A stretch of DNA of 64,000 nt from a virus (lineage: Duplodnaviria; Caudoviricetes), in the IMG/VR virus record IMGVR_UViG_3300001598_000052, positions 2,768 to 66,767 of that record; one strand, written 5' to 3'. A program made the translations under genes and the position numbers. The notes beneath the pieces are model-generated. The model was not told the origin of the DNA and did no database searches. It saw nothing but the letters and a program-made list of their open reading frames with translations. Positions within the stretch are counted from its first letter, which is position 1. The number at the start of each line of letters is the position of its first letter. Below are positions 1 through 64,000 of the stretch, one piece after another.

Positions 1-145
1 CGAGAGGCTGGACCAGGGAGAAGGCCAAGACCAGTATCATGAATAATTTCCGTTCGTCTTTCTTCGGTTGTGAACTCATCCATATCGGATAGTTAGCGGA
101 TTTTCTCCTGAAGCGATTATATATAATCGCAGAAGGAGGTCATTT

Positions 146-301
146 ATGGACTATGAAGAAGCTTGGAACCGTCTCCTCGAGAATGAACTTGCAACCCAAG
201 ACGAACTCGAGCTCGTGACGGCGATTAACGGGGAAAAACTCGATACCTTAGTGGACATTCTCTATGTCAGGGCAGGTACCAGAGATTTCAACGATATCTA
301 A
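146..301 (+). CDS. Small hypothetical protein (51 aa, MDYEEAWNRLLENELATQDELELVTAING...)
   Basis: Manually translated, below the track cutoff; strong RBS AAGGAGGT upstream; TAA at 299-301. Confidence 0.75.
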   Translation: MDYEEAWNRLLENELATQDELELVTAINGEKLDTLVDILYVRAGTRDFNDI

Positions 302-325
302 CACTAATTTTTCTATCTAAAACCG

Positions 326-354
326 TCTACAATGTAGACGGTTTTTTCTATATT
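326..354 (+). promoter_or_regulatory. Early sigma70-like promoter (TCTACA-N17-TATATT) whose -35 lies in an intrinsic terminator hairpin
   Basis: Hairpin AAAACCGTCTAC-AAT-GTAGACGGTTTTTT directly upstream of TATATT at 349-354; spacer is exactly 17 nt. Confidence 0.65.
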
Positions 355-372
355 ATAATCAGAGGAAAGATT

Positions 373-732
373 ATGTTGACTTTTAAAATTTCAGTTGTAT
401 GGCCGTCGAGTAAACTAGAACATGTCGATTGTGAATTCGTACCTAATAGGCATTTAAACTCTTATGAACCGGTTGCCCGAGAAAGTTGCTTGGAAGGAGA
501 GAACTGGATTGAATTCGACCATGGTTCAGGAGCAAAAGGAAATCGAGGAATATATCCAGGAGCGAACTGCAAACAAATCCTCCGAATCCTTGACGGTAAT
601 GAAATCCTGAAGGAATGGAAACTGGATGAACATCCAGGTGAGAAACGACTCCTTAAGCTTCTGAACGAGTTCAACTCCTGGGCTCACTACTATATGGATG
701 TTCTCGTCCCGCTTGGAGAACTTAATGGGTAA
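373..732 (+). CDS. Hypothetical early protein (119 aa)
   Basis: ORF track; RBS AGAGG; follows a promoter. Confidence 0.75.
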   Translation: MLTFKISVVWPSSKLEHVDCEFVPNRHLNSYEPVARESCLEGENWIEFDHGSGAKGNRGIYPGANCKQILRILDGNEILKEWKLDEHPGEKRLLKLLNEFNSWAHYYMDVLVPLGELNG

Positions 733-1078
733 GAAACACGGGTGTAAATACAATTACTTTATCGAATACAGAGCCAAAGACTGGAATAGGTGGAACACAG
801 TCACATTTCCAATTTCTGACATAAAATACTGTACCTGTAGTAACATTAATAGCTCAAACCATGTCTGGTGCTCTGTCGGAACCGGTTATATAGGGGAATT
901 CACTGTTTTCGGCGGGGAAGCAAGACCTCAGACTGTTCGGTTTCTGTACAAGGATAAGCTCCTGAAGGATATAAACTTTCAGAATGCGAGCATAGAACAG
1001 TGTAAGCAGGAACTGTTTCCATTACTGAAAACGCTGGTTGATTACTATCAGGGACTGGAAAAACTAGAACACCTGTAA
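725..1078 (+). CDS. Hypothetical early protein
   Basis: Start moved to ATG 725 (RBS GGAG, overlaps previous stop). Confidence 0.75.
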   Translation: MGKKHGCKYNYFIEYRAKDWNRWNTVTFPISDIKYCTCSNINSSNHVWCSVGTGYIGEFTVFGGEARPQTVRFLYKDKLLKDINFQNASIEQCKQELFPLLKTLVDYYQGLEKLEHL

Positions 1079-1107
1079 ATAAATGCAAAAAATTTCATCC
1101 TGACGGG

Positions 1108-1136
1108 TTTACGGCTCGCCAGGATTTTTTTATATT
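1108..1136 (+). promoter_or_regulatory. Early promoter TTTACG-N17-TATATT within a terminator-like hairpin
   Basis: ATCCTGACGGG...CTCGCCAGGAT-T-run, then TATATT at 1131-1136. Confidence 0.6.
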
Positions 1137-1144
1137 GTGGGTAT

Positions 1145-2191
1145 ATGACAGCATACCCTAAACAAAAAGAACCTACTCCAGCAGTGGAAGAAGCTAGACT
1201 CCGACCCCTGGCGGACAGTCTCGGAATCGATTACGATGTCTGTGAGACAGAAATCAAAACTAATCCGTCACTAGAAATCTGGAAGAAAAAGCTTATAACC
1301 GGAGAAACGATAGCCAACTCTCGACTCTATTTCTGGATCGAGTGCGATATTCTTTACCATTATATCAGTACGAAAGCTAACTCCCTGATGGACTTTAACA
1401 TTGTGGATAATATCTGCAGGTTTTGTTCTCCAAACGGAATAACACTGTTCTGGATCAGTACCTCAGAATCAGATGATAACTTTAACCTGAGCTTCAAGAC
1501 TAATAATGAACAGGCTAAAAACTTTATCATCCCGAAGACAGAGTTCGTGGATAAGATTCAGACCATTGACTGGGAATCAGTTGTGAACTTAATCGACAAA
1601 AGCTTCTCGGTTGTCGGGGAATCAGTCCAGAACTGGTTCGTGAGTAAGTTACAGTCTGTAACCTGTTCCTGTTCCGGACCGAAGGATTTGTTCCCGATTA
1701 TCAGTGAGAATATTCACCGGGATTCGCGCCTCGCAGTTCAGGGAATAGTTCAGGATTTGGACCCTAAAGATCTAGACCAGCCTGTCACCCCGAAGACAGT
1801 CTTTAACTGGTTATTTGTCTGGCTGGATTTTTTACCTTCCTGTTACACATATAAGGGAAAAGCTTACGTTGACAATGACGGTCGGGTAGAGGTAGAAGAT
1901 TATACTGTCGAATCAGACGAAGCAAAAAGTCCGAGTACAGGTCTGTCCATAACTATGCATTCGCAGAATCTGTCTAAAACTAACACCAAGATTAAAATCT
2001 GTCTCCTGGATAATTTTCTGTCAATCGACATCATGGGTTTGCAGGTTCAGGCACCTATTCCTAAAGGGTTAGAAACTGTCGCCAGAACTAACTGGTTAGA
2101 ACTGTTTACAGAGCTCGAGGAACTAGTCCAGCCCTTGCTCCTGAATGAAGAAGAAATCAAACTGTTACTTGACCTTGAATATAATCTGTGA
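1145..2191 (+). CDS. Hypothetical protein (348 aa, acidic)
   Basis: Long ORF downstream of a promoter; no recognisable motif. Confidence 0.8.
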   Translation: MTAYPKQKEPTPAVEEARLRPLADSLGIDYDVCETEIKTNPSLEIWKKKLITGETIANSRLYFWIECDILYHYISTKANSLMDFNIVDNICRFCSPNGITLFWISTSESDDNFNLSFKTNNEQAKNFIIPKTEFVDKIQTIDWESVVNLIDKSFSVVGESVQNWFVSKLQSVTCSCSGPKDLFPIISENIHRDSRLAVQGIVQDLDPKDLDQPVTPKTVFNWLFVWLDFLPSCYTYKGKAYVDNDGRVEVEDYTVESDEAKSPSTGLSITMHSQNLSKTNTKIKICLLDNFLSIDIMGLQVQAPIPKGLETVARTNWLELFTELEELVQPLLLNEEEIKLLLDLEYNL

Positions 2192-2199
2192 GGAACTGT

Positions 2200-2667
2200 A
2201 TGCATATTAAACGATTACCAACCAACGAGGTAGATGATTTCTGTCACGGGCACATGCTCGACTATATCCCTCACCTCAAGCTTTTGACCCCAGAATCTGA
2301 CCAGACAGTTCTTTGCTGGCCAGAAACTGTCCAGAACGATAACTGGGACGGACAGGCAGAAAATGATCTGGATACTGCCTTTATCAAGTTCAAGCTTTTT
2401 CCTAAACAGACTGGACAGCTTTCTTCAGCTATCGTACTGTGTTCGAATCCAGTCCTTATCCTGAACAATTCAGACGTCGGGAAACAGGTTTGGACCGATT
2501 CAGACGGGAAATTTCTGGTCGGGAACATAGACGTGAAACAGTATTTCGAGTTCCTTGCTCAGAAACTAGAACATTACCAGCTGGAAGATATCATCGATAA
2601 GTTACCAGACGGAACTCTAGCTTTCCACCAAACCTTTAACCCTTTACACGTTTTAAACCATGACTGA
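2200..2667 (+). CDS. Hypothetical protein
   Basis: ATG 2200 with RBS GAGGA; in frame with track ORF 2188. Confidence 0.75.
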   Translation: MHIKRLPTNEVDDFCHGHMLDYIPHLKLLTPESDQTVLCWPETVQNDNWDGQAENDLDTAFIKFKLFPKQTGQLSSAIVLCSNPVLILNNSDVGKQVWTDSDGKFLVGNIDVKQYFEFLAQKLEHYQLEDIIDKLPDGTLAFHQTFNPLHVLNHD

Positions 2668-3001
2668 ACAGCAAACAACCATTCACAGTATCAGAGAACA
2701 GGTAGAAAAAATCACTGACCAGTTCCAGCCCGGGATTCTAGACCGAGACCATATCTATAACGGTTGGAAGTCAGGTGACCTTTACGTCCTATTGAATACG
2801 ATTGACGATGACCCGTTCCATTTCAGAATCAAACTGTTCCAGGAAACTGCTACAGTAGGTGACCAGATCTTTACCTATAACTGTGACGGTGAACCAGAAG
2901 AAATTATCGACTGGTTTAAATCCTGGCCACAGAACATGAAAAATATTTTCCTTGATTACCAGAACAGATACACGAATATGTTCCTGGAAAAAGGATTGTA
3001 G
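2660..3001 (+). CDS. Hypothetical protein (113 aa)
   Basis: ORF track; overlaps the previous stop. Confidence 0.75.
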   Translation: MTEQQTTIHSIREQVEKITDQFQPGILDRDHIYNGWKSGDLYVLLNTIDDDPFHFRIKLFQETATVGDQIFTYNCDGEPEEIIDWFKSWPQNMKNIFLDYQNRYTNMFLEKGL

Positions 3002-3008
3002 ACAGAAA

Positions 3009-3584
3009 ATGACACTGACACACCAGAATGACCGATTAGTAGCTTACCTTGACGGTAAATATAGTTGGGAGTCATCTCCTCGTGATGTTAACAGTAACGG
3101 ACGAATTTATCCTTGGGAAACACTTGCCAAGGTCAAGGACGAAGCAATTCGTACCTGGTCACAGGGAAATCCACACCCACTTGTAAAATCTGACTGGGCA
3201 CTGTTACAGGATGAACTGCTCAAACTATATCCAGAAACAGATACAGTCAGAGTATCTAGTGACAGAAATTATACCAGGTGGGAGTTGGCCAGGGATACGG
3301 CAATCAATGCCAGAGCATCGGTAGTTTTTATTCGCCGGCAGAATCTGGTCAGTAGAGAATGGATATACTATATTCGTCCAAGACTGGAATTATACATTGG
3401 GGATTCAGGCTTTTGCCAAATTTTCGACCGTGAAATAGAGTATAAGACTATGGCCGAGGGTAAGGACTGGTTACTGTCTCACAACCCAGAGACTTACCTG
3501 TCTTCTCTGGTTGACAAGTCTCGTCAGTTTATACTTCAGTCTAAGAATCTGATAACAGCGCTCGAACTCGAAACCAATCTCTAA
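3009..3584 (+). CDS. Hypothetical protein
   Basis: Start moved to ATG 3009 (MTLTHQND...). Confidence 0.75.
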   Translation: MTLTHQNDRLVAYLDGKYSWESSPRDVNSNGRIYPWETLAKVKDEAIRTWSQGNPHPLVKSDWALLQDELLKLYPETDTVRVSSDRNYTRWELARDTAINARASVVFIRRQNLVSREWIYYIRPRLELYIGDSGFCQIFDREIEYKTMAEGKDWLLSHNPETYLSSLVDKSRQFILQSKNLITALELETNL

Positions 3585-3597
3585 AAGGAACAAATCC

Positions 3598-3924
3598 ATG
3601 ATGATTAACCGATTATCTGACCTCTGGACTAAAACGTCAGATTTATTTCCAGATATTAACCCGTATGACGTCAGGATTATGCCTTATGGTGATTATACTG
3701 TCACAGCCGGTGAGGAGGATCAGGTTCCAGGTTCTTATCCTTGGACTATAACTCTGGCAAACGACTCTTACCTTCTGAATAATAACATCTTTATTCGCCA
3801 GTGGGTGGTGGTCGATTCCGAAATCGATTCCTGGCTTGAAAGGTTCCGAGAGAAATTCTCACAGGAAGTAACTGATTATAATAACGAATACCTTGAACTG
3901 TTAATGGATGAAAACATTGATTAA
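3598..3924 (+). CDS. Hypothetical acidic protein
   Basis: ORF track; RBS AAGGA. Confidence 0.75.
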   Translation: MMINRLSDLWTKTSDLFPDINPYDVRIMPYGDYTVTAGEEDQVPGSYPWTITLANDSYLLNNNIFIRQWVVVDSEIDSWLERFREKFSQEVTDYNNEYLELLMDENID

Positions 3925-4222
3925 AGACCTTGACCTTTCTAATCCTGACTTGATCCGTAGTTTGGAACGACAAGCGCGTGACGCTTTAATTACAATAGAT
4001 GAAGACATGAGTTGTATTGTCAACGACAAATATGATAACATTTGTCTTTATAATTTTTGGTCAGGAGTTGTAGACTATGGTGATGAAGATGAGCTTGTTT
4101 TAGAAGTAAATAGTCGTGAGGGTATCGCTCATATATTACTTGAAATGATTGAGCAACCCCAAAAATATATTCTAATGTACAAGGAGCATCAGTTAGCTAA
4201 CTCAATTGACAAATTACCGTAA
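3908..4222 (+). CDS. Hypothetical acidic protein ending ...LANSIDKLP
   Basis: ORF track; followed by a terminator. Confidence 0.75.
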   Translation: MKTLIKDLDLSNPDLIRSLERQARDALITIDEDMSCIVNDKYDNICLYNFWSGVVDYGDEDELVLEVNSREGIAHILLEMIEQPQKYILMYKEHQLANSIDKLP

Positions 4223-4224
4223 CA

Positions 4225-4256
4225 AAAACCCGATCCCGAAGGACCGGGTTCTTTTT
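4225..4256. terminator. Bidirectional intrinsic terminator
   Basis: AAAAACCCG(ATCCCGAAGGAC)CGGGTTCTTTTT between convergent units. Confidence 0.7.
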
Positions 4257-4323
4257 ATCGAGGTCAAACCTTATGTGCTGAACAAGACAAACCAAATCAG
4301 CAGGCCTAAGAGAAACATTTCCA

Positions 4324-4467
4324 TTACTTGAATCTCCTTTTTGTCTTCGTGTTGTTTGCGAACCAGTTTGCTTTGGACTGTCCAGTGATGACAGGTTCCG
4401 GGTTCTTAGTTTCTTCAATTGTTGCAGAGTATGCAAAACGGGCAAAGTTAATTATCTTTTTAAACAT
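4324..4467 (-). CDS. Small basic protein (47 aa, MFKKIINFARFAYS...KTKRRFK)
   Basis: Manually translated; RBS AGGAGG upstream. Confidence 0.65.
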   Translation of the reverse strand: MFKKIINFARFAYSATIEETKNPEPVITGQSKANWFANNTKTKRRFK

Positions 4468-4555
4468 ATTGTAACCTCCTGATATTCTAAATATAGAAAT
4501 TTAATCTTTAATTGTAAATGAAAAGATATTAGATTTTATTCTCCATAAATACAAC

Positions 4556-5008
4556 ATGAATGTAGTAGTTAATCCCGAATCAAACAAGGAGCTCGCCTCC
4601 GAAATAAATGAACTCCTCTCTGACTTCATCCCGAAGACCGAATCCGTCAGAGACAACTGTAAGAAAATTAACCAGGAACTCCAATACGAACTCCTCCAGT
4701 ACGGATATACACCTGAATTTGTATATGGTTTGTACCGTGTTGATTCGATTTACGGGTGGTTGGATCCAGAAGACTTCGAACAGTCAGAACTGGTTAAGGT
4801 CAAGGACATGTTTGGTGATCTGTCCCGTGATTCACTCGAATCGTATGTCGAACAGTTACCAGAAAAGGAACAAGAGTTTTACCTTTACATCCCTCACTGG
4901 TTCTTGGTCGTTGACGATCTGATTCTGGATGCCGCTTCCGACATGTTCAACTGTAAGAACTCTCCAGACAGATACTTCGATTCCGACTGTGACCGAATCA
5001 TCTCGTAA
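4556..5008 (+). CDS. Hypothetical acidic protein (150 aa)
   Basis: ORF track; preceded by ATAAATA. Confidence 0.75.
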   Translation: MNVVVNPESNKELASEINELLSDFIPKTESVRDNCKKINQELQYELLQYGYTPEFVYGLYRVDSIYGWLDPEDFEQSELVKVKDMFGDLSRDSLESYVEQLPEKEQEFYLYIPHWFLVVDDLILDAASDMFNCKNSPDRYFDSDCDRIIS

Positions 5009-5156
5009 AGTTCGTAGCGAAGATACAACCTAAGACGATAAAAATTAAAAGATGTAACATATTCACCTCGATTTTATATTATAAAAATAAAAATTTTGAT
5101 ATAAAATGTAAATAAGAAAAGACCGGAATTTTACTTCCGGTCTTTCTTTATCGAGG

Positions 5157-5414
5157 TCATAAGTTTTTAATCGCCAGGTCTAATATTAGATTGTGTAGTC
5201 TGATTTCCCACCTATTCTGAGTACAGTCAAGCCAGCCTAATAAAGTGTTAGTATCGTCGTTACTGATTTCGATATAGCGACCTTCAACCGCGGGGCGACA
5301 GACATCGCGAAGTAGTTCCTGTTTTATCTCATCCAGTGACTCGCACAGAAAAGTGCTTTCGTGTCTCTTATCTATGCCATTCTTTTTGAATAGTTCAACT
5401 TTATACCAAGCCAT
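5157..5414 (-). CDS. Hypothetical protein ending ...HNLILDLAIKNL
   Basis: ORF track; downstream terminator hairpin at ~5116-5147. Confidence 0.7.
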   Translation of the reverse strand: MAWYKVELFKKNGIDKRHESTFLCESLDEIKQELLRDVCRPAVEGRYIEISNDDTNTLLGWLDCTQNRWEIRLHNLILDLAIKNL

Positions 5415-5427
5415 TAGTTTAATCTCA

Positions 5428-5622
5428 TTAGAACAAACCGGAAATAGACCTGACTATCCATGTAAAGCCATGGACAATGTTCATCAGAATCCCAGTGACC
5501 AGAGCGAGAAGAGATTCAAGACAAGTACACAGATTGGAAGCACAGTGAGAATTCCCGACAATGCAACCGATAATGAACAGTATTACAAGAACAACCAAAA
5601 GAACTTTAACAAACTTTGACAT
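5428..5622 (-). CDS. Small membrane protein (two hydrophobic segments)
   Basis: MSKFVKVLLVVLVILFIIGCIVG...; RBS GAGG upstream of ATG 5622. Confidence 0.65.
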   Translation of the reverse strand: MSKFVKVLLVVLVILFIIGCIVGNSHCASNLCTCLESLLALVTGILMNIVHGFTWIVRSISGLF

Positions 5623-5715
5623 ATTAACCTCGTTGTTTACATAAGTAAATATAGTTAAATTAAAACCGTTTGTAAACAAGAAAAGATTGGAATTTTATTT
5701 CCAATCAATCCTAAA

Positions 5716-5997
5716 TTACATACGAGCTTTGCGAGCACGCTTGGCTGCTTCAATGTCATCGTTAAAAAAGAATTGAATCATATCCTGAACGTATTCATTG
5801 TTCTTGATGAACTTCACTTCGTCTTCAGGATAGATAATCTCACCACCATCGACACGGTAAGCGATCACCGAATCACCCCACTTTCCGTAATGGTCAGCGA
5901 ATTGAAAGAAGAATGCTTTGACCGATTCTGCATCAGTATGAGTGATAGACCATGGAACAAAGTTGTCGCTGAAACGTTTCATGTATTCGATTTTCAT
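5716..5997 (-). CDS. Hypothetical protein behind conserved leader repeat
   Basis: Start MKIEYMKR at 5997; an in-frame upstream ATG lies in the leader. Confidence 0.7.
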   Translation of the reverse strand: MKIEYMKRFSDNFVPWSITHTDAESVKAFFFQFADHYGKWGDSVIAYRVDGGEIIYPEDEVKFIKNNEYVQDMIQFFFNDDIEAAKRARKARM

Positions 5998-6073
5998 ACC
6001 AAACTCGTAAAAGTAATTGTAATCATTCATTCGATTACATTGTAAATATAGCATTTTTAATTAAAAATGTAAA
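5998..6073 (-). promoter_or_regulatory. Promoter (TTTACA-N17-TATATT) plus conserved hairpin leader, copy 1
   Basis: TATATTTACAATGTAATCGAATGAATGATTACAAT on the minus strand; near-identical to 6474-6526 and 7393-7445. Confidence 0.75.
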
Positions 6074-6157
6074 TAAAAACAATATTTAATTTTTATATCA
6101 GGCAACTAGTTTAAACTTATAAAAAATAATTCTATATTTGAAGCAAGAGGTACTATT

Positions 6158-6433
6158 ATGAGTATTTTTGATAAATATAATCGTGATTTACGAAAGATTA
6201 TTCCCAACGGAGTAATCGAAGTTTATACTGTCAAAGACGGTGAAGAAACTCTGGCCATGTCAAGTGAAATGACTCATGATTCAAGATTTGCCGATGTCAT
6301 TATCCAGAACGTTAAAGACGGGGCCAAGACAGTTTTCAAGTATAAGACTCGTGATGAAGTCATTAATGAAGCGCTCGATTATTTGAGTCAGTTTAAGCCG
6401 ACTGAATGTTACTTGTGGAATGACGATAAATAA
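6158..6433 (+). CDS. Hypothetical protein (91 aa)
   Basis: ORF track; RBS GAGGT; TATATT upstream. Confidence 0.75.
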   Translation: MSIFDKYNRDLRKIIPNGVIEVYTVKDGEETLAMSSEMTHDSRFADVIIQNVKDGAKTVFKYKTRDEVINEALDYLSQFKPTECYLWNDDK

Positions 6434-6450
6434 AATCTAAACTTTTTTAA

Positions 6451-6526
6451 TTTACAACTTTTGATTATTTTTTTATATTTAAACCGTAATCGAATGAACG
6501 ATTACAATAATTACTTTGAGGAAACT
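6451..6526 (+). promoter_or_regulatory. Promoter (TTTACA-N17-TATATT) plus conserved hairpin leader, copy 2
   Basis: -35 at 6451-6456, -10 at 6474-6479, inverted repeat GTAATCG-AATGAA-CGATTAC. Confidence 0.75.
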
Positions 6527-7309
6527 ATGAAGAATAACTTCAATACTCTCTATGTCAACTACAATGCAAACCTGAAGACTTTCAATGAAATGAATCGCAG
6601 CTGGTCCGGTGCAACTTATCAGCAGAAGCTTACTGTAGCTAATGCTGTTAATCATGTCGGTCGTATTCTCTGGGGTCTTTCTTATCGTATGCCTCGTGAA
6701 ATTTATGTCTTCTTGAATCCTCCGAAGTGCACTCCCAAGCCGCAGACTGTTTTTGTACCGAAGACCACTGTTGTTAACAAGCCTGTTGTTAAGCCGGCAA
6801 TGCCGGCAATGCCTGCAAAGCCCAGGGTTGTACCGACTGCCGCAACAAGCCCGATTACTTTCAACCAGTCTGCAATTACTAACGGCAACAGCAATGTAAT
6901 CGAAGTCAGTGATGTAAATCATGTTGTAGCATCTACTAACAAGCGCAAGAAGCCTGCAAAGAAGCATGACTGGACCGATGTTGAAATCCAGCATCTTCTT
7001 CACGGTGATGTTGCTTGGCTTGAACAGGTTGCTAAAGTGACTTATGACCAGATGATGAGCAAGACCAATGACTTAGGTTATCGTTTTAACTATGGCCAGC
7101 CTGTATCTAAGCCGAAGGTTTACAATCGTCTCGTTATCGCATGTCATCCTGACTGGGAAAACGATATGAAGAACGGTGACTACAGCAAGATGCTGCAGAA
7201 CAAGATTCGTCTTAGTGCAATTTGCAAGTGTGCAAAGAAGCTCGGTTATAACATCCCGGCTCAATATAAGAACTGGGCTAGCAAGGCTTCTATTGCTGCT
7301 AACGGTTAA
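6527..7309 (+). CDS. Hypothetical basic protein with Pro/Ala-rich linker; possible DNA-binding C-terminal half
   Basis: RBS GAGG before ATG 6527; WTDVEIQHLL resembles a Myb/HTH-like start (weak). Confidence 0.7.
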   Translation: MKNNFNTLYVNYNANLKTFNEMNRSWSGATYQQKLTVANAVNHVGRILWGLSYRMPREIYVFLNPPKCTPKPQTVFVPKTTVVNKPVVKPAMPAMPAKPRVVPTAATSPITFNQSAITNGNSNVIEVSDVNHVVASTNKRKKPAKKHDWTDVEIQHLLHGDVAWLEQVAKVTYDQMMSKTNDLGYRFNYGQPVSKPKVYNRLVIACHPDWENDMKNGDYSKMLQNKIRLSAICKCAKKLGYNIPAQYKNWASKASIAANG

Positions 7310-7317
7310 AAGACCTG

Positions 7318-7352
7318 GCTCGATTGATCACATAGATTAATCGAGCTTTTTT
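7318..7352 (+). terminator. Intrinsic terminator
   Basis: GCTCGATTGATC-ACATA-GATTAATCGAGC-TTTTTT. Confidence 0.75.
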
Positions 7353-7369
7353 ATTTTATAATATTTTGA

Positions 7370-7445
7370 TTTACAAAAAGTTCAGAATTAGCTATATTTA
7401 AAATGTAATCGAATGAATGATTACAATAATTATTTCGAGGCTAAT
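7370..7445 (+). promoter_or_regulatory. Promoter (TTTACA-N17-TATATT) plus conserved hairpin leader, copy 3
   Basis: -35 at 7370-7375, -10 at 7393-7398, same leader sequence as copies 1 and 2. Confidence 0.75.
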
Positions 7446-7835
7446 ATGGAATTTATCAACATCGTTAAAAACGTCAGCATCATTGCAATGATTTGTGAAC
7501 AGCGTGTGAACATTACGCTTGATCAGAAACACAACTGTGCATCGTTCACTACTGTGAATGAAAATCAACAGAAACAACACTGGAATGTGTATCGTCATCC
7601 TGTAGACGATATGATTTTTGTCGTTCTTATTGGTGTCGGTAATAACGAAGACGATATGTCTACTTGGGAAAGATTCAGCGAATCTGCAGGTTGGGCACGT
7701 TGTGCATATGACTTCAGTGACATCAACGATTACGGTCAGGATGCAATCGATGATATCTTGTGTGCAATCGAAGTCGCTACTAACAGCATCATGAAAGACT
7801 TGAAGCTCAAGAAGATTGTCAGTATGCTTAAGTAA
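7446..7835 (+). CDS. Hypothetical protein
   Basis: RBS GAGG before ATG 7446. Confidence 0.75.
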   Translation: MEFINIVKNVSIIAMICEQRVNITLDQKHNCASFTTVNENQQKQHWNVYRHPVDDMIFVVLIGVGNNEDDMSTWERFSESAGWARCAYDFSDINDYGQDAIDDILCAIEVATNSIMKDLKLKKIVSMLK

Positions 7836-8460
7836 CGATGAACGAATCAGACTGGACTGACTAGTCTAGTCAGTCTGGTCTCTTCATTGCTATCCGGACT
7901 CCTACGTTTTAACGACGCATTTGCTGACTAAATATGGCTAAATGTCAGCATATCTGACGTATATTACGACATACGTATAGGCAGTATATATGGCCTATTT
8001 TAGGCCTATATGACGACGTCCCAGTACATACCGGGGGCCCGGGGGGCCATGCCTTCCAAAAAAAGTATTAAGCTGCATATATACCGGGGCCCGGGGCCTA
8101 TTTTTTATATACGCCTTATAGGCCGAGGTTTTTTCTCTCAAAGAAGGCCGGGAAAAATTTTTTACTTTTAGAAAAAATTTCAGGATTTTTGCCTAATGGG
8201 TTAGATATATATTATGAAATTCCCCTTAAGGATAATTATATGGGAAACCATAGGAAAAATTGAAAAGGCCAGGTTTCAAAAAAATTTTCCAGAAATTTTT
8301 TACCTATGGGGAAAAATTTGGGTTTTTTGTATATTATTATATGGAAATAGCCTTAAGGATAATTATATAGGAAATGGGTGAAAAAACGGGAAGGGCTGGG
8401 TTTTGAAAAAATTTTCCAGAAATTTTTTGCCTATGGGGAATTTCTTAGATAGATAGTAAT
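7836..8460. repeat. Non-coding region with a perfect 10-bp hairpin, GC-rich GGCC clusters and a ~127-bp tandem duplication; candidate origin or genome end
   Basis: GACTGACTAG-T-CTAGTCAGTC; ATACCGGGG(G)CCCGGGG(GG)CC twice; CCTTAAGGATAATTATAT at 8224 and 8351; AAAAAATTTTCCAGAAATTTTTT.CCTATGGGGA at ~8279 and ~8406. Confidence 0.75.
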
Positions 8461-8496
8461 TGGTTATAATATAATAAATTAAGAAAATATAAAGGG

Positions 8497-8525
8497 TTGA
8501 CAATAGTCAATCCTTTTATTATATT
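8497..8525 (+). promoter_or_regulatory. Early promoter TTGACA-N17-TATATT; -35 inside a hairpin arm
   Basis: AAAGGGTTGAC-AATA-GTCAATCCTTTT then TATATT at 8520-8525. Confidence 0.75.
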
Positions 8526-8532
8526 GTAATAT

Positions 8533-8907
8533 ATGGGACATGAAAATTATATTATTTTGTATAATAAGATAATTGAATCTATTAATTATGAATATTTTAA
8601 GGGCGGGCGAACTAATAATAAGTGGAAAGTCGAGGAGCATAATGGCTATATGGTGACATATTTGCGGATGGGGCATAAACTGGAGGCTGAAGAACTACGT
8701 ATTAATTATGCTCATGATAATTATATTAGGCTGGTATATATGCGAGGGCAGTTGTTTACACCTGCCACTACGTGTTATGATATTAATGTGAACATGATGG
8801 TATTTTATAGGCATATCGAGGAATTAATCGGGTGTAACGATGATTACTGTATGAGGAAAGTATTTCATAATATGGATATGGAGAGTGCGCTTGGCCATCT
8901 GGAATAA
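8533..8907 (+). CDS. Hypothetical early protein with C-terminal motif (...HNMDMESALGHLE)
   Basis: ORF track. Confidence 0.75.
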   Translation: MGHENYIILYNKIIESINYEYFKGGRTNNKWKVEEHNGYMVTYLRMGHKLEAEELRINYAHDNYIRLVYMRGQLFTPATTCYDINVNMMVFYRHIEELIGCNDDYCMRKVFHNMDMESALGHLE

Positions 8908-8913
8908 TATATC

Positions 8914-9274
8914 ATGGTGAACAAGACGAGATATAATAATTTTAATAAGGCGTTAGACCATATAGAAAAAGCTGTTAAAAATAAGAGTTGGATTACGTTG
9001 TCCCGAGCTAAATTTGGCAGTGTTTTAAGACTGCGGGACGCAAATGACTATGTTAAGCTTTTTATAGTTTATGATCCATGTTCTAATAAAATACATATGT
9101 CATTTGTGGCAAAACATATGTTAGACTGTTATGATGGAGTAATTAAGGATATAAAGGATGCCAGTACTTTAAAGGAATATATAAGTAAAATCATACAGTT
9201 TTCTGAAACTGGGGAAAGTAGTTACAATGATCCATAACATTAATATTGAGAAATCACTGGATGAACTGGGATGA
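8914..9274 (+). CDS. Hypothetical protein; frame 0 stops at 9237, +1 frame from the TTTT run at 9199-9202 continues to 9274
   Basis: +1 frame reads LKLGKVVTMIHNINIEKSLDELG*, matching the C-terminal motif of its neighbours. Confidence 0.6.
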
Positions 9275-9293
9275 ATTTATCGGGTAAATAGTT

Positions 9294-9602
9294 ATGAAGT
9301 ATGAAAAATTGCAAATAAGTCGAGAGATGATATTGGACTATGTTAAAAAATTAGGTTATGACATAACCAGTGACTTTATAAATTTGTATGAATTTATCAT
9401 AATATTCGGTAGTACAGGCTGGACGCTTTACCGGTCGGGCAATGTAAAACAAGGTGAATGGTCGTGGGTAGACATTTGTTCAGAATTTTATGACCAGATG
9501 ACGGACTACATGAAACTTGATGCGGCACTGAGTAATCCAGGTCAATTTGCTATTCAAGAGAATAATAAAATAATTAATGACATATTAGATAAGCTAGACT
9601 AG
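9294..9602 (+). CDS. Hypothetical protein with C-terminal motif (...NNKIINDILDKLD)
   Basis: ORF track. Confidence 0.75.
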   Translation: MKYEKLQISREMILDYVKKLGYDITSDFINLYEFIIIFGSTGWTLYRSGNVKQGEWSWVDICSEFYDQMTDYMKLDAALSNPGQFAIQENNKIINDILDKLD

Positions 9603-9608
9603 AAAGGG

Positions 9609-9637
9609 TTGACATAAGTCAGCCTTTTTATTATATT
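9609..9637 (+). promoter_or_regulatory. Early promoter TTGACA-N17-TATATT overlapping a terminator hairpin
   Basis: AAAGGGTTGAC-ATAA-GTCAGCCTTTTT then TATATT at 9632-9637. Confidence 0.75.
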
Positions 9638-9644
9638 GTATTAT

Positions 9645-10016
9645 ATGAAAGATGAGATTATTACAAAACAGTACATTGCCAGGCAGACTAATTTTCGTAA
9701 TTGTATCAGTAACTGGATTATAGACTCTTTTTATGGGAAAATAAAGGATAAAACTGGTTCAACCTATGATGTTAACCGGGGTCGTTATCATATTTTATTA
9801 AATAATACATCAAAGGGGTACTGGTTACGAGTTGAAACGGATAATTTAGTTATAAGTGTGGCTCGTGGTTGGGAAATTTTGGACAGTTTTAAGTTTTCAT
9901 CATTTGACCGGTTGACTGAAACAGTATATGAATTACTTAAATGTTCTGAATATAAAGACACAATTTTGGTGTTAAACAACAGTATTACATTGGATACATT
10001 GGACAAGTTAGACTAA
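9645..10016 (+). CDS. Hypothetical protein with C-terminal motif (...NNSITLDTLDKLD)
   Basis: Start moved to ATG 9645. Confidence 0.75.
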   Translation: MKDEIITKQYIARQTNFRNCISNWIIDSFYGKIKDKTGSTYDVNRGRYHILLNNTSKGYWLRVETDNLVISVARGWEILDSFKFSSFDRLTETVYELLKCSEYKDTILVLNNSITLDTLDKLD

Positions 10017-10053
10017 TGAACTTAGGGACGCTGTTGATAAACTTGGATAATAC

Positions 10054-10323
10054 ATGACTATTAAACTACGGATGGAAAATTTTTCAAGGGATAAGATATA
10101 TTACTCGTGTAGTGATATCGAATATCAATCATGCTCATATTGGGGTTTACCTGGATTTAGTTTTAACGGTATTTTTAAAGATACAAAAACTAAAACACAT
10201 GAATATGCAATTGTCGGGGATGAAATACAATATAATAATAAAAGATTTACCTTAACCTATGATAATTTGCTTTACCACATATACAATTTGCAAACTCTTG
10301 TAGCGTTGGAGAATATAAAATAA
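10054..10323 (+). CDS. Hypothetical protein with C-terminal motif (...YNLQTLVALENIK)
   Basis: ORF track. Confidence 0.75.
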   Translation: MTIKLRMENFSRDKIYYSCSDIEYQSCSYWGLPGFSFNGIFKDTKTKTHEYAIVGDEIQYNNKRFTLTYDNLLYHIYNLQTLVALENIK

Positions 10324-10563
10324 ATGGAAATTAAATATAGGATAGCCGACAGTGACGATATTGGAATGATCGATGTTTATGATGTCGGCATATGGCGTAG
10401 TAATATTTTTAGTTACATGATATTAAATACGGCTAAAGACTTGCGTATGTTTGTAAGTGATGAAGTAATTGATTACGGTTATGGTTGGAAACGACTAACG
10501 ACTGAAAACATAGAATATCATGTCAGACAAATTAGTAACCTTATCGCAATGGAAAAACTATGA
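10324..10563 (+). CDS. Hypothetical protein with C-terminal motif (...RQISNLIAMEKL)
   Basis: ORF track; abuts the previous stop. Confidence 0.75.
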   Translation: MEIKYRIADSDDIGMIDVYDVGIWRSNIFSYMILNTAKDLRMFVSDEVIDYGYGWKRLTTENIEYHVRQISNLIAMEKL

Positions 10564-10904
10564 TTAAGTTTGATATTGAACGACTTACACGCGGGCAAGA
10601 TATTGCAGCAAACATTAATAATTATGTTAATTGCCAACGAGATGATATATGGCAATATGTCGGTATATTCCATGGTAGGTATTGTTATCAAAGTAAAGCC
10701 GAAAAATTTGTAATTGAAGTATATGACGGTATAAATATATACCTAACTATGCCTGGACGATGTTATCCAGATTACGATGCTGCACTTGGTTCTGATATGT
10801 ATAAATTAGAAATTAAAGACATTCTTGAAACCGCCGGTTTAAAAAGCGTATGGGCAAAAGTTCATAATGATACCATTGGAAAAATACTTAAGGCTCTTGA
10901 TTAA
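10560..10904 (+). CDS. Hypothetical protein with C-terminal motif (...HNDTIGKILKALD)
   Basis: ORF track; ATGA overlap. Confidence 0.75.
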   Translation: MIKFDIERLTRGQDIAANINNYVNCQRDDIWQYVGIFHGRYCYQSKAEKFVIEVYDGINIYLTMPGRCYPDYDAALGSDMYKLEIKDILETAGLKSVWAKVHNDTIGKILKALD

Positions 10905-10916
10905 CGGAAATAATTA

Positions 10917-11066
10917 ATGATTGAAACGTTTTGCAGAATTATTGGAATTGGAATTGTAGCATTTTTTATTTTAGTTATAACATTCTGCTTGTTTGCCAAT
11001 TATTGGTGGTATGTTTACGATTATTTTAAATGGTATAGTTATGGAAAAGCATTTAAAAAAATGTAA
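10917..11066 (+). CDS. Small membrane protein (49 aa)
   Basis: Manually translated MIETFCRIIGIGIVAFFILVITFCLFANYWWY... Confidence 0.6.
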   Translation: MIETFCRIIGIGIVAFFILVITFCLFANYWWYVYDYFKWYSYGKAFKKM

Positions 11067-11454
11067 GCATATTTTTACAGATGAATTAGGATGGCGTCAT
11101 TCACCAAAGTTTTATTCATATCTACATACAAAAACCGGTTTAACTGTTGACATAACTCCTGTATTGTGGGATGATATGGGCTGGCGGGCAGAACGGATTA
11201 AATTTGGAGATACCCGTAGAACATGGGTTAGTACATGTGATATAAAAAATGAACATGACTATGGATTAGTATCATTTTGGAAAGAACATTCAATCAATAT
11301 TCATTATAGGCCCTGGCGACAAAAAGGTAGAGCTAAAGGTCAGTGGTTATGCTTAATGAATGATATTGCAAAGAAACCGGAAAAATATAAAAAGTTGGTT
11401 GAATTACATTGTTATAATGTTGACTTAAAAAATACATTAAATAAATTAGATTAA
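11041..11454 (+). CDS. Hypothetical protein with C-terminal motif (...YNVDLKNTLNKLD)
   Basis: Start moved to ATG 11041. Confidence 0.75.
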   Translation: MEKHLKKCKHIFTDELGWRHSPKFYSYLHTKTGLTVDITPVLWDDMGWRAERIKFGDTRRTWVSTCDIKNEHDYGLVSFWKEHSINIHYRPWRQKGRAKGQWLCLMNDIAKKPEKYKKLVELHCYNVDLKNTLNKLD

Positions 11455-11456
11455 TA

Positions 11457-11831
11457 ATGTTTGAAAAAATTAAATCATTTTATAAGCGTTGGATTAAGTA
11501 TCGCAGACGACCTAAATATACTGATATAGGGTTAGATTATGCATCAGCTACATTATACAAGGCAGGTTGGGAATTACGTGAATTATGGGCAATGTCATCA
11601 GTCTTACAGTTTCAGAAAGATCTAATTTATTTAGATGTTCATTGGTTAGGCGGGTATAATGTTTGCATATATGAAAATGGTGACCTAGGTAAACGAATTA
11701 ATGACCATAGTTTATCTGAAGACCAACTTAAAATCTATATAGACCTTGTTAAAAATTGTAGTAATTTAGAACAATGCATTATTGCCATACATAATTATAA
11801 GATGAATAACATTTTGAACAAGTTGGATTAG
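11457..11831 (+). CDS. Hypothetical protein with C-terminal motif (...HNYKMNNILNKLD)
   Basis: ORF track. Confidence 0.75.
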   Translation: MFEKIKSFYKRWIKYRRRPKYTDIGLDYASATLYKAGWELRELWAMSSVLQFQKDLIYLDVHWLGGYNVCIYENGDLGKRINDHSLSEDQLKIYIDLVKNCSNLEQCIIAIHNYKMNNILNKLD

Positions 11832-11832
11832 T

Positions 11833-12066
11833 ATGAAAGTAATTATTAATGGTAAAATGATGCCTGATGCTGAACGGGTATTTAAGGTTGGGCGTAATAT
11901 TTGTTTTTTCTATCATTCAGAATTAGGGACAATGGAAACTTATATATGTCCAATCGGTAGTCAGTTGACATGCGGAGATTTTCTTGATACTACAATTACA
12001 CCATATAATGCAGAGCCGATCATGGAACAAATAAATAATTACCTTGCAATTAATTCATTAGATTAA
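11833..12066 (+). CDS. Hypothetical protein with C-terminal motif (...EQINNYLAINSLD)
   Basis: ORF track. Confidence 0.75.
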   Translation: MKVIINGKMMPDAERVFKVGRNICFFYHSELGTMETYICPIGSQLTCGDFLDTTITPYNAEPIMEQINNYLAINSLD

Positions 12067-12070
12067 ATGG

Positions 12071-12078
12071 TATAAATA
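12071..12078 (+). promoter_or_regulatory. T4-type late promoter TATAAATA
   Basis: Exact T4 gp55 consensus upstream of 12099; the same motif precedes many late genes (15875, 27828, 28522, 29664, 32855, 38089, 59812). Confidence 0.75.
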
Positions 12079-12098
12079 GATTAATAGGAGAATTTATT

Positions 12099-12836
12099 AT
12101 GACAAATCAAATGGATGAAGCTCGTAAGGTTTTGTTAAAAAACGGTTACGGTATAATTAAAGAAGGATATGAAGACGCAACTGCTACTCAGATGGCTGGT
12201 ATGAAGGAACGTCTTCAGAATTATATTGACACTGGGTCCGAATTTAAAATTAAGTCTAAGTCAAATAAACTTGGATTGGTTGTTAATATCATTAAGGATG
12301 AAAATGACGGCTGGTTAATTTTGTATAACTCAAATACTAGTCGTATTATCGCACAGGCTGACAATATTGATTCAATGATTAAACAAATTTATGATATTCA
12401 GGCGCATCTTGAACAGTATCAGAAAGAAGAAAGTTTCTTACTTGATATGAAAGGTATGGTCGCACAGGCATTGAAAGAATATCCGTATGTAATTATCCCG
12501 AATACTGACCCGTTTACTGATTATTTTGAAGGTAATCCTGATATTCCGCGAGTAAAAAAGGCAACAGTATATCTACATGGTCAAGCTGAAAGTGATGCTG
12601 GATTTGATATATCTGTAATTCTACCTGGTACTGTTAAAGAAACTTCTCTGCCAGATGATAAAACAAAGGTTGGTGTTGGTATTGTAACATTTGATGGTGT
12701 TAAGCAAGGTACAATGATGACTTGGCCATTGGGTGAACTACCTGAACGTAAGACTGGATTGATTGTTTACAATAGCGATAAAACAGCAATACAATATGCA
12801 GATAAGTTATTCATGAATCCACCGCGTGTATTTTAA
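12099..12836 (+). CDS. Late protein with N-terminal DEARKVLLKNGY motif; putative internal virion protein
   Basis: Late promoter, RBS AGGAG, shared N-terminal motif. Confidence 0.7.
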   Translation: MTNQMDEARKVLLKNGYGIIKEGYEDATATQMAGMKERLQNYIDTGSEFKIKSKSNKLGLVVNIIKDENDGWLILYNSNTSRIIAQADNIDSMIKQIYDIQAHLEQYQKEESFLLDMKGMVAQALKEYPYVIIPNTDPFTDYFEGNPDIPRVKKATVYLHGQAESDAGFDISVILPGTVKETSLPDDKTKVGVGIVTFDGVKQGTMMTWPLGELPERKTGLIVYNSDKTAIQYADKLFMNPPRVF

Positions 12837-12915
12837 TTCATAATAAAAATTAAATAAAAACCAGCAATTAATTTTGCTGGTTTATTTTTATATAAAAATT
12901 GCTATATTATTAATT

Positions 12916-13350
12916 ATGGAAAACGTATTTTGTAGTTTATTTAATTGTGAAAGTTTAGAAATGATTGCAGATTGGGTAGCTAAACATCCTCATTGTACAA
13001 AAATAAATACTTACAGTTTTGATTTTTGGGTTAACAAGCCAGATAATCATTATGGAAGAAAACCGCCATTATCAGTTAGGTTATCAAACACATATGCATT
13101 AGCCGATAGTACTCCTGTTTATCAAGCTGATATTTTGATATCATATATTCCATATGGTTTAGACCAACAAGATTGCTGGAATACTGTATTATATAGAAGT
13201 ACGATCATTGATGATAGGTTTAGTTTTAGTGAAAAGTTTAAAAGATCATTTGAAATGTTATATAAACCCATCGCTGATGGTAAACCAGAAAAATATGAAG
13301 CATTAGTAGAAAATCTACGAAATTTAGCAGCGCTAAATAATCTTGATTAA
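12916..13350 (+). CDS. Hypothetical protein with C-terminal motif (...ENLRNLAALNNLD)
   Basis: Start moved to ATG 12916; TATATT upstream. Confidence 0.75.
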   Translation: MENVFCSLFNCESLEMIADWVAKHPHCTKINTYSFDFWVNKPDNHYGRKPPLSVRLSNTYALADSTPVYQADILISYIPYGLDQQDCWNTVLYRSTIIDDRFSFSEKFKRSFEMLYKPIADGKPEKYEALVENLRNLAALNNLD

Positions 13351-13703
13351 TATTTCGGAGTAAACTTATAATCTAATTCTTTTGGCTCGCGGTAATCGCC
13401 TTCAAAGCATTCAAAGAAGGTATCTCCGCGGGCATTTTTATATTCTACTGCATAACCATGTATATCAGAAGTCGGATATATATGGATTATCTGAAGCTTA
13501 TTGTCACCTGCTATGCTATGATGCCCATATTTGCATTCTGGATGATATATAAGGCGATGATGAGTTGGACAAAAAGAAAGTACCACCTGAGAATTTAAAC
13601 GCGGCCAGAGCTCGCGTGGGACTATATGATGGTACTCAATCTCATTCCGATTTTCTGTGCAATAATCACAATTTGGCCAATGGCACTTATAAACAATTTG
13701 CAT
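13347..13703 (-). CDS. HNH endonuclease
   Basis: CHWPNC...EYHHIVP...N...LSFCPTHH zinc/HNH pattern. Confidence 0.8.
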   Translation of the reverse strand: MQIVYKCHWPNCDYCTENRNEIEYHHIVPRELWPRLNSQVVLSFCPTHHRLIYHPECKYGHHSIAGDNKLQIIHIYPTSDIHGYAVEYKNARGDTFFECFEGDYREPKELDYKFTPKY

Positions 13704-13762
13704 ATTCTATATATGAAAAATGACTGGAAAATCCAGTCATTTTTAGTTAATATAATTCTAAA

Positions 13763-14635
13763 CTATCCGTCAATTTCAACGTCTGCGAAATAACCTGCAG
13801 TCTTAAATACATTTGTTGATTCATTAATTTTAACTTCACAACCGACGTTTTTAAGTTCTTTAATTGCATGTTCAATATTCTTTACTGTGCCAGTTAAACA
13901 GATACCGCCTTCATTGTCTATTGAATACTTTACGGATTCGCCGTCAAGACCAATTTCGGCAACTTCAACATCATCAACCCAAATATTTTTTTCACTAATT
14001 GGTTCATTAGACGCAGCAGGAGCAGATGTGCCAGTTGCTACCGGGCCGTTCGATTGAACTTCCATGCCATATCTACGTGCCAAGTTTGCTTTTGCTTTTT
14101 CTGCTTGTTCAGGTGTAGCATTGAATGTCATAGACATTGCTTCTTCGTCAAATACCGGTTTATCAGTAATACCGCTCATAATTAATAGCGCCTTCAAAAC
14201 GCCGGGCTTAATGCCTTCATCATAATATGTAGTATAAGAACTAACCTTTGCAGATGCACGTGGAGCGCGAGGTTCAGATGATGTAGTGTGAGTTCCGTTA
14301 CCCTTACTGACAAGAGTAGCATCATCGTTTTCACATGCTTCAAGATATCCAGCATCAATGAAGATACGCAAAGTTTCATTATCATAATCGGATAGTTTGC
14401 CCGCGTCACCTAAGCGCTTTAATGCTTTATAATTAGCAATATAACTGGAACGGTTTATCATTTCGGGAGACTGTGCTTTACCACGTTCATAATTTGAACG
14501 TCTAGAGTCGATGCTTGCCATATCACGTTCTAGTCGTGCAGCTTCTTCACAATCAGACTTTGCTGCACGAGCAGCTGACATTTCAGTAATATAACCAGCA
14601 TGGTTTAAAATTTTTTGTGCTTCATTAATATTCAT
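13763..14635 (-). CDS. Late protein, paralog of 14714-15790; putative internal head protein
   Basis: Shared blocks DMASIDS..SN.E.GKA, GYL.ACE.DATLV and VDDVE.AE.GL; N-terminal EAQKILNHAGY motif. Confidence 0.75.
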   Translation of the reverse strand: MNINEAQKILNHAGYITEMSAARAAKSDCEEAARLERDMASIDSRRSNYERGKAQSPEMINRSSYIANYKALKRLGDAGKLSDYDNETLRIFIDAGYLEACENDDATLVSKGNGTHTTSSEPRAPRASAKVSSYTTYYDEGIKPGVLKALLIMSGITDKPVFDEEAMSMTFNATPEQAEKAKANLARRYGMEVQSNGPVATGTSAPAASNEPISEKNIWVDDVEVAEIGLDGESVKYSIDNEGGICLTGTVKNIEHAIKELKNVGCEVKINESTNVFKTAGYFADVEIDG

Positions 14636-14713
14636 ATATACCTCTTAATCTATTTATAAAATAAAACCGATTGGCAAATACCAACCGGTTTTAAAATGTT
14701 ATTTAAGCTAGAA

Positions 14714-15790
14714 TTAGCCGATGATTTCAGCACCAACAGCTTCGATTTCAGCGATAGCCTTAGCAATCTGCTTAGCTGTACCAGTCAAGGTAATTTCACC
14801 GTCTTCACCGATAGTGTAATTAATCTTAACATCTTCGAGACCGACTTCAGCAATTTCGACATCATCAACGATAATAGTCTGAGTTTCCTGTGCGCCAGCA
14901 CCACCAGCAGCAGCAACACGTTCGTTCTTAACAACTTCAATGCCACGAGCAGCAAGTAGTTCAGTTGCCTTAGCAGCCTTACCAGCAGGAGCAGCGAATG
15001 TTACGGAGTCTTCACCCATAGTGATAGCTTCGTCACCGATACCAGCTTTCTTAATCACTGCAACTACGAGCTTGGGATTAATACCGTCAACGAGGGTTGC
15101 AGTATAAGTGTCAGCTGCACTACGTGCGCGAGCGCCAAGTTCTAGTGCGCCAAGCTTTTCACGAGCAGAGTCAATACGAGCGATAACGGATTCTGCACCC
15201 TCCATTGCTGCAATTTCATCAAGAGCGGCAAGTGCACGCTGCTTAGCTTCTTCGGATGCGAAACCAGAACGGATACGGTTAAGGATAACAGTAAGTGCAC
15301 GCTTTACGTCACCATTTGCAATAGCTGTAGCATAGTTACCACCGTCACCAGCGCCATTACCCTTGTCAGCTTTCTTAACGAGTGTTGCATCATTTTCTTC
15401 ACATGCAGCAAGATAACCATCATTCTTGAAGTTATTAAGAGTTTCAAGACCGAAAGCATCCAATTCATCTGCTACATCATTCAATAGCTCAAAGTTTGAC
15501 AAATATTCACCAGCATTTGCCATCTGGGAAGTCTTTGCCTTACCAGTTTCAAAATTGGACTTCTTAGAGTCGATAGATGCCATGTCCTGCTCAACACGTG
15601 CAACGAGGTCAGCATGAGCAACCTTCATACTCTTTGCCTTATCAGCACGAGCCTTAGACATTTCGGAAATCATCTTACCCGGAAGACGACGGATTGCGGA
15701 TTCCAAGAGAGCACATGCTTCACCAACATAGTCCTTGTTAACAGAGTATCCTACAGACTGTAGAATATGTTTTGCTTCAAATAGATTCAT
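14714..15790 (-). CDS. Ala-rich late protein, paralog of 13763-14635; putative internal head protein
   Basis: As above; N-terminal EAKHILQSVGY motif. Confidence 0.75.
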   Translation of the reverse strand: MNLFEAKHILQSVGYSVNKDYVGEACALLESAIRRLPGKMISEMSKARADKAKSMKVAHADLVARVEQDMASIDSKKSNFETGKAKTSQMANAGEYLSNFELLNDVADELDAFGLETLNNFKNDGYLAACEENDATLVKKADKGNGAGDGGNYATAIANGDVKRALTVILNRIRSGFASEEAKQRALAALDEIAAMEGAESVIARIDSAREKLGALELGARARSAADTYTATLVDGINPKLVVAVIKKAGIGDEAITMGEDSVTFAAPAGKAAKATELLAARGIEVVKNERVAAAGGAGAQETQTIIVDDVEIAEVGLEDVKINYTIGEDGEITLTGTAKQIAKAIAEIEAVGAEIIG

Positions 15791-15870
15791 TTTAGTTTTC
15801 TCCTATAATAATTATTATATAAATGGTTCTATATTTTTATTTATAAAAATATTTTTAAAATATTCTGTAA

Positions 15871-15882
15871 TATTTATAAATA
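15871..15882. promoter_or_regulatory. Palindromic bidirectional late promoter TATTTATAAATA
   Basis: Lies between divergent genes 15790(-) and 15906(+). Confidence 0.65.
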
Positions 15883-15905
15883 ACATAAAGCCTAGGAGAT
15901 TTACT

Positions 15906-16865
15906 ATGATTTTATTTGAAAAAACAATTGCAAAGTCTCAGCTAGACGATATTGCCGTCGACTATGAAATGTTAGAAATGGAAGGTTTACCAGTAGAAAA
16001 ACCAGAAGTTGTGCTTTATTTTAATAGCGATAGAGTATTGGATAGTGTTGATGACGTCATTATGCCTATCCAATTTAAGCTTGAAGGTCTTGAAAAGAAG
16101 GCATGCATTACTATTGCATATACCTGTGATTCATTTGATGATACTTTTGATATTAGTAAATTAGATGATGATGCATATGGAGTTGAAGAACTTCCGGATG
16201 GTTATATGGTTACTGTTGATGACCCAGATAAGCTTTCTAAGGTATTGAATGCTACATTTACTCAGAGTGTTGTCTATCCTTTTGATAATACTTCTAAGAA
16301 TGATGCTGTTAATAAGTATCTTGAAAAGGACAATATTGACCTTTCTACTAAGATTGCAAAGTATATTACTGACTTAGTTTATAAAGTTGACGAATATAAG
16401 TCTATCCACAATAGTTGGTCTAACCAACAGACCCGTGCTACAAAGAAGGCTGTTGCAGCTAATGCCATCCGCGCAGGTCGTACAGATTTACAGATGTTGC
16501 TTGACACCCTCAAAACTCTTAAGGGTGTTAAGAGAATCCAGGAAGGTACACTAGCAACTGGTTCAAGATTCAAGCATCGTTACCGTGTATTTGCGACAGT
16601 TACAAAGATGGTCAAGTATAAGCCAGTACAGAGTGATGAAGTATTTGAAGTTCTTAGCGACAATTCTGGTAAGCATTTCGTATGTAAGCTTTTGAATGAT
16701 GCATTCAATGGTGCTGAACTTTACAGTCCAGAAAGTGTAATTCGTTGGTTTAAGAATCGTCTCGGTATTAAGCAAGCTGATATTAAGTCTGGCGCAGTAT
16801 CTGATGACGATACAGGTTGGGGAGCAATTAGAAACACTGCTGATTCATTTACTCGCCAAAACTAG
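15906..16865 (+). CDS. Hypothetical late protein
   Basis: Start moved to ATG 15906 (MILFEK...), RBS AGGAG. Confidence 0.75.
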   Translation: MILFEKTIAKSQLDDIAVDYEMLEMEGLPVEKPEVVLYFNSDRVLDSVDDVIMPIQFKLEGLEKKACITIAYTCDSFDDTFDISKLDDDAYGVEELPDGYMVTVDDPDKLSKVLNATFTQSVVYPFDNTSKNDAVNKYLEKDNIDLSTKIAKYITDLVYKVDEYKSIHNSWSNQQTRATKKAVAANAIRAGRTDLQMLLDTLKTLKGVKRIQEGTLATGSRFKHRYRVFATVTKMVKYKPVQSDEVFEVLSDNSGKHFVCKLLNDAFNGAELYSPESVIRWFKNRLGIKQADIKSGAVSDDDTGWGAIRNTADSFTRQN

Positions 16866-16885
16866 TAATTAAATTAATTAATAAC

Positions 16886-16918
16886 AAAAAGACTCAGATA
16901 TTTCTATCTGAGTCTTTT
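16886..16918. terminator. Bidirectional terminator
   Basis: AAAAAGACTCAGAT-ATTTCT-ATCTGAGTCTTTT between convergent genes. Confidence 0.8.
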
Positions 16919-16942
16919 AATTTAATGGGAGTAAATGATAAA

Positions 16943-18574
<1,632 letters not shown>

Positions 18575-18585
18575 TTACTCCTAAA

Positions 18586-19047
18586 TTAAACTTCTTCCTC
18601 GAGAGTAGTATCGAAGAGAACGAGCTGCTTCTTACCAGATTCGGGGTCGACTGCCTTGTACTTGAGCATTGAACTCAGGTTAGTATCAAGGTCATTTTCA
18701 AGTTCCTTAACAAATGTTAAAGTATATTCAGTCTTCCAAGTACCGTCGGAATTTTCCTTACGAACAGCATCAATCTGTTCAAGCTTACCCTTGAAAGTCT
18801 TATCACCAAAAGTAATATTGTAATTCATACGGTAGTCACTTACAGGAATATTCATCTTTGACCAAACATCCTGTGTTGCATTTGTACTAAAAACGGACAT
18901 CAAGTCAATTTGACCACGGAATTGCTGTGGAAATGTACGAATAGAAGTTTCTTCTACTACCTTAAATTGAAAACAGACAATTACATTTTCTTTCTTAATA
19001 ATTGGCTGAAACTTTGTCATAGTTGAACTAAATTTTACAGTTGTCAT
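18586..19047 (-). CDS. Hypothetical protein upstream of groEL (not GroES-like)
   Basis: ORF track; 153 aa; no GroES mobile-loop motif seen. Confidence 0.7.
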   Translation of the reverse strand: MTTVKFSSTMTKFQPIIKKENVIVCFQFKVVEETSIRTFPQQFRGQIDLMSVFSTNATQDVWSKMNIPVSDYRMNYNITFGDKTFKGKLEQIDAVRKENSDGTWKTEYTLTFVKELENDLDTNLSSMLKYKAVDPESGKKQLVLFDTTLEEEV

Positions 19048-19067
19048 TTTCTTTAACTCCTTATTTA

Positions 19068-19430
19068 TTAATTTTCATTTGGTACAATATATTCACCACT
19101 ATCAAGGTCATAACTTGTCATTTCAGCAAGTTCTTCACCTTTGATTACACCAACTTCTACCATCTTACGAAGTGCCTTAAGATAAGCAATCTTTCTACCT
19201 ACACTCTTCTTGAAGACATCACGATAAGAACAGTGTGCAATACCAATAAACTTTACCATTGCATCCGGCTGGCTGTTTTCCCATTCAGAAACAAATACTA
19301 AAGTATCACGTTCATTCCAGCTTCTATATACTTCGCGACCATATTCATCACGTATAAATGTAGATTTTGGATGGTTTTTATAAGTTACTTTAACTAGAAA
19401 TCTTCTTCCGTTAGTTAATTCAATCTGCAT
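19068..19430 (-). CDS. Phage hypothetical protein, tandem paralog A
   Basis: Aligns with 19432-19791 (L.NGR.F..KV.Y, YGR.V, CSY.D.F.K..GR..AY). Confidence 0.75.
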   Translation of the reverse strand: MQIELTNGRRFLVKVTYKNHPKSTFIRDEYGREVYRSWNERDTLVFVSEWENSQPDAMVKFIGIAHCSYRDVFKKSVGRKIAYLKALRKMVEVGVIKGEELAEMTSYDLDSGEYIVPNEN

Positions 19431-19431
19431 A

Positions 19432-19791
19432 TTACTTTTCCTTTCTATTGTCTTGAGTCCATGTATTAAGTTTAAAGTGGTCGAGCTCTACGCTTTCTTC
19501 AGAATTAATTACGCCTTGCTTAAGCATTTCACTAATTGCGTTATAATACGCCAACTCTCGACCTGTCTTCTTACTATACCTGTCCTTATATGAACAATAA
19601 GAAAAGCCTTTAAAAATTGTATTAGAATAAGGTTTATCCTTTACTTCTTCAACAGTTACTGTTGTATTATGTTCATACCAATAGGTTTCTACCAGTCGGC
19701 CATATTTATCCTTCTGAACAGATTCCTTTGGAATTTCATCGTACTTTACCTTAATTGTAAATGCACGTCCATTTGATAGTGTTAGTCTCAT
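19432..19791 (-). CDS. Phage hypothetical protein, tandem paralog B
   Basis: See paralog A. Confidence 0.75.
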   Translation of the reverse strand: MRLTLSNGRAFTIKVKYDEIPKESVQKDKYGRLVETYWYEHNTTVTVEEVKDKPYSNTIFKGFSYCSYKDRYSKKTGRELAYYNAISEMLKQGVINSEESVELDHFKLNTWTQDNRKEK

Positions 19792-19879
19792 AATTTACCT
19801 TCTTTTGTTTTTAGTGAAATAAAATATAGCTAATATCAGAAGACATTAGCTATTAAAAAATATGTTTTATCTGAACTTT

Positions 19880-21082
19880 TTAAATAATTTTACGAGGTTT
19901 AGAATCAAACATATCGAGCATTTCATTGATGTGACCTTCTGATTCCAGCCAGCAATTTCCAGTATTAATGAAGTCATACTGCCAATTCATTACTTCGTTA
20001 TATTTGTCTTTTTTAGTTAATGCCCAGAATATTTTATCAATTTCTTCAGCTGTTGATTTGTCAGTAAACTTTGCATCATTATGAATTTCACGATATGGAC
20101 TGTCATCATTATTTGCAAAGATATTACCCATAAAGACACATCCGCATGCACAAGCTTCAGTAAAACGTAATGAGGATTTGCACTTATTGAAAGAATTATC
20201 TACAACAGTTGCAATACTAAAGTCTGCATGCACTTCCATGAACTTACGAGGGAAGGTATGAGAATCTGCCCATGGAATATATTGGATTTTGTCTCTAATT
20301 TCATCAAAGAAGAATGGTACTGAACCCATTACGACAAAATCTATTTTATCTTCTTTTACATTTTTAATAACCCAATCACATAGCCCAGTTTTCCAGTCAC
20401 CTCTATCTCCTGGCTGACCAGGATGTCCATTAGGAAAATTTGGATGCTGTCCAGGTTTTAGTGTTGGAATAGGTGTTTTAAAATGTGTAGGGCTTCCAGA
20501 ATAAATTACCTTTGGTTTTTTAATATCTTCAGTAATTTTCTTCTTTCGTTCAAAGTTCCACAAATAACGTGGTACAACATTTTTAATTACTTTAACATTA
20601 GGATGATGGAAAATTTTTTCAATCACACGTTTTAAAAATGGTGTTGATGCAATAACCATGTCACACATATCAATATTTGTCTGTAAATTTTTAGTTGACT
20701 TGTCAATATGTTTAACAATCGTATCATGACCTGGGTTATATGAAGGAACACCATCATCTTTGCCTTCACCGGTCATGAACACTAAGTCATCAAACTCAGC
20801 AACTAGCTTATACCCAAATTTTGGTTGAAGTTCTTTGTAACGTGTAAGAATCTGAACATCAGAATCCGTAATTGGTCTTTGGAAAATAATAGACTTTGCA
20901 CGAGACAAATAAACTGTGTCAAAAGTTGGATATGGCATGAGAGTTGGAATTACTCCCATGGTATATCCATTAATATATTCTGCATTGTAACGTAGGCGTA
21001 CGTGTGAACAACCACTGGTATCCTTGCAATAAATTATAGCAATATTTTTTCCATCTTGGTCTTCTGTATGTGCGTTTAACAT
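19880..21082 (-). CDS. Glycosyltransferase (GT-B fold)
   Basis: SGCSHVRL, IFQR, EFDDL, IASTPFL, YSGSPTH and FNKCKSSLRFTEA patterns typical of phage GT-B enzymes. Confidence 0.75.
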   Translation of the reverse strand: MLNAHTEDQDGKNIAIIYCKDTSGCSHVRLRYNAEYINGYTMGVIPTLMPYPTFDTVYLSRAKSIIFQRPITDSDVQILTRYKELQPKFGYKLVAEFDDLVFMTGEGKDDGVPSYNPGHDTIVKHIDKSTKNLQTNIDMCDMVIASTPFLKRVIEKIFHHPNVKVIKNVVPRYLWNFERKKKITEDIKKPKVIYSGSPTHFKTPIPTLKPGQHPNFPNGHPGQPGDRGDWKTGLCDWVIKNVKEDKIDFVVMGSVPFFFDEIRDKIQYIPWADSHTFPRKFMEVHADFSIATVVDNSFNKCKSSLRFTEACACGCVFMGNIFANNDDSPYREIHNDAKFTDKSTAEEIDKIFWALTKKDKYNEVMNWQYDFINTGNCWLESEGHINEMLDMFDSKPRKII

Positions 21083-21118
21083 TAATTCACCTCAAATATT
21101 AATTTTATGATATTTATA

Positions 21119-21709
21119 TTAGTCTTCAGACTCACCTTTAAAGTCATCAATAGTATTAAGATTTTCATAGAAATCCAAACCTGTAACTTCTTTTTCTTGA
21201 CGGTCTTTTAATTGGTTTAGATATAGGAGAATTGCGTTTGTGATCAACTGTGTAACAAATGCGAATGCACTACTGTTACGTTCTTCATCATATCGGTTAA
21301 TGTATGTGAACAATGTCATCAAACATTCCTGACGAATATCTTCAATATCTTCGTAAGCCTTTGTAGTAACTAACTTGAAAGATATGATTCGACCATTAAT
21401 AACTTTCATAAACGCATCGCAAATTTCAGCTTTTAATTTATCAAATTCATAGTTATAATGTCTACGTTCAGCATCAGTAAATTCTGCATACTTCTTATGA
21501 AGAGCAGCAATCTGCTGTTGCTTACGAGTGATAAAGTCTAAACTCTGCTGATACTTTTCTTCTTCAATTTTCTTATTCTTATACTTATTTTCTAACTTGC
21601 TGAGATATGGCTGACACCATGCACCGGTATCATCGATGTTCATACGATTAAAATCGACAATTAGTTTTCTTAAGTACTCATTTGATATGTAACCTTCCTT
21701 TTCTTTCAT
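21119..21709 (-). CDS. gp55: T4 gp55-like late-transcription sigma factor
   Basis: YISNEYLRKLI...EICDAFMKV...EDIRQECLMTLFTYINRYDEERNSSAFAFVTQLITNA matches the gp55 pattern; TATAAATA promoters throughout the window. Confidence 0.8.
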   Translation of the reverse strand: MKEKEGYISNEYLRKLIVDFNRMNIDDTGAWCQPYLSKLENKYKNKKIEEEKYQQSLDFITRKQQQIAALHKKYAEFTDAERRHYNYEFDKLKAEICDAFMKVINGRIISFKLVTTKAYEDIEDIRQECLMTLFTYINRYDEERNSSAFAFVTQLITNAILLYLNQLKDRQEKEVTGLDFYENLNTIDDFKGESED

Positions 21710-21798
21710 TGTTTCCTCATTTTATTTTAATAATTAAAATATAGTAATTATTATGTAAATAAAAATTTACATAATAATTAAAATCTGTATTTTTTAAA

Positions 21799-22716
21799 TT
21801 ATATGTGATGTGGAATAGAACCAACGCCAGGAACATGCGCTTGTTGCTTCGCTTTAGCAAGTTCTTTGCGGGAAAGTTCTTCTTCTTCCTTAATCAACTT
21901 ATTAATTACTTGTTGTTCTATCTCAACTTCAACCCAAGACCAATCATTTGTAATCTGAATATTTGAATATTTACTAATTCTAGTTATAGTTTCAAGAATT
22001 TCAAATAATTTTACCGAGCTAAATAGATGTTCATCATTAATCTTTAGGTTAATGTGACTAATACCGTTACAATGTGGACATACTATTTCAAACATCTCTT
22101 GAAAACCGCAGGAGTTCAATGCTAGATGATTATATAAAACTGAGTAATCTAATGCACTCAAATTTTCTACAAATAATTTTTTATCAGCAAATGTATTCGT
22201 TGAATTTATATACATTGCGACAGTATCAATTTCATCTTGGGGCTTATTCAATGATTCATAAAATTTTGGAATAGCAATTGGAAGTTGGATATTTGTGTCT
22301 GGTAAATATATTGTATCTACAAAATTGTTATCCAAATATTTTATATTAAACTGCTCTAACGTAATTGTTGCATCATATTCTTGCTTGCAATGTTCACATT
22401 GTTTAATTTTTAATTTGTATCCATTACGACTTGTAAAACTATTGTTTCGAATCCAAAATACTAGATACATTCTATCAGGCAAATAAATATCTTCAAGTTT
22501 AATATTTTCAAGAATCAAACATTTTGATAATATTTCATTACATATTTCTGTGGCAAGCGCTGGCTGATATGTAGCCAAGAACTTTACTTCCATTACAGAA
22601 AGGTTACGCAATTTTATTATTGCGTTAGGATTATAAAATTGTCCTCGTGTTGGCAATTCATACAATGGAATATTCCAATAGTTATATTGGTTATATGCAA
22701 AATGTAAATCACTCAT
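21799..22716 (-). CDS. Baseplate hub subunit (T4 gp26-like), paralog A
   Basis: LPTRGQFY...LSVMEVKFL...DRMYLVFWIR...CEHC...CPHC. Confidence 0.7.
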   Translation of the reverse strand: MSDLHFAYNQYNYWNIPLYELPTRGQFYNPNAIIKLRNLSVMEVKFLATYQPALATEICNEILSKCLILENIKLEDIYLPDRMYLVFWIRNNSFTSRNGYKLKIKQCEHCKQEYDATITLEQFNIKYLDNNFVDTIYLPDTNIQLPIAIPKFYESLNKPQDEIDTVAMYINSTNTFADKKLFVENLSALDYSVLYNHLALNSCGFQEMFEIVCPHCNGISHINLKINDEHLFSSVKLFEILETITRISKYSNIQITNDWSWVEVEIEQQVINKLIKEEEELSRKELAKAKQQAHVPGVGSIPHHI

Positions 22717-23759
22717 TATTTGAAATCACTCCAGAATTCTTCACTATCATAATTCTCATCAGCCATCATATCAATGGTCTTATTTTCTGCTAAGTCTTCC
22801 CTAATGATTACCTTACAAGAATCAAGGTCAATTTCAGGTTGTAAAGTTGCATAAATTGCCCAGTATAATGATGATACAGCGTCATCATGTGTTCCTTTAG
22901 CACCTTTAAATACATTTGGAGAAACTTCTTCGAATCGAGATAACTGAGAAATTGTATTTGCATCTACAATAGCAAGCGCATGTGAATCAACAAGGCGTTT
23001 CAATTCCATACATGCATCAAGCTTAGACTTTTTATCTGCGCGAGTACCAAGTCCGTGTTTATCTGTATTAATTAAGTTTGTATTTTCTAATGTATACCAA
23101 AGCTCTTCTGATACTTGACGACCAACATCATTATTTTCTAATATATAGAAACAGTTATTATACATAGTAGACGTTGCATCAATAATTCTTGCAAACTGAC
23201 CTGGATTTACAGTGTTTGACTGGTAGGTACATACCTGTTCCATTGATGTTCTCGAATTAATTTTTAAAACTTGCAATGCTGCATAGTCCCCGCCTACACC
23301 TGTTGCACAGTCAACACCCATTACATACAATGCACCTGGTATTGGTTTTTCATAAATTAACATATCTAAATCATACATATATTCTAACGGTTCTTTTTGA
23401 ACCAATTCACCAAGTACATTTGGGTCTACGAGCGTCTGAGAAGAACCGATAAAACTACAGTTATGATTAATTAAACCGTTAGTCGTTTCGTATATTTCAC
23501 CATCAACACTGACAGGTGTGATAACAGTTTGACGACCTAAGTCCTCGATCCACATTACAATGCTTTTGCCAAACTGAGTATTGTCTACAGTATCACCCAA
23601 TAAAAGTGTATCTGCTGTTTTAAAATCATTGCCGGATTTAAATTTATGGTCTGCTGAACATTTTATAATACAATTATCAAATCGTATTTCAAATACTCTT
23701 GCTACTTTCTTTTGAAAACCTTCAAAAGATTTAAACTCATTATCACATTTAATTTTCAT
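22716..23759 (-). CDS. terL: Terminase large subunit C-terminal (nuclease) half fused to a split-intein C-fragment
   Basis: Residues 101-347: CSFIGSSQTLV, MGVDCATGVGGDY, FYILENND, GTHDDAV (gp17 nuclease); residues 1-100 are intein-like; no ATPase domain; in-frame TGA two codons upstream of the ATG. Confidence 0.88.
   Translation of the reverse strand: MKIKCDNEFKSFEGFQKKVARVFEIRFDNCIIKCSADHKFKSGNDFKTADTLLLGDTVDNTQFGKSIVMWIEDLGRQTVITPVSVDGEIYETTNGLINHNCSFIGSSQTLVDPNVLGELVQKEPLEYMYDLDMLIYEKPIPGALYVMGVDCATGVGGDYAALQVLKINSRTSMEQVCTYQSNTVNPGQFARIIDATSTMYNNCFYILENNDVGRQVSEELWYTLENTNLINTDKHGLGTRADKKSKLDACMELKRLVDSHALAIVDANTISQLSRFEEVSPNVFKGAKGTHDDAVSSLYWAIYATLQPEIDLDSCKVIIREDLAENKTIDMMADENYDSEEFWSDFK
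23460..23759 (-). mobile_element. Atypically split intein, 100-aa C-fragment
   Basis: Block B CSADHKF, block G NGLINHN followed by Cys+1; block A (Cys1) absent; no endonuclease domain. Confidence 0.82.
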
Positions 23760-23808
23760 GATTCACCTTTTGTAAGAATTTTTTTACATATTTTTTTACT
23801 ATTTACTA

Positions 23809-23837
23809 TTTACAGTAAACTAATCACTAACTATATT
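23809..23837 (+). promoter_or_regulatory. Early promoter TTTACA-N17-TATATT
   Basis: Exact match to the early-region consensus. Confidence 0.7.
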
Positions 23838-23871
23838 TATAACATTCAAAAATAAAATAGGAGAATAACTT

Positions 23872-24141
23872 ATGATGCTATATAATGAATTTGAACGAGA
23901 AGTAGATAGGCTTCAATCAGAAATCCGAGCTCTTAAGAGTGAAGGAAAATATAAAGAAGCTGAAATTAAAGGTCTTGACCTTGTTTATTTGAAAGTTAAT
24001 TATTATGAAAATTGTATGACATCCGAAAAGATTCATTCAGTAAATTGCAGTTCATTTAAGAGCCAATATCAAACAGCACTTTATGAACTAGCAAATAAGC
24101 GTGATGCTTTGTTTGATAAGTTTGGTTACGAAGAAGTATAA
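23872..24141 (+). CDS. Hypothetical helical protein (89 aa), an early gene within the late region
   Basis: RBS AGGAG, own promoter and terminator. Confidence 0.75.
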   Translation: MMLYNEFEREVDRLQSEIRALKSEGKYKEAEIKGLDLVYLKVNYYENCMTSEKIHSVNCSSFKSQYQTALYELANKRDALFDKFGYEEV

Positions 24142-24145
24142 AATA

Positions 24146-24174
24146 AACCCTAGGTTTTAGCCTAGGGTTTTTAT
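24146..24174. terminator. Bidirectional terminator
   Basis: AAACCCTAGG-TTTTAG-CCTAGGGTTTTT. Confidence 0.75.
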
Positions 24175-24584
24175 TACTGAAACTCATTTGTTAAATTGTT
24201 TATATTAAACTTTTTAACTTTTTGGTAATCTTTAGCTTCATCATGTTTAACAATATCTATTCTTGTTGTATGTGGTTCAATTTCCTGTGCATTTTGAACA
24301 GAAATCATATTCCACTTCATTAACAAGAATGCAATACTATTTCTACGCTCAATATCTTCTAAAGAAACATTACCAAATCCATGATAACCAGTTTTGCTAG
24401 TCTCAAGAGTAAACAACTGTTTAAAATGTGCTAAATAAAAAGTACCAAATTGCTCTAGTAGATGACAAGACTGATAAATAATCTTTGCTTTTTTATCCAC
24501 AATACCTATACGAGTCAAAGTTTCTTCAATAATCTTTCGGTCAACTAGAAGCTTAATTTCTAACAATTTGTTTGTATCAAACAT
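24174..24584 (-). CDS. regA: Translational repressor RegA
   Basis: ETLTRIGI...IYQSCHLL...YLAHFKQLF...EDIERRNSIAFLL matches T4 RegA. Confidence 0.92.
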   Translation of the reverse strand: MFDTNKLLEIKLLVDRKIIEETLTRIGIVDKKAKIIYQSCHLLEQFGTFYLAHFKQLFTLETSKTGYHGFGNVSLEDIERRNSIAFLLMKWNMISVQNAQEIEPHTTRIDIVKHDEAKDYQKVKKFNINNLTNEFQ

Positions 24585-24585
24585 A

Positions 24586-25011
24586 TTAATAAACCTCCGG
24601 TTTCCAATCTAAATTCTTTAATTCTTTAGCAAAAAATTTATTAGCTAAATATTCGACATCTAATTCATCTGATGTTTCATTCATGAAAGAATCCATGAGA
24701 ATATTCTTTACTTTGGTGTATCTTACTAAGTCATGTTCATCGAGTTTAGCAAAACCATAGTCTGCATATCCATTAGCAAAATATACATCCTTAATTTTTT
24801 GTCTTAACTCGGTGATATTTAAAAATTTTTTGTTATAAATTAAGTATTTTACTTTATTAATTTCACGTGCTGTCCAGGTGTTGGGATTACATTTTGGTAC
24901 CGTGTCCTCAATAGTATCTTCTGCCTTAACAGGATTAATAACAGTATCGACAACTTTGTTGTCGGTACTTTTATTCATTTCCTGTTTTACATAGTCGTGA
25001 AAGCTAATCAT
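24586..25011 (-). CDS. Hypothetical protein
   Basis: ORF track. Confidence 0.7.
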   Translation of the reverse strand: MISFHDYVKQEMNKSTDNKVVDTVINPVKAEDTIEDTVPKCNPNTWTAREINKVKYLIYNKKFLNITELRQKIKDVYFANGYADYGFAKLDEHDLVRYTKVKNILMDSFMNETSDELDVEYLANKFFAKELKNLDWKPEVY

Positions 25012-25025
25012 ATATTATTTATAGC

Positions 25026-25820
25026 TTAAACTTTTGGTAAGAAGAACTGCGGAATGAAAGAAATCGGAAGATTGATGTCTTCACCACAAACTGGACACTT
25101 AAACTTTGCATATGGCTTAGCAGTAAAGACATAATCAGTCAAAATATTTGTAAGCTTACTAAAGGAGAATGCATCCATATTACATATGTACTTATAAGCC
25201 TGCATCAAAGACAATTCTTTACCATTTACCTTATAAACATATGTACTAAGATCTAAAAGATCGGATGCAATTTCTTCAACAATCTGATCGTTAGTTTTTA
25301 ACTTAACTGTATCGGCTTCTGTCTGAATAGTGGGGAACTTAATAGAAATCTTATCTTCACCTATTTCAAATTCATCAGGTAAGTCTTTATCAAGATAAGA
25401 TACTTCTAGGTTACTCAAACAGTATTCATAGTTTGCGATAGTATTACATTTTGTACATTCACCACGTAGCTTAAATGGAATGTCATTATATGTGAATGAA
25501 CGTAGATAGAAGATTAACCAAATCTTATCACCTACTAATACCTTATTAACATCAACACCAAAAAGACAAGACTGGATAACACCATTAATAATACCCTGAA
25601 TATTTTTTTCGTCGATCGTTGCTAAGTTTTTAATATTCATTGTGGTCAACTTTTTGACATATAAATCACCGGGATAAAACTTACCTCGAGACGGAAGCAA
25701 AGTCTTATCCAATAATACTGCTCCAGCTGGAATCTGGTTTTTCATTTGTGCAAGCGCAGATGCTAAATTGCCACTATTAACATTATTTAAATCAATTGGT
25801 TCTGATCTCATAATTTTCAC
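25026..25820 (-). CDS. Baseplate hub subunit (T4 gp26-like), paralog B
   Basis: LPSRGKFY...GDKIWLIFYLRSFTY...CTKC...CPVCG. Confidence 0.75.
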   Translation of the reverse strand: MKIMRSEPIDLNNVNSGNLASALAQMKNQIPAGAVLLDKTLLPSRGKFYPGDLYVKKLTTMNIKNLATIDEKNIQGIINGVIQSCLFGVDVNKVLVGDKIWLIFYLRSFTYNDIPFKLRGECTKCNTIANYEYCLSNLEVSYLDKDLPDEFEIGEDKISIKFPTIQTEADTVKLKTNDQIVEEIASDLLDLSTYVYKVNGKELSLMQAYKYICNMDAFSFSKLTNILTDYVFTAKPYAKFKCPVCGEDINLPISFIPQFFLPKV

Positions 25821-25869
25821 CTCACTTAAAAATTTATATATTTATATTTATTATGTTGATTTTAATGTA

Positions 25870-27804
25870 TTATCTACGTGTAATTAATCCATATTGGTCC
25901 ATAGATCTATATGCACTACCATATTTTTTCATCCATACATCTTTTTTAGTTCTTCTAACACCATTATTCTTAATAGTGCCAGCACTTTCAACAATATAAC
26001 GTTCACCGTCAATTCCAACTTCTGCTACAATATGACCTGGGCCGCCATTTGAACCTCCTTTAATTAATACGTCTTTAATTATTGAATTTTCAGATAGTAT
26101 AAGTGTTGGTTGTTTACCTGGTGTTGCCATGTCCTTATACATTTGATCTGTGCTTTCATATGTGCTAAAACCCACTACACCACCTTGAACTGGACCATCA
26201 TGTTCAATAACTTGACTTTGGCCATACGGTGTAAGACCTGAACCTTTCCAAAGTAATGAGCCACTAGCACCATCAGCTATGAGGAGCCCGGCAACAAAAC
26301 CATTACAATCGATGCCTTTAGTTGTACCATTTATTTCGGCACGTTTAATGTCATTTTCATTGTTAGTAGCAACATCGATAAATAAGGTTTCGCCAGTTTT
26401 CGTATCATAACCTACTTTACCACCGTAATTATAGCCCCAGTCTTTTGTCATCTCAAGATATGCTGCTGCACCCATGCCAGCGATACTACCACTGGGTTCA
26501 GTTATCTTTTTACCGCCTTTAACGCCAGCTACTTTTTCCCATTCTGCTCGTAAATTTGGATCTGAATTAAGCGCAGCAACAAGTGAACCTCCATATTTAA
26601 CAACAGCTTGAAAAACTTTATCTCGTGCTTCTTGATTTTCACCAAAAAGCTTACCAGCTTTATCAACAGTTTCCATATTTTCTACAAATTTAGCGAAATC
26701 TGCTTTTTGTTCAGGCGTAAAGTTGTCGGCTTCATCTGGGTCTATATTTGAATCTAGCCATAACTTTCGTAAAAACACATCTTCTGTGCTATCTATGCCG
26801 TCATATAAATTAATACCAAGTCCTAATAAATAGAATATTTTTTGTTGATTTTCTGATAGTTTTTCAAATTCGGCCTGTAAATCAAAATCAGTACCTTTTG
26901 TACGACCGTTCATCCTTTGATATGCAACATATTTTGTTTTAGCTATATAATTTAAGTCTTTCTTATTAGCCCCTGTAAGTTGTTGTAAAAAATCGAGGTT
27001 AATACCATCTAACAATTGATCATATGCAGCGCCATATTTTGCAACCAAGTTTGCTTCTTTTTGATCTAAAGTTTTCATGTTATCGAAGAATTCTTTGTTA
27101 GCTTTCTGTCGTTGCTCTTCTAATTCTCTGGCGCGTTTCTTAAGGTCATCATTTAATGATGTTAATTCATTATTATATGTAGCTAATTCTTTCGCAGCTT
27201 CTTCTTCACGGCGAGCTAACTCATCTTTGTTAACTAAGTTAGTTAGATCTTCTGTTTTTTCATTAAGTTTTTCCATTAGTCTATTCAATTCGTAAACAAC
27301 GGCAAATTCAGCTTCTATTTCAATTGGTTCACCTTTTGCTGTTTGACTAAATTCTGGTTGACTAAAAGATTTAGGTCTGCAAGCGTATATCTTTGATGAT
27401 ATTTTTTGCTTATATGAATAATCATATACATCGATTTGTATCTGAATAATTGGAGGAATTACAGTCATCCAATATTGTCCGCTCGGGAATAATAAACTAC
27501 TTAAAAAATTCGTAACATCCATTGTTTCAGTTTCAATGAATGATATTTTTAATGTTGAACTTGCAAAATCAAAAAGCGGTATTACATATTGGGTATTACC
27601 AAAACGTCTACGTGAATCTGACGAGTCTATTTTCCATGCCGGCATATCTACACTTTTTACATCAAATGATGGATTATAATAACCGCCACCTTGTTCAGGG
27701 TCGCCTATAGGTTTTAAATCATATGTATAAAAAGTTACTTTAAATCTATTTGAAAGTAACGGTGTCATATTATTTTGGAATTTGTATACGTTTAATAAAC
27801 CCAT
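25870..27804 (-). CDS. Tail-tube-like N-terminal domain, coiled coil and C-terminal NlpC/P60-like peptidase
   Basis: N-terminus NRFKVTF...VKSVDMP...LKISFIE; C-terminus GYNYGGK...GIDCNGFV...GHIV...IVES. Confidence 0.65.
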   Translation of the reverse strand: MGLLNVYKFQNNMTPLLSNRFKVTFYTYDLKPIGDPEQGGGYYNPSFDVKSVDMPAWKIDSSDSRRRFGNTQYVIPLFDFASSTLKISFIETETMDVTNFLSSLLFPSGQYWMTVIPPIIQIQIDVYDYSYKQKISSKIYACRPKSFSQPEFSQTAKGEPIEIEAEFAVVYELNRLMEKLNEKTEDLTNLVNKDELARREEEAAKELATYNNELTSLNDDLKKRARELEEQRQKANKEFFDNMKTLDQKEANLVAKYGAAYDQLLDGINLDFLQQLTGANKKDLNYIAKTKYVAYQRMNGRTKGTDFDLQAEFEKLSENQQKIFYLLGLGINLYDGIDSTEDVFLRKLWLDSNIDPDEADNFTPEQKADFAKFVENMETVDKAGKLFGENQEARDKVFQAVVKYGGSLVAALNSDPNLRAEWEKVAGVKGGKKITEPSGSIAGMGAAAYLEMTKDWGYNYGGKVGYDTKTGETLFIDVATNNENDIKRAEINGTTKGIDCNGFVAGLLIADGASGSLLWKGSGLTPYGQSQVIEHDGPVQGGVVGFSTYESTDQMYKDMATPGKQPTLILSENSIIKDVLIKGGSNGGPGHIVAEVGIDGERYIVESAGTIKNNGVRRTKKDVWMKKYGSAYRSMDQYGLITRR

Positions 27805-27855
27805 ATTCTATTTATAACCTCAATTTTTATAAATAACATATTGTGAGGTGATGTT

Positions 27856-28530
27856 ATGCTTATAGCAGGTTTAGATTTATCAATTTCGTCATCTGGCGTT
27901 GTGATTGAAGAAGTCGATGAAAAGTTTAATGTATTGAATATTACAAGACATGGGTTTACAAAAGTTAAAAAGAATTCTATATTTCCTGGTATAGAATATT
28001 ATAAACCTGAAGATTTTTTGAATAATTATCGTAGGTATCAATGGTTTTGTGATAAAATAGTATCTTGGTGTAAAGATTGCGAATATATTGCTGTTGAAGA
28101 CTATGCTTATTCTATGTCTGGAGCAGCGGGTATGATTTTTAGTTTAGCAGAATTTGAAGGTAATATTAAAATGTCGCTTTTCAGAGAAGGTTGTAAATTA
28201 AAATTTTATACTCCTAACCAAAATAAAAAGTTTTTTGCAGCATATGGCTCAGCTGATAAGATTGGCATGCGTGATGCATTTGAAAATTGGACCGGTGTAA
28301 AACCAGATTTAAGTGACTTACCAAAAGTAACAAATGGCAAAACCGGTAATAGTCCAACATCTGATATTATTGATGCATTTGCATTATGTGAATTTTTAAG
28401 AAAAGAACTAATAATTAAGAATGAACTTGAATTTATGGAAGACCAACCAAAATATATTCAAGAATGTTTTTTAACTATTACTAAGGAACATCCGGCCGGA
28501 TTGTTGAACTCTGACTTTTATTATAAATAA
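27856..28530 (+). CDS. RuvC-like Holliday junction resolvase
   Basis: IAGLDLSISSSG, IAVEDY, KKFF...ADKIGM, SDIIDAFAL (RNase H-fold D-E-D-D). Confidence 0.8.
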   Translation: MLIAGLDLSISSSGVVIEEVDEKFNVLNITRHGFTKVKKNSIFPGIEYYKPEDFLNNYRRYQWFCDKIVSWCKDCEYIAVEDYAYSMSGAAGMIFSLAEFEGNIKMSLFREGCKLKFYTPNQNKKFFAAYGSADKIGMRDAFENWTGVKPDLSDLPKVTNGKTGNSPTSDIIDAFALCEFLRKELIIKNELEFMEDQPKYIQECFLTITKEHPAGLLNSDFYYK

Positions 28531-28543
28531 TACAGAGGAATTT

Positions 28544-28675
28544 ATGACACGACTTGACGAAGCACTTAGGTATTTAAAAGAAAATGGATATATTAGCGAT
28601 GATACTAAACAAACTGAAGATGCTTCATCTGTTTCAGATTCATCTGAACAAATTGACGAAACTGAAGGAAAATAA
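28544..28675 (+). CDS. 43-aa mini-protein: N-terminal motif plus acidic tail
   Basis: MTRLDEALRYLKENGYISDDTKQTEDASS...; late promoter at 28522 and RBS GAGG. Confidence 0.7.
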   Translation: MTRLDEALRYLKENGYISDDTKQTEDASSVSDSSEQIDETEGK

Positions 28676-28677
28676 TT

Positions 28678-29151
28678 ATGGTTAAAACTATATTTTTAGA
28701 CGTAGATGGTGTTCTCGCTGACTTTAGGAAACAATGTGAAAATCACAGTTGTATTAAAGGTAATAAGGTTAACTGGGATGTTATCCGTTCAGCAGGTAGT
28801 AAATTCTGGGAAGAAATCGAATGGACCTCTGAAGGTAAAGCATTTTTTAAATGGATTAAAGATATTTGTAACCAAGAAGATATTGAACTATTCATTTTAA
28901 CTGCTGTACACGGACAAGAAGCAAAAGTCGGTAGATTAAACTGGTTAAAAACAAATATTGGTTTAGATAAACATCATTTAATTATTGTTAACACTGGTAA
29001 AGAAAAAGCGTATTATGCCCAACCAGACGCATTGCTAATTGATGATTTCGGTAAAAATTGTACGGCATTTACTGAAGCTGGTGGACAAGCTATAAAGTTT
29101 ATGGCAATGGACCAAGCAAAGAATGCTATTGAAGAGCTATTAGTTATTTAA
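28678..29151 (+). CDS. HAD-family 5'(3')-deoxyribonucleotidase-like phosphatase
   Basis: IFLDVDGVLADF, FILTA, LLIDD. Confidence 0.85.
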   Translation: MVKTIFLDVDGVLADFRKQCENHSCIKGNKVNWDVIRSAGSKFWEEIEWTSEGKAFFKWIKDICNQEDIELFILTAVHGQEAKVGRLNWLKTNIGLDKHHLIIVNTGKEKAYYAQPDALLIDDFGKNCTAFTEAGGQAIKFMAMDQAKNAIEELLVI

Positions 29152-29171
29152 GTTTATAAAGGACAAAATAA

Positions 29172-29197
29172 AAACCAGGAGTAATCCTGGTTTTTTA
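29172..29197. terminator. Bidirectional terminator
   Basis: AAAAACCAGG-AGTAAT-CCTGGTTTTTT. Confidence 0.75.
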
Positions 29198-29199
29198 TT

Positions 29200-29643
29200 T
29201 TAAAGCATTGGAGTAACTTTCAATTTATTATGCATTTCTTGATTAATAACATTTCTAAATAAGTTACATAACCATGGAGCTGCATCTTCTAATGTATCTC
29301 TAATCATTAATGCCCGCTCCCAACCATCAGTTTCAGTAATTCTAGTATTATCATAACCGAAACTTTCCCAGTCAGTTTTAATTTGCGCTTTTACATCTTC
29401 GCCAAGTTTTTTAATCATACTTGCATCTAATGTAACATTCTTAATGCCAAATTCTTTTTGAATCACTCTCGGTAGAACTTCTGAAGAGATTTCTTTAACT
29501 GGTGTTTCGCGCTGTTCAGTGGCATTTGCATTACCTAACATTGCGCCTAGTGCTAATGCTCCAACACCTAATGCTCGTCCAAATCTTCCTTCAACAATAT
29601 AACCATTGTCTTCAAGGATTGCTTTTGCTTCTAATAGTGTCAT
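29200..29643 (-). CDS. Late protein: N-terminal motif followed by a signal-peptide-like hydrophobic stretch
   Basis: MTLLEAKAILEDNGYIVE-GRFGRALGVGALALGAMLGNANA. Confidence 0.75.
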   Translation of the reverse strand: MTLLEAKAILEDNGYIVEGRFGRALGVGALALGAMLGNANATEQRETPVKEISSEVLPRVIQKEFGIKNVTLDASMIKKLGEDVKAQIKTDWESFGYDNTRITETDGWERALMIRDTLEDAAPWLCNLFRNVINQEMHNKLKVTPML

Positions 29644-29659
29644 TTTATTACCTCTGAAT

Positions 29660-29671
29660 TATTTATAAATA
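29660..29671. promoter_or_regulatory. Palindromic bidirectional late promoter TATTTATAAATA
   Basis: Between divergent genes 29643(-) and 29679(+). Confidence 0.7.
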
Positions 29672-29678
29672 ATTTGAT

Positions 29679-30527
29679 ATGGCAAGAGATTATGCATCAG
29701 AATTTACGCGCTTATTTGGCGGTGGTTGTTCAGTTCAAAATAAGGACTGGAGTAAAGAAAAATATTTTGATTCGAAAAATAATGACTGCTATGCTGCTGA
29801 AGCAGCATTAATGTCATCATTGACATCTGAAGCGTATTCTAATTTTGGTATTGAAGTTCAATATTACATTAAGAAAATAGATACTAAAGCTGATAGACTA
29901 TACGGCGAAGACCCATTAGAAAATGTAGAACGCAGATTTGTGTTAAAAATGTACGCTGATTCTGTTCCAGCATTACAAAAGAACTATACTATTCAAGGAA
30001 TTGAATACCAAGAAATTTTAACTTGCCAATGTACTATACAGCATTTTATAGAAGCATCTCAATTAGAATGGGGAACTAACAAACAAAAATATAATGCGGC
30101 GGTTCCAAAAATCGGGGATATAGTTTATGTAGAATATTCTGGAATGTTCTACGAAATTATTAATGTTAAAGCATTTGCTGAAGGAAGTACATTCTTATCT
30201 AGTCCCATTACATATACATTTACATTACGTGTATGGCGTAATTCTCATGAATGGGTTGATGCTCCGAATCTAAATACTGATAACATGGATGAATTAAGAA
30301 AATATGTTGAACTTGATGAAACATTTGACCTTGATTCATCTCCAACAATCGAAAAAGTAGGTCATGTTGGCGTTGATAGCGATATGTTAGAAATGAACAA
30401 AGATTTACCCAAAGATGTAGATAAAAAGAACGAACCGACAGATAATGTCAATTCGTTCGTTGAATACAAGTATCCTGAAGCTAAAAAAGATAATCCAAAG
30501 TATTATGATCCATTTGACGGATGGTAG
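29679..30527 (+). CDS. Neck protein (T4 gp14-like), paralog A
   Basis: FGIEVQYYIKKI...LYGEDPL...PKIGDIVY...YEIINV...YTFTL; ends YYDPFDGW. Confidence 0.75.
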   Translation: MARDYASEFTRLFGGGCSVQNKDWSKEKYFDSKNNDCYAAEAALMSSLTSEAYSNFGIEVQYYIKKIDTKADRLYGEDPLENVERRFVLKMYADSVPALQKNYTIQGIEYQEILTCQCTIQHFIEASQLEWGTNKQKYNAAVPKIGDIVYVEYSGMFYEIINVKAFAEGSTFLSSPITYTFTLRVWRNSHEWVDAPNLNTDNMDELRKYVELDETFDLDSSPTIEKVGHVGVDSDMLEMNKDLPKDVDKKNEPTDNVNSFVEYKYPEAKKDNPKYYDPFDGW

Positions 30528-31223
30528 TTATTTGTTTATAGGCGTAACAACGTCATATGGTTTGTACTCCCAGATATCACTATGGTATACTAGTTTACAT
30601 TTTAGTATATCTTCAGAGTTATAATCTAACGCACCTTCAAAATTCATAGACTTTAATACACAATTTTCAAATGTGTATTCAGATGTAAACTCTACTAAAC
30701 CTTGATTTTCTTTATCGTCATCGTTTACTTTTTTACCATCAGTATAAGATTTTTTAGTAAAGCCAGTTTTATCTTTTAGTCTTATGACTATTTTTTCTAA
30801 GTCAGTATATCTCCAAGTATCACCACCTTTCTTCTGATATGGTTCAATTTCAGGATGGATTGGATATAATATTGATTTATTTTGTGCTTGCTGATAATTT
30901 TCATTTTTTGAACGTAAATATCTAGCATTAATATGTGCTAATCTAAATAATTCTCTATTATCAGCCCATTCTGTTCTTAATGTAAAAAGTAATTCAATAT
31001 CTGTACCGTATTTTCTTAATACTGGGAAAGTCTTTTCAGAACCAAAATATTGTTTAGTTACTGTTTCAGTTTCAAACGATGGTAACGTTGCAGATTCAGC
31101 TAATAAATGGCTAGTTTCTACTAATGATACACCATTACGTTTAAAAAAGAAAACATGAAATAACCAACCAGGTTGAGGGTCAGAAAAGTTAAATACGTTT
31201 GTATTAACAAATATGCTTTGCAT
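30528..31223 (-). CDS. Tail-tube-like or baseplate-tube junction protein (gp19/gp54 family)
   Basis: LAESATLPSFETE...YFGSEKTFP...IELLF...YTFENC.L..LDY...FxY pattern. Confidence 0.6.
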   Translation of the reverse strand: MQSIFVNTNVFNFSDPQPGWLFHVFFFKRNGVSLVETSHLLAESATLPSFETETVTKQYFGSEKTFPVLRKYGTDIELLFTLRTEWADNRELFRLAHINARYLRSKNENYQQAQNKSILYPIHPEIEPYQKKGGDTWRYTDLEKIVIRLKDKTGFTKKSYTDGKKVNDDDKENQGLVEFTSEYTFENCVLKSMNFEGALDYNSEDILKCKLVYHSDIWEYKPYDVVTPINK

Positions 31224-31969
31224 TATTCACCTCCGGTTGGTGCAAGGTAATTAGCGTTTCTATTATCATACATTACGTTATATTCCATCCAGTCATATAT
31301 GAAAGTTGCATTTCTTGTGATAGTATCAGTTGATTCATAACTAAATTCTATACCTTCAGTACCAATATATTGGCAATTATAAAATTTATACTGTTTGTAA
31401 CAACTTTCAGGCTCGTTATTATTTAGTGTAATTTGTGGGTCGAAAATTTGAACAGAAATAATACCGTGACGTAAATTTACGTAATTTCTATCGTCTTGCT
31501 CATTAATTTCAGTAATTGTATCATCTGAAATCATTTCTCTAGCATATGGAACTGGTATTTCTTCATTATTATCAAAAAAATATTTCTTACTATTACCAAA
31601 AACGGAATAAAGTTTTTCAAGAATATTAGTTACATCATATCCTGAATTTTCATTAAATCGTACAGTAAATTGACCACCATTATCAACACGTGTTAATTTT
31701 TTGAACGATAAACCACCATAAAATAAATCGGTTGATTCAATTTTTCTTTCACCTACGCTTATACTAACTGCTGCTTTTGATAATATATCCATATCACCAT
31801 TTGTAATATACTTCACAGGATAATTAGCATCATTTAAAATATTAAATCCAACGAAGTCAGAAAAATTAATCTTAAACGTCCATGCTAAAGCTGGAGGGGT
31901 ATTATAAAAATCATTATCCCATATAGAACGTATATTACCAGTTTTATTTAATCGACTATTTACTGCCAT
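31223..31969 (-). CDS. Tail-tube-like protein (gp19/gp54 family)
   Basis: FYGGLSFKKL...FTVRFNE...YKFYNCQY...FSYESTD...ATFIYDW. Confidence 0.6.
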   Translation of the reverse strand: MAVNSRLNKTGNIRSIWDNDFYNTPPALAWTFKINFSDFVGFNILNDANYPVKYITNGDMDILSKAAVSISVGERKIESTDLFYGGLSFKKLTRVDNGGQFTVRFNENSGYDVTNILEKLYSVFGNSKKYFFDNNEEIPVPYAREMISDDTITEINEQDDRNYVNLRHGIISVQIFDPQITLNNNEPESCYKQYKFYNCQYIGTEGIEFSYESTDTITRNATFIYDWMEYNVMYDNRNANYLAPTGGE

Positions 31970-31994
31970 GTTATATTTATAATAACATTAGTTA

Positions 31995-32412
31995 TCCAGC
32001 GCAATGCGCTGATGTTTGCGATGCAAACATAGTTTATTGGCGAAGCCAATCTGGCGTTGCCAGGCTAAGTAAGATATTGAATTTATGTATAAATTTACAA
32101 GTAAATTTAAATCCAATAAAGCCTATAAGACTAATTGGAAAAATCCAACGTGGAATTTACATGTGAGCTTACGGGTTGGTCATCCTGTACTCCGGCTACA
32201 TCTCACAATACCAATGGCGGCTGAGTGTATTTTTTGCTAGAAAATACTTCAATAGTGTTTCGTTATCAGTGACAGCTATTAGCGTTTAACTGGTCATAGC
32301 ATTTGCCTGATCATAATGTAAGACTACCACTTCTAGTCTTAAACGGCCAAAGACATGCCGACAGCTTTAATTCACTTCGTTCCTGTAACTCTGGTCTTAA
32401 ATGTACTGAGTT
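31995..32412 (-). ncRNA. Putative structured non-coding RNA or origin element (~420 nt)
   Basis: ORF-free and GC-richer than flanks; many stems; preceded by TTAGCA-N17-TATATT (32443-32415); ends in four abutting triloop hairpins. Confidence 0.5.
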
Positions 32413-32473
32413 CAAATATAAGAAATGTTTTTTAAAATGCTAACAGAAATTAGCATTTATTTTTGATTTTTTC

Positions 32474-32830
32474 TTAACATGATATAAATGCTTCACATTG
32501 AAATGCATTTTCAAGTACTGTACCTTGCGAAATAATAGGTGTTAATTTTATTTGGCAAGAAAATTTCTTAGACTTTAAATACCTTATTGCTATAAGTTTA
32601 TGACGTGGCATGATTTTTCTAAAAACTGTAGCGACATACGGCTGAATTTTAAAATACGGCAGTCGACCTACATATATACGAGAGTTATAAATCTTATATT
32701 CTGAATTTTCTGTATTTGAATCTAAATATGAAATTATTTCATTAATTAACGAAATAGCTTTTGGCTTCCAAATTTCTTTAGCAGTTGTAATCTCTGCTGG
32801 TAATTTTTGACTAAATGTACCAATATCCAT
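32474..32830 (-). CDS. Hypothetical protein (118 aa)
   Basis: ORF track; RBS AAGGA; terminator-like hairpin at 32436-32458. Confidence 0.65.
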   Translation of the reverse strand: MDIGTFSQKLPAEITTAKEIWKPKAISLINEIISYLDSNTENSEYKIYNSRIYVGRLPYFKIQPYVATVFRKIMPRHKLIAIRYLKSKKFSCQIKLTPIISQGTVLENAFQCEAFISC

Positions 32831-32866
32831 ATTATTCCTTTATTGGTTTAAAGATATAAATATAGT

Positions 32867-34024
32867 ATGAATTTAAAAACCGCATTAAAAATTTTGAAAG
32901 AAAATCTGTATATTGTAGAATCGGACAAATTTGCAGAATATGACCAGAAAACAGTTGGAAATTATGCAGAATTAAGAAAGAAAAACCGTGAAGCTATGAC
33001 AGCTAAGAAAAGTGGTTTTAATGACCCGAAGCGTTATAATGATTGTGAAGGTAGTAAATGGCTAAATGTTAACAGTAAGGATTATAATACGATTGCCATG
33101 GCTGCATTAGATGGTTGGACAGATACTGGACGTGGCGATGATAATGCATATGCTTCAATTAAATCTGCAGAAGATTTAGCAGCATATATGAAGAAAGACC
33201 CAAGGTTTGATGATAGACTTAATTCTAAAGAAGTACGTCAAGGTAATTATGATGATAGTTTTATCGATTATGTTGGAATTTGGCCGTTTTTAAAACAGTT
33301 CATGGGTAAAGGCAAAATTAAGGTCTATAGAGGTGTTACACTTAGTAGTGATATGATTAAATCCATGTTAGCTAAGGACAAGTATGCTTTATCAAATAAA
33401 GAACATTTAATTAAAGCATTAGCTAATGAAAATAAAGAATTTAACTCATACAGTGTAGACTATTCGATTGCTCAAAATTTTTCAGGTATGACTGCATATA
33501 ATGACCCATACTTTGTGATACTTGAAGGTGAAGCTGATAATAAAGATATCAATTGGGCATTTACTGCATACTTATTTGCACGTCATGGTTCGACAGTTGA
33601 AAGTGAATTAAATATTAATAATAGTAAACCATTAAGTAACTTAAAGATTAAAAATTGCAGATTACCAAAACAACGCTGGGAACTTGAATATGATGCAGTA
33701 AAGCGTTTCCAAGATTTTTGTTGGTGTAAAGTTAAAGATGAAGAAGATATTGTATTAGTCAAACCAAACGGTGAGAGCTTAACTGATGACACTTATGATG
33801 ATATCCTTGGAGGAAGCGATAGAGGTTGGATTTGTGTATCAGCAGGATATAAAGGTTTTAATTTTGTTAACGTAGAAACCGGTGAATATATTTCTGATAA
33901 ATGGTTTGATACAGCATCACCATTTTGGGATGACTGTGAATACACGGATGTAACTAATAATAATAAGTATTATAGACTATATGATGATGGTCATTTAGAA
34001 GAAAAAGATGACAATGATTTTTAA
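32867..34024 (+). CDS. Putative ADP-ribosyltransferase (R-S-E type) with N-terminal motif and WG-repeat-like C-terminus
   Basis: KVYRGV...NSYSVDYSIAQNF...VILEG...VESELNI; C-terminal KGFNFVNVETGEYISDKWFDTASPF. Confidence 0.55.
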   Translation: MNLKTALKILKENLYIVESDKFAEYDQKTVGNYAELRKKNREAMTAKKSGFNDPKRYNDCEGSKWLNVNSKDYNTIAMAALDGWTDTGRGDDNAYASIKSAEDLAAYMKKDPRFDDRLNSKEVRQGNYDDSFIDYVGIWPFLKQFMGKGKIKVYRGVTLSSDMIKSMLAKDKYALSNKEHLIKALANENKEFNSYSVDYSIAQNFSGMTAYNDPYFVILEGEADNKDINWAFTAYLFARHGSTVESELNINNSKPLSNLKIKNCRLPKQRWELEYDAVKRFQDFCWCKVKDEEDIVLVKPNGESLTDDTYDDILGGSDRGWICVSAGYKGFNFVNVETGEYISDKWFDTASPFWDDCEYTDVTNNNKYYRLYDDGHLEEKDDNDF

Positions 34025-34038
34025 TTAACAGGGAAATA

Positions 34039-35139
34039 ATGTTAACATCAAATTTTAAAGATTACACAATGTTACTTGAGGGTGGTAACGCCCATACAAA
34101 AGATGGCGACTATGCAGCTAAGGTAAAACTCGTAGAGTTTTCACCAGAACAGTATGAAGCTTATAAAAACGATATTAAGAAACTATTAAAGGAATTATCC
34201 AAATCGTTTCAAGAATATGCAGGTGTTAAACTTTGGACAGACCAGCAGATTGAAACCGGCAGTGTTATTTCAGGTTCCAGTCATGCATTTATGACAGTTG
34301 ACCGTGAACGTTTTATTAAGGTTAAACCAGTTATAGGTGACATGGATACACAAATTAATGGTATCTATAAAGATAAAGTTATTGAATGGCTTGAGTCAGT
34401 AATTGGCCAGGAATTTAACGGGTTCAAATATCTTGGTAGTATGAAATTCGGTGATGTATATAATATTTTCAAAGCACCAGCCAAGTATAATCCTATAGCA
34501 ACAAATATTCAGATTGACTTTAAATTTTCTGAATTTGAAAATGATGAACCATCTGAATGGGATAGATTTGTAAATGTAACCCAGTGGGAAGATTTGGAAC
34601 TTAGTATTAAGGGTTTGGCGAAGAACCAGTTGATACCATGTATCTACCGTACCATATTCTTCCGTAAAGGCGTCGTATTCCAACCTAAGCATGATAAGCC
34701 TAGAAAGACCCAGTCCTCAACATTAAACGTCCCAGAACGCATCTTTAGCGCAAAATATGGTTCACGTTCTAAGTTTAATCCAGTTAGAGATGCAGAAGGT
34801 AATCATGTACATCACGAAGATTTACCAGCATTTAGAGAGATTCCAACAACAGATTCTACATTCATTAGAAATGTACCTGGTGTATTTAAAGAAATGTTTG
34901 GTCATGAACCTGATGAAACAGAACGCAAGATGTTTAAGACTTATGTTGGTTTGTTAAAATTAATGAAAGCAAACATTAAGGATCATAAAGTAATTCAAGA
35001 CATTTATGCAAGATATTATACCCGCTTACCAGGACAGGTTCCAGAAGAAGAACGTGACGTACTTTTACCAATAATTAATAAATTTAAAGAAGTATTTCCG
35101 TTTGTTGTGGATCCTGAACCACAAGATGAAATTGAATAA
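34039..35139 (+). CDS. Putative Pol-beta-superfamily nucleotidyltransferase-like phage protein
   Basis: LLEGGNA start; ISGSS...IGDMD...IQIDF. Confidence 0.5.
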   Translation: MLTSNFKDYTMLLEGGNAHTKDGDYAAKVKLVEFSPEQYEAYKNDIKKLLKELSKSFQEYAGVKLWTDQQIETGSVISGSSHAFMTVDRERFIKVKPVIGDMDTQINGIYKDKVIEWLESVIGQEFNGFKYLGSMKFGDVYNIFKAPAKYNPIATNIQIDFKFSEFENDEPSEWDRFVNVTQWEDLELSIKGLAKNQLIPCIYRTIFFRKGVVFQPKHDKPRKTQSSTLNVPERIFSAKYGSRSKFNPVRDAEGNHVHHEDLPAFREIPTTDSTFIRNVPGVFKEMFGHEPDETERKMFKTYVGLLKLMKANIKDHKVIQDIYARYYTRLPGQVPEEERDVLLPIINKFKEVFPFVVDPEPQDEIE

Positions 35140-35144
35140 AGGAG

Positions 35145-35170
35145 AAAACCTGAGTAAATACTCAGGTTTT
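35145..35170. terminator. Bidirectional terminator
   Basis: AAAACCTGAGTA-A-ATACTCAGGTTTT. Confidence 0.75.
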
Positions 35171-35175
35171 GTTAT

Positions 35176-36993
35176 TTAAATTAAGATTATTTTTTCACTA
35201 TTTAAACTAAAATGTGATTTATTATTTATTGTTTCTACAATTTTATTTTTATATTTTATTGTATCATCAACAACAAATAGGTATTTTTTACATTTAAAAT
35301 GTTCTAAACAAATATCAATCCATTGATCACATGATAAATTTTCTGTTTCTTTAGTCCAGATTTCTTTATCATTATACGGTGAACATGTAAATAAGCACTC
35401 ATATTCACCATAACTGTCAAGAATATTTTTACAAGTTAAGTTAGCGTTTAGGTTTAGAAAAGATTTTAAAAGGTTTGATTCTGAAATTGTAGTCTCGTTA
35501 ATATCTTGTCCAATATAATTTTTATTTAATGCACAACAACCAAGCATACGACCACTAAATCCAGAAAATGGATCAAATATTGTTTGGTAATTATTTAGAT
35601 ATTTTTTAATTAAATATTTAGCGATATTTGGATTAAATAGTGAAATTTTTGGTGCGATTTTACATATATTAAAACCATTTAAAACATTTTGCGAAGATAA
35701 AATTGATTTGTAAATAAATCTATTTTCTATACATTTTTTAAGTAAATCTTTATTATACCATGCATCATATGGACTTGGTTTATTTTTTAAATGACAATGC
35801 CAAATACTTTTATGAAAATTTGTAATTAATGAATATGTTAATGTAGCTTTAATATTATCAAATTTACATAAACGCTCATAATCTTTTAACATTCGTTTTT
35901 CTGAATAAGTTGGGTATGGAAATGGAATATTACAAGAATCAATAATTTTTTGAATAAATTGATTATAATCGATTCCAAGGAGTTTTATTGTTTCTTTTAT
36001 CCCATCATCAATTTGTTTACTATCAATGGTTAAAAATTTTATATTGTCATTTATTTTGTAGAACCTATTAAAATCTTGTTCTCCACGTACATGTTTTCCG
36101 TCACTATCATTTAAAAGACCATGATTATATTCACCATCAATTTCAATTAATATATCAAGAGTATTATTTTTAAATATAGCAAAATCCCAATGTTTTTTAT
36201 TTAATACATAATTATATTTAAATTCTATATGCCTATTTTTTAACATTTCCGCGAATTTTTTTTCAGCTTTACTTAAATAACCGTCATTTTTTTCTAATCT
36301 AGATTGTAATGTTTTATTATAATTATCTGGATTAGATGCCCAGTTTTCATAACCATATCTAACTAAGTTAGTTTGTTTTGATTTTTCAGCCATTTCTTCA
36401 GTCCAATAAGAACCATTATTTTTCACACGAGAATTGATACGTTTTTCTATAATATCAGTGTCTTTAGAAATTTCTGATAATTTTTTCTTATGTTCGTCAG
36501 ATATATATACACCGTTATTATTTTTAATCCTAGTTTCGATTCTTTGTTTTTCAAGGGATTTATCATTATGCACAATCATATTACAAAACATTATATTTGT
36601 ATTATGTTCATTATTATAAGTTTCTAATGATTTATTAGCCAATTCTTTTACTGCAAATCCAATGCCACCATATTTTTCAATACTTGTATTTTTTACTCGT
36701 TGTTTTGATTCTGGATTATACATGTTATGTTCATAACCCGTTCTTTCTTTATATGTTTCTTTAGCTTTAGTAATAATTCGTTTATCAGCAAGTTCACATT
36801 TAGCATTGCAATAATGTTGATAACCATGACTTAAATCATAAAATTTAATCGGGCTTCCACAAGTGAAACAAAAACCTTCACCTTCTTGCTTTAAGTATGT
36901 ATCATAGTATTCTTTATGTGTTATATCTTTATGACTATAATTTAAATGTAAACCCAAGTGTTTAAATTCTTTTTTACATATTTCGCATTTCAT
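35176..36993 (-). CDS. Fusion of Zn-finger/repeat DNA-binding region, DUF559/Vsr-like endonuclease and amino-DNA methyltransferase-like domain
   Basis: CEIC..H..H and CFTC..C..C; SKAEKKF...WDF...IEIDGEYNH; FDPFSGFSGR...IGQDIN...FTCSPY. Confidence 0.7.
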   Translation of the reverse strand: MKCEICKKEFKHLGLHLNYSHKDITHKEYYDTYLKQEGEGFCFTCGSPIKFYDLSHGYQHYCNAKCELADKRIITKAKETYKERTGYEHNMYNPESKQRVKNTSIEKYGGIGFAVKELANKSLETYNNEHNTNIMFCNMIVHNDKSLEKQRIETRIKNNNGVYISDEHKKKLSEISKDTDIIEKRINSRVKNNGSYWTEEMAEKSKQTNLVRYGYENWASNPDNYNKTLQSRLEKNDGYLSKAEKKFAEMLKNRHIEFKYNYVLNKKHWDFAIFKNNTLDILIEIDGEYNHGLLNDSDGKHVRGEQDFNRFYKINDNIKFLTIDSKQIDDGIKETIKLLGIDYNQFIQKIIDSCNIPFPYPTYSEKRMLKDYERLCKFDNIKATLTYSLITNFHKSIWHCHLKNKPSPYDAWYNKDLLKKCIENRFIYKSILSSQNVLNGFNICKIAPKISLFNPNIAKYLIKKYLNNYQTIFDPFSGFSGRMLGCCALNKNYIGQDINETTISESNLLKSFLNLNANLTCKNILDSYGEYECLFTCSPYNDKEIWTKETENLSCDQWIDICLEHFKCKKYLFVVDDTIKYKNKIVETINNKSHFSLNSEKIILI

Positions 36994-37104
36994 AATTTTT
37001 AACCTTTAATTTAAAATAAAATATAGTAATTAATTTATAATAAAAATAAAATGCAGATTTTTATCTGCATTTATTTATAGCGTTTAATGAACCGCCATCA
37101 GTTA

Positions 37105-38055
37105 TTATGAAATATAGAATTCACCGTTTGGAGATTCAAGCCTGATATTTTCCAAGCAATAATCGTATTCTTCTTTGTAACTAGAATAAAGTGAATCACC
37201 ATTTAGTGTTCCACCACCAGCAATTGTAAGAGAATATTTGCGTAATGCATTTGTCCAAACCATACCTGCTCTAGCGACAACAAGTTTTCTAAACATAATA
37301 TCATTAAATATTTTTACAGAGCGTTGCCGTTTATAAACTTCCATTATTCCACGACAAGGATGTCTTGGTGTTGGCCAAATTGATAGTTCTTTTTCTTTAT
37401 CATTATAACGGACTTGATAAGATTCGCCAAATTCAATCTTTGCTTGTTCAAGCCATTGTAGTGCTGCATTCCAAGAACCTAAGATATCACCAAAACCAGC
37501 ACTATTACCATAACAAGATCCACGGAAGATTGAAGATGCATTCATACTCATTACAGAATCATACAATGCATTATGTGGTAATGTAAATAGTTCATTTATA
37601 TCACCTAGCCAGTTAGCAGTTTGGAAGTCAACAACGCTTTCAAGTTCTTGACAGATTTTATAATGAGTCATACCCGGAACTAAATCTAATACTAGATAAT
37701 CTCTATAATTACCTACTCTAAAATAATAACGTTGAATATATCTTACACAGTCGCCAATAATATAGTTTAGCTGTTCGTCTGAAATTTCAATACAGATAAC
37801 TGGAGAACCTAACATCATCTTGATATAGTTTCTCATTTGAGCCATATTTTGAATCATTGTTGATTCAAGAACCGGATCTATTTGACACGGCTGCGGTCTT
37901 GGCGGCATTGGAGGTCTTGGACCAGGATGAGGTGGTCTAGGACCAGGCTGCGGTGGAAAGCTTGGATTTACACCTGGAGGAGGCATTGGAGGTCTGTACT
38001 GTGGCATTGGGTCACCAGCTGGACCATTAAAATTCATCGGGTCTTTTGTATCCAT
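37105..38055 (-). CDS. Neck protein (T4 gp13-like) with Pro-rich N-terminal extension
   Basis: YIKMMLGSPVICIEISDEQL...; VWTNALRKYS...GGGTLNGD.LY. Confidence 0.8.
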   Translation of the reverse strand: MDTKDPMNFNGPAGDPMPQYRPPMPPPGVNPSFPPQPGPRPPHPGPRPPMPPRPQPCQIDPVLESTMIQNMAQMRNYIKMMLGSPVICIEISDEQLNYIIGDCVRYIQRYYFRVGNYRDYLVLDLVPGMTHYKICQELESVVDFQTANWLGDINELFTLPHNALYDSVMSMNASSIFRGSCYGNSAGFGDILGSWNAALQWLEQAKIEFGESYQVRYNDKEKELSIWPTPRHPCRGIMEVYKRQRSVKIFNDIMFRKLVVARAGMVWTNALRKYSLTIAGGGTLNGDSLYSSYKEEYDYCLENIRLESPNGEFYIS

Positions 38056-38100
38056 ACATTATTTATAGTTTTTATTGAATTTGCTTGTTATAAATATAGC

Positions 38101-40878
38101 ATGGCATATCAAATGAAAAGTAAACGCTATTTCGAGTATAGATTAACTCGTGATAAAGGCAGATCGACTGACGCTTCACTCGGTTGGTCAATACAAGTAG
38201 ATGACATTAATAAAGCTGACCTCTATACAGATACCGATACTAAAGGCGATTATGAAGAAGAGCATCCGCTTAGCGAAGCAACGTCAGACTATGGCTGGAT
38301 TACGCCATACGAATGGTTTTCAAAGAAGGGCAGTGAAAACGTAGATACTAAAGATAAGACTATTCATAATGGTTGTCTTGGTATTGAAGCTCGTGGCGAT
38401 GATAAATTTAAGGGTAAAGTTTGGTGGTGTGATGACTTAAGAAACTGGTGCGTTTACGAATCAGACTGTATTTCAGATCCATATTGTAATAAGTTTAACT
38501 TAAAAGTATGGAATGGCCATGATGGATTTGAACCAGTTATTTCATATAGAGTCGATGATAGCGATAAAGATTTGGAATGGAAACAATGGAAACCTTGGCA
38601 AAATACTATTTTGAGTAATATATTCCAAAGCGGTAATACTATCACTCATCATCGTGGTATGAATGGCCCTGATTTGATGTTTGGCCCTGGACCATTGTCA
38701 TTAGTTGAATCTATTGTTTTACAAAATGCAGATAGATACTCTATTAATTCTGCCGAACAAGGTTTTAAGGCTAAACGTGAACCACGTATTAGACATATTG
38801 AATCTGAATCTGAATTTAATGCATTTGATAAATTAACAAAGATCAATGTTAACGGTAATACTCGTTATGTTATGATTAAGTTTAGAAACTGGTTTACACA
38901 GAAACAAGGTGATTTATCAAAATGGTTTGAAGGTAATCCGTTCTTACAGAAACATTGTATGGACTGTGTTGATACAACAACTGAACGTAGTAATACATGG
39001 GATAACTTTAGAATGGTTGACGGTGTTATTACTTGGAAAGAAATTAACCATGCTAAGGGTTTCTATAATTGGGATAATGATATATATTATGCTGATAATA
39101 ATATCGATTTGAAACCAAAAGCATCAGCAGGTGGTGGCGCTGATGTCTATAGCACATGGAAGGTTAATGGTTCAAACCAGCCTGGTTATGCATGGAAACG
39201 TAGTGAACAATCGAGTGATTCATTAAAAGCATATTCTGAGACTCACGATTTGTCTGCACCAATTTCTCCATATGACATTCGTATATTCTGTAACAACCAT
39301 TTGTGCTTGTCTGAACTATCGTCTGAAAAGATTTTCGCGGTATATTTTTACGATGAAAATTTTAACTTGTGCTATCAGCCGATGGCAAGTGGTAGTAGCC
39401 CAACTAATGAATGGAATACTCAAGATGCAATGAAGACAACTCTTCATGGCGTAGAATTAACGACATATCCAGTTTATATGAGTTATGTTGATTTGGAATT
39501 TTTGTTTGGTAGTCTTGAAACGATGCGTGAAGCACATAGTTTGCATATACCTAAATGTCATCATGCGTCCGGTAAAGATGGTATATGGGATTTTAAACAA
39601 CAAAGATGGGCTAATGCAAACCGTAGAATGTTACAAAAAATAGCATATGCTGTTTATAATGACCATTTCTGGAGTGACCACGCTGTTCCAGAAGAAGGCG
39701 TTGTGGTTGGTTGGCAATTAGTCGATGATAGTAATCCGACCACACAGGAACAAATTTTTAAGAATCTTAATAAGATTGTTGACACAAGAATTGTTGGCGG
39801 ATGCTCATTTGCTAATTCAAATTATTTTAATATTGTATTTCAGAAAGATGCAACTACTATGGGTATATTAACATGGCAAACATTAAAGTCTAAATATGTT
39901 GATGGTTATGTAACACAGGAAGATGACTATGTTGGTAACCTTATGATGGGAGCATATGTTAATACATGGCTTGGCGGACATGAAGGTATAGCCGATATTT
40001 GGACTGATCAGAATGCCGCGGTGATGGTTTTGACGTGGAGTTACATGGCAATAGCTGAAGTTGCTACTGCAGTTGTGGGTGTAGTTGGGTTTGTAGTTAC
40101 TGCTGTAGCGTCAGTAATTGTTACTGGTGTATGTGAACTTGTTGGACATCACCCGGTTGAAAAGAATACAATTCCATTGCCTGATTCGTCATGGGAATTC
40201 TTTACGTTTAGTAAAGAAACTGAATCTGGCGATACATATAAAATTGATAGTACATCAAGAGTAGGTAGTACAGATCATTCATTGCTAGTTCATAAACCAA
40301 TGATGGTTAATATATTGAATAGTATTGGTTCTGGTTCAGCAGCAGTATGTACAGCTAAACATGTTAGTTCATATATTTCTATTAGAAACACTGCATCATT
40401 CATGCATAATTTTATAAGAAAAGAAAGAAGTAATGTTGCAATATCTTATTATCGAGAAGGTGTTAGTATTGGAAATCCAGCAGTTTGGAGATTGCCAAGC
40501 GGTGAAATTGCATTATGTACAATAATGTGGTGGGGTGGAAAGAATGGCTTAATAGGCGGACCTCCTGATAGTGATGGCGACTGGGATTCATGCCAGTCAT
40601 ATGCGGATTCAATGATTAATGGATATTGTCAAGAATGGTTTGGGACTGGTTCAACAAAGACTATTGACGATGATTGGTTGAAGTATCGTAAACATGAGAT
40701 GGATGAAGACAGTAAGGATACAGGTATTATTATTAACGGCTTCTTGGAAAGCGGGTATGTTTTTGAGCAAATAAATAAAGAGTGTAATGAAACACTTAAT
40801 ATTTCCTTAAGCACACGTAGACCGTTAGTTTATGCTGATGTTGAAGTTGAAAATGTTGATGTAGCAAAGAAGTGGTAA
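38101..40878 (+). CDS. Large late protein (~925 aa, Trp/Asp-rich) with one hydrophobic segment; putative virion protein
   Basis: Start moved to ATG 38101 after TATAAATA at 38089. Confidence 0.75.
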   Translation: MAYQMKSKRYFEYRLTRDKGRSTDASLGWSIQVDDINKADLYTDTDTKGDYEEEHPLSEATSDYGWITPYEWFSKKGSENVDTKDKTIHNGCLGIEARGDDKFKGKVWWCDDLRNWCVYESDCISDPYCNKFNLKVWNGHDGFEPVISYRVDDSDKDLEWKQWKPWQNTILSNIFQSGNTITHHRGMNGPDLMFGPGPLSLVESIVLQNADRYSINSAEQGFKAKREPRIRHIESESEFNAFDKLTKINVNGNTRYVMIKFRNWFTQKQGDLSKWFEGNPFLQKHCMDCVDTTTERSNTWDNFRMVDGVITWKEINHAKGFYNWDNDIYYADNNIDLKPKASAGGGADVYSTWKVNGSNQPGYAWKRSEQSSDSLKAYSETHDLSAPISPYDIRIFCNNHLCLSELSSEKIFAVYFYDENFNLCYQPMASGSSPTNEWNTQDAMKTTLHGVELTTYPVYMSYVDLEFLFGSLETMREAHSLHIPKCHHASGKDGIWDFKQQRWANANRRMLQKIAYAVYNDHFWSDHAVPEEGVVVGWQLVDDSNPTTQEQIFKNLNKIVDTRIVGGCSFANSNYFNIVFQKDATTMGILTWQTLKSKYVDGYVTQEDDYVGNLMMGAYVNTWLGGHEGIADIWTDQNAAVMVLTWSYMAIAEVATAVVGVVGFVVTAVASVIVTGVCELVGHHPVEKNTIPLPDSSWEFFTFSKETESGDTYKIDSTSRVGSTDHSLLVHKPMMVNILNSIGSGSAAVCTAKHVSSYISIRNTASFMHNFIRKERSNVAISYYREGVSIGNPAVWRLPSGEIALCTIMWWGGKNGLIGGPPDSDGDWDSCQSYADSMINGYCQEWFGTGSTKTIDDDWLKYRKHEMDEDSKDTGIIINGFLESGYVFEQINKECNETLNISLSTRRPLVYADVEVENVDVAKKW

Positions 40879-40881
40879 TAA

Positions 40882-43800
40882 ATGAAATCTTTTATTTTTA
40901 ATAATTTTAAAGAACGCTTATTAACTGGCGCAATTAAAGGACAAGATACATGGACTTTCAAATTTGTTAATGACAAATTTGTTAAAGACTTTAAAGACAA
41001 TAAACTGATGCCATCATATACGTCACAAATGATGTTTAAGTTTGGTCATATGCTTCCTAACGATCCGGTGTATAATAATGAATTACTCAATAAATACTGG
41101 GTAAATTGTTGTCCTGTTTATTATACTTATAAGAAAGCAGTTAATACTGAAAATGCAGAAAAACCTACATTTGTTGATAATAACAATTGGGATGAATTTA
41201 TTAAACTTTTCCCAAAGAACAAACATTTGAAAAAACTGTTCCTAGAAGAAGGCGGTACTTATGCTAGAACTTACGAAAGCGATGAACTAGACGAGAATGA
41301 AAATCCTGTTATTAAGTTCCGCGGGTTTTACTATGTACGTACTAGTGAAGAACTTCGTTGGTGTGCTGATAAAGTTAATGGTAATTTGAACGGTATTATT
41401 TCTGATAAGATTTATAATGATCAGATTAATATTGTTTTGGGTGATAATATTGGTACAGAAAACCCACAAGATTTAGGTAAAAATAAGATTATTAACTATT
41501 GTATTGGTGAATCTGTTGAACATCCTTTTAATGGTGTTTTCTTTGGTAATGGTTTTATTATCAAGAATGTTAGAATTTTGTGTCAAGGAAATAATAATGG
41601 TATTATCGGTGTTCTTGGTCCAACTGGTATTATTTCAACTGTACGTGTTGAAGGTAATAACATTTTAGCATGCAAGAAAGATATTTCTATTACACATTTA
41701 CAGAATGATGCCGTTGACGTCAATAGTGCTGTTTTATGTGGATTAAACCGCGGTTTAATCATGAACAGTTATATTAGAGGTCGAGTATATTTAAAGGGTT
41801 TTGTACCTAAGGTATATGCGGTTCAGAATAGAACAGACAGCGGTGGTGCATTTGATTGTCCAGAATCAAATAGATTCTATCCTAGTTATTTGTGTATTAA
41901 TAGTATATCAAATATTATTCCATATATTGGTTATTTTGCAGAAGGTGTTTTCGCGTCTATTGCATCTGAAGAAGATATTGCATGGACAAGATTTACTAAG
42001 GCCACAGGTGGTAAGGCTTATTGGAAGTCTAACGGTGTTTCTTGCGGTGCAGTTGGCTTGTATACTGGCACAGCAGAAAGAAATGAATATTATCCGTATG
42101 ATAATAGTTCCTGTTCTGAATGGGCATATCCAAGTATTAATCAAGATACTGGGTCTATTGCAGACATGCCTATTACTGGCCACGTATTGTACTATGATAT
42201 CAATAGTATGATTTGGACTCAAAAGGAAATGGGGAAGGAACAAAGTGACTGGGCTGAATATTTAGGACTTGTATGTAGACGTGACAAAAAATATTCAACT
42301 GGTTGGGGTGCGTATGCATATGAAATTGGTGCATCACAGATTGTAGATAAATCTATTAAGATGCATCCGTTTAATCGTATTGCATATTATAGTGGTTTGT
42401 TTGCAGGTCAAAATAGTGGAAGAATATGGAATGTTAGAGCAGATGCTACGGTTAAATTCGGAGGTACATTTGTAGGCTTCTTCGGTAGTTTGGCAGGTAA
42501 ATGGAATGCACGTCCACATAACTGGTCACCAATAGCAGCTGAAATTGCAGAAGTAGCAATGAACGTTACTGTTAGTGATGATAATTCTAGAAGTTATTGG
42601 GTATCTGATACGGGTGATAGGTTTAAAACTGATGGAAATAGCGAAGGCTGGAACTTCTATTCTAATAGTTTCTATGACCCATTAAGTAATATATATCCTA
42701 CATTGGCAAATGCGCATAAACTATGTACACATATCAATGATGTTAACGATTATAGAAAGGAAGTAAACCCTAACTATTATTATGATGCACCAAGATCTAT
42801 GGGTATGGGTTATGGTAATAAGCCCACAACAAACTTTCAAAATGATGTAGATTATGGTAATAACCCAGTTATTCGTTTTAATCTTCAAGATGTTAAATGG
42901 AACAATTTAGCTGCAACTGCTGGTACAGATAATGATACTGCAGTTCGTATGAAAATATTTAGTGTTGACGGTTCAAAGAAAACTGATGCAAGAAATGTGG
43001 CTATTTATTCTTCATATGAAACATTGAAGCCCTATATCACTGGTTCTGAATCAGAAGATTATATTGTTTCCGCAGTTGAACTCAGTGGTTCATTCTATGC
43101 TACTGGTTATACTCGTCCATCTAAACCTAATTCTATTGCAGATGCGGCAGGTATTATGTGGCGTGATCGTCATGATAAGATTACTGATAGTTTTTACGCG
43201 TCACAAGAGAACGATAACGAAATTCAAGTTATTCATTCTTCTACATTTACCACAAACTCAGCAACTAATAACTTTGTAGTTACTAATGTTGATTTTAAGA
43301 TTGAATCATTGGCAAGAGTTAATACTTGGGGAAACTATGGTGGCACATATGACAATATGCGTTTACTGCCTGAGTATGATAAATTCTTTAGTTTCCCATT
43401 TGGTATGGTAAACCTACATTATAAAGATAGTGATACACCTATAGCAGGTTATGTTACTAGTGTTAATGTTGGTGAACTTGAAGTTACATGTGATTGTCCG
43501 TCATATAGTGTACCACAACGCGGTGAAGCATACAATGCTTATGGCAGTTTGTATACGTATAGTACATACTCTATTAAGGAAGCTCGTAACGTAACATTTA
43601 CTGTATATTCAGTTGATGATACTGATAAAGTTATTAAGTTTACTATACCAGTAATGACAAATCAACAGATGTTTACAAACAGAGGCCAGAATAGTAGAGC
43701 ACCAGCAATTTCGTTCTTACAATCAAGACGTTATGTTGATGGTAATAAGAACTATCACATTATGAAGCGTTCTATTAAGAATATTGGTGGTGTATTTGGT

Positions 43801-45819
43801 TCAGTTGTATTAGGTTCTGATTTGCTATGCCCATATACATGTACTATGTTTAATGTATCTGCATATTTGTATAATGCAGATGCAATTGAATTTAAGAAAA
43901 CTGCAAGTATGTTCTGTGATAAGTTCCAAGCAGAAGTAGATAAGAACTGGTTTGCAAGTGAAAATGGTTTTAGTGCCGATAGTAACTTCTCACAATATTC
44001 AGCAGACAACGTATATTTCAAGGTTACAGGTGATCCTACTGATAATGATCCTGGTCATCCATGTTTATTAAAATATACCAAAAACAAGTGTGGTGCTCAA
44101 GCTGACTTTCCAATTTATCCTGGTATGGAAATTGCATCTATGAGCGGTCAATTGATGTATAGATTTGATGATTATAAGCTGCCAGTTAATACCAATGATT
44201 ATTACTTTGCAAATAGATACGGTGGATTTGCAGCTGTTTGTGAAATAGATTCATCAAATATTGGTGATAAAGACGTTAAGGATTTGAGAAATAATACTGA
44301 AATTACATCTAAGTATATTAACTTTGTAAATACAAACTTTATTTACAATGAACGTAGAATAGATGAAACATTTAAAGGTTTCATGTATTCTACATTTGCT
44401 GAAGGCCCGATGCGATTGCAGTATCAAGCACCACATGAATGTCCATACGGTGTTGCTTTACCGTTCATCGCAGAAGTTAAGCCTCATTGTATTTCTATCC
44501 CAACCATTATCGAATGTCCATTGAGTAATTTGCCGTCTGAACATGATTCATCATTTGTAAATGATGCTGATGACGCCAAGTTTGAATGGAAATATAAGCG
44601 TATCGGTTTGTATAATAATGATATTTGTTTAGCAAATCCGGGTTCAGACCCTAACTTCTATAGTAATAATATTGTTGTTGACTTACCTGGTGTTAGAAAT
44701 AGAATTATGCTAAATGACATGGATAATGGTAACGTAAGTTCTTGCAACACTTGGACCGTTAACTACGCTTCATTTGAAGACTCATTGCTTGATAAGTTAT
44801 TTGTGTTTACAGATATGAAACTTGGTATATGCAATATGGGTTCGTCACATACTGGTAGCACATCAGCATCACAAGGATATGGTTGGAACCAAGGAGTATA
44901 TGCAACATATCCAAATAGTTGGCATCCAAGTTATGGTAGAACACCAACATCACCAGCTAGTGATCCAGATGCAGTTGTTTATTCTGATAGTAAACTATTG
45001 AATGCTTGGGAGTATTTTGGCTCTGATTTGCTATTGCAACAGTATCCATATCAGGGACATGCACCAAACACATGGTATAATATTGCAGTATATAATCATC
45101 CTAAGGCAATTGGTGAATTTTGTAATCACTTGAACTACATGGTATCAACTAAGACATTTCCGTTGATTGAAAACAAGCCATTTAATGTTCAAAAGAACAT
45201 GTATCTTGATTGTTTACAAATGAATGCAATTGGTATTAAGGGTAATATGAAACAGGCCGATGCAGCTGCTTCATGGTCAGGTACTGATATCTTTAAATAT
45301 AATTTTACTAAGAAACCTGCATTTAATCAACAATTCAATAGCGTTACTCGTACAGTTGACCTTACAGAAATTGATGGCCAATACGGTTTTTATATTAAGG
45401 ACTATGTAAGTGATATTCAATATCCTGGTAACTCTGCATTAAGCGGATATAAATATCATACCCATACATCAGATGGCCTTGGTAATTTACATTATCAATA
45501 TGATGACGATGGTAACTTAATGTATGACCGCTATGGTAAACCATTACAAGATGGTTTCGATTATGATGGTCGAGTATTCCATATTGGTATGCAGGTTTCT
45601 GAATTGTGTATTATGAATAACCTAAAGGAATACAATAAGGTTGTTGTATCTGGTATTTCATCTACAAGTGCATTTGAAGGTATGTTGGTGTTTGATTCTG
45701 AACAACATCCGGTCATGTATATTGATGTTGGATTAGGTGAATGTGACGGTAGTCAGTCATGGGCAATGCCATGTTCAGGTATCCCTGGTGGCCCTGGATT
45801 ATTCTTGGAGATTAAATAA
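40882..45819 (+). CDS. Very large structural protein (1645 aa), GLUG-like or beta-helical; putative tail fibre or adhesin
   Basis: N-terminal FNNFKERLLTG; FNGVFFGNG.IIKNV, GIIGVLG and YSGLFAGQN repeats. Confidence 0.65.
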   Translation: MKSFIFNNFKERLLTGAIKGQDTWTFKFVNDKFVKDFKDNKLMPSYTSQMMFKFGHMLPNDPVYNNELLNKYWVNCCPVYYTYKKAVNTENAEKPTFVDNNNWDEFIKLFPKNKHLKKLFLEEGGTYARTYESDELDENENPVIKFRGFYYVRTSEELRWCADKVNGNLNGIISDKIYNDQINIVLGDNIGTENPQDLGKNKIINYCIGESVEHPFNGVFFGNGFIIKNVRILCQGNNNGIIGVLGPTGIISTVRVEGNNILACKKDISITHLQNDAVDVNSAVLCGLNRGLIMNSYIRGRVYLKGFVPKVYAVQNRTDSGGAFDCPESNRFYPSYLCINSISNIIPYIGYFAEGVFASIASEEDIAWTRFTKATGGKAYWKSNGVSCGAVGLYTGTAERNEYYPYDNSSCSEWAYPSINQDTGSIADMPITGHVLYYDINSMIWTQKEMGKEQSDWAEYLGLVCRRDKKYSTGWGAYAYEIGASQIVDKSIKMHPFNRIAYYSGLFAGQNSGRIWNVRADATVKFGGTFVGFFGSLAGKWNARPHNWSPIAAEIAEVAMNVTVSDDNSRSYWVSDTGDRFKTDGNSEGWNFYSNSFYDPLSNIYPTLANAHKLCTHINDVNDYRKEVNPNYYYDAPRSMGMGYGNKPTTNFQNDVDYGNNPVIRFNLQDVKWNNLAATAGTDNDTAVRMKIFSVDGSKKTDARNVAIYSSYETLKPYITGSESEDYIVSAVELSGSFYATGYTRPSKPNSIADAAGIMWRDRHDKITDSFYASQENDNEIQVIHSSTFTTNSATNNFVVTNVDFKIESLARVNTWGNYGGTYDNMRLLPEYDKFFSFPFGMVNLHYKDSDTPIAGYVTSVNVGELEVTCDCPSYSVPQRGEAYNAYGSLYTYSTYSIKEARNVTFTVYSVDDTDKVIKFTIPVMTNQQMFTNRGQNSRAPAISFLQSRRYVDGNKNYHIMKRSIKNIGGVFGSVVLGSDLLCPYTCTMFNVSAYLYNADAIEFKKTASMFCDKFQAEVDKNWFASENGFSADSNFSQYSADNVYFKVTGDPTDNDPGHPCLLKYTKNKCGAQADFPIYPGMEIASMSGQLMYRFDDYKLPVNTNDYYFANRYGGFAAVCEIDSSNIGDKDVKDLRNNTEITSKYINFVNTNFIYNERRIDETFKGFMYSTFAEGPMRLQYQAPHECPYGVALPFIAEVKPHCISIPTIIECPLSNLPSEHDSSFVNDADDAKFEWKYKRIGLYNNDICLANPGSDPNFYSNNIVVDLPGVRNRIMLNDMDNGNVSSCNTWTVNYASFEDSLLDKLFVFTDMKLGICNMGSSHTGSTSASQGYGWNQGVYATYPNSWHPSYGRTPTSPASDPDAVVYSDSKLLNAWEYFGSDLLLQQYPYQGHAPNTWYNIAVYNHPKAIGEFCNHLNYMVSTKTFPLIENKPFNVQKNMYLDCLQMNAIGIKGNMKQADAAASWSGTDIFKYNFTKKPAFNQQFNSVTRTVDLTEIDGQYGFYIKDYVSDIQYPGNSALSGYKYHTHTSDGLGNLHYQYDDDGNLMYDRYGKPLQDGFDYDGRVFHIGMQVSELCIMNNLKEYNKVVVSGISSTSAFEGMLVFDSEQHPVMYIDVGLGECDGSQSWAMPCSGIPGGPGLFLEIK

Positions 45820-46643
45820 TGGAACTTAGCACAACAGATATTGTATCAAATACTATTGTTAATGAAACTACAAAGAGAGGGCTAAATCTTGTACTTGCAA
45901 AAGAAATAGTGTTTCGTTGCTATATTCAACGTATAGCAATGAATAAACATAGATATAACCCTCAATTCCCTAAGATATCTGATTTTTCTCCAGAGAATTA
46001 TAAAGTTTGGTTTTTTAAAAAAATTGACAACCTTAATAATTCAATTTATACAACATGGAAAGATATTGAAGAGTATAGTATTGTATGTGTTGGCGAATTA
46101 AAAGATAATAATGTAATAACAATATCAAGTCAAACTGGTATGGAATCTGATTTATCCCAAGAAGAAGCATTTAATTGCCCAGCGTCTGGTTATCTCTTTA
46201 GTTCTCTGTATTCTGGTGATTCATATATTAAGAAAGACTGGAATTATGACATGTATTATGTTGACCCACTAGCATGTGTAACAACTAATGGCTATTCAAG
46301 TTGTGACCCTGCATATAACATTGCATCTGGAATTTCTGGTCATGAATTATTTAATAGAAAATATTGGCAAACAAATTATTCATTTACATCAGGATATGAT
46401 AAGACTGAATATATAATGTATAATATTTCTCGTCATATGCTACCAGAAGATTGTGCAGCAGTTATGACAAGTGATTGTAGGTTTAAAACTGTACCAAGAG
46501 GCGATAAATATGAAGCATTAGTTATTACTTATGGTGATGAAAACTTACCAGTAATATATAATGAATTACACAGGCCAAATAGATTTATTAATGGTTATAT
46601 TAACATTCAATGGTCACCACAAGGTATAATAACGGTTAAATAA
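45819..46643 (+). CDS. Hypothetical structural protein
   Basis: ORF track; coupled to the upstream gene. Confidence 0.7.
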   Translation: MELSTTDIVSNTIVNETTKRGLNLVLAKEIVFRCYIQRIAMNKHRYNPQFPKISDFSPENYKVWFFKKIDNLNNSIYTTWKDIEEYSIVCVGELKDNNVITISSQTGMESDLSQEEAFNCPASGYLFSSLYSGDSYIKKDWNYDMYYVDPLACVTTNGYSSCDPAYNIASGISGHELFNRKYWQTNYSFTSGYDKTEYIMYNISRHMLPEDCAAVMTSDCRFKTVPRGDKYEALVITYGDENLPVIYNELHRPNRFINGYINIQWSPQGIITVK

Positions 46644-47236
46644 TGCATAAAAAATTTGGTGAAATACTAAAACCGATTTTACAAGGATTATCTGATCCAA
46701 ATGCGGTACAACAAGGTTTTGTTACTGGGATTAATTCATATATTACTGGTATATTTAATTCACACATTAGTAATCCAGCGTGGCAAGTCAACGGAATGGT
46801 ATATGTTCCACCGGTTGAAGAAGTACCTTTAGTTGGTCAGTTTGGTTGCGTAAACAGTTTTGCGTTTTCGCCTATTTCTGCAAAGAAAATGAAGATATAT
46901 TTAAATTATCCAAAAGGACTTTATGTTGGTATTGCTAAAGCTATGGAAGAAATGATTAATAAATCGATTTTAACGGTTGATTTAAAAGCAGCAGGTTTTT
47001 CTACGCCAATGACATGTAAGTTTTTTACATCATTAGAACGTTATGGTGAACAATGGCAAAAATATATGGATAAAACAAAATGTGCATCATTAAACCAATG
47101 GTATGACACACTTGATTTATTTGTAGAAAAAATGTGGACGTTTGTCACGCCAATGATTATTTATTATACTGGCGTCGGCGGTGGCATGATTTTTACAGGA
47201 ACAGTCACTATTACTGGGCAAGGTTTGGCATCTTAA
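46643..47236 (+). CDS. Hypothetical protein
   Basis: ORF track; TAATG coupling. Confidence 0.7.
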   Translation: MHKKFGEILKPILQGLSDPNAVQQGFVTGINSYITGIFNSHISNPAWQVNGMVYVPPVEEVPLVGQFGCVNSFAFSPISAKKMKIYLNYPKGLYVGIAKAMEEMINKSILTVDLKAAGFSTPMTCKFFTSLERYGEQWQKYMDKTKCASLNQWYDTLDLFVEKMWTFVTPMIIYYTGVGGGMIFTGTVTITGQGLAS

Positions 47237-47246
47237 TAAATAAATT

Positions 47247-48026
47247 ATGGTAGATACAAGTATTTCAGCATATCCGTGGTTGTGCGGAACATTAAAAGGC
47301 ATCACTTCTCCAATAAGTGATGGTAATAATATTGTTTGTTCAAACGAAAAAGATACTGCAGATACTGTTATTACTGATGCATATGAAATGTATGGGATGA
47401 AATGTACCTATTATAGAGTATCTGAAGATTTAAATCGTGACGAATTATATGGTGAAGATCAATTACGTATGATAGAACGTAGTTGGTACTTTAACGGTTA
47501 TATTGAACAGGTACCTCCAAATGTCAGAACATATCAACTTCAAGGTATTTGGGGTGAAGATACTGTGACAATGTATGCTAGTATTGGTGCATTTGATTAT
47601 TATTCAACTTATGGTGGTTCAGATAAAAATACACCTGAAGTTTATAATGAACAACCACCTTCTATAGGTGATATTATTTATGTTCCGGCTAACGATTATT
47701 TTTATGAGATTAGAGATGTAAAATATTATAACGAAGCATTTGGCCTTCAAAAACATACTTATACATTTACATTAAAAATGTATAAGGACAATAAATGGAC
47801 AATTTCAGCTGATTCACCTACATTGTCTAATCCAGAAGACCCAATTTATAGGGTCGCGCCTTCGGCATTATCAGCACAATATAATATAAAAGATCCGCTT
47901 GATATTAGCCAAGACTTGACTAATTCGTATCAGGGTGCAGATCCATATAATACAGATATGGAATATAAGTATCCTGAAGCAAAAGATTCTAACCCTAAAT
48001 ATTACAACCCATTTGATGGGTGGTAA
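47247..48026 (+). CDS. Neck protein (T4 gp14-like), paralog B
   Basis: YGMKCTYY...LYGEDQL...PSIGDIIY...YEIRDV...YTFTL; ends YYNPFDGW. Confidence 0.75.
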   Translation: MVDTSISAYPWLCGTLKGITSPISDGNNIVCSNEKDTADTVITDAYEMYGMKCTYYRVSEDLNRDELYGEDQLRMIERSWYFNGYIEQVPPNVRTYQLQGIWGEDTVTMYASIGAFDYYSTYGGSDKNTPEVYNEQPPSIGDIIYVPANDYFYEIRDVKYYNEAFGLQKHTYTFTLKMYKDNKWTISADSPTLSNPEDPIYRVAPSALSAQYNIKDPLDISQDLTNSYQGADPYNTDMEYKYPEAKDSNPKYYNPFDGW

Positions 48027-48052
48027 TTTTTCCACTATATATAGCTTATAAC

Positions 48053-48562
48053 ATGTCAATATTTGCTCGTTCATATAGACAGGGAATTTTTACTCCCAAA
48101 CATCCAGAAAAATGCCTTAATTGTAATGGCAAAATTTCTGCAAAGATGCCTGAATACAGGTCATCATGGGAATTTAAACTTATGAATTACTGTGATCAGC
48201 GTGAACGCATTATTGAATGGGGCAGTGAAGTCATTAAGATTCCATATTACTCGGAAGTTGATGGCAAAACACATCAGTATGTCACGGATTTTTACTTCGT
48301 TTGTGATACTATACATAATGGTATAAAGAAGTATGTTTGTGAAGTTAAACCAAAGTCACAAGTTGCAATGATTAATGAAAATGGTGACGTCATTTATCCT
48401 GACCCTCCTAAAAAGAAAACACAAAAAGCCATTAATGCATGGCAAGAACGTTGTAATGTGATTAGAGTTAATAACTGTAAATGGCAAGCTGCTAGAAAAT
48501 GGTGCCGAGAAAATGGGTGTATTTTCAAAATTCTTACAGAAGAAGAAATTGGCGTTTGGTAA
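48053..48562 (+). CDS. gp4: Head completion nuclease (T4 gp4-like, TnsA-type)
   Basis: YRQGIFTPKHPEK...YRSSWE...EWGSE...IPY...HQYVTDF...EVKPKSQ...N..KW.AA..WC; start approximately at MSIFARS. Confidence 0.85.
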   Translation: MSIFARSYRQGIFTPKHPEKCLNCNGKISAKMPEYRSSWEFKLMNYCDQRERIIEWGSEVIKIPYYSEVDGKTHQYVTDFYFVCDTIHNGIKKYVCEVKPKSQVAMINENGDVIYPDPPKKKTQKAINAWQERCNVIRVNNCKWQAARKWCRENGCIFKILTEEEIGVW

Positions 48563-48586
48563 ATTTTGTTTATAAGAGAGTGAAAA

Positions 48587-49150
48587 ATGAGTAATGTATT
48601 TGAATCATTAGATAAAGAGTTCGATATCGAAGAAGAAGTTAAAGAAACCGAAACTAAAACTGCTTTGAAGATCCAGGAGGTGAAAGAAGGCATTCAGACA
48701 CAAAAGTATAATCTTGAAGATAAGAATTACTTGAAGACTGAATTACAAGATTTGATTGCTACTAATCGTCTCGTTCTTGAAACTTTAGCTGGTCAGATTA
48801 AGTTTGGTTGTGATTTAGGTTTAGTAACAACATTTGCTACGATATCAAAAACAATAACCGATAATATCGCTGAATTGATCAAACTTGAAAAACAGGTCAC
48901 AGATTATCAAGTAACAGAATCAAATGAAAATATGAAACGTGAAGCAATGGAACAACGTGAACGTATTGCAAATAATAGAATTTCAGCAAAGAAACCAGGA
49001 ATACCGGGTACTTTGTCACAGACAAATAATATTATCTGTAGTAATTCTAAGGATGTTCTTGAAATGATTCTAAGTAAAAATAAAAAGAAAGAACTAGTTG
49101 AATCTGAAATGCCTGAATTTAAGTTTGCTGACGAAGGAGAAGATAAGTAA
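48587..49150 (+). CDS. Terminase small subunit (gp16-like)
   Basis: Helical core followed by TNNIICSNSKDVLEMI, resembling the TNNALFVGSTAEL tail of T4-like small terminases. Confidence 0.6.
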   Translation: MSNVFESLDKEFDIEEEVKETETKTALKIQEVKEGIQTQKYNLEDKNYLKTELQDLIATNRLVLETLAGQIKFGCDLGLVTTFATISKTITDNIAELIKLEKQVTDYQVTESNENMKREAMEQRERIANNRISAKKPGIPGTLSQTNNIICSNSKDVLEMILSKNKKKELVESEMPEFKFADEGEDK

Positions 49151-49452
49151 TGGTTTTTTCTGTACATTATAAAATTTCCCATAGAACAGATTTTTTAAAG
49201 AAGTATTTTTGTAAAATGTTCAAAGATACGCTTAATGAAGACAATGAAATTTCCAAAGATAGATTAACTGACCTTATGGAATTAATGGTTAATATGATTT
49301 TAACTGAAAACAAAGCTGGTTTGTATGACCTTTTAACAAAAAAGAATACTAAATCAGCCAGAGTATTTTTTAACTATCTTACATGTTCAAATATCAGATC
49401 TATAAATAAAGAGATGATTAAAGAACGAATCGAAGAGATTTATAAATTCTAG
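49150..49452 (+). CDS. Hypothetical protein
   Basis: ORF track; true start may be further downstream. Confidence 0.65.
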   Translation: MVFSVHYKISHRTDFLKKYFCKMFKDTLNEDNEISKDRLTDLMELMVNMILTENKAGLYDLLTKKNTKSARVFFNYLTCSNIRSINKEMIKERIEEIYKF

Positions 49453-49462
49453 GAAGGTAAAT

Positions 49463-50203
49463 ATGAAAAATTTAAGTGAATTACTTGAAGAAGCACTTAC
49501 ACCAATTTCATTGAATATTGGTGGTGAATTCAAGAAATTTTTAACAGAAGAAGACGACTTTGGCGGCGGAGATGATGCAGGCGGTGGTGATGACCCATTT
49601 GCTGCTCCTGCTGCTGGCGGAGATGATGCAGGCGGTGGTGATGACCCATTTGCTGCTGATGCTGGTGGTGATGCTGGTGGTGATGCTGCTCCTGCTGCTG
49701 GCGGAGATGATACAAATGCTGAAGCCGGAGATGATACTGCAGATGGTGAAGAAAAGAAGCCACCTATTGATGATGGCAGTCATGAAGATGATCCAGACTT
49801 TACAATTGGTCAAGCAAATAATAATGATGTAACACTTACATCTGCACCTGCTGGGAAGATGCTATATGATACAGAAAAAGTTATGAACACTGTTGCAACA
49901 GTAATTCAGACCCTTAAAGATGAACAGCTTGTTGAAATCACTAAGGTTAAGACCGCTATTGAATTAGTATTTAATGGTAAGAAACTTAAGGATGAAGACC
50001 TTGAATTTACGAATTTGAAAAATGCGATTTTCTTAATCAAGAAGATTGGTGCAAAACTGGATATTAAGTCTAGAGCATATTTATATCGTAAGATTAAGGA
50101 ACCGCTTATTCAGAAGCGTGACCAGATTAAGCAAGACATCGCCGTTCAGAAGGGTGAACTCCAGAGTACACGTGATGTTCTAACTGCCATGGATGTTGAT
50201 TAA
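49463..50203 (+). CDS. Late protein with Gly/Asp/Ala low-complexity insert
   Basis: ORF track; RBS GGAAGG. Confidence 0.75.
   Translation: MKNLSELLEEALTPISLNIGGEFKKFLTEEDDFGGGDDAGGGDDPFAAPAAGGDDAGGGDDPFAADAGGDAGGDAAPAAGGDDTNAEAGDDTADGEEKKPPIDDGSHEDDPDFTIGQANNNDVTLTSAPAGKMLYDTEKVMNTVATVIQTLKDEQLVEITKVKTAIELVFNGKKLKDEDLEFTNLKNAIFLIKKIGAKLDIKSRAYLYRKIKEPLIQKRDQIKQDIAVQKGELQSTRDVLTAMDVD
49565..49657 (+). repeat. Intragenic direct repeat (42-bp unit, 51-bp period) encoding GGDDAGGGDDPFAA
   Basis: GGCGGAGATGATGCAGGCGGTGGTGATGACCCATTTGCTGCT occurs twice. Confidence 0.85.
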
Positions 50204-50222
50204 TCTTGATGAAATTAAAAAA

Positions 50223-50250
50223 TAAAAGCGACTCATTTGAGTCGCTTTTT
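50223..50250. terminator. Bidirectional terminator
   Basis: AAAAGCGACTCA-T-TTGAGTCGCTTTTT. Confidence 0.8.
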
Positions 50251-50269
50251 AATATGTTAAATTTTTTAA

Positions 50270-50746
50270 TTAACCTAAAGAATTATAGAAAACTAAAATT
50301 GCTGACGCGAGCTGTAAAGTATCATAGTCACGACTTGTATAGTTTTTGATGTACTTGTTAAAAGCCATGCAACTACACTTACTGGAATCATTTACTATTG
50401 ATTCAGGGCGGTCAATATTACCATCCTTAGATTCTACAATACTAACTACTTGTTCACATGCTCCATGAATTTGTTTTTCCCAACTTTGAATTTGGTCAAG
50501 AGCATCTTTCATGCGCTTTGTTTGTGAGATGGTGTCAGCAAAACCCGATTCAATAGACATAATTACTGAATTTGCAATATCAACTTGATGCTTAATTGCT
50601 TCGCGGATAATTTCATTCATCTTTTTGCCTTGTGGTTCTGCAGCAGCTTCAATGTCAAGGTCATTATCCTCGACAATAATTTTATAGTCTTCTGTTAAGC
50701 TCTTTAGACTATCAATAATATGTTCAAAATCTTCTGTTAACATCAT
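50270..50746 (-). CDS. Hypothetical protein
   Basis: ORF track; coupled to the upstream large gene. Confidence 0.7.
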   Translation of the reverse strand: MMLTEDFEHIIDSLKSLTEDYKIIVEDNDLDIEAAAEPQGKKMNEIIREAIKHQVDIANSVIMSIESGFADTISQTKRMKDALDQIQSWEKQIHGACEQVVSIVESKDGNIDRPESIVNDSSKCSCMAFNKYIKNYTSRDYDTLQLASAILVFYNSLG

Positions 50747-53700
50747 TAACCTCTAATATATTTATAAATTTCATTTAGGAATGAATCTGGTGAAACATCT
50801 GGATAAATGACAGAATCCTCGACACCTTTTCCATTACCATTATTACCACCGGCAGGTTCGGCAGTTTCACCACCTTCAGTTTGACCATTCTTTGCTATTT
50901 CATCAGCTTCACGTTTACCTTTACGTAATTTGGTATCAGCATCTTTGAATACTTTATCAACATTTCCGTTAAGAATAAACCATACACAGTGTGCAGCGGC
51001 AAAGTATAGATACAAGTCAGAATTATCGCGGTTCTTATCATCGCTAGTTGTAAACTTGTTAGCCATTTCTGTGCCATTGAATTTTTTACAAATATCATAA
51101 TTCTTTGCACCATTTGTAGAAAATTTAATCTGTAACAGATTTCTAGTAATACTTACAATACCATTACCATTATCACCCTTATCAATTGACAATCCAGATG
51201 GAGCACGACCAGCAAAGCTTTGAATATTACTATTCATTTCTTGTGGATTTTTAGCATTGTAGTATTCCGCATTAATATCAGTAGGTAACATGTCAGTATT
51301 GAAGTTAACACTTTCAATAGATTTACCTAATTGATTAATACTATGTTTAATAGGTTCAAGCTTAGTCGGATCAACCTTCCAGTCTGCTTGTCCATGAGTA
51401 TCCTTTGTTGGCACATCACCACGGTTTACTTCACCGTTTGGTGTTTCAGTTTTCGGTGTATTGCCATTGGCTGACTGATTTGCTTGTTGCTCTTCAGTTT
51501 CATTTAGATACAAACTTCTAACCAATGTTTTTGGTTTATAACTATCACCCTTAACATTTGATTGTTCAGGATTTGCAACAGTTTCCGAATCGCTTGAACC
51601 TCCTTCATCTCCCTCTTCATCAGGCCCCTTAGGTTCTTCATCGGCATATTTCTTTAACTGATTACGCATAACGGCCATACAAGACATAAGCATGTATAAC
51701 TTTAGTAGATAGTGTTTACTCTGGAACATCTGGAAGTAAGAGTAATACCACTTAGGAAGCTTACCAGTACCATAGACACTTTCGAGTTCCTTTGTTAATG
51801 CCTTAACTGCACCATCAAGAGATTTTATACGTGCTTCATACTCTTTTAGCCAGGTATCATTTTTGGCAGTCTTCGCAAAATGAACCAAGTCTTTGATGTG
51901 ACTGTCCATAAGAGTATTTTGTTGACTTTCAATTTTTGATGCAAGCTGAGTAGCACGCTGCCCACTGGAAGTTTTCTTTTCCAATTTGCCAGTTGTTACC
52001 ATTGCGGGCCACTTGGTATCATTTTCAGAAATTTTAACGGCTAAGTTTTCAATAGCTGGAATTTCCTTAAAATCTTCGATATATTTTTTAATACCATCTA
52101 AGAAATCTTTAAGACTTGCGGCATCCATATTGAACTTTAAGTCATCTTCTGAAAGAAGCTTATAAAGATTAATAATCTTATCTAAGTCGGTAAAATCAGA
52201 TTTTTCACCTTCCTTATTTCTGACTACATCACCTTCTTCACCTTTGAACTTCTGGAGAGCTTCCATTACTTCTTTTAAACGTTTTTTATCAACTGTATCA
52301 TCGAAGTTTTTCTTAACAAGTTCATAATCATTCAAAGTTTGGTTAGCTTGTTCAGAATGGGTGATACCAGTTTGAGATTCATCATCAGCATCATCACCAC
52401 CAGCAGATTCACCATGGGATTCATCATCCGATGATCCATCGTTTTCATGCAAAATGAAGTTTTTTAATGTAGGTTTATAAGAATCATCTATTTCTTCATC
52501 TTCTTCCTTATCGTTATTATCAGAATCTTGTTTAGGTTTTTCTTTTTTACCTGATTTACCACCAATTACACTGTCAGTCTGAGCATCATTAATTTTAACG
52601 TCTTTGTTTTCTTCAAAACGTTTTTCAGTTTCAGTATACTTATCTAAGGATGCAAGTAAGTTTTGAACAGCCACTTCAATTGAAGTTTGATCATTGCTCA
52701 TTGCGGTTGTAAATGTTTTATTTGTTAAATCAACAGTACCAATAGGTCCATTTTGGAGAAGGTTTAAAAGTTGTGTAAACTGAACGACCGCGCATGCTTC
52801 AGCTGTAGCTTCAGCAGCACCAAATTCTCCATCTTTGATTAGCTGATCAATCTGGTCATTGAACTCTTTGGAACTACCGGAACGAAGTAATTTTTTGATG
52901 TCTTTAAATGCTTCGCCGAATTCATCTTTAATACCTTGAAGAATTTTGCCACCGTGTTCAAGCATATCAAATATGCCGAGGATCATTTTTGGACCAAGGT
53001 TAAAGATTGTTGTCTTTTGTCCTTTAATGCCTTGACAGAGTTTATCAATGTATTCATGATCACGAATAAACGCATTAGGACCGCCAGTACCCCAAGCTTT
53101 TCTACCGCTTAGCTTTTTACCAGTAAGAGGGTCTTTGACTTCTTTATTTTTTGTGTCACGTATTGCATCTTGACCTTCTTTAACACCTTCTTCAAATGAT
53201 GACTGATATTTATCAAACCAAGATTTGAATTGACGTGGCCAAGTTTGTTCGACAGCTTTTACTTGTTCCATAAGTTCTTTAATATTTTGACTAAAGTCAC
53301 TCATTTTTCTTGGAACATTGACACTTTCATTTAGGAATGTTAACCCGCCATTATTAATAATTTGCTGTAAATCAGTATAGTAACTTTCATCTTCTGCAGA
53401 TGAACCAAACTTTTGTTCACCATCAGATTTTTGGTCACCATTGTGTTCAACTTGGTAAACTACTTGCTTTGCAGCATCAACACGCATTTTTTGATCAATG
53501 TCAGTAAATTGCATTAGGAAATTTTCATTTTCACCACTTGAGTCTTTACCATTAAATGCGTCAACCATTAACTGGTTGAATATATGTGAGTCAACCTTTG
53601 TCTTTGAATCTGCAAGTTTGCTAATGAATTCAGATGAACGGTATACTAATGCTTCACCAATTCGCCTATAGTATTCTGTACTAACTACATCTTTTGAACC

Positions 53701-54159
53701 GTTTGTCCCCTTAGAAACATCTTTTGCAATACTTTGTGGGTTTTCTAAAGCAGGTAACAAGTTAGTATCAATAAAACTTTGGTATTTTGTATTCTTTGAT
53801 GAATATTGACTTAAAGTTTTTTGGATGTTAGTACAACCGTTCTTTAACTTATTAGCAACAAGGATAAATGCTTCAGACGGTTTACCATTGTTAATATTAC
53901 GGAATGGTATATATATGTCTTTAATATAGAAACCTTCAGATGCCTTACCGCCAGTATTTGACGGTTTTTTGATATCTAAAACAAATTGTTTCCAATTTTT
54001 ATTTTTTACAATATTATCCATATAAGCAGTTAGCTGTGAGCTACTGCCATTATCAGTAGAAGATTCATCATCGTCAGATGATGAAGAGCTAGTGCTCTTT
54101 TTCTGTTCTTCTTCGTCTTTTCCTTTGTTACTTGCAAAGAGAGCTTCTTTTAGTGTCAT
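50746..54159 (-). CDS. Large charged protein (1137 aa) with acidic linkers; putative processed internal head protein
   Basis: Acidic/Ser linkers ending FLNES, ILHEN, YLNET and FLNEI. Confidence 0.65.
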   Translation of the reverse strand: MTLKEALFASNKGKDEEEQKKSTSSSSSDDDESSTDNGSSSQLTAYMDNIVKNKNWKQFVLDIKKPSNTGGKASEGFYIKDIYIPFRNINNGKPSEAFILVANKLKNGCTNIQKTLSQYSSKNTKYQSFIDTNLLPALENPQSIAKDVSKGTNGSKDVVSTEYYRRIGEALVYRSSEFISKLADSKTKVDSHIFNQLMVDAFNGKDSSGENENFLMQFTDIDQKMRVDAAKQVVYQVEHNGDQKSDGEQKFGSSAEDESYYTDLQQIINNGGLTFLNESVNVPRKMSDFSQNIKELMEQVKAVEQTWPRQFKSWFDKYQSSFEEGVKEGQDAIRDTKNKEVKDPLTGKKLSGRKAWGTGGPNAFIRDHEYIDKLCQGIKGQKTTIFNLGPKMILGIFDMLEHGGKILQGIKDEFGEAFKDIKKLLRSGSSKEFNDQIDQLIKDGEFGAAEATAEACAVVQFTQLLNLLQNGPIGTVDLTNKTFTTAMSNDQTSIEVAVQNLLASLDKYTETEKRFEENKDVKINDAQTDSVIGGKSGKKEKPKQDSDNNDKEEDEEIDDSYKPTLKNFILHENDGSSDDESHGESAGGDDADDESQTGITHSEQANQTLNDYELVKKNFDDTVDKKRLKEVMEALQKFKGEEGDVVRNKEGEKSDFTDLDKIINLYKLLSEDDLKFNMDAASLKDFLDGIKKYIEDFKEIPAIENLAVKISENDTKWPAMVTTGKLEKKTSSGQRATQLASKIESQQNTLMDSHIKDLVHFAKTAKNDTWLKEYEARIKSLDGAVKALTKELESVYGTGKLPKWYYSYFQMFQSKHYLLKLYMLMSCMAVMRNQLKKYADEEPKGPDEEGDEGGSSDSETVANPEQSNVKGDSYKPKTLVRSLYLNETEEQQANQSANGNTPKTETPNGEVNRGDVPTKDTHGQADWKVDPTKLEPIKHSINQLGKSIESVNFNTDMLPTDINAEYYNAKNPQEMNSNIQSFAGRAPSGLSIDKGDNGNGIVSITRNLLQIKFSTNGAKNYDICKKFNGTEMANKFTTSDDKNRDNSDLYLYFAAAHCVWFILNGNVDKVFKDADTKLRKGKREADEIAKNGQTEGGETAEPAGGNNGNGKGVEDSVIYPDVSPDSFLNEIYKYIRG

Positions 54160-54265
54160 GAAAAATTCCTTAATTAGATTTTATTATATTTATAATAAAA
54201 ATGGATATAAAATAAAACCGTAGGTATTAACCTACGGCTTAAAAACATGAAGGTAAATTAGTTAA

Positions 54266-54718
54266 TTAAAATGCTTCAACCTTTTCGCCAGATTCTTCCT
54301 CTTCATCTTCTTCCGATTCTTCATTTTCTTCTTCATCGTCTTCTTCTTCATCATCATCGATGTCAAGGCTGTCAAGAGAAACGTAAGCATCTTCGTTTTC
54401 GCCATCAGATTTTGGTTCAAGAGAAGGATCCATTGCTTCAATATCGCCAAGGTCAACTTCTTCGTCATCTTCCTTAGAGTCAACAATATTCAAGCGAGCA
54501 CCACAACATGGACATACTGGATTTGCAACATCAACATCATATGATTGTTCTTCATCTTCACCATCAGCAAGTTCAACCGGACCAACGGGACCCTGTGACT
54601 GTTCCTGGTCATACTGTGCAAAAGAATTATCCATGCTATTCATTGGATCATCGAGGTCAAATGCTTCGCTAATGAGTCTGGAAGCACGGAAAATAGTAGA
54701 GTTTCTATAATTTTTCAT
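54266..54718 (-). CDS. Highly acidic protein with CPCC zinc ribbon
   Basis: VCPCCGARLNIVD; poly-D/E tail. Confidence 0.7.
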   Translation of the reverse strand: MKNYRNSTIFRASRLISEAFDLDDPMNSMDNSFAQYDQEQSQGPVGPVELADGEDEEQSYDVDVANPVCPCCGARLNIVDSKEDDEEVDLGDIEAMDPSLEPKSDGENEDAYVSLDSLDIDDDEEEDDEEENEESEEDEEEESGEKVEAF

Positions 54719-54735
54719 TTTAAATTCCTTTTCTA

Positions 54736-55233
54736 TTATTTATAACTATATGATTTTAATATTTGGAAAATCTCATTTTCAATATAGAAAGGTGAGACTT
54801 CAATACCATTTTGCTTTACCATATTAGATATGGCGTTTGCTTTCATACTCACAATCTTTTTTAAACTATCGCTAACATATCTAAAACGTTCAGTATATTC
54901 TTGGTTGATATTACCCATAGAATCTACCTCTGGTTCTTCAGTTTCAAGTTCATCTTCATAAATGTTCCTTGCAGCATTTTCGATAATTTCAAGTAAGAAG
55001 TCAGAAAGCTTATTTTCATTCATTGTACTTTCAGCAACTTGTACAATATCATCATCTACAAATTCCTGCTTAGAACTGTCGATTAAACGGAGCTTCGCTC
55101 TGCAACATGGACAATGTAAGTCGTCAGTTGTTACAGTATAGGCTTCAGTAGTGGCGATGTCTTGAGTACCGTCATTTTGGTCTATATTGTAGTCAGATAA
55201 AAGCTTTGCAGCTAAAGTTTGTAAGTTATTCAT
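54736..55233 (-). CDS. Acidic protein with CPCC zinc ribbon (related to 54266-54718)
   Basis: LHCPCCRAKLRLID. Confidence 0.7.
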   Translation of the reverse strand: MNNLQTLAAKLLSDYNIDQNDGTQDIATTEAYTVTTDDLHCPCCRAKLRLIDSSKQEFVDDDIVQVAESTMNENKLSDFLLEIIENAARNIYEDELETEEPEVDSMGNINQEYTERFRYVSDSLKKIVSMKANAISNMVKQNGIEVSPFYIENEIFQILKSYSYK

Positions 55234-55263
55234 ATAATATTTATAATAGAATTTATTTTAACC

Positions 55264-55617
55264 TTATTCTGCAAATGGATCGGCAGGTTCAGTCGCTTCT
55301 TCAACAACTTTCTTGCGACGTGGTTTTACTGCCGGTTCTTCAATAACAGGTTCAACTGGGGTTTCAACAGCTGGTATTTCTACTTTTTCTTCAACAACTT
55401 GCTCTTCATCTTTTGGCTTATTTAGCATAGCAATAAATTTTTGATATTCTTCTTCGAAATTCGGGGCAATCTTACGTGTACAACCATGATAACCATGGTT
55501 AGCACGGATAAGTTCACGAATTTGTGCAAATGCAGCACGCTGTTTATCAGTATCACTAGAAGAACCGGTTAACTGTTCTGTACGTTCAGCATCAATACGA
55601 GCTTGGAATCTATTCAT
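55264..55617 (-). CDS. Hypothetical protein with FEEEYQKFI motif
   Basis: ORF track. Confidence 0.7.
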   Translation of the reverse strand: MNRFQARIDAERTEQLTGSSSDTDKQRAAFAQIRELIRANHGYHGCTRKIAPNFEEEYQKFIAMLNKPKDEEQVVEEKVEIPAVETPVEPVIEEPAVKPRRKKVVEEATEPADPFAE

Positions 55618-55628
55618 TATTTTTCTCC

Positions 55629-56048
55629 TTAATTTTGTATTATCTTATAATTGTCTAAAATATTTATTATTAATTCTTTTATATCATCACCATTTTCTAC
55701 AACAGCAGAAACAGATGTAGTTATTTCATTGATAACGTTTTGTTTTAAATTTGCTTGTTTTAGATTAGCGATAAAATCTTGATATTCTGCTTCAAATTCA
55801 GATAGCGGATTTACTTGTTCCTCTACAGGTGTAAGTTCAGCTTCATCTGCGGTAGTCATTTCAGTAATAATAGTTGGAGGAATAACTACGGGAGTATCTG
55901 GTACTGCGGTAATATTTTCAAACCCATAATATATTGGACTACCAGAATCAATATCATATTTCTCAGGATGTGTTATGTGAGTATGCTGAACTGGATGTGT
56001 AGATATTTGTCGTTTAATTTTTTTAGGTATACTAATATGTTTGGCCAT
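55629..56048 (-). CDS. Hypothetical protein with FEAEYQDFI motif
   Basis: ORF track. Confidence 0.7.
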   Translation of the reverse strand: MAKHISIPKKIKRQISTHPVQHTHITHPEKYDIDSGSPIYYGFENITAVPDTPVVIPPTIITEMTTADEAELTPVEEQVNPLSEFEAEYQDFIANLKQANLKQNVINEITTSVSAVVENGDDIKELIINILDNYKIIQN

Positions 56049-56606
56049 TTATTTCTCACTCATATTTTTAATTATAGATGGTAAACATTCTATAATTTCA
56101 TTAACTATTTCTTTTTTCATCATACGTTTTTCATTTTCACGCTTTAACCCGTTAATGAACTCTTGATACTCAGATTCAAATGCATCCAACGGAGATGATA
56201 CCTGTTCTTCTTTAATCTGTTGAGTTGTAACAAGTTTATTGATATTGCCTAGTTTTTTATCTAATGATTCATTAACAATCTTTAAAACTTCACCTGTAGA
56301 TAAGTTTTTGTTCAATAATGTTTGAACTTCAGTTTTCAACGAAATTAACGTGAACTGATGTTGCTTAAGTAAGTCTTCATATTTGGAAGAAAATGACTTA
56401 ATTAAATTTACCAATTCATCTTTAGTTTTATTATTTGCTGAATTTATATTATTTTGGAGTTCTAAGCATGACTTTTCAAATTGATTTAGTTTTTCAACAA
56501 ATACGTTATCAATACGCTCATATACTGCTTTTTCAGAAATTTGTTCTGTAATAGCATCACGATATTGTTTTAATAAAAAATCACCGGAAAATCTTCTACG
56601 TGCCAT
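56049..56606 (-). CDS. Coiled-coil protein with FESEYQEFI motif
   Basis: ORF track. Confidence 0.7.
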   Translation of the reverse strand: MARRRFSGDFLLKQYRDAITEQISEKAVYERIDNVFVEKLNQFEKSCLELQNNINSANNKTKDELVNLIKSFSSKYEDLLKQHQFTLISLKTEVQTLLNKNLSTGEVLKIVNESLDKKLGNINKLVTTQQIKEEQVSSPLDAFESEYQEFINGLKRENEKRMMKKEIVNEIIECLPSIIKNMSEK

Positions 56607-56608
56607 TG

Positions 56609-56995
56609 TTATTCCTTAATATGTTGAAGTAAAGTTTCAGGAATATTATGAATAATTAAACCTGGTGGATTGTTTTTATTTCCGGTTAGTATTTTTAAAT
56701 TATACAAATTTACACCGCCAACAGGAAGTAAAACTTCTACTACCTCATAAAGACATGGATCATTTTCTACATTACTTATAACTTTTTCATTTGGTACAAA
56801 TGAGCGTATTTCAGGATCAATTGTATACTTTGAAACCGCTGCAATATCGCCAGAAGGTTCTGCAGGTTGAAGCTCTTTTGCGCGTTTTACGGCGTCAGTT
56901 AATCTTTTACTAATCCAGTCAGGGCAGTTTCTGCTTTTCACCACATCTTTTATTGTTTGTAAAAGAATGTTTAATTGCTGTACTTTTTCTTCCAT
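56609..56995 (-). CDS. Hypothetical protein
   Basis: ORF track. Confidence 0.7.
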   Translation of the reverse strand: MEEKVQQLNILLQTIKDVVKSRNCPDWISKRLTDAVKRAKELQPAEPSGDIAAVSKYTIDPEIRSFVPNEKVISNVENDPCLYEVVEVLLPVGGVNLYNLKILTGNKNNPPGLIIHNIPETLLQHIKE

Positions 56996-56998
56996 AAA

Positions 56999-57646
56999 TT
57001 ATTCTTCACGTAGTTTACGAATTTTCTTTTTCTTTTTCTTCTTTTTCTTTGGAATTTGATTTAACCAATAATCTGGATGATGTGCATCTGGAACGCCTTG
57101 ATAAAAAGGGTTAGCACTAAACGGTGAACGTTGCCATAGTCCCATTCTTACTGGAGCACAACCTTTGCAATCACCACCGTGTGGAATACCTTGATCAAGG
57201 CCACACGGTGCACCAACACCTATACTAAAGTCTTCATCCATTTTATCTTTAAAACCAAAGGAATTCTTTAAACGTCTGAAGGTACCGATTTTTTGATCAA
57301 AATATTCAGGATGGGTTACCATTTTGTAGAGTAGTTCTTTGACAGCATTTTCATCATAAAGGTCAACGCTTTCAATATCGAACTGTTTAGAATAATACTT
57401 TGGTTCGCGTTCAATAATGTCACGGATTTTTAACCATACAGGCTTATATTTTGCTAGTTCTTGGTCACGTTCATCACGAATATAAACATTTCCGCGTTTA
57501 ACAAATTCATGCACATCATGAGACCAGTCATGACTGCTATTACTCATGCCACAACCAATACCACCTTTTAATACTGCAACATTAGGTCCTTCCGCAATAA
57601 TGTAACCATTGTCTTCAAGTAGTTCAATCGCTTCATTTAATGTCAT
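56999..57646 (-). CDS. Protein with N-terminal EAIELLEDNGY motif and poly-Lys C-terminus
   Basis: ORF track; ends PKKKKKKKKIRKLREE. Confidence 0.7.
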   Translation of the reverse strand: MTLNEAIELLEDNGYIIAEGPNVAVLKGGIGCGMSNSSHDWSHDVHEFVKRGNVYIRDERDQELAKYKPVWLKIRDIIEREPKYYSKQFDIESVDLYDENAVKELLYKMVTHPEYFDQKIGTFRRLKNSFGFKDKMDEDFSIGVGAPCGLDQGIPHGGDCKGCAPVRMGLWQRSPFSANPFYQGVPDAHHPDYWLNQIPKKKKKKKKKIRKLREE

Positions 57647-57648
57647 TG

Positions 57649-58110
57649 CTAACTCCTGTTTATTTTAATTCCATATACCTTATTTATATAGTCCGCTTTG
57701 GTTGACCATTTACCAGTATGGGCATATTTATTATTATAGAGGAGTTCATCAAACGTATCTTGATTATTATCTTTGTAATACCAGATAGCTTCATCTATTG
57801 TAGCTGGAGTAATTTCAGATACCACTAAGTAGTGAATAATTTCATGAACTATTGTTGAGATGTATTTTGCTTTAGTTCGTTTGCGTGCATTTGAAATTTG
57901 TATTCTAAAATTATTTAGTTTACCGTTTTCAAAGTCAACATCATATTTGAAATCACCATTGATATCATCAGCAGTAATTATTTCAATAGGAATATGTGGA
58001 AGATCATTATTGAAAAATAACCTATTACATTCAGCATATAGGTTTTCTGCTAGCTCCTGTGTTATCTCAAATTCTTGTACGGCGAGGCGCTTCTTATTTG
58101 TATATTGCAT
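57649..58110 (-). CDS. SprT-like zinc metalloprotease
   Basis: LYAECNRLFFNNDLP...TIVHEIIH (HExxH). Confidence 0.75.
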   Translation of the reverse strand: MQYTNKKRLAVQEFEITQELAENLYAECNRLFFNNDLPHIPIEIITADDINGDFKYDVDFENGKLNNFRIQISNARKRTKAKYISTIVHEIIHYLVVSEITPATIDEAIWYYKDNNQDTFDELLYNNKYAHTGKWSTKADYINKVYGIKINRS

Positions 58111-58120
58111 AAACTTTTAA

Positions 58121-58357
58121 TTAATATGAATCTATATCTCTCCAGCTTGATTCCATAAAATCTTTTCGCTGTTTAGTATATTCTTTTCCATTATGTTCAA
58201 CAGTCACTATTGCATTTGTATAGTCAATTAGTATTACTTTGACAGCACAGCATGTTTTAACTTCTGGTAATTTGGTCCAGTAAACTGCACCGCGGTTTAA
58301 TGTAAATCCATATTTCATTTGATCACTTTGTGGTGTAGGACAGTGTGGACATGGCAT
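58121..58357 (-). CDS. Small hypothetical protein
   Basis: ORF track. Confidence 0.6.
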   Translation of the reverse strand: MPCPHCPTPQSDQMKYGFTLNRGAVYWTKLPEVKTCCAVKVILIDYTNAIVTVEHNGKEYTKQRKDFMESSWRDIDSY

Positions 58358-58358
58358 A

Positions 58359-58901
58359 TTAGTGTTTCCTTAAAATATCGTCTAATTGAGAATTTAACTG
58401 ACGGACTACAAATTGTTTTGCTAGCATACTAGTGTTTGCTAACTGGTTTTGAATACGTTGGTTATTATAAATGCCACGAACCCAATTAATGTTAGAAAGA
58501 TAAACCATTTTTGGGCGTAACCATTCTCTTATCTTAAACATTAACAAATCAAGATTTGAAATACAGTCATGTTCTTCCTTGGTTACTGGCTGTTTAATTA
58601 AAACACCATTCTTATCTATTAAACCTAAACGATACGCTTTAGTTTTAGACGGAATAGTTGTTATTGATTTAAGAAAAACAAATACTAAGATATTATCGAT
58701 ATCTCTATCGTGTACACTTAGGTTTATTTTCTTTCTTTTATTTTTAAGAGCACGTAATGTTATTGAAGCTTCTGTAAGAATACCATGTGCTTCGAAACCA
58801 CTAGCTAGTGCATTTGCATTGTTAACTAGTCTACGTAAACCTTTTTGTCCGCTTTCATCTTCTAGCGAAGCAAAAAATCTTTCCCAGAGTTCTTTTTCCA
58901 T
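58359..58901 (-). CDS. Conserved T4-like phage hypothetical protein
   Basis: FLKSITTIPSKTKAYRLGLIDKNG pattern; start moved to MEKELW. Confidence 0.65.
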   Translation of the reverse strand: MEKELWERFFASLEDESGQKGLRRLVNNANALASGFEAHGILTEASITLRALKNKRKKINLSVHDRDIDNILVFVFLKSITTIPSKTKAYRLGLIDKNGVLIKQPVTKEEHDCISNLDLLMFKIREWLRPKMVYLSNINWVRGIYNNQRIQNQLANTSMLAKQFVVRQLNSQLDDILRKH

Positions 58902-58915
58902 ATTATATTTATAAC

Positions 58916-59803
58916 CTACCCACACCATTCATTGGATGAAAAACCTTGGTCATCATTAATATCGTCATTGTACCAATTACGTTGTTTATATGTACAACCT
59001 TCAGTTTTTGGAGTATACTTTTGGGTACCAATCCAATCATATGTAGGATTACATGAAATTTCAGTCTTAACTGTTATCTTTTTACCCTTATTTTCAGGGT
59101 CGTCATATACTTTTTCATCGTTTACATTTTTTCTAATGGTAGGATTTTCTCTAACATCTGAATAATTTGTAGCTTTATCACCACCAGAGATAAACTTTTG
59201 GTATTTTTCTTTAATAGATAATACCATTTTTGCTAGTAAACTTTGTTCTTTTTTGATATTTTTATATGTATTGATAGCACTATCACTAGAACGTTTAGCG
59301 TTTTCAGCAGAACATCCAGCGCTACAATAAGTATTGTATCCTAAAGCTATGCTTCGGAATTCAGTTTCTTTGCCGCATATTGGACATATTCCTTCATCTT
59401 CTTTCTTTAAGAAGTCATCATAGTAATCTTTTTGGCTCGTTATTCCATGAACGGTATTGATATGATAGAATAAACGTGTATAAACATGCGCCATTGTACC
59501 TTCAGAATGTAGTTTTTCATTACATATAGCACAAGTTACGTCAGAACCTTGGCCTGTTTCTTCTACTTTCCTAGTTCTTTGAGTGTTTGCACAACCGACA
59601 GAACAACACTCACGGTAACCTTTTGTTGCACTTATGAATGCCGTTGGTTTATTACATATAACGCATTGACCTTCACCAGGCTTTTTGAGGTGTTGGTCAT
59701 AATAATTTTTAGAATTTAGATGGTGTTTTTCAGTAAGATGAGCATTAAATGGGATATGATGTTCAAAAGACTGACCACATATTTTACAAACATACTTAAG
59801 CAT
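58916..59803 (-). CDS. Tandem Zn-finger repeat protein (same module as the N-terminus of 35176-36993) without a nuclease domain
   Basis: Two copies of C..C...H....H...YYD..LKK..EG.C.IC.K.T.F......GY...CS.GC. Confidence 0.7.
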   Translation of the reverse strand: MLKYVCKICGQSFEHHIPFNAHLTEKHHLNSKNYYDQHLKKPGEGQCVICNKPTAFISATKGYRECCSVGCANTQRTRKVEETGQGSDVTCAICNEKLHSEGTMAHVYTRLFYHINTVHGITSQKDYYDDFLKKEDEGICPICGKETEFRSIALGYNTYCSAGCSAENAKRSSDSAINTYKNIKKEQSLLAKMVLSIKEKYQKFISGGDKATNYSDVRENPTIRKNVNDEKVYDDPENKGKKITVKTEISCNPTYDWIGTQKYTPKTEGCTYKQRNWYNDDINDDQGFSSNEWCG

Positions 59804-59807
59804 GATT

Positions 59808-59819
59808 TATTTATAAATA
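59808..59819. promoter_or_regulatory. Palindromic bidirectional late promoter TATTTATAAATA
   Basis: Between divergent genes 59803(-) and 59849(+). Confidence 0.65.
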
Positions 59820-59848
59820 GTATAAAGATATTTTTAAAGGTTTATTAT

Positions 59849-62800
59849 ATGGCAGAAAATAACAAAAGTAAGTTTATATTCACGGATGAAGGTCGTTCCT
59901 TACTAGTTAGCCAAACTGGCGGTATTAAGTTCGCAATTTTGGGTTATTTACTAGTCGAAGGCTTAGCTGGCGGTGATTTACCAGACGATGTTTGCCCAAA
60001 CGGTTTAAAAGAACGCTGGGAATCTATTGAAGAACGTGCAAAAGACGCGGAACAAACTACAATAGAATATTTGATTGAGAACGATAATGTAACGTTCTTA
60101 ATGCGTGGTTTAAACTATACGTATAAGAGTGCTGGTTTTATTGAACCAACTAATAGAACACAGTATGATTCTTGGCTTAAGAATTATAAGGATCACTTGT
60201 TTGGTTCATTCTATGTTCCGTCTACAGAATTGATGACTGATAATGGAAATAGATATGGTACATACGCATTTAATTTTGATAGAACTTATATTAATTGTGA
60301 AATACCTAAAAATTCATCTTATCAGGTACGTCATATTTTGCTAATTGGTAAGCAGTATACCGAAAATAAGGAAGCAACATTTAATGTACATCCACGTCAG
60401 GATGTTGGTATTGTAGGTGTTGCTGAAATTATTCAACCGGAAACTGGCGCAGGCATTCAAATTCTTGCTAATCAGAATGATTATGTAACATTCCAATGTC
60501 AATTACGTTTTACTGTAACTGAATGCGAAAATGAAGATATTTGGGGCAAAGTCATGATTGATGACAGCGAAGGTCATGATACTGTAAGTTATGGTAAGGA
60601 TGACGAAGAACCGGTTTATAAGAACGGTTTTGATAAAGACATTTATGAACCAGTTAGTGATATTGCAAGTAAGTTAGCATTAGTTAACAATGGATTGAAG
60701 ACACTTTCTGGTGGCGTAACTATTGGCCAGACAGAACAAATTCTCGATGACTTACAACTTGGACCTGATGGTGCAATTTGTATGACTAAAACTTTAACGG
60801 TTGCTGACTGTATTGATGCAGATGACGCTGAAAACCAATTTAACGCCGCTGCACTTTTACATCCTATTAACAAATATCCTGATGATGGAAAAGAATATGT
60901 ACCACAAGTATTGATGACATCTGTTCATTCTACTTCTGCCTTGAATGAAGATATTACTGCTTACTCTGTTGGTATGACAGTTAAGTGCGAAGGTAAAGGA
61001 GAGCCATATTTTATAGCTGATGGATATGAAGCATCAGTTGACGCACCTATCTTTAAGTTAGGCCACGTACCAGAAAATGACCAGATTGCAGTTAATATTT
61101 TTGGTATTGATAATAAGATTAATGGTTATTCTAAGGATAGATTTATTTTCAGCACTAATAATAGTGCAACTGTTCCTGGATATGGTGAACCTAATGTTGT
61201 TATCAATTCACATAATAATGCATTTACAAATGGTGCATCACAGAATGACAATTCATTATACTATTCTAATAAAAATACACTGAACCGCAGTGCTAAGAAG
61301 ACACTTATGGTTGGTTCACATTTTAACCACGTTAGTGGTGGTGAAGTGAACATGTTCCTTGGTGGCGATGATAACACTGTAGAAAACGCAAATAATAACT
61401 ATTTGGTATTCTCGGATAGTAATTATCTTGTTGGTAATTCAAATATGTTTATCGATTCTTATGTCAATAGTGCAGTCGATAATGCAAGTGAATACTCACT
61501 TTATACATCTCGTGACAATAAGTTGGCAGGTAACAGTTATAATAATGTATTGTTTAAGACAAATAACACTACATTATCTGGAACTACAACAAATTCATTA
61601 TTCATTAATACTGTTAGAACACGTTCATATGAAGATACTAAGGCAGTTAATACTTTTAACGTAAAGGATACGACTCTTAGTGGTGCATATGAAGATACTT
61701 TGATTGCATCTCGCGGTTCTCGTATGGTTAAGTCCTACTTTAATGGATTTATTGATAATGCCTGGTGCCGAGCAGTTTCTGCTGAACAGAACACTATGAT
61801 GCGTTCTCGCTATGTTGGTGTTAAAGGTCTTCCATTGGGAAGTATTGATAGTGCCGAACGTCCGATTCTTTCTGACGTACAGTCTAATAATAACATTATT
61901 TTGGGTGGTGAATACTTTGATTTGTATTCTTGCTCGAATAACTTGATTATGGATTCTTATAAGTTGCAGTCTGATGATAATGCAAATAGTTTGGGTCCAG
62001 TACGTATTAAGGGTTCTTCAATTATTAACTCTAGTAAATCTAAGTTGTTTAATGCACGTGAAGTTCATTTGTTGAACTCCGAATATACACGTGTTAACGC
62101 ATTGTCTAATTTTAACGATGCGGCTCTTGCACTACCTGGTACTTCATTGACAATGGGTAGTACAAACGAACTTGATTCTATTTACTATGGCGAATTCTAT
62201 AATAATAATGACTATTATGCATATTATGGATTGAAGGGTTCATCTTATAAGTCTGGTGCAGCATCTCTTAAGACTAATGGCCGCCCGGCTGATATGTTGA
62301 AACTTAAGTTGATGTTCATTAACAGCTTTGGTTCTGAAGTTAACCTAGCAAGCTTTAATCCTTCTGTTAAGACTAAAAAATCTAGAGCTTATAATGCCGG
62401 TGATATATTTAAGAATCAGAACGCTACTTTGAATGCGCCAACAGTTAGTCCACAGAACACCAATGTTCTTGGTGGACACCATAACAAGATTATGGGTGGT
62501 AAGAACACAGTTATTCTTGGCGGTGAATACTGTAAGGCATCTACTTATGGCCATCAGGTTCTTATGGGTAAATATAATCGTGATGTTCCTGCTGATATTA
62601 TATTTGGTTGTGGACACTTTAATGGTGACACTTATACTCAGGGCAGTAAGGAATACCAGGAATATGAACTTGAAACAATTGAAACAATGAGTGGTACTAT
62701 TGATGGTGTTCGTGGTGATACAGATAACGATTCTGGTGAAACATGTTATAATGCACTTGAATTCTATGCTCACCAAGGTAAGATGATTCTTCAAAACTGT

Positions 62801-63619
62801 GATGATGGTCATGATGCTGGTACTAATGCACAGTCAAATGATTTCGGTAAGAGCGTTACTATTGAACCTACAAAGATTACTTTCCGTGATTGTGCAGGTG
62901 ATATTGTTGGTGAAATTAATGCTGATGCAAATAAGGTTGACGCTAAATGGACATTCTTGGTTAACTTAAATTCTGATGGTGATTATGTTGTTGAATCTAC
63001 AATTGGTGTTCCTTCCACGGTTGCATTACTTGATGGTAAACTTCTTGCTTCATACTTGTTTGCATATGTTGATACAAAGAGTATAGCATCAACTTCAACT
63101 GTTGTTACTGAAGCAGAAATTATTGCGGCTAACAAAGCATTGTTTGCAACTACAATGCCATCTGAAATAAATGTTATTATTAGAGCTTTGAAAAATAATA
63201 CTGAAAGCGGTAAGGCTGATGCAAATTGGGTACATATTAATAAAATTCTTCCATGGTATACACAAAAGGGTAGCGCACCTAAGTATATCCCTAATGGTAA
63301 GGTTAAACTTTGTTATTACCATGCAGCACCGGTTGATGCAGATCCAACTGCTGCAACAACAGCGTTGACAGTTTGGATGTTAAATTCCTTGAATACAAGT
63401 TGTGTATGTAATCTTGACGCAAATATTACTATTGACCACTGGAAGAATTCTTCTCAGCGTTGTTGGACAACAAATGTTCCTGGCTGTATTCCAATGGTTG
63501 AATTTAATAGTAATGTTACATTTACTGACTGGATTGCTGATGGCTTCCTCGGTCTACATGAAGCTGCAATCGATACAACTTCATTCGTAACAGTAGATTA
63601 CTTGACAACACAGAGCTAG
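59849..63619 (+). CDS. Large tail-fibre-like protein (beta-helix and Asn-rich repeats); may extend to 63814 by TAG readthrough
   Basis: Start moved to MAENNKSKFIFTDEGRSLL; ILGG.HN / VILGGEY / VLMGKYN repeats typical of trimeric fibres. Confidence 0.7.
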   Translation: MAENNKSKFIFTDEGRSLLVSQTGGIKFAILGYLLVEGLAGGDLPDDVCPNGLKERWESIEERAKDAEQTTIEYLIENDNVTFLMRGLNYTYKSAGFIEPTNRTQYDSWLKNYKDHLFGSFYVPSTELMTDNGNRYGTYAFNFDRTYINCEIPKNSSYQVRHILLIGKQYTENKEATFNVHPRQDVGIVGVAEIIQPETGAGIQILANQNDYVTFQCQLRFTVTECENEDIWGKVMIDDSEGHDTVSYGKDDEEPVYKNGFDKDIYEPVSDIASKLALVNNGLKTLSGGVTIGQTEQILDDLQLGPDGAICMTKTLTVADCIDADDAENQFNAAALLHPINKYPDDGKEYVPQVLMTSVHSTSALNEDITAYSVGMTVKCEGKGEPYFIADGYEASVDAPIFKLGHVPENDQIAVNIFGIDNKINGYSKDRFIFSTNNSATVPGYGEPNVVINSHNNAFTNGASQNDNSLYYSNKNTLNRSAKKTLMVGSHFNHVSGGEVNMFLGGDDNTVENANNNYLVFSDSNYLVGNSNMFIDSYVNSAVDNASEYSLYTSRDNKLAGNSYNNVLFKTNNTTLSGTTTNSLFINTVRTRSYEDTKAVNTFNVKDTTLSGAYEDTLIASRGSRMVKSYFNGFIDNAWCRAVSAEQNTMMRSRYVGVKGLPLGSIDSAERPILSDVQSNNNIILGGEYFDLYSCSNNLIMDSYKLQSDDNANSLGPVRIKGSSIINSSKSKLFNAREVHLLNSEYTRVNALSNFNDAALALPGTSLTMGSTNELDSIYYGEFYNNNDYYAYYGLKGSSYKSGAASLKTNGRPADMLKLKLMFINSFGSEVNLASFNPSVKTKKSRAYNAGDIFKNQNATLNAPTVSPQNTNVLGGHHNKIMGGKNTVILGGEYCKASTYGHQVLMGKYNRDVPADIIFGCGHFNGDTYTQGSKEYQEYELETIETMSGTIDGVRGDTDNDSGETCYNALEFYAHQGKMILQNCDDGHDAGTNAQSNDFGKSVTIEPTKITFRDCAGDIVGEINADANKVDAKWTFLVNLNSDGDYVVESTIGVPSTVALLDGKLLASYLFAYVDTKSIASTSTVVTEAEIIAANKALFATTMPSEINVIIRALKNNTESGKADANWVHINKILPWYTQKGSAPKYIPNGKVKLCYYHAAPVDADPTAATTALTVWMLNSLNTSCVCNLDANITIDHWKNSSQRCWTTNVPGCIPMVEFNSNVTFTDWIADGFLGLHEAAIDTTSFVTVDYLTTQS

Positions 63620-63832
63620 TCCAATAAGTCTGCAACAGTTGGCAAACTTGACGGATTTGATAAGGATTCTTATGCCTTGATGACTTATGTCAATAGTGGT
63701 ACATGGAATAATAGCAATGCAACTGTTGGTAAGGCATCTAACTCTGACAAGGTTAATGGAATCTCCTTCAGCGGTCCGGCTGCTGGTACTACAGTTTACT
63801 TGTCTAACCCATAATAAGCTAAGTGAGGAGTC

Positions 63833-63994
63833 ATGATTGCATATAAAGAACACGCTATTACTAATGTCAGAGATGACGTGTTCTTTTCCACAAATAAATT
63901 TGGAGAAGGAAATTTTGACATTAGTAAAATTTACAAAATATAGACTGAGAAAGATAACAGGTCTTTAGCCTGTTATATGAATCAGTCTAAGTAA
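63833..63994 (+). CDS. Small ORF (MIAYKEHAIT...) with in-frame TAG at 63941-63943 and TAA at 63992-63994
   Basis: RBS GAGGAG; 36 codons to TAG, 16 more to TAA. Confidence 0.4.
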
Positions 63995-64000
63995 CAAAAA

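Follow-up and report, generated by a model that had tools for sequence, protein, structure and literature searches.

Early genes of an uncultured jumbo phage that end in a common helix: a probable family of diverged tandem duplicates

Do small phage proteins that end alike carry a common address tag, or are they relatives? The question is raised by a 64,000-nt stretch of DNA (the window), a fragment of an uncultured jumbo phage whose terminase is at most 31% identical to that of any phage in the phages collection. A first-pass annotation of the window had noticed that about 15 early proteins end in a precisely spaced motif, and had read this as a short portable tag on unrelated carriers. In our best reading, to which we give a probability of roughly 0.6, the motif ORFs are instead diverged copies of one family, multiplied by tandem duplication and restricted to this phage clade, whose products are small early proteins of about 80-200 aa; such a multigene family would be undescribed.

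The carriers lie in tandem on one strand, are similar in size (median 115 aa) and occupy an early region with sigma70-like sites. Between positions 8533 and 13350 there are 12 tandem plus-strand ORFs, 11 of which are members (77-158 aa); ten of the 12 are intact and end in N-x6-[LI]-x2-L followed by 0-2 residues, and weaker versions are found on five to eight further early ORFs (698-7835). The strict form of the motif, N.{6}L..L.$, closes seven of the 12, compared with 11 occurrences away from C-termini in 19,698 positions of 97 ORFs (binomial P 6e-12), which bears out the proposed C-terminal enrichment. With a 16-aa scoring matrix trained solely on 35 tails of another phage, G001, all ten intact array ORFs were recovered at p<0.002, the minus-strand ORF 5157-5414 and ORF 7413-7835 at p<0.001, and ORFs 698-1078, 3598-3924 and 3908-4222 at p<0.01, with ORFs 2660-3001, 2952-3584 and 1145-2191 marginal (p 0.01-0.04). 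None of the 57 ORFs downstream of 13350 scored below p 0.03 with the same matrix, in agreement with the claim that only the window's early, sigma70-type part bears the motif. Across both phages, 51 of 754 ORFs score 8 or more, versus 0.3 expected. The DNA is poor in GC (31-33% at 8-14 kb), and genes of AT-rich DNA, whose products abound in N, K, L, I and D, might often end in this way by chance or composition alone; against these counts, and with no match among late ORFs of similar composition, that explanation is barely conceivable. A nucleic-acid signal at the gene ends (terminator, promoter, ribosome-binding or recombination site) that yields the motif by accident when translated is also very improbable. 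The genes are tightly packed, and hairpins with promoter-like sites follow two gene ends: TTGACA-17-TATATT at 8497-8525 (+), with its -35 element within a terminator-like hairpin (8491-8516), and a second such site at 9609-9637 (+) within a hairpin at 9602-9629. However, the conserved Leu positions use five codons (CTT, CTG, CTA, TTA and TTG), the Asn and Asp codons vary too, the DNA after the stop codon is different at every motif gene, and the protein matrix that recovers the motif comes from a phage without DNA similarity in the region. Because the Leu codons vary and the downstream DNA differs, the constraint can be placed on the protein, as had been proposed, and the use of five codons at the conserved Leu positions indicates old duplicates under purifying selection.

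The array opens directly downstream of the first sigma70-like site with ORF 8533-8907 (124 aa, tail FHNMDMESALGHLE; strict motif, matrix p 0.0004). The second member (8914-9274) is interrupted by a 1-nt frameshift and had been passed over: ORF 8914-9237 lacks the motif at its end, reading in the +1 frame gives ...MIHNINIEKSLDELG up to a stop at 9272-9274, and the orthologs in strains P0045, P0049 and P0050 are intact, with 118-120 aa ending in ...HNINIEKSLDEL. Both the strict motif and the matrix recover ORF 9294-9602 (102 aa, tail NNKIINDILDKLD), which matches 11457-11831 over 36 aa in BLASTP (E 2e-3, small database). ORF 9636-10016 (126 aa, tail NNSITLDTLDKLD) and ORF 10054-10323 (89 aa, tail YNLQTLVALENIK; matrix p 0.002) are both hit by the HMM of G001 family A, the former over nearly its whole length (E 0.046) and the latter over residues 13-87 (E 0.0018). 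The next ORF, 10324-10563 (79 aa, tail RQISNLIAMEKL; matrix p 0.0015), aligns with 10054-10323 over 36 aa (BLASTP E 7e-4). This ORF and 11833-12066 (77 aa, tail EQINNYLAINSLD; matrix p 0.0017) do carry the motif according to the matrix, but their spacing from Asn to the Leu pair is about 3 residues shorter. Strict motif and matrix again agree on ORF 10560-10904 (114 aa, tail HNDTIGKILKALD), where nine strain variants keep the tail bar one T-to-A change, and on ORF 10993-11454 (up to 153 aa, the start codon being uncertain; tail YNVDLKNTLNKLD). Twelve strain variants are found of ORF 11457-11831 (124 aa, tail HNYKMNNILNKLD), one with 6 aa added after ...LNKLD. The last member, ORF 12874-13350 (up to 158 aa, tail ENLRNLAALNNLD), comes closest of all to the tails of the related phage (score 23 with the G001-only matrix). 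All these ORFs lie on the plus strand.

Members are partly scattered over the genome rather than held in a single block. The one on the minus strand, 5157-5414 (85 aa; matrix p 0.0002), bears the module twice in tandem, once internally (ISNDDTNTLLGWLD) and once at the terminus (LHNLILDLAIKNL). Three plus-strand ORFs are probable members: 7413-7835 (140 aa, tail KDLKLKKIVSMLK; matrix p 0.0009); 3908-4222 (104 aa, tail HQLANSIDKLP; matrix p 0.009), whose end resembles the ...IDKLP style of G001 and which the family-A HMM matches in the tail only (E 0.078); and 3598-3924 (108 aa, tail NNEYLELLMDENID; matrix p 0.006), which aligns with 2660-3001 over 77 aa (BLASTP E 1e-3). The tail at 3924 had been missed by the first-pass annotation, as had an internal copy in the plus-strand ORF 2188-2667 (159 aa). 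In the latter the module lies at aa 124-139 (nt 2557-2604, ...YQLEDIIDKL; internal matrix score 19.6) and 20 residues follow the last Leu; its homolog in G001 (342603-342983; BLASTP E 2e-6) stops at the module, with ...NLKLVEIIDEL. Among the tails that had been called weaker, the one at 1078 is supported as a weak member (698-1078, plus strand, 126 aa, tail YYQGLEKLEHL; p 0.007), those at 2191 and 3584 are only marginal, and the one at 732 finds no support (p 0.22).

What is conserved exceeds a tag in length. The unit spans at least 22 aa, with the motif as its last three turns, and in-register similarity persists for 9 aa ahead of the Asn (z 6.4). Numbered from this Asn, the 21-position consensus reads N/D-P-E-K at -10 to -7, a hydrophobic residue at -6, Ala at -4, a hydrophobic residue at -2, N at 0 (30 of 49 tails), hydrophobic or Thr at +3, Ala or Ile at +6, Leu or Ile at +7, a conserved Asp, Glu or Asn at +8, a conserved Lys at +9 and Leu at +10. 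Beyond the last Leu the sequence is not fixed (no residue in 12 proteins, D in 11, P in 5, L in 4, E in 4, G in 3, PG in 3, others in the rest), and natural variants lengthen the tail by 6 or 19-20 residues; the 6-aa extension, variant P0016, occurs on 7 contigs. Such tolerance does not fit a strictly terminal tag. The statement that the carriers have no other similarity was likewise too strong, given the upstream similarity and window pairs that align over 36-42 aa in BLASTP.

The suggested search of a related phage for the motif was positive: in the 411-kb G001 the same tail is present on about 49 small ORFs, about 8% of its ORFs, with arrays at 17-28 kb and 340-348 kb. In the array at 18.8-24.8 kb, which has this tail, seven members are linked by BLASTP (E<1e-4) and align from first to last residue, as whole-length paralogs. 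For an HMM of the G001 array, built without window sequences, the six best-ranked matches in the window are all early motif ORFs, two of them aligned over nearly their whole length (E 0.002-0.05). Of 60 carriers, 58 are ORFans of 79-197 aa without a Pfam or PHROG family, and none of the 60 has a known enzymatic or other domain by these collections; searched against Pfam, none of the 60 gave a hit with an E of 0.01 or better, to HicA/dsRBD-like families or to any other. The two carriers with a family match appear to be chance motif matches, since the thymidylate-kinase profile itself extends over its protein as far as residue 176 of 180. Among 1.84 billion representative proteins, scanned in full, only 12 relatives came up at E<1e-3, all small, of the G001 type and matched up to their C-terminus. 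The whole-length paralogy in G001 and the preponderance of ORFans speak against portable-tag carriers. When the last 22-24 aa are removed, no window member has significant similarity to other members or to the G001 families, so that the case for a shared ancestry of the bodies is built on predicted topology, gene arrangement and analogy.

Two members were modelled with AF2. For 9636-10016 (m1e45126fe12d; pTM 0.60) strands are predicted at residues 55-86 and helices at 90-100 and 106-125, the C-terminal half having a pLDDT of 85-94; for 11457-11831 (m0ae9a0fae69c) strands are predicted at 48-72 and helices at 88-99 and 104-123, with pLDDT above 90 for residues 88-124. In both models a beta-meander leads into two helices, each with pLDDT above 85, and the motif falls in a terminal helix of 20 residues (nt 11766-11825 in the second model); confidence is low in the N-terminal thirds (pLDDT below 50). 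The amphipathic terminal helix that had been foreseen is thus found in both predictions, and a common topology in two members runs counter to the notion of unrelated carriers, although the agreement is not independent because the family alignments used were nearly identical. Fold searches with the two models gave no match above Z 5.8, a HicA/dsRBD-like alpha-beta-beta-beta-alpha fold included. At least 12 PDB chains are common to both top-50 lists as weak neighbours. Small inhibitors of alpha/beta type, namely AcrF1 (6b46_I), PsiB (3nct_A) and the DddI immunity protein (6u08_B), resemble both models in size and in a layout of beta-sheet plus helices, with weak alignments (Z 3.8-5.5 over 63-86 residues); we claim no membership, as Z below 6 is within the range of the tool for unrelated chains, and the motif proteins have no sequence similarity to these three.

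We propose that each copy is a single domain with a variable N-terminal part, a predicted beta-meander of three or four strands, a short helix and an amphipathic terminal helix of 20 residues, of which the motif would form the last three turns. The two C-terminal helices may be conserved because they would form a hydrophobic core covering one face of the sheet. The remainder of the domain could change rapidly, and the phage would gain a diverse repertoire of early proteins, probably with host or defence factors as their binding targets.

Alternatively, the terminal helix could be a shared docking element, for a hub, adaptor or scaffold of phage or host origin that serves as common partner, or for pairing between members, bringing many different bodies, paralogs or not, to one place. 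The helix is the sole part kept across about 60 proteins from two phages between whose array genes no orthologs could be detected, and about 8% of the ORFs of the 411-kb G001 carry it. Its polar positions, N at 0, D/E/N at +8 and K at +9, are conserved beyond what core packing alone would ask and could form a binding surface. By analogy with leucine zippers, the last 11 residues would also fit a heptad core with Asn at 'a' (N 0, hydrophobic +3, L +7, L +10). Nevertheless, no candidate partner was identified, the carriers lack known domains and are narrow in size, and the residues past the last Leu vary, with extensions tolerated. The models place the helix within a compact domain, without a linker, and the hydrophobic positions upstream of the Asn lie on both helix faces (-6 and -2 versus -4), as expected of a buried segment. 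On balance we regard docking as possible but rather unlikely. A leucine-zipper-like coiled coil was rejected: the a/d pattern runs only from -4 to +10, about two heptads where four or more are needed, and upstream of -4 the hydrophobic positions move to the other helix face.

Known terminal address peptides share with the motif that a short conserved element ends several proteins of the same phage or cell. Examples are the T4 capsid targeting sequence, C-terminal degrons of the ssrA/ClpX type and clamp-binding tails of the QL[SD]LF type. These peptides are unstructured and are attached to folds that have nothing in common, whereas the element described here is half of a long, confidently predicted helix in a domain, and its carriers look like one family. 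An unstructured tag peptide does not agree with a 20-residue helix predicted with pLDDT above 85 directly after another helix. A tag of the ssrA/ClpX, PDZ or tail-specific-protease type was rejected on the lack of fixed end residues, the 6 aa added in P0016 and the run of 2188-2667 past its module. The T4 sequence is N-terminal, sits on late, virion-packaged proteins and is cleaved away by the prohead protease. The motif lies at the C-terminus and occurs on 0 of 57 ORFs in the late/structural part of the window. Sliding-clamp tails are QL[SD]LF-like pentapeptides with an aromatic last position, while the consensus here, [AI]-[LI]-[DEN]-K-L, has no Gln or Phe.

The family reading has closer precedents, and the remark that no system of this form had been described was too sweeping. 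Jumbo phages are known to carry diverged early paralogs in tandem, with one helix conserved among them; for phages G and 121Q, arrays of more than 30 similar genes are reported (PMC5646251). The closest systems are those of 121Q/RaK2-type phages and Bacillus phage G (Hua et al., 2017, PMC5646251; Iyer et al., 2021, PMC7824862): as in our case, dozens of small head-to-tail genes in the early region of a several-hundred-kb genome have diverged past easy recognition save for one short conserved motif in a helix, belong to no Pfam family and probably target the host. In contrast to these phages, the clade studied here is a different, uncultured one with partly scattered members, and its N-x6-L-x2-L motif stands at the very C-terminus, which sets it apart, by description, from the RaK2-type family.

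Large DNA viruses of eukaryotes have multigene families, such as MGF110 and MGF360 of ASFV: small proteins that diverge rapidly, have expanded in tandem within single lineages and presumably act on the host. The viruses and folds are unrelated, and the likeness is one of analogy only.

The array also holds a single non-member, the plus-strand ORF 12099-12836 (245 aa; matrix p 0.37), which has an ortholog in G001 at 162286-163008 (47% identity, E 3e-42).

The source record of the window measures 66.8 kb with a CheckV completeness of 17%, so the window covers only part of a very large phage. Genes for a GroEL-like chaperonin, for a T4-type neck protein and for the nuclease half of a gp17-like terminase are present in it. 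No close phage was found in the phages collection, where terminase identity was at most 31% and megablast of 8000-14000 gave zero matches. Relatives in IMG/VR were reached via the terminase, including G001, a record of 411,059 bp that is rated 98% complete and was analyzed as a whole genome, and whose terminase is 72-78% identical to that of the window. The 291-kb record G002, 99.9% identical to G001, represents the same phage and adds no diversity. Synteny links 14.7-63.6 kb of the window to 296-340 kb of G001, where the counterpart of the early window region lies at about 340-362 kb. Searches for related loci via the protein of 14714-15790, or via P0012 (a protein sequence from the database and strain searches), found none, and no members of the family described here were present in the flanks of six other related contigs, which are structural regions.

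The first-pass annotation had proposed that consecutive early ORFs share a precisely spaced C-terminal motif, and this observation is upheld. The strict form N-x6-L-x2-L-x-stop ends 7 of the 12 plus-strand ORFs at 8533-13350; elsewhere it occurs 11 times among the 19,698 positions of 97 ORFs, never terminally (P 6e-12). A scoring matrix of 16 residues, trained on 35 G001 tails only and so independent of the window, detected each of the ten intact ORFs of the array at p<0.002, and at p<0.01 also 5157-5414 (minus strand), 7413-7835, 698-1078, 3598-3924 and 3908-4222, with three more ORFs marginal. About 17 ORFs of the window belong to the motif family; the tail reported at 732 was not borne out. 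The absence of carriers among late genes was confirmed, as the G001-trained matrix gave every one of the 57 ORFs beyond 13350 a p of 0.03 or more. Within the early region, GC content drops from 42% in 1-4000 to 31-33% in 8000-14000, and the weaker versions of the motif sit in the GC-richer part.

Some ORFs depart from the simple arrangement. The apparently untagged ORF 8914-9237 carries the motif in the +1 frame, and its ortholog in other strains is intact (118-120 aa, ending ...HNINIEKSLDEL), which identifies a 1-nt frameshift in the window record, either a mutation or an assembly error. The 85-aa ORF 5157-5414 (minus strand) contains the module twice in tandem, with an internal copy ...ISNDDTNTLLGWLD and a terminal copy ...LHNLILDLAIKNL. 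In other strains (P0052 and P0053, protein sequences found on 12 contigs) the region 11833-12836 has a frame change inside the motif (...INNYLAKFIRLN...), through which the 77-aa ORF loses its tail and runs on into the beginning of the following gene, the non-member 12099-12836, giving a 207-aa fusion product.

The constraint acts on the protein and not on the DNA, as the annotation had suspected: the conserved Leu positions use CTT, CTG, CTA, TTA and TTG, the Asn and Asp codons vary as well, and the bases 3' of the stop differ from gene to gene. At E<1e-3 BLASTP matches none of the array genes to G001, yet G001 tails predict the window tails. The conserved element is longer than 13 residues, with in-register scores exceeding those of shuffled controls 9 residues further upstream of the conserved Asn (z 6.4). 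From 49 tails a consensus over 21 positions was obtained; numbered from the Asn as 0, it has N/D, P, E/D and K/R at -10 to -7, a hydrophobic residue at -6, Ala at -4, a hydrophobic residue at -2, N (30 of 49 tails) or Q (7 of 49) at 0, a hydrophobic residue or Thr at +3, Ala/Ile at +6, Leu/Ile at +7 in all 49 tails, D/E/N at +8, K at +9 and Leu at +10 (43 of 49). Beyond this last Leu follow 0-2 residues of no fixed identity.

When the two phages are taken together, 51 of 754 ORFs carry the tail at a matrix score of at least 8, where 0.3 would be expected, and the same matrix and cut-off gave only 19 internal matches in 132,559 positions. The proposed check for the motif in a related phage thus turned out positive: in G001 about 49 carriers are convincing, concentrated at 17-28 kb, 340-348 kb and 381-405 kb with others spread over the rest of the genome, and the family accounts for about 8% of its ORFs. 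Carriers measure 79-241 aa (median 115), and 58 of 60 lack a Pfam or PHROG family match. In the two annotated ones, a thymidylate-kinase-like protein and an endonuclease, the protein's own domain covers the supposed motif, and they look like chance matches. A profile of the 60 proteins found only 12 relatives at E<1e-3 among 1.84 billion representative proteins, all of 61-144 aa, all resembling the G001 array and all matched up to the C-terminus, so the range of the family appears to be one narrow clade of giant, uncultured phages. A 34-position tail profile, run in six frames against five related records, gave no match; as a direct scan of G001 did find tails, this blank result reflects low sensitivity. 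A word-based homolog search with ORF 11457-11831 returned only its own cluster, and profile A3 had no match below E 0.95 among PDB sequences.

The G001 array at 18.8-24.8 kb consists of paralogs, as is visible from the alignment: its members align end to end, with M-I-K-V-Y... at the start, a ...Y-I-E-I-N-G-x-K-F-x-Y-K-D-I... block further on and the tail at the end, and seven of them are linked by BLASTP at E<1e-4. The bodies of the window members are more diverged. An HMM made from the G001 array alone, with no window sequence in it, had six early motif ORFs as its top window matches, with near-full-length alignments for 10054-10323 (E 0.0018) and 9636-10016 (E 0.046). The claim that the window proteins have no other similarity holds in part: nothing significant remains after removal of the last 22-24 aa, but some pairs of window members align over 36-42 aa. 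Strain variants are 96-99% identical, too close for comparing substitution rates between body and tail.

AlphaFold2 was run with the family alignment, almost the same for both modeled ORFs. In ORF 11457-11831 the predicted strands lie at 48-72 and the helices at 88-99 and 104-123, pLDDT being >90 from residue 88; in ORF 9636-10016 the strands lie at 55-86, the helices at 90-100 and 106-125 (pTM 0.60). Both models have a low-confidence N-terminal third, followed by a beta-meander and two helices without a linker, the motif lying within the second half of the last helix. Fold searches with both models identified no known fold (the best Z values among PDB representatives were 5.1 and 5.8, and the best E in BFVD was 0.03). 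At least 12 PDB chains, for example 9vel_r, 6u08_B, 8vl4, 2ra8_A, 3nct_A and 6b46_I, are common to both top-50 lists of weak structural neighbors, an overlap that fits two similar predicted models. For ORF 9294-9602 the model stored in the ESM Atlas has a pLDDT of 0.43 and yielded no usable neighbor.

We consider it probable (about 0.6) that the motif ORFs belong to one early multigene family that is so far undescribed and restricted to this phage clade, where it grew by tandem duplication. The pair of C-terminal helices would then be the conserved core of a small alpha/beta domain whose other parts diverge fast; the varied members may bind host or defense factors. The use of five Leu codons at conserved positions points to array copies that are old and under purifying selection. 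The earlier idea of a portable terminal tag on unrelated proteins fares poorly, as the residues after the last Leu vary, an ordered helix is predicted and no recognizable enzyme is found among the carriers. In addition, ORF 2188-2667 has a strong internal copy of the motif and then a long extension that its G001 homolog lacks, which counts against a terminal peptide tag, and in a natural variant of ORF 11457-11831 on seven contigs the stop is read through and six residues are added.

As the main alternative it is possible, though rather unlikely, that the helix also, or instead, offers a surface through which members bind a common partner or pair with each other; the polar residues conserved at 0 (N), +8 (D/E) and +9 (K), and a core resembling a heptad pattern in the last 11 residues, leave space for such a role. 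In a homodimer prediction with residues 44-124 of ORF 11457-11831, the predicted fold of the chain itself was uncertain. That the helix is a common docking or pairing module, through which about one in twelve proteins of these giant phages plugs into the same hub or into each other, we regard as doubtful; if true, it would mean that one shared helix organizes a combinatorial early effector set, and phage proteomes organized in this way have not been described.

With a multigene family as the preferred reading, the nearest comparison is with phages G and 121Q, which are reported to have tandem arrays of >30 similar genes (PMC5646251), and with the roughly 35-copy zinc-ribbon expansion reported for phage G (PMC7824862). 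The present array is the same kind of thing as the 121Q-type early arrays, but in another, uncultured clade and with another family and motif. Without a Pfam or PHROG entry the family is undescribed; on present evidence it is not a new kind of system. Giant phages devote a large share of their genome to arrays of tiny early genes. As a second, unrelated example the family suggests that such arrays are general in jumbo phages. The one conserved C-terminal helix, the only conserved part of the family, offers a simple handle for finding all members.

Other repeats were observed. A cassette of promoter (TTTACA-17-TATATT), leader and first ~13 codons is present in three copies of 84-86% identity, at 5992-6052 (minus strand), 6474-6529 (plus) and 7393-7448 (plus), and consequently ORFs 5716-6054 (minus strand), 6461-7309 and 7413-7835 all start ...M-N-D-Y-N-N-Y-F-E, the rest of each being different. 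In the near-identical elements at 8491-8525 and 9602-9637 a TTGACA -35 forms part of the loop and stem of a terminator-like hairpin (AAAGGGTTGACA...CCTTT), with TATATT after it, and each looks like an intergenic terminator that doubles as an early promoter. Otherwise different proteins of both phages, most of them late, share an N-terminal motif, M-x-L-x-E-A-x-x-[IL]-L-x-x-x-G-[YF], in the window at 12099, 13763-14635, 14714-15790, 29200-29643 and 56999-57646 (the last four on the minus strand) and in G001 at 162286, 199881, 226169, 326173 and 338888; a link between the C-terminal tail and this L-x-E-A-x-x-L-L-x-x-G-Y motif was rejected, as only 1 of 18 N-motif proteins has the tail. Finally, two T4-type neck protein paralogs (29679-30527 and 47247-48026) both end ...P-K-Y-Y-[DN]-P-F-D-G-W, and the same pair is present in G001.

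Follow-up and report, generated by a model that had tools for sequence, protein, structure and literature searches.

Cow-rumen-2 is reportedly one of the candidate RNA motifs of Weinberg et al. 2017. It has so far been an orphan Rfam entry, a 106-nt metagenome motif with no host, boundaries or function. The Rfam 15 paper lists it as RF02947 (PMC11701678). From the same habitat, ROOL and GOLLD are precedents of large phage-associated RNAs, and they form RNA-only assemblies (PMC5737381; 10.1101/2024.12.08.627333). Non-coding transcripts of two further systems are relevant here. The phage T4 origins oriF and oriG need a promoter and an adjacent A+T-rich unwinding element and no specific sequence, and extend over about 100 bp; oriE uses an early-mode promoter, and the more active T4 origins lie near transcriptional divergence (PMC3016281). 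ColE1 RNA II is a long structured pre-primer, the fold of which decides hybrid formation (PMC11012335).

The locus and its cow-rumen-2 core

The locus lies in a virus contig from IMG/VR (IMGVR_UViG_3300001598_000052, 66.8 kb, estimated to be 17% complete), of which a stretch of 64,000 nt, here called the window, was analyzed. T4-type late promoters, a gp26-like baseplate hub gene (PF12322) and tail-tube-like genes are present on the contig, which belongs to a giant, uncultured T4-like phage from the ruminant gut. The late promoters are regarded as real because the window holds 31 sites with their motif, TATAAATA, where 13 are expected, most of them directly 5' of an ORF on the same strand. In several late genes the motif was only about 5 nt from the ATG (sites 31974-31981, 27809-27816 and 32855-32862, with ATGs at 31969, 27804 and 32867, respectively), a spacing with which the late mRNAs would be leaderless or almost so. 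In other genes of the window the leader was 17-30 nt long and had an AGGTGA-type site.

On the minus strand, a gap of 504 nt separates the stop codon TAA of a 118-aa ORF (32476-32474) from the ATG of a 248-aa ORF (31969). An initial annotation, made from the sequence without database searches, had placed in this gap a promoter-driven, structured element of about 420 nt, read as a novel large phage ncRNA or a transcription-primed origin. The features that we recognize in and around it are the following.

32435-32458, minus strand: terminator-like hairpin of the upstream 118-aa gene, AAAUGCUAA-UUUCUG-UUAGCAUUU, read from the sequence
32413-32443, minus strand: predicted promoter, TTAGCA (32443-32438), N17, TATATTTG (32420-32413), from the sequence and its conservation in homologs
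32109-32404, minus strand: conserved RNA body of about 296 nt, from homolog alignments
32347-32394, minus strand: 5' hairpin domain with Pb CCAGAG/CUUUGG, Pa ACA/UGU, internal loop GGAA/CA, CGA/UCG and the Pc hairpin, from covariance model R1
32261-32345, minus strand: three-way junction of Pf, Pd and Pe, from RNAalifold and pair counts
32345-32342 with 32264-32261, minus strand: junction helix Pf, CGUU with AACG
32341-32319, minus strand: junction helix Pd, UAAGACUA/UAGUCUUA
32311-32307 with 32269-32265, minus strand: junction helix Pe, AUCAG with CUGAU, carrying a lineage-specific insert
32148-32253, minus strand: cow-rumen-2 core (RF02947) with P1, single-stranded AGCCGCCA (32222-32215), P2, P3 and invariant ACAGGAUGACC (32188-32178), from the Rfam model
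32109-32148, minus strand: 3' domain with UUGGAUUU (32148-32141), UCCAAU (32139-32134), hairpin AGUCU-UAU-AGGCU (32132-32120) and UUGGAUUU (32116-32109)
32091-32108, minus strand: hairpin AAAUUUAC/GUAAAUUU, in this lineage only
31997-32063, minus strand: lineage-specific run of four adjoining triloop hairpins with G-C closing pairs, located past the RNA and ahead of the late promoter
31974-31981, minus strand: T4-type late promoter TATAAATA before the 248-aa tail-tube-like gene (ATG 31969)

The ORFs overlapping 32443-31995 encode 34-51 aa only and are not conserved in homologs across the stretch, and the G+C content is 0.39 for 32109-32404 vs. 0.29-0.30 in the flanks; the initial annotation had been right on both the lack of a credible ORF and the raised G+C. 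The folding energy of the single sequence was unremarkable (z = -1.8), and a generic promoter scan of the window by itself gave 11 sites vs. 9.3 in shuffles, no excess. The sequence of the locus alone therefore proves little, and the evidence for a folded RNA is comparative.

A scan of the whole window against Rfam gave a single match, RF02947 (cow-rumen-2) at 32253-32148 on the minus strand. With 104.1 bits (gathering score, 66), the match covered the full model (1-106). P1 has the UAGCAA-type loop of the family (GUAUUUU-CUAGCAA-AAAAUAC) and is followed by unpaired AGCCGCCA, and P2 encloses P3 with the invariant GAUGUAGC, ACAGGAUGACC and CCGUAAG, as in other members. The element is a member of the cow-rumen-2 family, catalogued but unexplained, and not an unrecognised element. 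Since its core is the Rfam motif (104 bits), the label 'novel' is not supported: the catalogued centre had been overlooked. All three helices of the core covaried in an alignment made with MAFFT and RNAalifold and analyzed without controls (32 homologs for the P1 pairs, 12-19 double-sided changes per P2 pair, and alternation of C-G with U-A and of G-C with A-U in P3). The stems GTATTTT/AAAATAC and TGTGAG/CTCACA, both noticed beforehand, are P1 and P2 of the family.

In the window region and seven homologous loci, no further Rfam family was found up to E = 5-10, and the models of RNase P RNA, tmRNA, 6S, SRP RNA, group I/II introns, ROOL and GOLLD gave no match. ARAGORN found no tRNA or tmRNA in the window. 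These scans agree with the earlier statement that no tRNA, tmRNA, RNase P or intron core is recognizable. A BLASTN search with the region against 50,697 phage records was likewise without a match. A tmRNA, including its permuted forms, was rejected for want of a T-arm and on the blank ARAGORN result. An RNase P-like reading, with 5' AAG(U)C and 3' GGCUU as P4, was also rejected: the adjacent 5' bases pair locally in the covarying helix Pb, in many lineages AGGCU finds a local partner in AGYCU, and none of the RNase P models matched.

The fold has several domains and a block of invariant unpaired nucleotides, as a catalytic RNA or a building block of a ROOL/GOLLD-like RNA-only assembly might have, and both its phage-only distribution and the several paralogs per genome would suit such a role. 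We nevertheless consider it improbable, given that the RNA shows no Rfam resemblance to any ribozyme or to ROOL/GOLLD, has no consistently self-complementary loop and, at about 300 nt, reaches half the size of ROOL and GOLLD.

Homologs and domains of the enlarged RNA

Homologs were collected by exact-pattern scans with the invariant core, which yielded 45 viral loci, 111 metagenome stretches and 11 stretches in species-representative genomes. The related phage loci numbered about 150, and 104 unique full-length copies remained after dereplication (50 clusters at 90% identity). One relative (L011) is 99% identical to the window locus and is uninformative on selection for that reason. In two viral contigs (L008 and L014) the 22-nt core pattern GTAGCCGGNNNACAGGATGACC was present with a score below Rfam gathering; these may be diverged or partial copies.

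In the homolog alignments, conservation spans from the promoter to about 90-150 nt past the Rfam motif. From the conserved AAG to 32 nt past an AUAGGCU anchor, the window copy measures 303 nt, and 34 lineages range from 274 to 339 nt. According to these alignments, the 106-nt motif occupies just the middle of a predicted RNA of about 275-340 nt, composed of a 5' hairpin domain, a three-way junction, the core and a 3' domain. Its 5' end, at about 32404, is inferred from the promoter and a conserved ACAUU, and its 3' end was set at the second copy of a repeated word described below. A conserved RNA thus stands in place of the proposed 420-nt element, at a reduced length of about 296-314 nt; bases 32090-31995 carry lineage-specific hairpins.

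The family form of the 5' domain is one long irregular hairpin with an internal loop GGAG/GUA and a Pc loop AAYYCAAU. In a MAFFT alignment of 31 lineages, 97.1% of cells were paired and compensatory (double-sided) changes occurred in 9/16 pairs. Compensatory cells numbered 56 vs. 12 in shuffles, none of 500 shuffles reached the observed value, and slid controls paired in 32-41%. A covariance model (R1) built from this alignment matched in 76 of 100 sources, once per locus and always adjoining the core, and the pair counts were the same on the alignment to that model (97-98% of cells paired). The window copy gave the weakest of the 76 matches (46 bits, 32415-32334). For the junction, Pf, Pd and Pe together had 99.3% of cells paired, with compensatory changes in 13/16 pairs, 0/500 shuffles reaching this level and slid controls at 29-45%.

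Covariation among homologs, named at the outset as a means of checking the element, was therefore found in the 5' domain and the junction with controls, in addition to P1-P3 without them. It also sorted the stems that had been read from the single sequence. The stem TAAGACTA/TAGTCTTA is the family helix Pd, and TTGGA/TCCAA is a 3'-domain hairpin with an alternative partner. Two others conflict with family helices, CGGC/GCCG and CGTTTAA/TTAAACG (the family helices being UCG-CGA and Pf CGUU/AACG), and AATTTAC/GTAAATT exists in this lineage only.

In the covarying helices, G-U pairs are confined to the reading of the minus (RNA) strand. At 32170-32192 (minus) the core resembles a ribosome-binding site with a mini-ORF (GGAG, 6 nt, AUG ACC NNN CCN UAA; Met-Thr-X-Pro-stop). 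This resemblance is probably a coincidence, because all variable positions of the look-alike are accounted for by pair covariation and its AUG lies inside a 4-nt hairpin loop. That the locus is not an RNA and works as protein-coding or DNA-level element (a small ORF, or a protein-binding DNA site) is barely credible. Such a reading could appeal to the overlapping 34-51-aa ORFs and to the Shine-Dalgarno-like layout of the core; the small ORFs are unconserved, and the pattern of compensatory helix variation with G-U pairs on one strand only contradicts it.

An unguided search for covariation between distant conserved blocks was too noisy because the candidate partners are invariant; the possible long-range or pseudoknot pairs AGCC-GGCU and AAGNC-GGCUU consist of such invariant bases. 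RNAalifold proposed the pair AGCC-GGCU, which showed no covariation, and inspection by eye gave none for a Pc loop kissing P2 or the linker.

The 3' domain contains a family-wide anchor, AUAGGCU (32126-32120 in the window), which forms the 3' arm of a hairpin with AGYCU or GCCU as the 5' arm. In about half of the lineages this hairpin is extended to 6-9 bp with differing sequences; the window has the minimal form, AGUCU-UAU-AGGCU. In an anchored test, mean complementarity was 5.7 bp within a lineage vs. 4.8 bp across lineages. MAFFT and RNAalifold gave an ungapped alignment and no structure for this hairpin; the anchored test gives the proposed structure of the 3' domain partial support.

In every lineage a word of 6-10 nt occurs twice, first directly past the core and then at the 3' end. 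The window has UUGGAUUU as this word; other lineages have ACAGAU, ACGGAAUAU, CCAGAA or GCAGGU, and larger forms have NNAAAAG, with NN (CC, CA, CU, GU or GC) identical in both copies. The match between copies averaged 6.8 nt within a lineage vs. 5.4 nt across lineages. The direct repeats TTAAGAC(C/T)AGA and GCTGTC, to which attention had been drawn before, are not kept in homologs, and it is this other repeat that is. No word complementary to it was found on the same strand within 3 kb. The first copy was slightly more open than average in predicted folds (accessibility 0.51 vs. 0.41), and UCCAAU (32139-32134), between the copies in the window, can pair with either.

Beyond the second copy, the hairpin at 32091-32108 is shared with L011 and absent in other lineages; it may be part of the RNA or lie outside it. 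The triloop hairpins at 31997-32063 (CUGGC-AAC-GCCAG, UUGGC-UUC-GCCAA, AUGUUUGC-AUC-GCAAACAU and CAGCGC-AUU-GCGCUG) are shared with L011 except for one loop base, absent from all other lineages and not followed by a U run. By this comparison they are placed outside the conserved RNA.

Promoter, neighbouring genes and copies per genome

The promoter TTAGCA-N17-TATATT (32443-32415), with its -35 box inside the upstream hairpin, was already part of the first description of the locus. It is present as described, and homologs conserve it as TTTACA-N17-TATATTTG with a fixed distance. The sequence TAnnTTTG stood 35-37 nt 5' of the GGAGCGAA anchor in 61/75 copies. On this evidence the promoter is taken to be of the host type and is conserved together with the RNA. 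The -35 box sits within the 3' arm of the hairpin 32458-32435, located 3' of the upstream stop codon, and this terminator-like hairpin would insulate the RNA gene from the upstream gene; a comparable hairpin with a U run 5' of the promoter was seen in 7/48 other lineages. A Bacteroidota-type promoter reading of TAnnTTTG was dropped: this sequence is not enriched in the window (74 sites vs. 96 expected), and the ribosome-binding sites of the phage genes are of the AGGTGA type. A promoter like that of the RNA (TTTAAAC...TATATTTG), with the same type of -10 box, lies at 6110-6140. Under its control is an early-type small ORF (about 91 aa, with an AAGAGGT site; window 6110-6434), in a stretch that is empty in a list of 100-aa ORFs.

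The RNA occurs in at least seven different gene contexts. These include the position between a tube-NlpC/P60 gene and the gp26-like hub gene (PF12322), a position 5' of a 156-162-aa gene, one beside a Rad50-like gene, and, as in the window, one 5' of a tail-tube-like gene. Many related phages carry a copy between the tube-NlpC/P60 and hub genes. The same gap in the window (25820-25870) is 50 nt with a late promoter only and no RNA, which argues that the RNA is not tied to this site. The arrangement with the tail-tube-like gene persists at 28% protein identity in one lineage (E = 4e-21).

The orientation of neighbouring genes was scored for ORFs of at least 80 aa. The next gene was co-oriented in 37/48 lineages (77%), often behind TATAAATA and with no terminator between, and UUGGA / UCCAA / UUGGA in the window would allow two alternative pairings. 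This is what a cis-acting leader of the downstream late genes might look like, whether a riboswitch, a put/EAR-type processive antiterminator or a translational control element. The co-orientation is, however, no higher than the baseline of 80% for neighbouring genes. The next gene was convergent in 11/48 lineages by ORF calls, clearly so in at least 8, and the RNA is not always followed by a co-oriented gene with an expression platform: a terminator 3' of the RNA was absent in 47/48 lineages, the remaining one having a terminator-like site, and a further 60-140 nt precede the start codon. The downstream genes come from at least seven unrelated families with their own late promoters; for the window, the late promoter that had been assigned to the downstream gene is indeed there (TATAAATA at 31981-31974, ATG 31969). 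With convergent downstream genes in at least 8/48 lineages, an obligatory leader function is unlikely, and we hold a leader of any of these kinds to be very improbable. The convergent neighbours also indicate that the RNA has a gene of its own. The earlier proposal of a large phage ncRNA with its own promoter, and not simply a leader, accordingly survives on covariation, the conserved promoter and the convergent downstream genes of some lineages, shorn of the adjective 'novel'.

The upstream neighbour was divergent in 21/43 lineages (49%) vs. a baseline of 22%. Two complete genomes with terminal repeats carried four dispersed copies each, at 51, 113, 273 and 359 kb (415,750 bp) and at 165, 235, 338 and 388 kb (424,163 bp). 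All 11 species-representative stretches were on gut or rumen MAG contigs resembling mis-binned phage DNA, and no true bacterial genome with a copy was found among these matches. The RNA was found only on phage contigs or on contigs that are probably mis-binned phage DNA. Contigs of 172-191 kb with two RNA copies are filed in goat-gut MAGs named Methanobrevibacter, and other copy-bearing contigs in MAGs named Bacilli, Clostridia, Succinivibrionaceae and Planktothrix. These contigs (L160, L161, L164-L166 and L169) are most likely phage DNA binned by low G+C, and for this reason the MAG names give no host information.

The conserved promoter, the lack of a terminator in 47/48 lineages, the four dispersed copies per complete genome and the excess of divergent upstream neighbours would all suit a structured pre-primer or R-loop nucleator. 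Such a transcript would fold, stay on the template just downstream and mark one of several origins or a clamp-loading site. The direct repeat, lineage-specific and without a complementary word in cis, could contribute if its internal copy anchored the hybrid by pairing with the second copy's template strand, and the DNA 3' of the RNA is A+T-rich. In ColE1 RNA II, an RNA segment is said to pair with downstream template DNA (a 1990 paper by Masukata and Tomizawa). We rate this reading as unlikely. Unlike in oriF and oriG, the part that follows the promoter is the most G+C-rich and sequence-constrained (296 nt, G+C 0.39, selected for sequence and structure), and A+T-rich DNA begins only after the RNA. 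The invariant core suggests a specific partner or chemistry and not mere hybrid formation, and the first repeat copy is only slightly above average in accessibility. Put generally, this proposal would make the enlarged cow-rumen-2 RNAs the pre-primers or R-loop nucleators for the multiple replication origins of giant T4-like phages; the internal copy of the repeated word would grip the template strand at the second copy, and a persistent hybrid would start in A+T-rich DNA 5' of late-gene clusters. In this form we regard it as slightly more doubtful again. GC skew was rejected as an origin marker in the window because it follows gene orientation and thus says nothing on origins.

Proposed role and relation to known systems

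The comparisons show that the locus is an independent gene with a host-type promoter, specifying a strand-specific, multi-domain folded ncRNA of about 300 nt. As a best guess this RNA acts in trans, and the explanation as a whole is held to be fairly probable. A trans-acting role as a ribonucleoprotein or decoy is ranked first among the functions, as a tentative choice. Under this proposal, the unmodified host polymerase would make the folded RNA. The 5' domain and the junction would hold the core in shape, and a single conserved partner, whether protein or nucleic acid and whether from phage or host, would dock on the invariant core. Lacking a terminator, the transcript would get its 3' end through processing or through trimming back to the 3' domain. 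Three observations count against it: the absence of a terminator in 47/48 lineages is unusual for a trans-acting RNA gene, and a simple trans-acting model explains neither the repeated word at the 3' end nor the enrichment of divergent junctions (21/43 vs. 22%).

To our knowledge, no sequence signature for replication origins is known in uncultured jumbo phages, and the pre-primer reading, if true, would supply one. The RNA can be set beside described systems. Like ROOL and GOLLD (PMC5737381), it is a large, multi-domain, phage-associated RNA known from comparative genomics partly based on rumen data; it differs in lacking any sequence or model similarity to them and in being about half their size. 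With T4 oriF, oriG and oriE (PMC3016281) it shares a promoter-driven non-coding transcript in a T4-like genome, dispersed copies, proximity to divergent transcription and the absence of a terminator. The T4 origins oriF and oriG, in contrast, are of about 100 bp without a sequence requirement, whereas here a conserved folded RNA of 300 nt lies between the promoter and the A+T-rich stretch. ColE1 RNA II (PMC11012335) is also a long, structured, promoter-driven non-coding transcript, and the repeated word could be a template-pairing segment like that of RNA II, but the invariant core has no counterpart there.

The closest relative is cow-rumen-2 itself (RF02947), with the same P1, single-stranded AGCCGCCA, P2/P3 and invariant core and the same rumen habitat. 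The Rfam model is 106 nt, whereas here and in all homologs examined the motif forms the middle of an RNA of about 275-340 nt with a promoter. Within this family the window copy is diverged: its 5' domain scores 46 bits, its Pc loop is GAAUUAAA and not AAYYCAAU, and its 3' domain is short, without a UUCCUG loop. With this analysis the Rfam entry gains giant T4-like phages of the ruminant gut as its host class, and it acquires a promoter, ends that are placed approximately, three domains beyond the core, a copy number of four in complete genomes and a range of gene contexts. The motif thereby becomes a defined phage RNA gene, amenable to cloning, probing and deletion.
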